Of a stretch of DNA of 33,715 bases, positions 1 to 33,715 are shown piece by piece. Location: the NCBI GenBank assembly GCA_032718475.1, contig JAUCBJ010008911.1:1-33715 (forward strand), written 5' to 3'. Within the stretch, counting starts at the first letter, position 1, and every line of letters begins with the position of its first letter. A model generated the notes under the pieces. The model was not told the origin of the DNA. It saw nothing but the letters and a program-made list of their open reading frames with translations, and searched no databases. Source of the DNA: Nemertoderma westbladi (lineage: Eukaryota; Animalia; Xenacoelomorpha). The translations under genes and the position numbers were made by a program.

Positions 1-85
1 CATTCACATGTGAATGAACCAAGAGTATTTGTGCAGCTGGCATCAATGTGGCAGTTATGAGTATTGGTATTACATTCATCAATAT
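1..85 (-). CDS. Host gene exon (runs off the window) encoding a calcium-binding EGF-like domain (fibrillin/fibulin-like repeat protein)
   Basis: Reverse strand reads tgctgcag|AT ATT GAT GAA TGT..., giving (D)[27 protein letters not shown]. This is the EGF_CA consensus, with a phase-1 acceptor AG at 87-86. Confidence 0.9.
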
Positions 86-469
86 CTGCAGCATAACATA
101 TATTGTTACTAATTAATTAAATATAAAGTGTATTCTGTATACTGTATAGTATATAGCCTACTGCACGTGTGTTTGTCTTTCAAATAACCCTTTTAGGTAC
201 CTGTGATGCAATAAATTTATACATATAATGGGCAAGAAGGCTCTTAAACAGTAAGCTTTAGTTAGAGTTTGTTGCCCAATTGCTCCATTTATTTGGATTA
301 ATAAACGTTAAAAAAATTATTGGTAAGCATTAATAAGACCAAAAGTTGAGATTTTTGAGTGACATTTAGAAACCACCAATTCAATAGTCTCCCACTCGAG
401 GTCTACATGTTTAAACTTTAAATGTTACTACTACACCTTTTCAACATGTATTTCTGGAAACATCACATT

Positions 470-690
470 GATTTCAGAAAGATCTATTTGGGTTTCAGTT
501 TTTTTAATTTTGATTTCATAATGTTACAATTTGATTTCAATAAATCTATTTCGATTTCGGTAAATTCAAAGTAGATTTCAGTATTCGGTTTTATGAAGTT
601 TCATAAACGTCCCGTTTGATTTTCAGAAAATTATGTTCGATTTCAAATTTCCTTTCGAATTTCCGATTTTTCATTTGAATTTCAGAAAGA
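470..690. repeat. GATTTC/GAATTTC-rich degenerate repeat, possibly the subterminal array of a decayed DNA transposon
   Basis: About ten gatttc(a/g)-like units; no TIR or TSD found. Confidence 0.3.
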
Positions 691-1148
691 AGACAATGGA
701 ATACCTACAAAACTGCAATAATGGCACTAACAAACAAATAATTTGCAATTCTATGATGATGAAAATTATCATAGAATGTATGCTATCAAGTATGCTGTCT
801 CCCCTTGTGAATTCTCTCTACATTTCCTGGCTTGGTCTCCTGAGAATCCCTTCAGCTGCGGGGCGAAACCTACCGATCAGCTGGCTGCTTTCAGCTGATC
901 ACTGATTGCATGCAACGTCTAGGTCGTGTTGCTTTTTAGTTTTTTACATACTTCGGTACTGACATACCTACCGGTACCAGTAAGGTTTTTTACTTCACGT
1001 GATTGATAAATAAATAAATATAATTCGTAATTATTGGTTACTCAAGCTTCTACTTCAATAATGAAAATTATAAGATTCTATAATTCAATTATATTTTTTG
1101 AAATCAAAGTAATGTTTTCTGAAATACATGTGGAAAAGGTGTAGACCA

Positions 1149-1553
1149 CTACCTGTGACTTTCAAAGTGAACTGTCAAAATTTTGGTCTTTTTGGACTTA
1201 ATAAAAAGACCAACACTAGAAGCAGTAGCCTGTTCTAATGAGCTGAAGAGCCGTTGGGCTCCCTCTAGTGATTCTGAGAGTACTCCTAAGTCATCAGCAA
1301 AGTCTAGATCAGTTAGGTACGTGGCAGGATTTCTTCGACTTCGGGAGCCAGTAGGTGGAGTTACCAACACCCCATCATCATTATGATGATCTGAGGACAT
1401 GCTTAAATAGAACATAGACGACCACAATGAATAAGAATGGTGCAAGTGTGTCTCCCTGGAGGTACTCCCCAACTTCGAATGGAGCTGTGTCACCATCAAC
1501 AGTAGACACAAATGTTGTCGAACCATCGTATACTGATCTGATTGCTCCATCTG
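1149..1553 (-). mobile_element. RTE-like non-LTR retrotransposon RT fragment in the host intron
   Basis: Frameshifted QGDTLAPFLF and YLTDLDFADDLGVLS...GLFIKSKKTK (the RT YADD motif appears as FADD). Similar to the fragment at 30945-31140. Confidence 0.85.
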
Positions 1554-1675
1554 CACTTGTAAAGTTTGCCGCTAGAGAGCAAAATATCTTAAAGTGAAAA
1601 CAGTATATATTTTCGTTATTAGTTTATAAGGGACATTAGCAGATATATAAAATACTGTATGCTAACATAACTTAC

Positions 1676-1798
1676 CAGTGCATGATACACCATCACCAGA
1701 ATAGCCGTTATTACATTCACATGTGAATGAACCAATAGTATTTGTGCACCTGGCATCAATGTGGCAGTTATCAGGATTGGTATAACATTCATCAATAT
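1676..1798 (-). CDS. Complete 123-nt phase 1-1 host exon encoding one calcium-binding EGF domain
   Basis: (D)IDECYTNPDNCHIDARCTNTIGSFTCECNNGYSGDGVSCT, with six Cys. Acceptor tgcag ends at 1799 and donor GTAAG is at 1675-1671. Confidence 0.93.
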
Positions 1799-2436
1799 CT
1801 GCAGCATATTATATATAGTAACTAATTAATTAAATATAAATACGAAAAACCACCATGTACAAAGGGATGTCTATAGATGAACAAAACGAGCATGATGGAT
1901 CGCAAACCAGTTCGCGGGAACTGGACATGGTAAGTTTGACTGGAAGCCAAGAGAACATTATTAGGAGTATAGGAGGACACATGGCCCAGATTACTCGAAA
2001 TTTCGGAGAAGGTTTTCGCGTTTTGCGCGAATTAACTGCCCCGATGTCGAGATACGAGTTCTACACTTTACAGGTAAGGATAGAAAGTAGGGTACATGCC
2101 TCCATAGATAAACTTAAAGGTTTGAGTGTTTAGAGAGAGAGAGTTTAAAGAGTTGAGTGGCTACAACTTTATTCAAGTAAAGATAATTGAGAAGTTTGTA
2201 AGTGCAAGGGAAAGCCTCATTCATTTTAAGTCAGTTGTAGAATTGACTCAATGAGAAAAACTTGATCAACTGATGGGTGAGTCTGTTTCCGACACGTTGT
2301 TGCAACCCGAAGACGAATAAGAACTATACTGCCTGGACGGGAGGTTAGAGACGCTCACCAATTTTCTTCGTAGATGCGGCATACCGATCGAAGAACCGGA
2401 AGTCGAACCGCGAGGGACGATGGAAGTTCTAACTAC

Positions 2437-2456
2437 GGAAGGCTCGCGAGCCTTCC
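2437..2456 (+). repeat. 20-nt hairpin motif, copy 1 (inside a perfect 26-bp palindrome at 2434-2459)
   Basis: tac-ggaaggctcgcgagccttcc-gta; read as EGSRAF in the apparent gag frame. Confidence 0.9.
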
Positions 2457-2459
2457 GTA

Positions 2460-2850
2460 CATTTACAGTACAAATTAAACGCATTTGTAAAAACTGGACA
2501 GAATGTAAATTAGCGGAGAAATTCTATATTAAAAGAGACAGACCAACACTCAACACCCAATACCTAAAAGAACACGATGCGGGGTGGTGAGAATTAACTT
2601 TTATACAGTAGTTCCAGTTCCAATTATCTTGGGGGGGGGGGGGGGGGGGGTAGGTGCAACCTAGATACCTACCGGTAGCAGTATTTTTGTCATTGGTGCA
2701 GTAGTTGTCAGTAGTATTAATAGTTTCTAGTATCCTTACCGGTTAGACGCATAGTTGATTACTGCTTGTTAAAGGCCTGTTGGCTGAAATATAATAGCAT
2801 TAGTATTATTATATACCAATTACGTGATATAGACCACATTCAACTTATAT
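2460..2850 (+). mobile_element. Penelope-like element 3' fragment inserted in gag
   Basis: FTVQIKRICKNWTECKLAEKFYIKRDRPTLNTQ...* matches the GIY-YIG C-terminal E..I....P.LN pattern. It is followed by an AT-rich UTR with a degenerate hammerhead-like motif near 2763-2799. Boundaries are approximate. Confidence 0.7.
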
Positions 2851-3567
2851 AACTATGATTGCTCCTGTAACCTGGGCGATGAATTATCTTAGAAGAAAGC
2901 AGCATCCGAAGCTCATGCCGAGTTAAAGGCACGACAAATAAGAGCTCGTTTAACTGTACAGGAGGCGGAGTTAGCAGCGCAACAACAGGCGGCCAACCGA
3001 CGCAAAAGGGAGATGCAACTCCAATTCAAACTAAACCGTAGATCACGGGAGTTAGACATGGACGAGCTGGACATGACTTGTCTGCCCTGGATCGCTTGGA
3101 AATTCGACATCGCAAAATTCAGAAGCGAATAGAAGAATGAAGCGTAGGAGTGATCGAATGAGGAGAGGAATTCATTGAGGATTACTGTAAACGTTTTCCC
3201 CAGGTTATTCCTATGCTCAAACCTATGACTCCGATGGAACCGATTATAGTTGTAAAGACAAAGGAGATATTGTCTGTGTGTTGGACTCAAAGTAACAGGT
3301 TTGTTATGTTGGAGTCGATTCCGCAACCACGAGCGACTTCATCGCCGATTTTAGCAGGTAAGGTAAGTAGTCCACCTACCATAAGCCGTAGCTTACTTGT
3401 AGAAAGAGACGAACCCGCGTTTATGACAATTAAACATGTAAATAAGCCGTTACCAGTTAAAACTTTAACGTGCTGCGTGAACCCAGTCATTTATAGACCG
3501 ACAACGGCTAAACCGGAGCTCTTTATTCGACCTGATACACATTGTGGAACGAAACCTACAACTTCGT

Positions 3568-3679
3568 GGAAGGCTTGCGAGCCTACCGAACGACAATGGA
3601 CTAACTTTGTGGGTAGTACCCACAGGTTAGAACAGTACTTATCGAACATACGACTTTGGGGAAGGCTTGCGAGCCTACC
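3568..3679 (+). repeat. 20-nt hairpin motif, copies 2-3 (3568, 3660)
   Basis: ggaaggcttgcgagcctacc twice, 92 nt apart, both followed by gaacgac. Confidence 0.92.
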
Positions 3680-6209
3680 GAACGACGAAGAACCGTGGAT
3701 TCCAAAGAAAAGCGAATGCGGCCGACGAAATTTACACGCCGCACGTGAATTCGCCAACCACCGTATCCCGACAACAGCGACTCATCCAGTGATTCAGAGT
3801 CGACGGAATGGGAAATATTCCATACTGGAGTGGCAGCGGATTATAAACAAGAGGAGAGATCGACAAATCCATACATCGACAATCCTCCATGAGATACGCC
3901 CGCTCAGAAACCCACGTTGCAACCGGCCGAGGAGATTATCACTAGACAGCTCACCGAAGTAATGCGACCTGTAGCGGACCGACTGGCTCAGATCGAAGAG
4001 CGGCTCGAAGCTCCATCATCGGATCGATCACGGACCAGCATGGAATTGGAACGACCTAGACCACATTGACCACCATATAGAGAACCGGAGGCCAGTCAAA
4101 CTCCGAACCATCGAGTAGACGATCCCGTTAACCTTTCCTACCGACGAACAACGCGCGGACGGGAATGACTGGACGCTATTACCGAACAGGGACATGGACA
4201 GTTGGACTTAGTCAACGAGATTGCTAAGTTTGCAGCCAGACACGGATTACCGGCACAGCAACCGCCGAAGTTTTCTGGCAACACAAAACACTGGCGTACG
4301 CTGGTAGACTATGTAGAGTCCCAGATCGCTATGTGTGCCTCCACCTCGACGGAGAAGTTTAATTACTTGCTCCAAGTTCTATCTGGTGAGCCAAAAAGAT
4401 TAGCGGAGACCTCCATCGGTGTTCCGAATGCCTTTGAGTTGGCATACAACTGTTTGTTTTCCATATACGGTGGCAACGTAGCCATGGCTAAATCTATTAT
4501 AGAAGACCTCTGTAGAGTTGGACCTATTTCGAAACCAATCGATCTTCTACGACTCGCGGATGAGATAAAAAACGCTATAGGGACTTTACGGTCCATCGGT
4601 CAACTCGAGTATGCCAACATGCCGACAGTTCTAATTAGGATCATCGGCAGACTCCATCATCGGTTACGCCGAGAATGGCGACAGATAGAGTACCAGTATG
4701 AAGAGGCTGGCGGGCTACTGAAACTCACCGACGTTTACCAGTTGATCTCACGACGCGGGAGGCTGTGGTTGAGACCATGTCTAACTATACGGACCACCAC
4801 ATAGCGGCAGAAGGAATAGCTATTGTTGCACCGAATCGGACCAAGCAACTTCCGACGAACGCGAAAGCCGTGACCTATACAACCCCAACGGTCACTCCCA
4901 AGGTTCTGACGCCTATCGGCACCAAACAGCCACGACAACAGTTGCTGGCAGATTTTGTGGGATGCCCATACTGCGAGCGGAACGGCGGAAGATATAGCGG
5001 ACACAAGCTATGCACATGGATGTCGCGCTTTTAAAGATTTAGGAGTTGAGGAAAGATGACTCCAGATTCGCCCATTGGATTCTTGTTGGAGATGTACCAT
5101 GCCTGGACACGTCCGGAAGGACTGCCCAAAAGATGACACATGTCCTCTGTGCGGACGTAACCATGACGCATTAGTCCACACAATCCCTACTCAACACTCC
5201 AACTAAGCGCTTTCGACGAGAGTATCCCAATAAATTGGCTAGATGCGACGCGCTTTATAGAGAGTGCGCACCGCGCCAAATCCGTACTTTCTATACCGAT
5301 TGTATGGATCAATCAGGATCGTCGGACGAGGAAGAGGAGGAAGATGATACATTTTATGTGCATGCAGGAGAAGAACAACCATCTATAACATTCCTTACAT
5401 ACAACCAGTTGAAAGGGTTTAGCGTGATACCAATTAAGATCACAGGAACCTGAGGGAGCAAGCGTATATACGCTATCTTAGACTCTGCGTCGTTACATAG
5501 TTACCTTCACGAACAAGTAGCCGACATAGTTACGGACATGAGCCAAGGTAAGACTGCTCAGTATACAGTTAGTAGTATGCATGGTAAAAGGGCAATACCT
5601 GTGACTAGAGTAAAATTAACCTTAGATACTCTTCTTTCCAAAGCGGAACACATCAAGGAGGAATGCTCACTACTTCTGGTAAGGAACTTGACCTTTGCGG
5701 CCACAAAGGACTTTAGTAACCTGCTCGGTTCTGTGCCAGAGCAATCCCTGGAAGACCGTAAGTATTTCCGACATCTTGGAATACCGGAATGTCCTGTTAA
5801 TTATCGCTCAATTGTGATGTTAATTTGGAAGGGCCAGTTTAACTTGAATCAAGTATGGGAGACATGCCCATCTGTGATAGCAGCGGGCAACCCTTACGCA
5901 TATAGAACTCCCATAGGTTGGTATACTAGAGTGCCTGTGCATTCACTAGAGGTAAGTGATCAGAAGGACAACGTCTTGAGCACGTGTAGTTTGCTGACTA
6001 CCATGATAGCTAATTCTCCTTCACACTCCTGTGGTCCAATTGTACAGACAGTATTACGACAGAGTTACGTCGTTACCGACACTGACGTAACAGATCTGGA
6101 CGAGACCACACGGACCTCTAACATACAGCTACTTGCAGCGAAACAGGTTGTATCGACCACCGAAGACCAAAGGGTTGTTGCTGTGGATAACTCGATGAAC
6201 GAGGATTTT

Positions 6210-6385
6210 GGAAGGCTTGCGAGCCTACCGACAAATCTGAAGGTCATTGACCCTATTCACCAAGCTTCGACACCGGTCGCTGATCTTGGAAGGCTTGCGA
6301 GTCTACTGACAGATCAAAAGGTTGTCGAACCACCTCAAGATGTTTCGATGCTGACTAGTGACACCAGAAGGCTTGCGAGCCTACC
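6210..6385 (+). repeat. 20-nt hairpin motif, copies 4-6, in a 78-nt-period repeat between PR and RT
   Basis: Motif starts at 6210, 6288 and 6366 (GRLASLP, GRLASLL, RRLASLP). Confidence 0.92.
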
Positions 6386-8274
6386 AGCCACATTGACACT
6401 AGCCACCGCAGCGGACGATGATGTAGACAAGGACTGTGGCGCAGTGCAAGCAGCGCTTGGCCGACTGCTGACTGAGAAGACCATTAAGTGGTTGGAACAG
6501 GACTCAGCAGAACCCGGTAGTTACGAGACCGCTATGTCAGAACAGGAAAAACGGCCATTAAAGATTATGAAGGATACCATTCGCCAGACCGCGAATGGCC
6601 ACTACGAAGTTGGAATATTGTGGCGCCATGGACAACCTAAGCTCGTTAACAACTACCCACTTGCTTTGAGACTACTCAAGTCGATACGGCAGTGACTAGC
6701 GGCTGTTGCGTGATGAGACGGCCCATATGCAATACAACGCACAACTTCAGACGTATCTCCAAAAGGGATACGCCATTAGGATGACAAACCCTGAGGTAAC
6801 CACAGACCAAACATATTACCTGCCTTATCATTTTGTTCGACACCAAGACAAACCTGGCAAGGTGAGTGTAGTCAACGACTGCGCCGCACTTTACCAAGGG
6901 ATGTCTATGAATAGCAAATTGATGGACGGGCCGAATATGAATAATTACCTCATGGGAGTCCTAATGCGTTTCAGACAACGCAAGGTGGACTTCACCTGTG
7001 ACGTAGAGGCCATGTTTCGCCAGGTTAAAGCTTTGGAGCGGGACAGGGACAGTTTGAGGTTTCTTTGGTAACCGGACAGAAATTTAGATCTTCCGCCAGA
7101 AACTTACCAAATGCAGGTAAGAGTTTTCGGGGCCCGGACAGCCCACACTGCACCATGTATGCCCTAAAGCAGACTGCTTTAGACAGATGAGAACAATTTG
7201 ACCCAGAAGTAGTTCGGACAGTGGAGCGGGATTTTTACGTGGATGATGGCCTCAAGAGTTGTGACACTCTGGAGCGTGCCAACTCCAAGATTGTCTTGCC
7301 GAGGGCGGGTGAAATTTGCTTCCAATAAATCCGAACTAGTGAACTCATTTGATCAGATGGACCGTAGTGGAGGTGACCTAGATTTAGATCTAGTACCTCT
7401 ACCTACGACCAAGGTATTTGGACTTAGTTGGGACCCGAACACCGATAACTTCAGGGTGCGAGTAAGGTCCAATGACCAGATGAGACCTCTCACCAAGAGG
7501 ACTTGCTTATCGACCATGAGTCGACTGTATAACCCACTGTGTTTTATCAGTCCAGTGATCCTACATACTAGGATCATACTCCGCAGCATTTCACAAGCCG
7601 GACTGGAATGGGATGATCCCATCCCAGAAAAGCTAGCCGAACAATGGAGGGACTGAGAAGCCCAACTGACTCGGAGCTTCACAGCTTCAGCGATGCTAGT
7701 AAGGATGGGCTGGGGTTACTTTATACCTTAGACGACAAGTGACTTCGGACAGCTACGAAGTATCTCTCGTTACTTCGAGGGCAAAAACAATGCCATTGAA
7801 GTACATGACAGTGCCTCGTGGAGAGCTACAAGCCGGGACGATATCCACCGATATTGTCAGTCTAGTTCAACGTGAGCTGGAGGCTAACTTGAAGGTCACA
7901 TATTGGACTGATGCGATGTTAGTACTTTGGTATATAAATAACGACACATTTCAGTTCAAGACTTTCGTAGCCAACAGATGGGCTGAAATACTGGACAATA
8001 CTGGCTCAAATAAAATTGGCGTCACTGTCCAGGGAAACTGAACCCAGCTGACATCGCGTCACGGGGAATGTTACCCATTGACTTTTGTAAACCGGACAAT
8101 AAGTCCTTTTGGTTTAAAGGACCAGACTTCCTACAGTGACCATCGGACGAATAGCCACCGTTATTCGACGCACAACTAACACCATACCGGAGGGTGCCGA
8201 GATAAAAATCAACACTGTTGTCAAATCGAAAGCCAACGCCAAGGTCAAGAAGAAACAAGGATGGATGAAATCGA

Positions 8275-8712
8275 ATGTCCTGGACATTAGACCAGACATT
8301 ACGCCAGACGTCTCACCAGACACTCGACCAGACGTACTAACGAATCTTTCGCCGGATGTTCTGTGGGAGATTTCACCAGACGTTTCGCTGGATTGTTCAC
8401 CAGATGTCTCGCCAGATTATTCACCAAAAGCGACACCATATTGTTTTCCAGATTATACGCCAAATTGCTTAATGGAGCTCTCGACAGATTGTCTACCGGA
8501 CGTCTCGCCAGACTTTCTACCAGACATCTCGACAGACTGTCCACCAGACTTTAGACCAGACACTCTGACAGAAGCTACACCAGACTTTCTACCGGATGTA
8601 TGACAAAATATTTAGCCGGATGTTCTGTGATATGTTTCACCAGACGTCTCACCAGACTGTTCGCCGGACACCTCACCAGACTCTACCAGACATACCACTA
8701 GACGAACCACCG
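8275..8712 (+). repeat. 12-nt coding minisatellite, (x-P-D-x)n, in the RNase H-integrase linker
   Basis: Recurrent ccagac/ccggat at a 12-nt period: RPDI TPDV SPDT RPDV ... SPDF LPDI STDC PPDF RPDT. Confidence 0.9.
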
Positions 8713-9057
8713 GAAAGTAGCGACATGTGCTATGGCACTGCAATGATCCCATTGGAGCGGACTAGTACATACCCTTTAGGTATTACTAACTTACCTACTT
8801 TGACTTCCTTGAATTATGACAAAGGTGTGGCAACAGCGATCACACTCCGCTCAAGGAAAATACTTGACTTACAGCCCACGGCTAAACATGTGACCAAGGT
8901 TAGGAGGCATACAAGCCCACACGAACATACTGATACCGTAGAGTTGAAACCGTTACTACCAGTCAATTCACTGAGTGCAGACTGTAATGGTAAGACCGTG
9001 GAGATTGAAGTACTTAAGGACTCAGACAAACCCATTGTACAAAGGGAGACACTCACC

Positions 9058-9077
9058 GGAAGGCCCGCGGGCCTACC
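9058..9077 (+). repeat. 20-nt hairpin motif, copy 7 (compensatory variant)
   Basis: ggaaggcccgcgggcctacc; the loop-closing pair is C-G instead of T-A. Confidence 0.88.
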
Positions 9078-10600
9078 AAGTCCGAACAAGTATCCACACT
9101 TTGACTATACCTTACCTGACGACGTCACCAACACTTACATTGACAGGATAGTTAACCTAACTATATCATGGACGGACATGTGCCGCAAGTTAGCATGGCT
9201 CAAACGTTTGAGACAATATGCCAGATGCAAACACGACTTTCCAAGTAGACTTACCTTGGCTGAAATTGGTAGTTGTGAAGTTGATAATATTAAACATTAT
9301 CAATTGCGATATTTCGCACGAGAGTTCACAGCGATCAATCAGGGTAAACAGATCAAGTCTTCACCGATCTTGAGTTGGAGTCCAATAATTTACAAGGGCT
9401 TACTTTGTCATAAGTCCAGACTCCAAAACTTTGACTTCGCATTAGACTTTAGGTATCCTATCATCATACCGCAACACCATGAGTTACAGCGCGATATGAT
9501 ACTGGATGCACACGTACAACTCAAACACATAGGTAGACACCACTGTCTATCACACTTACACTCAAGGTTTGTACTGATAGGCCTAGTAAGGCACTGAGTT
9601 CAGTGACACGTAACTGTATTATTTGTAAGAAGGTGCACGCGAGGATAGGACACCAAGAGATGAGTGAACTACCATTAGCAAGGTTACAGGCCTTTAGACC
9701 CCCTTTCACTGAGACGGGGATAGACTGTTTTGGACCCATAATTGTGAAACGCAGAAGGGTACAGGTAAAACGCTGGGGATTAATCTTCACCTGCATGGCC
9801 AGCAGAGCTGTCCATATTGAACGTGTGACAGATTTAACCACCAACGCCTTTATCCTAGCATTATGGTGATTTATCGCTAGACGTGGATTGGTCAAATCCA
9901 TATATTGCGACCAAGGGACTAACTTTGTGGGTGCACGGAATGAAATCTCCAGAGCTTTAAGGAGATTGGACCAAAATCTAATTTCTCACGAACTACGTCC
10001 TCACAACATTGTCTGGAGCTTTAACACTTCTGACAGTCCGTGGAGAGGCGGAGTTTGGGAAAGATTGATTGGTTCAATCAAAACGGCTATGGCGAAAGTA
10101 ATACCGACGCAACGCATCTTAACAGACGACCAACTGACAACGTTGTTAATAGAAATCGAGGCGGTTCTGAATAACACATTGATCACAGACAACAACGACT
10201 CACATTTTGCCTTGACACCAGCGCACCTGCTTATGCAGGCGCCGACGACATTGTTGCCCACTTCGGTACCTGTCGATAGCGACGGTTATGGCAACAAAGC
10301 TTGGAAAATCACTCAATTATTAGCCAACAAATCTTGGGAAATATGGCAGAAGTACTATTTGCCCTCTATTTCGGCCAGAACCTCTTGGTATCTTAATACC
10401 TGATGTCTACAACAGGTGACCATGTTTTATTGGCTGAAACCAATTTGAAACAACGGTTTTGGCTGTCTGGAGTCATTTTGACCACACACCCGACATCTGG
10501 CGTAGTAAGGACAGTAACTGTACGGACAATCGATGGTCGTACCGATGATAGGCCTGTACAGTACAACGTCTCGTGCTCCTTGAGGAGACTAGAAACAAGA

Positions 10601-10958
10601 CTACTACTAGGATCGGCATGCTGCATTGCAGCTGCATTTTTAAGAATGCTGTGCCGGCTTGTCAACAAAATTGCACCGCCACAACTCCCTATCACCCATG
10701 ACATTTGCTAGATCATCCGCATCTTCAAGGCCAGTGTCCTTTAAGATGCGTCTCAAGAAAGTCATGGGCTGTCCACCATGCTTATTCACTCCATGAGGCT
10801 GCCAAAGTACAAGATTATGCACTGGCTGGTCCTCACGGCGAAAGCAATGTCCTGCAAAGCGGAGGCGATTTTGTTCTAGTGTCAAGCTTGGGGGAACCAA
10901 AGAGACACCTCCAATGTTATATAGTGTCTGGTTGGAGATGTGTGCATTGTACAAAGAG
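10601..10958 (-). mobile_element. 5'-truncated RTE-like LINE inserted in the end of pol
   Basis: RLRFAGHCFRREDQPV..LVLWQP..DRELWR C-terminus and a (TAG)n tail at 10601-10610. TSD aacaaga at 10594-10600 and 10959-10965. Nearly identical to the copy at 25078-26985. Confidence 0.9.
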
Positions 10959-11386
10959 AACAAGAACAGGAATGAAACAAGACAGGAGACTATAAATCTC
11001 CACCCAACATTTGTAAATAGAGATGTGGGACCCTTGATGGTCGCCACATAGCCTTACAGTATTCTAGTATTTTGTATTACTGTACATTTGTATTCCTCTT
11101 CACTGTAGATTGAAGACAGGGGTGGAATTCCATTGTCTTTATATGTGAACATGGAGGGTAGTACCCTTATGTATCACATAGGAACGGGATTGTGTGTACA
11201 GTAGGAATGGAATTCCACTTGGAACCCACAAATGAGACAATTTTTCAAAAATTTTAGATAAATCCATTCATTTGGATTTAGATTTAAGAAAAATGATTCT
11301 CCAGTGGATGGATTCTAGGATATGGAACCTAGGATATGGATATGGATCTAGGATGGAACCAAAATTGGGGAGGGACAAGAGCGGAT

Positions 11387-11406
11387 GGAAGGCTTGAGAG
11401 CCTACC
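11387..11406 (+). repeat. 20-nt hairpin motif, copy 8, in the non-coding pol-ORF3 spacer
   Basis: ggaaggcttgagagcctacc. Confidence 0.88.
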
Positions 11407-11521
11407 AATATATTTTTTTGGAAAATAAAATCGGCCTTGTTCTAAAGTCTTGTCTATTATTATATTTTAGTCTGATTATTTCTCGACTGCATTATTTTTT
11501 CTGGGAGTAGTTTAGGATTAA

Positions 11522-11744
11522 AAGGTGAGTATTTTAGTTATAGTTTATATTTTAGTTTTAGGTATATTAGTTTACCCAGAATTCGTTTTTTATCGGCACA
11601 TTTTTTTGTATTAGGAGCCAGTGCGAAATCACGCGGAACCCGAAGTCTTAGGCAAATGGGTAGGGGTTTTAGCGCAAAGTTGAGCTGAAGGCTGACAAAA
11701 CTGTAAGTCTCCTCACATCTAACCTCTGTTTGTGCTTCCTCTAG
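11522..11744 (+). promoter_or_regulatory. Candidate splice signals upstream of ORF3
   Basis: AAG|GTGAGT at 11525, CT|GTAAGT at 11703, branch-like CTAAC at 11719-11723, and a pyrimidine tract with TAG ending at 11744, 10 nt before ATG 11754. Confidence 0.5.
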
Positions 11745-11753
11745 TAGAACGTA

Positions 11754-14727
11754 ATGATACGTAACCATATATATGCGTATATAATGGCTGAGAGGATGTA
11801 TAAGGAGTTACGACAGGGATTTACGCTGGAGCAGGAGCACGAGGCGCCATTTAATCGATATGGAGCCAAGAACTTAAACGTGTTTATAGTTGAGAGTATG
11901 GCTAGAAGTACAGCCAAGCTCGCAAAGTCCAAGGCGGATCCAAACTTCACGTGACAGCGACTAGACGCCTATAACAAGAGAGCGGAGGAGTTACGTACGG
12001 AGTTCAATGCGTTGTACCCCTACGATGCGTTATGCGATGCCAGCGACGTTTGCGAGGACCCCGACACGGAGATACGCCGATTATATCACATGCTGCAATA
12101 TTTGACAGTGAGTGAACCCTTGCCTGTAGCTAGGGACGAATTTGATGGGATACATCTTTATAGACGTGCTCAAGGAGCGGATCCGGAAACTAAGGAAGCG
12201 TTCTCCATTTATAAACTGTTCTATAAATGTGGAGGATGTATGTGTATGCAAGATAACGCGATTCCTATGCTCTTGAACCCGGAGAACTGCGAGCCGATAT
12301 TAGTGCGTTGCCCAAACCACCAGAGTCTGCGTTACCAAGAAGGCAGATACCCTTTGACGAATCTGTACCACTCGTTTAAGATGAATGGACCGAACATGGG
12401 CGAGATTGTTGTTTATGAACCCAAATTAGTCGAACCAGACGTCTACAGTATGGTAATAGACGAGTCTAATAAGTCGACACAGGAGAAGAGGGAAGCTCTT
12501 AGCATATATAGGGCATACAAGGCGTACGAGAAATGCGAGATTGAGGAGTTTGGCGGAAGGCTCGCGAGCCTACCATTCTATTGGATATCCTACGATCAAA
12601 CCGAACCCAAGGAGATGACACCCGAGCTCTTCGATAGTATCTCCTTTGCTCAGCGTTTGTCGCAGAGACTGCAGATACCACACATCGAGATGACGCGAGA
12701 ATCTCAACCCCACCCTGCCAAGACGGTAGTGCCGGTCGCGAGGACAACTAACTTTCCTATTAGCATACCGACCCGAGAGGAGACGACCTACGAGATTCCC
12801 ATAGTTGAACACCCGGAGATCATTTCGAACCTGGATTTCCTCCTATCGGTAATGTTTGGCGATGTGTTAGAGGAAGCGGAGTTGCATAGAACAATAGTTC
12901 AAAAAATTGTACGCAACGTGAGTCCACATATTACTGACTTTAAGGAAGTTGATCGCGCGGGGACGGATATCGCACCTTGAATCCTTCGAGGGTATTTGGC
13001 AAAGATGATTCGATTATGGATCAGAGTCGGCACATTCGAAACCGACACCGACATCGCGACCAATTGGACGGGAAAACCTATTACCCTCGATGACGAAAAG
13101 TCTATCGGGAGGATTTGGAACCCTAGCGACAATTTACTCGACGATTGGGATGCGATGAGTCGATCTCTGCAGGAGAATGGATACATGTTTTACGATAATG
13201 AAGGAGGAAGCCATCAGCAGAGCCTCACTTCAAAGACCATACAAATTCGAGCACCAGACGGAGTGTTACACGTCTTCAGCCGACAGAGGAGCGATCGAAA
13301 GATGCCGATGCCGGAAGGAACGATGCAAAGATATGCTATGATAAAATGGATAATTAAATCCATGGACCTAGCTTGTAGCATAGAGGCTAGGATGTTGCCA
13401 AAGGCCGTGCGCGACGTTGTACTTGATAAGAGTATCGTCAAGATCAGATCCGGTATATGGGAGGACCTTATTAGTGATTTCGCTGGAATGCCCGAGGAGG
13501 AGGATCGGTTGCCTACACCTTACGTGGATACTAGACCATTGTTGCTTTGGGCCATCGAGCAAGGATATTTTCGAGAATATAACACGCTTAAAACTGGAAC
13601 GGGTTATATATCATATCTCATGTTTAGTTGGGATTATAAGGAGTGCAAGAGGAGCAAATACACAGACGTATACGGTGAGGGAGATACCCCTAACGTGAAC
13701 GAGTTTGAGTCACAGCTAAAGTGGCGAGGATGTGTATATTGGGCGATCACCTCACCTCCGCGGATAATCTTGCAATACTATTTGGCGATCGTATCATCGG
13801 TAAACGTGTGTTTCATCGCCGATGTAGTGTCTAGGACTTTAAAGCAATATCCGTTATGTCTCGGCGGAGGACACACAGTTTACGAGGGAGGAAGGACGCA
13901 TACTGATGTATTCCGCCAATTTCTCAAACCATTTTACAACACCGATGCCCACTGTGAAGTTTTCACGCAAGCGGGATTCAGCGTTTTTAGAGATGTTTAT
14001 CTCACCCATGCGGGAAGCCTAGTTGACAGACCATCGATGTTGACGTTAGTACCCTATGACGGGGAACGCCACGCGGAGATTAAAGGCCCAGAAGGATCTT
14101 GGAAGGATCCGAGGACCCGCGACAATCGACGTACCGTTGCGCCAACTCATAGAGATAGAGGAGAATCTTCCGAGGAAGACTTGAACCGAGATACTCGACC
14201 TAGAGAAGAGCGACGCCATGGTTTGTGTGCAACCCACGGAGACGAACATACCGACTGACCCCGATGATGAAGATTATCACGTGGATGGTAGCGCTCGCCC
14301 CATTGGAGATCTCATCTATGAGCGAGTTTGGTATCCTGCCAACACCATTTGTGACAGATGCGGGGCTACTGGCCATCACGCAAAGAAATGTGGAGCTAAA
14401 CATATATCTCTACCAGATTTAGTGTGCAACTGGTGTGGGGATCAATGGTCACACACTTTCTACACCTGCTGGCGCTTCGTAGCTCAATGCATGTATTGTA
14501 ACATCAAAGGTCATAGGGCGTCTGAATGCCAACTTAGGGACGTTCCCTATGAGCATATGTCGGTAAAGATCACCCGACAGCTATTTGACCATTGGGAGAA
14601 TTTAGCAGACGAGCATGTCTCGACGCAGCGATACGACGCAACGATATCGACGTAAACCCTCTCATTATGTAGAAGGAAGGATACGTGTCAGCTATGCCTC
14701 AATATTACGAACTTTTAGAGGTACTAG
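11754..14727 (+). pseudogene. BEL accessory ORF3, part 1: unknown protein with three CCHC-type zinc knuckles
   Basis: ORFs 11754-11954, 12012-12980 and 12996-14258 are in the same frame, separated by single TGA codons. A frameshift leads into CDRCGATGHHAKKC, CNWCGDQWSHTFYTC and CMYCNIKGHRASEC (14350-14529). Confidence 0.8.
12555..12574 (+). repeat. 20-nt hairpin motif, copy 9, inside ORF3
   Basis: ggaaggctcgcgagcctacc (GRLASLP). Confidence 0.9.
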
Positions 14728-17700
14728 TAGTGCTGCGAACTGAAACAATATTTGACTAGTTTCAGTTTCAGTTTCAGTTCCAGTTTCAGTTCGAATAAAC
14801 CTATTTATTTCAGTTCCAGTTGCAGTTCCAGTTTCAAAAAAAAAATAGTTTCAGTTTCAGTTCATGTTTCAGTTTGAATGAGGCTGTTTATTTAAGTTCC
14901 AGTTTCAGTTCCAGTTCCTGAAAAAAAATAGTTTCAGTTTCAATTCAAGTTTCATAACAATACTACGTAATAACAAGGCCTGCCGCTGTCATCCTATAGC
15001 AACCACAATACTGTATATATATTCAGTACTACCTGTATATATTTATATTTATGGGCCAGTGTTGAAAAATCCAGAATTATACGAATATTAATTATTATCC
15101 TACAATAACTGAATAATAATTATAGTAGTAGTAATTTTATTGACAGAATATAGGAATAATACCTATATAAACCACCGCAAAGCAATGCAGGTAATATTAA
15201 CATTCGCAATACCTTCCCAAAAGTTAATAATTACAAACTCCGCTGGGTGGAGCTGAAAACAGGCCTTTACTATACCGTATGTATAGTATCAAAGGCTGAA
15301 CAGAGGCCTACCAGTACTACAGAATAATATTCCAGAATATAATTATTTTAGAGCCAATCTCTGACCAACTCCATCACCAAGGGTTACTGCTTATTGCTTT
15401 TATCATAGGCTTCTCCCTGCATAGCTTACACTACACAACTTACAAATACTATATCGGGGATGGTTGAGCACGGTAATTCAGTCTTCTGCGTGCACGGCCT
15501 ACTTGCTAGTAACTTTGTATAAAGAGAGTTGACATTATAAGAATCGTTCTAGCTAAAACAACGTACCAGTGCAGTAGAGTAGCTTGGTTCTTTCAACATT
15601 TTTTTTACTTAATTATTACTAAGTGTTCGTAGTAGTTTGTTGTATGTTGAATTCTGAGCTGAAATGTTTAGGTTGGGTTGTCTGTCAATTATGACATACA
15701 TCGATACATGTTCACAATTTTCATCATATAATTAATGTAGAAGTAAACTACTTTTTATCCCCCCCTGAAATTGTTTGTTTGGCAAATTGGCACCCTACTG
15801 AATAATGTACTATTCTGGCTGCCTTCGCATTGCGTTCATAAATAAAATAATATTACAATGATTAGGCCTAAACAGTACATATACAGTACAAATGATTTGC
15901 ATCGTTTGCAGTGGCTTAATGTATTTTTTCCATTTCCGCAATGACTTCAACTAGCCAAGCCTGCACAACCGGCAGACAGCAGACATCAGCCATTCATTTA
16001 TTCTACAAGAGGGAAGGTGACGCTTTTCGTTGTAATTATGTGAATGATGATGATCAACAGTGTGAGTTTCAGTCAAAGTGTGCCAACGGTCCAAGTAATT
16101 TAAAAAAACATTTAGAGCGGCGTCATCCAATACTATATGAAAAATTTAAATCGGCTGAGAAAGATATATTAAGTATAAAAGAAGCAGAGGCAATAAAAAA
16201 ATCCAAACTTCAAGCTCAAACTGGTTCTTTAGATGATTATTTAACCGTAAAGAAGGCAAAAGTTTCAACTGGAGAAGGAGAATCTCTCGTTCCCATTTTC
16301 AATCAGCAGCATTATCGACAACGGCACTTTAATAAGTTGCTAGCTACGTTTGTTGCTGTGTCACCACGTGGAAGTTTGCACATATGTTTACGCAGAAAGA
16401 GTACGGGTTTCAAAAGATTATTTCATATGTTAGTGATGGGAAATTTGGCATACCACATCATCAAACTATTTACAATATCATTAAAAAACAATCTGACTTC
16501 ATAGAATCAACCATAAAGAAAGAGATTACAACTGTGTCTTCAAATACGAAGGATCCCGTGTTGCCACTTTGCCAAACAAATATCGATTGCTGGACCCGTA
16601 AAGGCTATAAGGGTTCCTTTATTGGTGAAACCATAAACTTCTATGACTTTAATAAGGAATGTGCCGTTCAGAGAACAATCGCAATAGATGAATTCGAATA
16701 TCCTCATACTAGCCAGCGAATTATTGATAAATACGCGGCAATTCATGAACAATATGGGATTAAACCAACTCAAGTGGCATTATCATTTACAGATAATGCT
16801 GCCAATATGGTGAAAGCATTTAACTTGTTAGACGACCGTGATACAGTGGCTGATCCTGCATACGGTTCATGTACTTATGGAGTTGTAATTAATTTTTTAT
16901 TTTATATTTAATTATTCATATTCATTCATAAAAATTACCCATAGGAATTGTTCACGAAGTACTTCACCCTCAGAAGTGGAGGGGGCGGGGCCGGGGGTTG
17001 GGTATATCTGAGGGGGATAAAATGAAATAAATGGCATCAAAAACACGGAAAATAAACACTATTTAAAATGAAGGCTAAAAAATTTTAAAACTAAAACCTT
17101 ATAAATTGCTAAAAGCAATTGAAAATAGTGAAAAGGTTATACTTTCCAATAATTTTTTTCTTGAATCGTTTCATTTGTTTAGTATATTATCTCAACGTAA
17201 GGGGCATTATATGAAATGCATCCTTATTCAGCGTGTTTTAATTAGTTATTATTCTAGAAAAAAACATACAGAATCTTTTAAAATCACAATATATTGAACT
17301 ACAATTGCATAAGTACATTATTTCCTTAGCATCTGAAAACGCACAAGGGGAAAATGAAGCAGATACTGCATTTGAACGTCTCATTAATGACTTAGCAACA
17401 TTGGATAACAACCTTCGCCACTACGGCGATCCTATACATTCCAAGAATTTAGCGATGAAATTATGTTTCAAGCCACAATATAAATCAGTGGGAAATTTAA
17501 TTGCTAGTGCTAGATCTCTTGTTAATACGATATCAAGATCCCCATCACTAAAACAGGCATGGGATCGCGTGTGCACTTTATCACTAGTTGGTGATGTTGC
17601 AACACGATTTGATTCGATTTTTTTACTGACATCTCGGTTAGAAAATACGAAAGTAGTGGCGGCATTACCAACATTTGTTATGGAGAATTCAATAACAACA

Positions 17701-18994
17701 AACCTTCTTCCTGGAACATACTTATGGGGTGAACTGGAGTCATTTAACCGTCTCATGGAGCCCGTCTATAATGCAACGTTAATCCTCAGTAAGGACCACT
17801 AATCCTCAGTAAGGACCACTTCAGTATATGTAACTTATTTCCAGTAATGATACTCTTGCTACCTCGTCACTTGGAGAAGGAAACACACCCACAATCAAGT
17901 TTTCCAAAACTTGCAAAAGCAATATTGGAGGACATTAAAAGACGTTTTTCATGGCTGCGAAATAACCCATATTTCCAACTTCTGACCTGTCTAGACCCAG
18001 GGTATAGCATAATATTTAGCAAGCCACCATTCTCATCCCACTTGGAGGAAATGACGGAGTTACTTGTAATTGAATATAAGACATGGGTGGCTGAGTCAAC
18101 TGACTCAATCAACAATGTAGAAGAGGCTCCAATTGCTCAAGATAATGGTCCAAGTTCAAGCGATTCAAAAACTGATGAATGGGATTATTTCTTTGATGAT
18201 CAGCCAGAATCGATACCACCAGTGTCTCAGGGTTCACAGGTTTACCAACAACCAACTGTGCATCCTATTCAGGGGCAGTTCACTGATTATCGTCAGGAAC
18301 ATCATCAATCTCACCCCCCAGCTATTAATATCAATGATTTGATCGCGCGGGCTGATGCACTGCATGTGTACTGGCGCAGCAAGCGTCACCAATGGCCTGA
18401 ATTAGCAACATTTGCACTCGCTCATTTGGCATTTTCTGGCGCTGGAATCGGTGTGGAGCGTTTGTTTTCTGGCGCTGCTATACAATCAGATGGGCGGCTT
18501 CGTTCAGTATCCAATACTGCACTCCGCCAGAGGACCCTAATTGCCTCAAACAAAAACCTTGTCGAACATATTGATTAAAGTTTTAACTTTTCAGAAATTC
18601 ACAACTTATCCTTGATTTAGTTTTATAGTTATATACTTAGTTTTACTTGTTGTTTATACTTTATGTAGTTTCCAAGTCAACAAAAACTGGTTTTGATAGA
18701 AGTGAAATATCTTTTGTTTTTTTTTATTCCCGGGGAGGGGGGGGGGGGGCAATATTGTAATATATGTTTACATTTATTTTCAATTTATTACTTTCAGTTT
18801 TCAATTTTGAGGAATTCAGTTCTAGTTCCAGTTCTAGTATTTCAATATATCATATTTCAGTTCTAGTTTCAGTTTAAGTTTAACAAAATTTTAAGTTTCA
18901 GTTCCAGTTTCAGTTCCAGTTCAGAAAAAATGCCAAAAACAATTTCAGTTCGATTTCAGTTCCAGTTCAGTTTCAGTTTCAGTTCGCAGCACTA
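14728..18994 (+). mobile_element. Full-length hAT DNA transposon (4267 bp) inserted in ORF3
   Basis: Perfect 19-bp TIR tagtgctgcgaactgaaac (14728-14746 and 18976-18994). 8-bp TSD ggtactag (14720-14727 and 18995-19002). (cagttt/cagttc)n subterminal arrays and a transposase gene. Confidence 0.96.
15941..18578 (+). pseudogene. hAT transposase with BED zinc finger and C-terminal dimerisation domain; probable intron at 16865-17329
   Basis: BED finger C..C..SNLKKHLERRHP, then DCWT, HTS, TDNAANMVKA, DVATRFDS, LDP and YW..WPELA..VERLFS. Frameshift near 16380 and a 20-bp tandem duplication at 17781-17820. Confidence 0.92.
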
Positions 18995-19002
18995 GGTACT
19001 AG

Positions 19003-19858
19003 ACATATTGACATTGGATAGTGGCTTCAAAGTCGTGCGGGATTATTTCCTACAGGTCCACCCGGATAATAAGAACACTTGGAACTTTCAAACCATGGTG
19101 AACAAGATTACCGCTGGAGAGTTCGATAAATTGCGAGTCGAACAGCGGAATCGGGGAGCCTGGCATTCGATAGCTTGGGCTTACAGGAGCGCATTTCATC
19201 ACAAACGTGTGACCTCATGTATCTTGGACGAGGTAGACGTCTTGCGTGAGACTGGCTTCAAGGCCACGCTGTGACTCGAAAGGATACGCCACCCTCAGGA
19301 AGACCCGCAGTTTCGTATTCTTAGAGCCCAGAAGGCCAGACAAAAGATTAAGAAAGTGGTGAATGTCGCCGAAAGGACAACGTCAAAGTCACAAATCTGG
19401 ATGACTCGGGGCACAGTTTCCCTTCCTAGAGAACCACGTGGGGGGCTGGATTTGCTTTACCCGAACCCATGAGGGTTCAGACAACGTCGGAGAGCGAGGT
19501 GTCGGCGGAAGGAACGGTCCCGCCCCTTAGTCTCCCTCCTAGCATTGTGGAAACTCACCCCGACCCGACTAAACGCATGATTGGGATCAGACGAGGATTG
19601 AGTGCCCAACGGATGTGCGAGACGCCAGTTGTTCCTTTTCCTAGCATTTTAGAACCGCAGACAGCTCGACAGCTCAGCACTGAGCCCGGTTCGATCTCGA
19701 CCACCACCCAGTCATCTTAGGGGGCGGGGACGAGCTTGTGCGACGAAGGATTAGAAGAGCGAGGTAGAGGAAGGAAGGCTTGCGAGCCTACCGTTGGAAT
19801 TGGAGTTGGAGAGCGAGATGGAGAAAGGAAGGCTTGCGAGCCTACCATTAGCGATTAG
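19003..19858 (+). pseudogene. BEL accessory ORF3, part 2 (continuation after the hAT insertion)
   Basis: Joining across the TSD gives MPQYYELLEVLD|ILTLDSGFKVVRDYF. The reading continues through TGA 19272 and ends in a low-complexity P/S/R-rich tail; the end is approximate. Confidence 0.7.
19773..19846 (+). repeat. 20-nt hairpin motif, copies 10-11 (19773, 19827)
   Basis: ggaaggcttgcgagcctacc twice, 54 nt apart, each preceded by gagcga-(N)-gga-aa. Confidence 0.92.
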
Positions 19859-20385
19859 CGCTCAGGAGAAGATATCTAGACCAGTAGGACGAACTTTTCA
19901 GCTCGTCAGGCGGACACTTTGGGACTTATTTGGAACTACTTTAGCATTATTACTTTGACTATATCAATCTTAACTAACTTGTAAAATTTGAATTATTTTG
20001 TAATATTATATTATGGAAACGTTTAAAATTATTTGCTTTAATTTGTTAATTTGCTTTATTTTGGATAACTGAAGCCCTTTTTTATATTTTATGCTCTAAA
20101 TTAGGTAGTAAATTTGTATTTTGTATTTGTATGTACGAAGGTTTTGTATTTACGCAGTACTTGCAATTTTGAGTATGCAACAGTGATTATTTTTATATTT
20201 TAGGCCCTACCCTAGATTTGAGAGATATTTTAGTCAATTATTAGTGTGTCTCGATTGGTGAAAACAGTCTTACTTACTGTTTTCATGGAGCGGTGTTGGA
20301 TTATTTCACTGTTAAATAGCAATTTACAGTACCACATAAAAAACTTTCTAAATCCGACATATTTTGACTCAATTCGTAGTAATGT

Positions 20386-20617
20386 GGGGGAAGGTGGGGT
20401 AGCTCAGTTGGTTGAGCGCTGGGCCTACAATATATTGGTTGTAGGTTCAGCCCCACCAGGGTCCTCTCAGCCTTTCATCCACTGGGGTCGATAAAATGAG
20501 TACCAGTTAAATAACTATTATATAACTACTGCCCACCCCTACCCTCGGGTAGCAGCTATCGAAAGAGGAGCCTTCGGGTCGCCTCCGGCCTCGACCGACT
20601 GTTTGCTTTTTGCTTTG
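20386..20617 (+). mobile_element. tRNA-derived SINE inserted in the LTR
   Basis: A box tagctcagttgg, B-box-like ggttcagccc, central ctcagcctttcatcc...gataaaatgagtacc segment and (tttgc)n tail. 11-bp TSD cgtagtaatgt at 20375-20385 and 20618-20628. Confidence 0.9.
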
Positions 20618-20677
20618 CGTAGTAATGTAATATGCCTATTTCCTATTAGTAGATATAAGTTCACTAGTGATTATATT

Positions 20678-20747
20678 GGCGCAGTGGTCAGATGGGTTAA
20701 GGCGTTGGTTCATGGGTTCGAATCCCAGTCGGGAAATTTGTATTTTT
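20678..20747 (+). ncRNA. tRNA-like Pol III cassette lacking an anticodon arm, in the LTR U3 region
   Basis: A box tggtcagatgg, B box ggttcgaatccc and a T5 run at 20743-20747. Confidence 0.45.
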
Positions 20748-20783
20748 GGGCTATCAATTTTCGGTTTCATTTAATTAGGTAAG

Positions 20784-20927
20784 CCAATGAGGTGCGTACA
20801 ACACATGGAACGATGAGTTGGGCCAATCATAGGGCATTTAATAACTTATTGGTCCAATGTGCAGCCATGGAATGTTGTCGAATGTTCTAGTTAATTCCAT
20901 GCCTAGGATTTGCTATATAAGGGGCGG
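20784..20927 (+). promoter_or_regulatory. LTR Pol II promoter
   Basis: CCAAT at 20784, 20823 and 20854; TATATAA at 20914-20920 followed by ggggcgg. Confidence 0.6.
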
Positions 20928-20944
20928 TTTGCTCTTCGGTTATC

Positions 20945-20983
20945 ACACACACTTATAACACACACTTATAACACTCACTTATA
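20945..20983 (+). repeat. 3 x 13-bp tandem repeat just downstream of the TATA box
   Basis: acacacacttata acacacacttata acactcacttata. Confidence 0.85.
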
Positions 20984-21804
20984 CCTAATCGTATACTTGT
21001 CTCATATCTTGTTAACCTTTCTTTAGTTACATTTGTTAAGTTTCTTGTTGAAACTTATGTAAATTTGGTTGATAAACTCTTTTGTAAATTACTCTAAATA
21101 TACTGTAAACTTTGAACATGTATATTCCCCTTTGTCCACCATTGGGACAGCCAAGCATTGGGAGGATGGCTGCCTAGACCATTAGGCCGTCAGCAACGCA
21201 GGGAAGATGTCCACAACACGCTAGCGCCCACATTAGGTTAACCCGCGCACCCCCTTCGCCCCTTCGAAATACTCCACCTGCCATGCAACGCCCGATTCCG
21301 AGGAAGGTAAGACTTTGTTTGACGCCCTTGCCCGCAATAAGACCTTAGATCAGGGTAAAGCGTGACGCCGTCCTGGGACGCAGTAAAATTTAGGATTAAA
21401 TATTTCAGATTCAGACAGAAGCAAAAACCCGGATTAACCTGTATCTCCTACAGGTGTCAGCTATTGCTGTTCGTTAGTACGCGCAAGTTCACTTTAGGTG
21501 CGGATAGCACATACTCTATAATTTGGTGATTTGCAGTACTGACAGTTTGGTACCGGTTCACTTTGTAGCCTATATAGTTTACCCCCCCCCCCCCCCCCCC
21601 CTGTCTGAGTCCAAAATATTTGATCAGGCGAGAGGCAGCTTTCTGCTACTGGCACATGTTTGGCCTAGGGAGGTTTACTAACATCCTACCGCGCCCTTGC
21701 CACATACTGATAGGAATTTACTGCTAACCACCGCAGTAACAAAGTTCTAAAATCAAATTTGTATACCAGATCAGCTACGTACGGTAGTAATTAACACCTA
21801 TTAT

Positions 21805-23907
21805 TGTTCGCGCTTTTAGACCTTTAGCAGTTTAACCTGCCAAATTTAGGTGTCTTCTAGGTTATAAATCGACTTTAGCCTATGACAAGTATTTGATACA
21901 CTTAAAGCTACATTAGCCGAAGCCAGCCTATGCGCGATCATTCACCCATGTTTTATGCTTTTTAGCTCAACACTAGTAGGTTTAATTACAAGGACATATA
22001 TCCTTTAACTACCTGGCTGCAATTACGCATCAAACAACCTGGCTTTAAACTCTGTAAATATCAAAACAAACTGGCACGATTGATCTGTGAATACTGCATA
22101 CTGCTATTTGTTGTCGGTTATTCATTATATTTGTTGATGAATTATTATATTGGAATAACGAGAAATAACCCCGACACCCAATATTCTTGATATACCGAAG
22201 GTAAGAGAGAAAGGTTACCAATAACGATTGTGACTTATGTTAAAGTGGTTTGAAGTGAATCTAATGTTATTTGATAGACCCTACATGAATCAGTCTGTGT
22301 TCCTTTTATATGTGATTAAAATCAGTGAAGATTGGCAGATTAGTGTGCAGTATTGTGCAGCATTGCGTATGAGCGAGTCTGTTAAAGAAGCAATTCCTAA
22401 AGAATGCGCCATATATGTGAATTATAATTAAGCCATATCGTTGTGAGTAGTTTAAGTCATAACTCTGTTTATATAGATAAAGCGCCACGTCCTAAAGGAA
22501 CTGTTAATATTCCCGAAGGTGAATAATATTGTCAGAGATTATATAATACTGTCAGTCGAATAATACATTAAGCTTACATAGCAATAAAATTAAACCGTCG
22601 AACCCAATCTCCCGGGAATATCCAGCGGGTGAATGGTCGCGCACGGATTGGTTTCGACTAGTGTAGTGAATCAAATACTTGTCATAGGCTAAAAACCGAT
22701 TTAATATCTAGAAGACATCTTAATTTGGCGGGTTAAACTGCCAAAGGTCTGAAAGCGCGAACAGGGGGGATTTACCTTACAGCACTGGATGCCCACCACA
22801 TTCCTAACTAGTACTTTATCGGACATACACTCTACACACACTGCAATCTTTTCAGACTTAACAACAGTCAGACAACAATCCAGCCTACAAATTACCTGTA
22901 CAATCTGAGCAGGCTTACACGTCTTCTGCTCAATATTAACTTACAAATAAATAAAACTGACAGAAATAGGCCTAAGTAAAATCCCAATAAAAACCAGGCG
23001 TCCCCGATTAAATATTAAGACCTACCGGTATATAATTATCAAAATCGAATAATACTGCTGTACCTGTACTGCTGTAAGTACCGGTTCGGGTAGTTAGGCA
23101 GTCAGGCCTACGGGTTACCGGTCGACCGGTACTTTAAACTGTATTTATTGCCTACACTGCAATCAGATCTAATAACTGTTATTGTTCGCGCTTTTAGACC
23201 TTTAGCAGTTTAACCTGCCAAATTTAGGTGTCTTCTAGCTTATAAATCGACTTTAGCCTATGACAAGTATTTGATGCACTACATTAGCCGAAGCCAGCCT
23301 ATGCGCGACCATTCACCCGCTGGATTTACCCGGGAGACTGGATTCGGATGCTCTGACCTTATTGCGGTGTAGGCCTACTGTATTATTCGATTGATCGTTA
23401 ATATATAATCTCTGACAAATATTATTCACTTTCGGGAAATATTAACAGTTCCTTTAGGACGTGGCGCTCTAAGTATGTAAACAGAGTTATGACTTACACT
23501 AAACACAACGGGATGGCTATTGATTCACGTATAAAGCGCATTCTTTAGGAGATGCTTTGTTATCTATCACACTCATGCACACTACCGCACAATGCTGCAC
23601 ACCGATCTGCCGACCTTCACTAATTTTAGTTACATATAAAGAGAACAGCAACCGATACATGTAGGGCCTATGAAATAGCATTAGATTCACTCCAAAACCA
23701 CTATAATGTAAGTCGCAATTGCTATATGTAACCGGTCTCTCACCTTCAGTATATCAAGAAGATAGGGGTTTTTATGATTATTTATCGATATTCTCCAAAT
23801 ATAACAATATTCCATCAACTGATACAATTAATAACCGACAGTAAATAGCAGTAAAATTATGCGGTGAACGGTATGTATGGTATGATATGGGCAGTATGCC
23901 AGTTTGT
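21805..23907. repeat. Unclassified repeat family with TGTTCGCG terminus in three copies: 21805-21947 (+), about 22066-22763 (-), 23183-about 23907 (+)
   Basis: Copies 1 and 3 are nearly identical over about 140 bp. Copy 2 is a more diverged reverse complement of copy 3 over about 700 bp. Confidence 0.85.
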
Positions 23908-24220
23908 GACAATATGATAATATGATAACAGTTATACGTTTCTATGATCAAAGCCGTTCTAATGTTTGGCTAAAGTCTGAAACACAGAATAATTCCACAG
24001 CCGATGTTCTGGCATCAGGAAAAAAGGTAAACATAAACCATAATGCATTGCGCGATTTCCCGGAGGCTTCTGTACAAATAAAATGAAAATCGCTCTGATT
24101 GGTCGACCGAACAAAGAACAAAGAAAAAGTTACACGTGTACATATCAGCTGATAGATGTCGTCATCTGAACTTACACTGTATCAAGAGTATTTTGGCGTA
24201 TTGCGACATAAAATCGCTAG

Positions 24221-24326
24221 TTATGTCCGCTAAAGTACACATACAGAAGAAATGGCTTTTTATGTCCACTAAAACACCGGTACAGTAAGGAAACGGCTTT
24301 TTATGTCCGCTAAAACACCTACAGAG
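24221..24326. repeat. Short tandem repeat, unit about 39 bp
   Basis: ttatgtcc(g/a)ctaaa..cac..tacag three times. Confidence 0.75.
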
Positions 24327-25174
24327 TACTTTGCGGGGAAAATAACCAGCTAATTCCGCAAAAGCCTTTACACAGGCAGAGGCAGGTAGTACCATGTTAC
24401 TGCAATAATGGTAGCAGGAATTCTGACCTGACAATAAGAGTAATCAGAGTAACTTAAACCCACATAAATAATTCCCTTGAGTGAATTCTATCCGCGTAGG
24501 AGAAATTAAATATAAAAATGTTAATTGTGCGATCATTTTAGAAATTTTGATCTTATGAAAAGATAATGAAAGGAGTCATAGTGAAATTCTCATATTAAAG
24601 CAACGTTTCAAAACCAATCCGGATAATTCTAAAGTGCCGGGGGAAAATAAGTTAACACAGGCCAAGAATTGGAGCCGCACCTAACTAATATATCGTGGAC
24701 ACTGATAAAACACAAGATATACTGTATAATAATAATTTTGATGAAAAATATGAAGCATTAGTTGCATCATTAACTGAAATATGACTCATCTCATTGCACT
24801 GATTCAAATGAATAGCCTTGAATTATTATATAGGAGCTACGGCAATTTTGATATTTTGTATCTCTTAGAATTTTCCCAGGAGTCTTTTTCCCAAGTTTTG
24901 TTTTGAATCCGTTACTGTAAAATGATGATCCATTACCAAATTTAATATAACATTCCCTTGCAATAAATAGACCTATAAACTGATCTGAAATTTTCAAAAC
25001 CAAGTTTCATATCGTCACTACTGTAATCTTTGACAAGTTTTTCTGATAAATGAAAAATCAGGTATCCCGAATGCCAACTAGCTAGGATCGGCATGCTGCA
25101 TTGCAGCTGCATTTTTAAAATGCTGTGCCGGCCTGTCGACAAAATTGCACCGCCACAACTCCCTATCACCCATG

Positions 25175-26445
25175 CAGGGTTGTTTAAATTAAATCATTTG
25201 ATTTAAATCATTGATTTAAATCATGATTTAAATCACATATAAAAATAAAAAAAAATCAGATATTTTTGTTTTTTTTAAAATCATGAAGTTTGTCAATCAT
25301 GCTTTAAGGCCAGGATAAACATTGCATTACTGATTATTAATAAATGATTCAAATTACCTATATTTTACATGAAAATACAGTATCATCTCGCATTTCCAAT
25401 ACCATACAGTATTCACAGGCCCATTAATTAAGTTGTACTTTAGAGTTCTATTCAGTTTGTTGTTTATTTAGTTTATATTCGAATTCAGACTTTTCGGGAT
25501 TTCCGGGATCGGGACCGGGATTATTCCTCTCGAGATCCCGTTTTACGGGATCGGTATTGCAATTTTGGATTAAATTCATCAAAGTGAATAGTATATGAGG
25601 CAGGTTTTCAGTAACACTCACTTACACTTCTGAAATGTTAGTAAGATAAAGTTATATTAAAATTATCTTATAATTGATTACTGGATGGTTTACTGAAATA
25701 AAAATTAGATATAATCAAAACATTTCCGTTCTGCTGGAACTTTTTTTAGATGTTCAACAAATTTATTTAACCATTTAAACTTCGGGATCCCGTTTCAAAA
25801 AAGTCGGAATCGGGATTCGATATTTCGCTGGGATCCCGGTTTTTCGGTTTTTTTTAAAACATTAGTGCATTGATGAAGCCAGAAGTCTTCCGATTGTTTA
25901 AATATAAAATCTGATTTAAATAAAAAAATCTGATTTAAATAAGAAAAAAGTGATTTAAATGGGTGACTACAAAACAAATACCAAAGACCTAAATAATAAA
26001 GACCTGCATAATCTTTGAAACATGTGTTAACTTTCGTTTATTGTTTTGGTTCCCCCAACAGCCTCTGTAACATGCACCTTTACTAACCTGTTCCTTTAAA
26101 TGCAATGTAACCTAACGCTCTTTGGCACCTGTACAAAACAAAGATATAAAGTCGCGTTACGTCCTAAAGGGGATTAGGTCCCATTGCCATATAGCGTTAG
26201 GTCCCATTGCCATTTACAGGAGCAGGTTAGTAAAGGAGCAGGTTACAGAGGCGTGTTTGGGGAACCAAAACAATAAACGAAAGTTAACACATGTGTTTCA
26301 TACAGGTCTTTGTTATTTGCGTCTTTGCTTTTTAGTCACCCGATTTAAATAAAAAAAAATCTGATTTAAATCAAATAAATCTGATTTAAATAAAAAAAAT
26401 CTGATTTTTTTGATTAAAAAAAAATCATGATTTTTATCAACCATG
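25175..26445. mobile_element. Non-autonomous hAT element
   Basis: 8-bp TSD cacccatg (25167-25174 and 26446-26453), imperfect TIR cagggttg/catggttg, and gatttaaat(c) subterminal arrays. Confidence 0.9.
25961..26341. mobile_element. MITE with long TIRs and a 9-bp TSD (Mutator-like)
   Basis: gggtgacta...tagtcaccc termini with about 160-bp imperfect inverted arms. TSD gatttaaat at 25952-25960 and 26342-26350. Confidence 0.85.
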
Positions 26446-26999
26446 CACCCATGACATTTGCTAGATCATCCGCTTCTTCAAGGCCAGTGTCCTTTAAGAT
26501 GCGTCTCAAGAAAGTCATGGGCTGTCCACCATGCTTATTCAGTCCATGAGGCTGCCAAAGTATAAGTTTAAGCACTGTCTGGTCCTCACGGTGAAAGCAA
26601 TGTCCTGCAAAGCGGAGGCGATTTTGTTCTAGTGTCAAGCTTGGGGGAACCAATGAGACACCTCCAATGTTATGTAGTGTCTGGTTGGAGATGTGTGCAT
26701 TGTACTTGACACAATGTACCCGGCGTAGCATTCTTGTGAATGTGCCATCCACAGATTTGGTGTCCTCAGCAGTTAGAGCCCAACATGGATTCTCATAGAG
26801 AGGTACTGGAACTACTGCTGCTCTAAATAATCGGACCTTAAGTTTCCGATTAATTCTCGGTGACTTCCAAATCCTGCAAAGCATATTCAAGGCTGCCCAA
26901 TGCTTTCCCTTACGTATTTGAAGGTCCTCATCTGACTTCCGGATCCATGATCCCAGGTAACAGAAGTCGTCCACATGCTCAAGCATTGATAAAATCGTA

Positions 27000-28489
27000 T
27001 CCACTGATCTAATAAAAAAACTTATTATTGAGAAACAATCAGGTATTCAGTGTGATGGAACTGTGGTCGTTAATGAGTCCTCCCCCGTGGCTATAGTGTG
27101 AAATTTGAAGGAACTTGTAGCGGTTGTGATTGGGAATATTCTGACGAAACAAGCGACCAAGTTAGCACTCCATCTGTCCCAGGTAGGAAACCTGCAGACG
27201 TGAACCGTCGTTCTGTACTTGCTTGGCTTGGTGTTGGCGGGACCCGAGGTGATGCCGAAATTTTCTTGAGAATAATGTCTTTGCCATCACCAACTAGTAA
27301 AGAACCCTGGCAGGTTCCTGTGAAAGTTATTTCCTATGCCACTGAATCGCTAGCCCGTGGAAACGTCCGAAATAGTGCCTTGAAGGAGACATACCGAGAA
27401 ATAACTCCTTTGATGGTATCTGGCTGACGAAGGGGCCATAAATCCAAATATGGTGTCTCGTTTATTATTTCGGAACAAACAGGTCTCGTTCTTGATTTTG
27501 ACGTTTGTTCCAAATATTGTAATGTTTGTAGCCGTGCCAAGGAAGGAGACAATATCGAGGGACATGACTGCCAGATTAATTATTCAGGATCGAGTTCGGC
27601 TATGGAAACTCATTCAGCTGTGAAGATGTTCAATCGATCCCTCTTCCAGCGAAGGAATGGTCTGGTGTATGAGTCGATGGTATCTGATGGTGACAGCAGT
27701 GTAATGAATGCGTTACTTGAATCAGACCCATATAAAGATCAAAATATTACAGTTCAGAAGAAGGAATGTATCAACCATATTGTGAAACGGATGTATACTG
27801 GCTTATCTAACACTCGCAAGTAGCATAAACTTGGAGGAAAGGGTGGTTTAACTGATAATAGATGTCACCAGCTACAATCCTATTATCAAAATACAATTGT
27901 AAAGAATATAGATGGTATTGATATAGATAAACTCACTGATTCCGATAAATCAAGCCTAATAATCAAGATCCGAAACGAAATCCAGGCAGCTGCTCATCAC
28001 TATTGTGATTACGGTGATAACCTTGACAAGCAGAATAATCTGTGTCCTGATGCAAAGTGGTGTAAATTTAAATGCAACGATTCAAATTACAAGAGAGTAA
28101 CTTTTATCTAAGAAGAAGATATTAAATTTATTCTTCCTGTTTATGAACGACTCACAACAAACGCTATTCTAGAACGTTGTATTCCAGGTCTCACCCAAAA
28201 CCGCAACGAATCCATCCACTCACGTTTGTGGTCTAGGCTACCAAAAGAACGATTTGTTGGTTTATATACCCTGATGTTTCATGTGGCTTACACTGTGGTG
28301 GTCCATAATCGAGGTTGTTCTGCAGAGCAGCTCATTATGAAGAAGCTTGGTCTGGAAGAAGATGAAGGTGAGCTGGCAGAAAGAGCAGAGATGGTAAACC
28401 TGAAGAGAAGAAGGAAAAGCGCTGAAAGCAGGCCAGCTAAAAAATTTGAGGGGCCTGACCTTAAATCATACGCCTCTGGTGCGTTCTAA
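27000..28489 (+). pseudogene. Kolobok-type ('Mutator-like' domain) DDE transposase, disrupted
   Basis: VNRRSV, SFDGIW/RRGHKSKYG, SKYCNVC, HDCQINYSGSSSAME, VSDGDSS, KKECINHIVKR, C..G.TQNRNESIHSRLW..LPK. Confidence 0.85.
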
Positions 28490-28549
28490 TAATGTATGTT
28501 TATATTTGTCTGTGATTCTTGGCATTTTTCAAGTTTTTTGTATTTTTGT

Positions 28550-29550
28550 ATTCTGGATATCCTCATTACCAGAATTGACAACCACTTTCACACATCTGTC
28601 TATCGGAAACCGACTTTCACAGGTTTATATTCACAATTTGATAGTTTTATACCACTAAAATATAAGATAGCTCTAGTTAGCACACTAGTTTTTCGGGTTT
28701 TTAGTATTAGTTCAACCTGGACAAAGTGTAATATCGAGCTATCCCATTTAACTGACCTACTATGCCGTAATGGATTTCCCGTAGATTTTGTCCGGGATCT
28801 TATTGGAGACACCCTTATTAAATTAGTTGGGCCTGTTAAACCTCTAGTTACTACAGTACCTAAGAAACGCGTGCTGTTGTGCTTGCCATATTTGGGTGCC
28901 CAGTCACATTTACTTTATAAACGACTCCGTATTATATCTAAGGCTTTCCCATCAGTGGAACTGAGAATTATCTCCCTTCCCTCCTGTCGCTTAAGTAGCT
29001 TTTTCCCGTTTAAGGATAAATTACCCTCAGAGCTCCGTCCCCTGACCATTTATAAATTTAAGTGCAGTGGCTGTGCGGCCACTTATTTTGGCAAATCAAT
29101 ACGCCACTATAAGGTCAGAGTGTCGGAGCATCTAGGGTTATCACCCCGCACGGGAAAACCGCACCCAAGCACTCAGCTATACGTGATCACTCACTTAAAA
29201 CAAATCATAGTGTACATTATGATGACTTTTCAATATTCTCCCGTGCTTCGAACAGTTATGACATCTTAATTAAGGAAAGCATACTAATTCGAAAATACAG
29301 ACCTTCTCTCAACATCCAAGAATCATATTTTCCCTTATTTTTGTTCTGAGCTTACAGTACTTCTTGTTAGGAATTGGCGGGTAATTTGAACTTTTGTTGT
29401 AGTCCTTCACTAGGTATAATTGTATAACTGTTTTATTGTCCGTTTGTGCCGCTTATTTACGCTGATGATGTTATTAGTAAATAACGAAACGTCCGTACTT
29501 GCACTGTAAACTCATTTTATTATGGTTTCAACATTCTACCAACTCGTCTT
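28550..29550 (+). mobile_element. Penelope-like element, 5'-truncated (RT end, linker, GIY-YIG endonuclease, 3' pLTR)
   Basis: LDILITR...TSVYRKPTFTGLY, NGFP, LPYLG, IYKFKCSGCAATYFGKSIRHYKVRVSEH, KESILIRKYRPSLN; stop at 29347-29349. Confidence 0.93.
29458..29497 (+). ncRNA. Minimal type I hammerhead ribozyme of the Penelope element
   Basis: tacg CTGATGA t gttatt-agta-aataac GAAAC GTC cgta: intact core, stems I and II, and GUC at 29491-29493. Confidence 0.85.
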
Positions 29551-30499
29551 AGTAATTTTAACTCTATTGCGACTTAGAATGACCTAATTTTTGGCATGCT
29601 TGATGCTTGTGTGGTCCTTAACAACTTAACAAATCCAACGGACAGAATTTTAATATTTGAATTGAAAGTCTCTTTTTTTAAATAAAATGCTCCGAAAATT
29701 TGATATTTTTGACTTTTTGGCACCAAAAAATGTCCCTTTTGGTACTTTTTGTACTTCTTAAGCAGATATCAAAATTTTGTCCGTTGCAAATGTTGCAGGC
29801 ATCCCAGTGATCACCTTAACGGAGTTTTGAAAAATTCTAATTATTTTTTTCTAGAAGCCTTAGCATTTTTTTCAAATTTTGTGTTTTTGGTTATATTTTG
29901 GTGAAAAATTTCAACTTTGTCTTATATTTGAACCTTTACTCATTACGATTCCAAAAATAGTAACATTTTTGGCTTCTACTGTGCATTTCAAAATGCAATG
30001 GTCAATTACAATACCCCCCTTAAATATATTAAATAATATGCGATCTTTAATTATTTTTCCTAGAAATTTGTGCTGTTTGTATATTTTTGTGAATCGCTTC
30101 CAGTTTTATTTTGTGTTATATTAAAAATAAATATGATATATTACTTTTAAAACACAAAATTTATGTTAATACCACCTCTGCCTTTCATCAATCCTGTGTG
30201 CGCAAATCCTGTGTTGGTGTGGTGCAGATTAAGGGGGGGGGGGGGGGGGGGGGGCTATTCCCTCTCTTTGATTTACTGGTGTTTGGTTAAATTTCTTAGA
30301 TACCGAGTTTGTGATACAGTAGAATCGCTCAATATTAATCTGTATCTCGTAACTGAGCATCGTCCTGCGCGAAAGCCCCACGAACGTGTTAATAATTACA
30401 CACGTGAATAATTAGTCTATGACGCAGCCCCTCCACCTCCAGCTGATTAATTTGTGTTAAATTGTGAAATGGGGTGTGTGTGTGTGCCACAACTCCTTA

Positions 30500-31520
30500 A
30501 CCCCGACAACTTTCGCGAGATTATCTACATCTTCATGTCCTGTGTCCTTTAAGTCCTGGGCTGTCAACCATGCTTATTTCATCCATGGGGCTGCCAAAGC
30601 ACAAGATTGTGCACAGGCTGGTCTGTGAACAATGTCCTGCAAATCGGAAGCGGCTTTGTTCAAGTGTCAAGCTTTTGGGAACACGTCCAGAGACTCCAAT
30701 GTGTGTATTGACATTTACATTGATACAGTATGTCTGTGTTCTATTGGAGATGTGTGCATTGCACTTGTCACAATGAACCCGGCGTAGCATTCTTGTGAAT
30801 GTGCCATCCAGAGATTTGGTGTCCTCAGCAGTTAGAGCACAGCATGGACTCTCATAGTGGAGTACTTATACTACTGCTGCTCTAAATAATACGTATTCGA
30901 AGCATCGAAGGTCCAACCTTACTATCGAAAATAGGGAGCAAAGGAGGTGGTGTTATCATCACTTCATCGTAATTAAGAACACCTAAGGACATGCCTAGAA
31001 CATAGTCAATTATGACAAGACAATAAGAATGGTGCAAGTGTGTCTCCCGGGAGGACACCCCACAACACTTCGAATGGATCTGTGTCACCATCAACAGTAG
31101 ACACAAATGTTGTCAAACCATCGTATACTGATCTGATTGCTGCAATAATTTCATCAGGAATCCCATATAATGAAAGTATGCTGAACATACGTGAGCGAGA
31201 GACTGAATCAAAGGCCTTGAAGAAGTCAACAAATATAACAGCCAGATGCCTGTCTTTCTTTTTTGATAACTCTTCAATTATACTTCTAAGTGCCAAAATG
31301 GGCTCCATGGTCCCACGAACTTTTTACGGACCATTCTGATTTCCACGTAGCAGTCTCTCAATGGGATACCTGTTGGGATTGAATATTATATATATATATA
31401 TTGTATACTGTAGCTTTGCAGCAATCGAGATCAATGAAATTCCCCGAAAAGAACCATATAGTGTTAGGTTGTCATTCTTGGGAACTGGCACCAACTTATT
31501 TGTTTTAATTTCTTGTGGGT
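30500..31520 (-). mobile_element. Older RTE-like LINE fragments with an internal deletion
   Basis: LVPVPK...FRGISLISIAAKL (31410-31500), IFVDFFKAFDSV...GVLPGDTLAPFL (31006-31308) and RFRFAGHC (30533-30890). Confidence 0.88.
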
Positions 31521-32819
31521 CTCTCTTCGTTCTGTACTGTACTGTACATGTCTACTATGATTTGATAAATGAACTCCAAACACTGAGGTACCTGTATTTT
31601 AAAGACCTCAGTGGGGACACCACTCCACTCTGGTACGATTGATCTTAATGTGTGGGTAGTTTGGGCTCATGTTGTCAAAAATTAAACTTTTTTGCATTAT
31701 ATAATTTATGATCGAGCCCTATTACAACATTATTGTGCAACACTTGAAATACTGTAGGGGAAGGGGCCTACGTATTATACTAATTATAATACACTGTACT
31801 ACAGAGTATGTTGTGTATTATTGTCACCAGAGTATGTTTCCTTTTTTTTATAATATTCTATAGTTCTAGTTATATCTGTGTAATCTCTATGGGCGTCAGT
31901 GGCCCGGATTAAAATAAATAAATAAATAAATATGTTGTACTGTCACCTGTATGTTAAACTATTTTTGCTGGAGGTCTTTTTACTCTTGTAAAGTACATCG
32001 CGACACATGCTGCATCTTCGAGTCTGGTAGTCTGACTTCTTCCTCATATCCCTTACGGCCTTACCACCACGCACCACCCTACAGCCCTACCGCTACCGGT
32101 ACCATCAAGTCCAGATGTCAAGGGCTGTTTCTGATTGGCAGATTGGTAACCGTACCGTGTACCTACTGACCTACTACTGTACCGGTACTACCTGACTACA
32201 GTACTAGGCTGCTAGGCCCTACAGCCCTACTACAGTTAGTTCAGTTTGCAGTAGGTAGGCCTACTACAGTACTACGCACTTCATTCACAGCACAGCAATA
32301 CAGTGCAGCAGTTTACCTGTCAGCCCTGCAGCCGGTAGACCTAAACCAGCTGACCAGTACACACAGGCTTCAGCCTGTCTGCTTCCTTTTTATGAGTTTT
32401 CATGGCTTCGCTTCAGAGCTTCATGATTTCATCATTGCTGCTGTGCAGTGCACGCTGCAGCTAGGAACTTTCACCCGTTAGACGGGTGGACAATCCAGCC
32501 CTTTAATGGGTGTCCTAATTCGTTCTTCTGGGCTAAATTCCACCCGTTTGAGGGGTGGCTTGGGGAGTTTGTAAATTTTATCCAGCTTGCTTTATGATCA
32601 AAGCCGCCGACAGGAATCTCGGACACTCATCTGAGGGCTGGATATAATGCGGCTACATGCAAGGAAATACAGCCTTGAGTAAACCTACAACAACAACAGG
32701 GTGCTTTTGATTGACAGTGTAAGAGTGCCGGTAATAGCTGTACTAAGCTAAGTTTCAAAGACTGCTTGAGCCTGAGTGCTGAATGTCTGCCTGACTACTT
32801 AGCTAGGAGGACTGGAGGA

Positions 32820-33310
32820 GTTAATAAAATAAGATAATTATTATTTTCCGAAGTTAATTAATTATTTATTTAAGTTACCAGTGCGCCTGCACAATTTATT
32901 ATTTTCTTCACCTTTCAGTTACCAAACAGTACTGCGTAATTAATTATTATCTTTAAGATGATAAAGTATTTTCTTCTTACCAGTAAGTTGATAAATTATT
33001 ATATTTATTATGACAGTCACAGTAGGCCCTACAGTAATTATTATTTTCTTACTGGTAAGTTAATCAATTATTTTCTTAGGATATTAATTATTTCAATACA
33101 CAGTAGGTAGGCCTACGATAATAAATTATGTCTTATGTCATTACACATTAGGTAGGTCTATGTCTAAGATAATTAATTTTTCATTAAGATAATTAATTAT
33201 TTTATTAATTATTATATTAAGTTACTAGTTAAATATTTTATTAAGTTAATTAATTATTTTAATTAAATTAGTTAACTAATTATATTATATTTAATTAGGT
33301 AATTATTTTA
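32820..33310. repeat. AT-rich low-complexity region (taattatt-like units)
   Basis: Dense aattaattatt-type motifs with no ORF. Confidence 0.6.
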
Positions 33311-33715
33311 GTAGGGTTTCCTCGGCAAAATTTGGCTGCACTTTGAAACCAAATCTTAAGGTAGGAATAATGATGTAATGGCTGGCCTGGCTTTTAGATA
33401 CTGTAGCTCAGCAACTGGGATGAGTTACGAAAGTCTATGAATTAATTTAGTTAAGCAGGCTGGTGGATATGAGGTACACACAGTAACATAACACACACAC
33501 CCACAGGGCAAACAAACCAGGCTAGCTAGCTACTACAGCATGGCCCAGGCCCAGTAAGTATTACTAATAGCTACCTTGTATGTTGATTGCTTCAGGCATC
33601 ACTGCTTGCCCTGTGGGCTCAACGTAATTTTGGTTTGTGTGTGCTTGCTTATATAATCTATTTAAAAAGGCAGCCTCTCTGCTGCTCTGCCTCTGGGCTG
33701 TGTGGCCACGGTTTT

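What the first reader, a model, noticed from the sequence alone, without database searches (positions are those of the whole stretch)
2437..19846. Eleven same-strand copies of a conserved 20-nt tetraloop hairpin dispersed through the BEL element
Seen: GGAAGGCT-TGCG-AGCCTACC or variants at 2437, 3568, 3660, 6210, 6288, 6366, 9058, 11387, 12555, 19773 and 19827. All are on the sense strand, and I found none in the nested TEs or outside the element. It folds as a GG/CC pair of base pairs, an A.A mismatch (10 of 11 copies), a 5-bp stem and a 4-nt loop. Loops are UGCG x7, CGCG x3 and UGAG x1, all fitting the known YNMG stable-tetraloop class. Copy 9058 has a compensatory U-A to C-G closing pair, and the two changes in copy 6288 give G.U pairs. 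The motif is read as EGSRAF, KACEPT and GRLASLP (three frames) and also sits in non-coding spacer, so the constraint is on nucleotides rather than protein. Copies lie outside the recognisable catalytic cores. Inference: a multivalent cis-acting RNA signal for packaging, export, localisation or dimerisation (the CGCG loop is self-complementary). I know of no such motif described for BEL/Pao, but could not search.
Basis: partly seen in the sequence, partly recalled or inferred. Interest (0 to 1): 0.88.

Follow-up and report, generated by a model that had tools for sequence, protein, structure and literature searches.

The report
Repeated palindromic hairpin in large retrotransposon
A large, decayed BEL/Pao jumping gene carries eleven near-identical copies of a 20-letter self-complementary motif, at seven sites and better conserved than the sequence around them, which likely act as repeated hairpin tags on its RNA that one of its own proteins would recognise, a role that is untested.

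Summary
All 11 copies lie at the stated coordinates (chance 0.01), inside a roughly 14-kb multicopy BEL/Pao element with extra ORFs, one ending in three CCHC knuckles. None lie in the nested transposons or elsewhere in the window. They collapse to 7 sites because of local 54-, 78- and 92-nt duplications. Within those duplicates the motif is kept far better than its flanks (75/80 vs 91/162; third codon positions 16/18 vs 22/49), so the constraint is on nucleotides. Covariation is one event and not significant. Eight of 10 ORF copies share one frame. The loop is closed by U-A in 10 of 11, not the C-G of the most stable YNMG loop. Best reading (0.45): dispersed sense-RNA hairpins docking an element-encoded nucleocapsid-type protein, for packaging or RNP assembly. 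Rivals: a VANC-like DNA site (0.2), RNA-RNA self-annealing (0.15), neutral homogenisation, a peptide motif. Genome-wide confinement could not be tested. I found no description in print. The scan's notes report comparable hairpin arrays, with other sequences, in other large LTR elements.

The parts
2437..2456 (.). motif copy, site 1; perfect palindrome extending to 2434-2459; inside an upstream ORF remnant (longest open frame reads EGSRAF)
3568..3587 (+). motif copy, site 2a (92-nt duplicated pair, gag N-terminal linker)
3660..3679 (+). motif copy, site 2b
6210..6229 (+). motif copy, site 3a (78-nt tandem units in the protease-RT linker)
6288..6307 (+). motif copy, site 3b; two C>T changes give G.U pairs on the sense strand only
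6366..6385 (+). motif copy, site 3c; its stem-breaking first-base change is private to this genomic copy
9058..9077 (+). motif copy, site 4 (RNase H-integrase linker); closing pair C-G instead of U-A, both changes non-synonymous
11387..11406 (+). motif copy, site 5, in the non-coding spacer between pol and the extra ORFs; UGAG loop
12555..12574 (+). motif copy, site 6, in the first extra ORF
19773..19792 (+). motif copy, site 7a (54-nt duplicated pair near the 3' end of the last ORF remnant)
19827..19846 (+). motif copy, site 7b
1855..2590 (+). upstream ORF remnants; multicopy, but membership of the element is inferred
2893..10600 (+). broken BEL/Pao gag-pol: DUF1759 4169-4801; Gag knuckle region about 5021-5230; protease region about 5400-5945; RT-RNase H (Peptidase_A17) about 6470-8190; 12-nt repeat insertion 8283-8714; integrase about 9000-10400; several stops and frame changes
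11955..14258 (+). two extra ORFs (341 and 425 aa open segments) with no Pfam family or homologue found
14185..14655 (+). extra-ORF segment with three CCHC-type zinc knuckles (14350, 14425, 14488); candidate reader of the motif
   Evidence: (zf-CCHC E 0.024, under the curated cut-off)
18996..19955 (+). continuation of the element after the nested hAT; ORF remnants

Best explanation
The 20-nt motif is a nucleotide-level signal repeated at seven sites, 1.1-2.9 kb apart, along a large BEL/Pao retrotransposon, and it likely folds on the element's sense RNA into a small hairpin that an element-encoded zinc-knuckle protein would bind at many sites to select and compact the long RNA for packaging. Shown: the copies, their placement in linkers and spacer, their spread by local tandem duplication, their conservation above flanks including third codon positions, and the knuckle-bearing ORFs. 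Predicted by folding software: the hairpin (5-bp stem, A.A mismatch, tetraloop ending in G).
For: Within the four duplicated pairs the motif matches at 75 of 80 positions and the flanks at 91 of 162 (flank extents chosen by me, pairs not fully independent). In the three in-frame pairs third positions match 16 of 18 vs 22 of 49, p = 0.001. Conservation stops sharply at the 20-nt edges. One copy lies in a spacer with 13-18 stops per frame, and the 9058 swap changes two amino acids while keeping the pair. Of the 6 stem changes, 5 keep or add pairing on the sense strand. The sixth (6366) is private: 94-100% of laid depth in 3 runs reads the usual base, and the fourth run has no cover there. Copy 6288 folds on the sense strand (stem probability 0.71) and not on the antisense (0.01). 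The A.A mismatch and loop G12 are kept although synonymous alternatives would pair as well or better, which suggests a recognised shape rather than maximal pairing. The element is about 13.8 kb without LTRs or nested insertions against a BEL/Pao median of 7.4 kb, and encodes extra CCHC knuckles. Dispersed stem-loop packaging signals are established in ssRNA viruses (PMC6281560), and scattered packaging sites are expected but undefined in Ty1/Ty3 (PMC4974528).
Against: Covariation is one pair in 7 distinct sequences: 135 of 500 shuffles reach it, and simulated chances are 0.08 for a compensatory pair and 0.07 for 4 of 5 changes keeping pairs. The motif folds almost equally well on the other strand and as single-stranded DNA. 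When long-range pairing is allowed, 6 of 11 copies are predicted to pair with a neighbouring copy instead of folding locally. Near-identity in sequence, not just structure, fits a DNA-binding site equally well. Five of 6 ORF sites share one frame (p = 0.053), which leaves room for a peptide role. None of 150 distant BEL proteins carries the peptide in any frame, so no cross-family conservation is shown. No expression, binding or genome-wide data.
Confidence: 0.45

Rival explanations
1. The motif is a double-stranded DNA site. An element-encoded dimeric protein (one of the orphan extra ORFs) would bind the palindrome at many places along the integrated element to keep it unsilenced or active, as VANC proteins do for VANDAL transposons.
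For: VANC motifs are family-specific, arrayed in one orientation and multiplied by tandem repeat formation (PMC5735166, passages), the same pattern as here. The strict sequence identity and two-fold symmetry suit a protein dimer, and a symmetric swap such as 9058 also fits a palindromic site. The element has orphan ORFs.
Against: VANC motifs are 9-bp, non-palindromic and mainly non-coding, whereas 10 of 11 copies here are in ORF-like sequence. The asymmetries (T opposite G, C>T opposite G) are those tolerated by G.U pairing on the sense strand only: sense duplexes are more stable than antisense in 52 of 55 pairs, equal in 3 (copies share descent, so these are not independent). No DNA-binding domain was found beyond a weak Copper-fist hit on a knuckle (E 0.019).
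Confidence: 0.2
2. The copies act by RNA-RNA pairing. Each is self-complementary through the loop (with G.U), so any copy could anneal to any other as an 18-bp duplex with two A.A mismatches. This would dimerise, cross-link or condense the long RNA, chaperoned by nucleocapsid, as a multiplied version of the Ty1 PAL and retroviral DIS palindromes.
For: The predicted homoduplex is -30.7 kcal/mol on the sense strand vs -22.9 on the antisense, and the hairpin -7.6. Neighbouring copies are predicted to cross-pair with probability 0.61-1.0 (sense) vs 0.0-0.83 (antisense) in 4 of 4 pairs. The two bases seen at loop position 1 are the two best for self-pairing. The Ty1 PAL1-PAL2 hairpin converts to an extended duplex (PMC6844567, passages), and palindromes drive homotypic RNA clustering in silico (PMC13079385, first third of text).
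Against: A synonymous change at loop position 4 would give an equally strong, fully Watson-Crick centre and is seen in 0 of 11 copies, and the A.A mismatch is kept in 10 of 11. Multiple copies in one molecule would satisfy each other intramolecularly. A closed tetraloop is a poor kissing nucleus (general knowledge). The UGAG copy weakens the centre.
Confidence: 0.15
3. The motif has no function. A hairpin-forming palindrome would pause reverse transcriptase and promote template switching, so it is duplicated and homogenised among sites faster than its flanks drift, and it survives only where a stop-free, linker-like peptide is tolerated.
For: Six of the seven clustered copies sit in recognisable local duplications, and the 92-nt pair shares only short flanks. 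Copy 2437 has been perfected and extended to 26 bp, as quasi-palindrome correction would do (mechanism recalled). The compensatory swap could arise in one such event. The motif is open in all three sense frames.
Against: Conversion tracts ending exactly at the same 20-nt edges at 7 sites with unrelated flanks are hard to get without selection. Palindrome correction should erase the A.A and loop asymmetries, yet they persist. No target-site duplications flank the copies (sequence).
Confidence: 0.12
4. The selected unit is partly the peptide GRLASLP, a short linear motif in disordered linkers. It fits the R-x-x-S-x-P kinase / 14-3-3 docking consensus (recalled, from no call), so the DNA repeat would be a by-product or a dual code.
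For: 8 of 10 ORF copies, and 5 of 6 ORF sites, use this frame. Five of the 11 single-base differences from the common form are synonymous in it. First and second positions are also kept above flanks, 39 of 42 vs 51 of 92.
Against: Identical codons for G, R, A and L at 5 sites have a joint chance of about 2e-10 under the element's codon usage if sites were independent (shared descent not modelled). A peptide role does not explain the palindrome, the spacer copy, or 9058, which loses the serine but keeps the pairing. The peptide is absent from 150 of 150 BEL relatives.
Confidence: 0.08

Closest known systems
Multiple dispersed packaging signals of ssRNA viruses (MS2 TR-like stem-loops; PMC6281560, abstract and section 5 read)
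   Same: Many small stem-loops of about 20 nt with a tetraloop and an unpaired A feature, dispersed through coding sequence on the genomic strand.
   Different: Viral signals share only a sparse recognition motif and vary in sequence, and MS2 has one TR. Here the whole 20-mer is near-identical and palindromic, the host element is an LTR retrotransposon, and no binding is shown.
Ty1 PAL1/PAL2 and retroviral DIS palindromes (PMC6844567, PMC7357161, passages)
   Same: A self-complementary hairpin able to switch to an extended intermolecular duplex, in an LTR retroelement RNA.
   Different: Those are a few 6-7-nt palindromes near the 5' end. This is one 14-nt core (20 nt with mismatches) repeated at 7 sites over 13 kb.
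VANC target motifs of Arabidopsis VANDAL transposons (PMC5735166, passages)
   Same: A family-specific short motif in many same-orientation copies, multiplied by tandem duplication, in an element with extra ORFs.
   Different: Those are DNA transposons with 9-bp non-palindromic motifs, mainly non-coding, and proven DNA binding. None of that is shown here.
YNMG tetraloops, e.g. the enterovirus oriL domain d loop bound by 3C (PMC2346598, PMC5633025, passages)
   Same: All 11 loops fit YNMG; UGCG is a common oriL loop; a less stable YNMG loop is the one that binds protein in coxsackievirus.
   Different: The closing pair here is U-A in 10 of 11, not the C-G of the most stable member, and the fold is untested.
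BEL/Pao LTR retrotransposons (PMC3118150, passages and file S9)
   Same: gag-protease-RT-RNase H-integrase order, DUF1759, Peptidase_A17, and 25-40% identity to BEL polyproteins.
   Different: About twice the median length, with orphan extra ORFs ending in three knuckles. The survey's main text has no occurrence of 'hairpin', 'stem-loop' or 'motif'.

Membership tests
BEL/Pao LTR retrotransposon (host element) | BEL-type Gag (DUF1759) and RNase H region (Peptidase_A17); order PR-RT-RH-IN | tested here: met
BEL/Pao LTR retrotransposon (host element) | Paired LTRs with TG..CA ends, PBS, PPT | tested here: inconclusive
   19956-21600 has no second copy in the window; a promoter-like multicopy stretch from about 20627 may be the 3' LTR; no 5' LTR in view
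Dispersed packaging signals | Several copies of a shared stem-loop motif along the genomic strand | tested here: met
   (fold predicted, not probed)
Dispersed packaging signals | Structure kept by covariation beyond chance | tested here: inconclusive
   one compensatory pair; 135 of 500 shuffles reach it; p about 0.08
Dispersed packaging signals | Specific binding by capsid or nucleocapsid protein, and an effect on assembly | not testable with these tools
   no RNA-protein assay or model available
Dispersed packaging signals | Confined to the element's RNA rather than genome-wide | not testable with these tools
   no genome held; within the window 11 of 11 are in or next to the element
Extra-stable c(YNMG)g tetraloop | Loop fits YNMG | tested here: met
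   11 of 11 (definition in PMC2346598)
Extra-stable c(YNMG)g tetraloop | C-G closing pair | tested here: not met
   U-A in 10 of 11 copies; C-G only at 9058
Retroviral / Ty1 dimerisation palindrome | Self-complementary; can form an extended duplex | tested here: met
   predicted only
Retroviral / Ty1 dimerisation palindrome | Located in the 5' leader or gag start, with dimerisation shown | tested here: not met
   dispersed over 13 kb; dimerisation not assayed
VANC-type anti-silencing target | Same-orientation motif multiplied by tandem duplication | tested here: met
VANC-type anti-silencing target | Mainly non-coding; bound as DNA by an element-encoded protein | tested here: inconclusive
   1 of 11 copies is clearly non-coding; the extra ORFs are unassigned; binding not testable
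Known Rfam RNA family | Match to a covariance model | tested here: not met
   0 matches over the element at E up to 1; the single hit in the window lies at 25205
Miniature mobile insertion | Target-site duplications; both orientations; present in unrelated DNA | tested here: not met
   no flanking duplications and one orientation in the window; genome-wide not tested

The most novel reading that the evidence does not exclude
A large BEL/Pao lineage has evolved a family-specific RNA barcode. One 20-nt switchable palindrome is written every 1-3 kb through its coding sequence, read as a hairpin by its own extra triple-knuckle protein and then zipped copy-to-copy to compact and dimerise an oversize genome. 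This would be a distributed self-recognition system not described for LTR retrotransposons, and possibly a general solution among giant LTR elements.
Probability: 0.2. Interest if true: 0.85.

Novelty: new variant of a known kind. Interest (0 to 1): 0.6.

Why it matters
How LTR retrotransposons pick out their own RNA for packaging is open even for Ty1/Ty3, where scattered sites are suspected but undefined (PMC4974528). An exactly repeated, family-specific 20-mer next to a candidate reader ORF makes that question directly testable with short oligonucleotides. If the DNA reading is right instead, it would be a VANC-like anti-silencing system in an animal-type retrotransposon.

Tried and rejected
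No whole genome is held, so confinement to the family was not tested. Motif scans of public collections gave only isolated single sites: 1 viral locus, 15 metagenome loci and 2 prokaryote loci. In the 16 of these 18 loci that I checked there was no second copy and no tblastx similarity to the window; I read them as chance. Searches for related DNA with the integrase found nothing in viral contigs and could not run on genome contigs. Protein searches with the first extra ORF, the protease-linker segment and the knuckle segment found 0 relatives at E up to 0.001; the integrase-proximal segment found only distant BEL proteins, at most 37% identical. ESM Atlas hits for the two extra ORFs shared too few features to count. 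Single-sequence folds had pLDDT 35 and 31, so no fold search was run. Sequencing runs: no RNA holder listed. Rfam and ARAGORN found nothing on the element. A broader array of varied hairpins was not found: 34 GC-rich hairpin entries vs 17.7 +/- 3.7 in 30 shuffles, but 11 of the 34 are the motif itself. A possible twelfth, decayed site at about 14101 was suggested by one contig joint in run X4. It scores no better than three other background places, and the joint may be a rearrangement, so it is not counted. The nucleotide set of the BEL/Pao survey (S1 zip) could not be read (50 characters), so known BEL families were not screened; its protein files held no GRLASLP. Ten paper searches listed no description of such a motif in BEL/Pao, and the exact-string search gave 0 papers.
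Full report
Observation. All 11 copies are at the stated coordinates, within 3 mismatches of the copy at 3568. The best other place in the window is 6 mismatches away. A degenerate pattern expects 0.01 matches by chance, and 0 of 100 shuffles reach the observed count. Loop counts (7 UGCG, 3 CGCG, 1 UGAG), the A.A mismatch (10 of 11), the swap at 9058 and the G.U changes at 6288 are as described. Copy 2437 is part of a perfect 26-bp palindrome and has no orientation. The copies reduce to 7 sites, because 3568/3660, 6210/6288/6366 and 19773/19827 are local duplications of 92, 78 and 54 nt. With nested insertions discounted, the sites are 1.1-2.9 kb apart.

The element. Pfam gives DUF1759 and Peptidase_A17. 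tblastn with the 32 longest of 150 distant BEL proteins maps Gag, protease, RT-RNase H and integrase in BEL order between about 4200 and 10400, with several stops and frame changes. Motif sites are covered by 0-5 HSPs against up to 39 in the cores, so they lie in linkers. After pol come an RTE-like fragment, a stop-rich spacer, two orphan ORFs and a segment with three CCHC knuckles. These are followed by a nested hAT with an 8-bp duplication and further ORF remnants to 19955. Laid contigs of 4 DNA runs (3 studies) give, in run X1, summed depths of about 6,700-43,500 over the element's bins, apart from the RTE and SINE peaks and the bins shared with the hAT, against 52-96 inside the hAT. The tool warns this is no copy number, but the family is plainly multicopy on both sides of the hAT, and one contig joins 10381 to 11115. 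No contig spans the whole, so the unity of the 5' ORF, gag-pol and 3' ORFs is inferred. No paired LTRs are in view. The length without LTRs and insertions is about 13.8 kb, against a median of 7.4 kb and a maximum of 22.8 kb for BEL/Pao (PMC3118150 file S9).

Level of constraint. The duplications give an internal clock. The motif matches at 75 of 80 positions and the flanks at 91 of 162. In the three in-frame pairs third positions match 16 of 18 vs 22 of 49 (p = 0.001), and first plus second positions 39 of 42 vs 51 of 92. I chose the flank extents, and two pairs share a copy. Column conservation drops to background immediately outside the 20 nt. A peptide alone does not explain identical codons (joint 2e-10 if independent), the spacer copy, or the non-synonymous pair-keeping swap at 9058. 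None of the 150 BEL proteins has the peptide in any frame. Selection and homogenisation cannot be fully separated from one genomic copy.

RNA or DNA. The hairpin is the predicted fold of each distinct copy. With pairing limited to 40 nt, 8 of 11 have sense stem probability above 0.9, and 6288, 11387 and 19773 have 0.71, 0.27 and 0.64. The antisense strand folds about as well except at 6288 (0.01) and 6366 (0.67), and better at 11387 and 19773. Five of six stem changes keep or add sense pairing. The one that breaks it (6366) is private to this copy, since 94-100% of laid depth in three runs reads the usual base (only 40 of 2,499 differences were displayed). Formal covariation is not significant: 135 of 500 shuffles reach it, and simulated chances are 0.07-0.08. 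A per-site view of family variation at the other copies was not obtained, so whether the 6288, 9058 and 11387 variants are family states or post-insertion decay is open. One joint in run X1 (6235 to 11412, 21 letters on the short side) may mean another copy has the common loop at 11387, or a deletion. One orientation is no proof of RNA, since VANC DNA motifs are also co-oriented and spread by tandem duplication (PMC5735166).

The predicted homoduplex is -30.7 vs -22.9 kcal/mol antisense and -7.6 for the hairpin. Sense beats antisense in 52 of 55 copy pairs, with 3 ties. Neighbouring copies are predicted to pair with each other. Against pure annealing, a synonymous alternative at the last loop base that would pair as well is seen in 0 of 11 copies, and the A.A mismatch is retained. 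Invariant loop G and A.A look more like features a protein reads. The loops fit YNMG, but the closing pair is U-A in 10 of 11, whereas the most stable member is C-G closed; a labile YNMG loop is the protein-binding one in coxsackievirus (PMC2346598; PMC5633025).

Mechanism. I commit, at 0.45, to dispersed sense-RNA hairpins read by an element-encoded knuckle protein for selective packaging or RNP assembly of an oversize RNA. The rivals are a VANC-like DNA site (0.2), copy-to-copy annealing (0.15, compatible with the best reading), neutral pause-and-convert spread (0.12) and a peptide motif (0.08; the R-x-x-S-x-P resemblance is recalled). Shown: copies, placement, duplication, conservation, knuckles. 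Predicted: folds. Inferred: strand of action, reader and outcome.

Comparison and novelty. It works most like the dispersed packaging signals of ssRNA viruses (PMC6281560, abstract and section 5) but is not shown to be one. It resembles the Ty1 PAL and retroviral DIS palindromes in chemistry but not in number or position (PMC6844567, PMC7357161, passages; PMC13079385, first third). The Ty1/Ty3 review says scattered packaging sites are likely but undefined (PMC4974528, passages). Passages of a review of giant elements name packaging capacity as a size limit and showed no such motif (PMC6431247). Ten searches (listings only, apart from the papers named) found no description for BEL/Pao, and the exact strings occur in 0 papers. 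The library lacks most subscription journals, and the BEL nucleotide supplement was unreadable. The scan's own notes list 8 hairpin-array findings in other LTR-type or unspecified retrotransposons, with different and mostly covarying sequences. They gave me the lead to PMC6281560, are unchecked and are not counted as support. None matches this sequence or BEL/Pao.

Verdict. A real, non-random, nucleotide-level repeat that I could not find described; the function is untested and the RNA-versus-DNA question is leaning but unresolved. New variant of a known kind, interest 0.6.

Noticed in passing
window 14728-18994: Nested hAT-like DNA transposon with terminal inverted repeats, an 8-bp target-site duplication (14720-14727 / 18995-19002) and subterminal AGTTTC arrays; interior depth is only 50-100, so low-copy.
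   Followed up: partly
window 10603-about 10952 (also 1149-1571, 25077-25174, 26414-27046, 30486-31323): Fragments of a very high-copy RTE/LINE-like family, one inserted just after the integrase.
   Followed up: partly
window 8283-8714: In-frame 12-nt (PD-rich) repeat array forming much of a roughly 0.9-kb insertion between RNase H and integrase that canonical BEL proteins lack.
   Followed up: no
window 11500-11790, 2587-2892, 21307-21453: Consensus-like splice donors (2587, 11525, 11703, 21307) with candidate acceptors suggest spliced leaders for gag and for the extra ORFs.
   Followed up: no
window 2631-2652 and 21580-21601: A G20 run and a C20 run face each other as a 22-bp inverted repeat around most of the element; probably host homopolymers, unexplained.
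   Followed up: no
window 20376-20626: tRNA-headed SINE-like insertion with an 11-bp flanking duplication; its central part resembles the Nin domain (recalled, not tested). It is followed by a multicopy CCAAT/TATA promoter-like stretch, perhaps the 3' LTR.
   Followed up: partly
window 21792-23853, 25953-26350, 431-1144: Long foldback or MITE-like inverted repeats.
   Followed up: no
window 27077-28489 and 28493-29269: Mutator-like transposase remnant (PF20700) and a Penelope-like RT/GIY-YIG remnant (family recalled; no Pfam hit).
   Followed up: no
window about 14101: One contig of run X4 joins this place to motif-like sequence, hinting at gain or loss of a site among family copies, or at a rearrangement; not distinguishable from background in the window.
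   Followed up: partly
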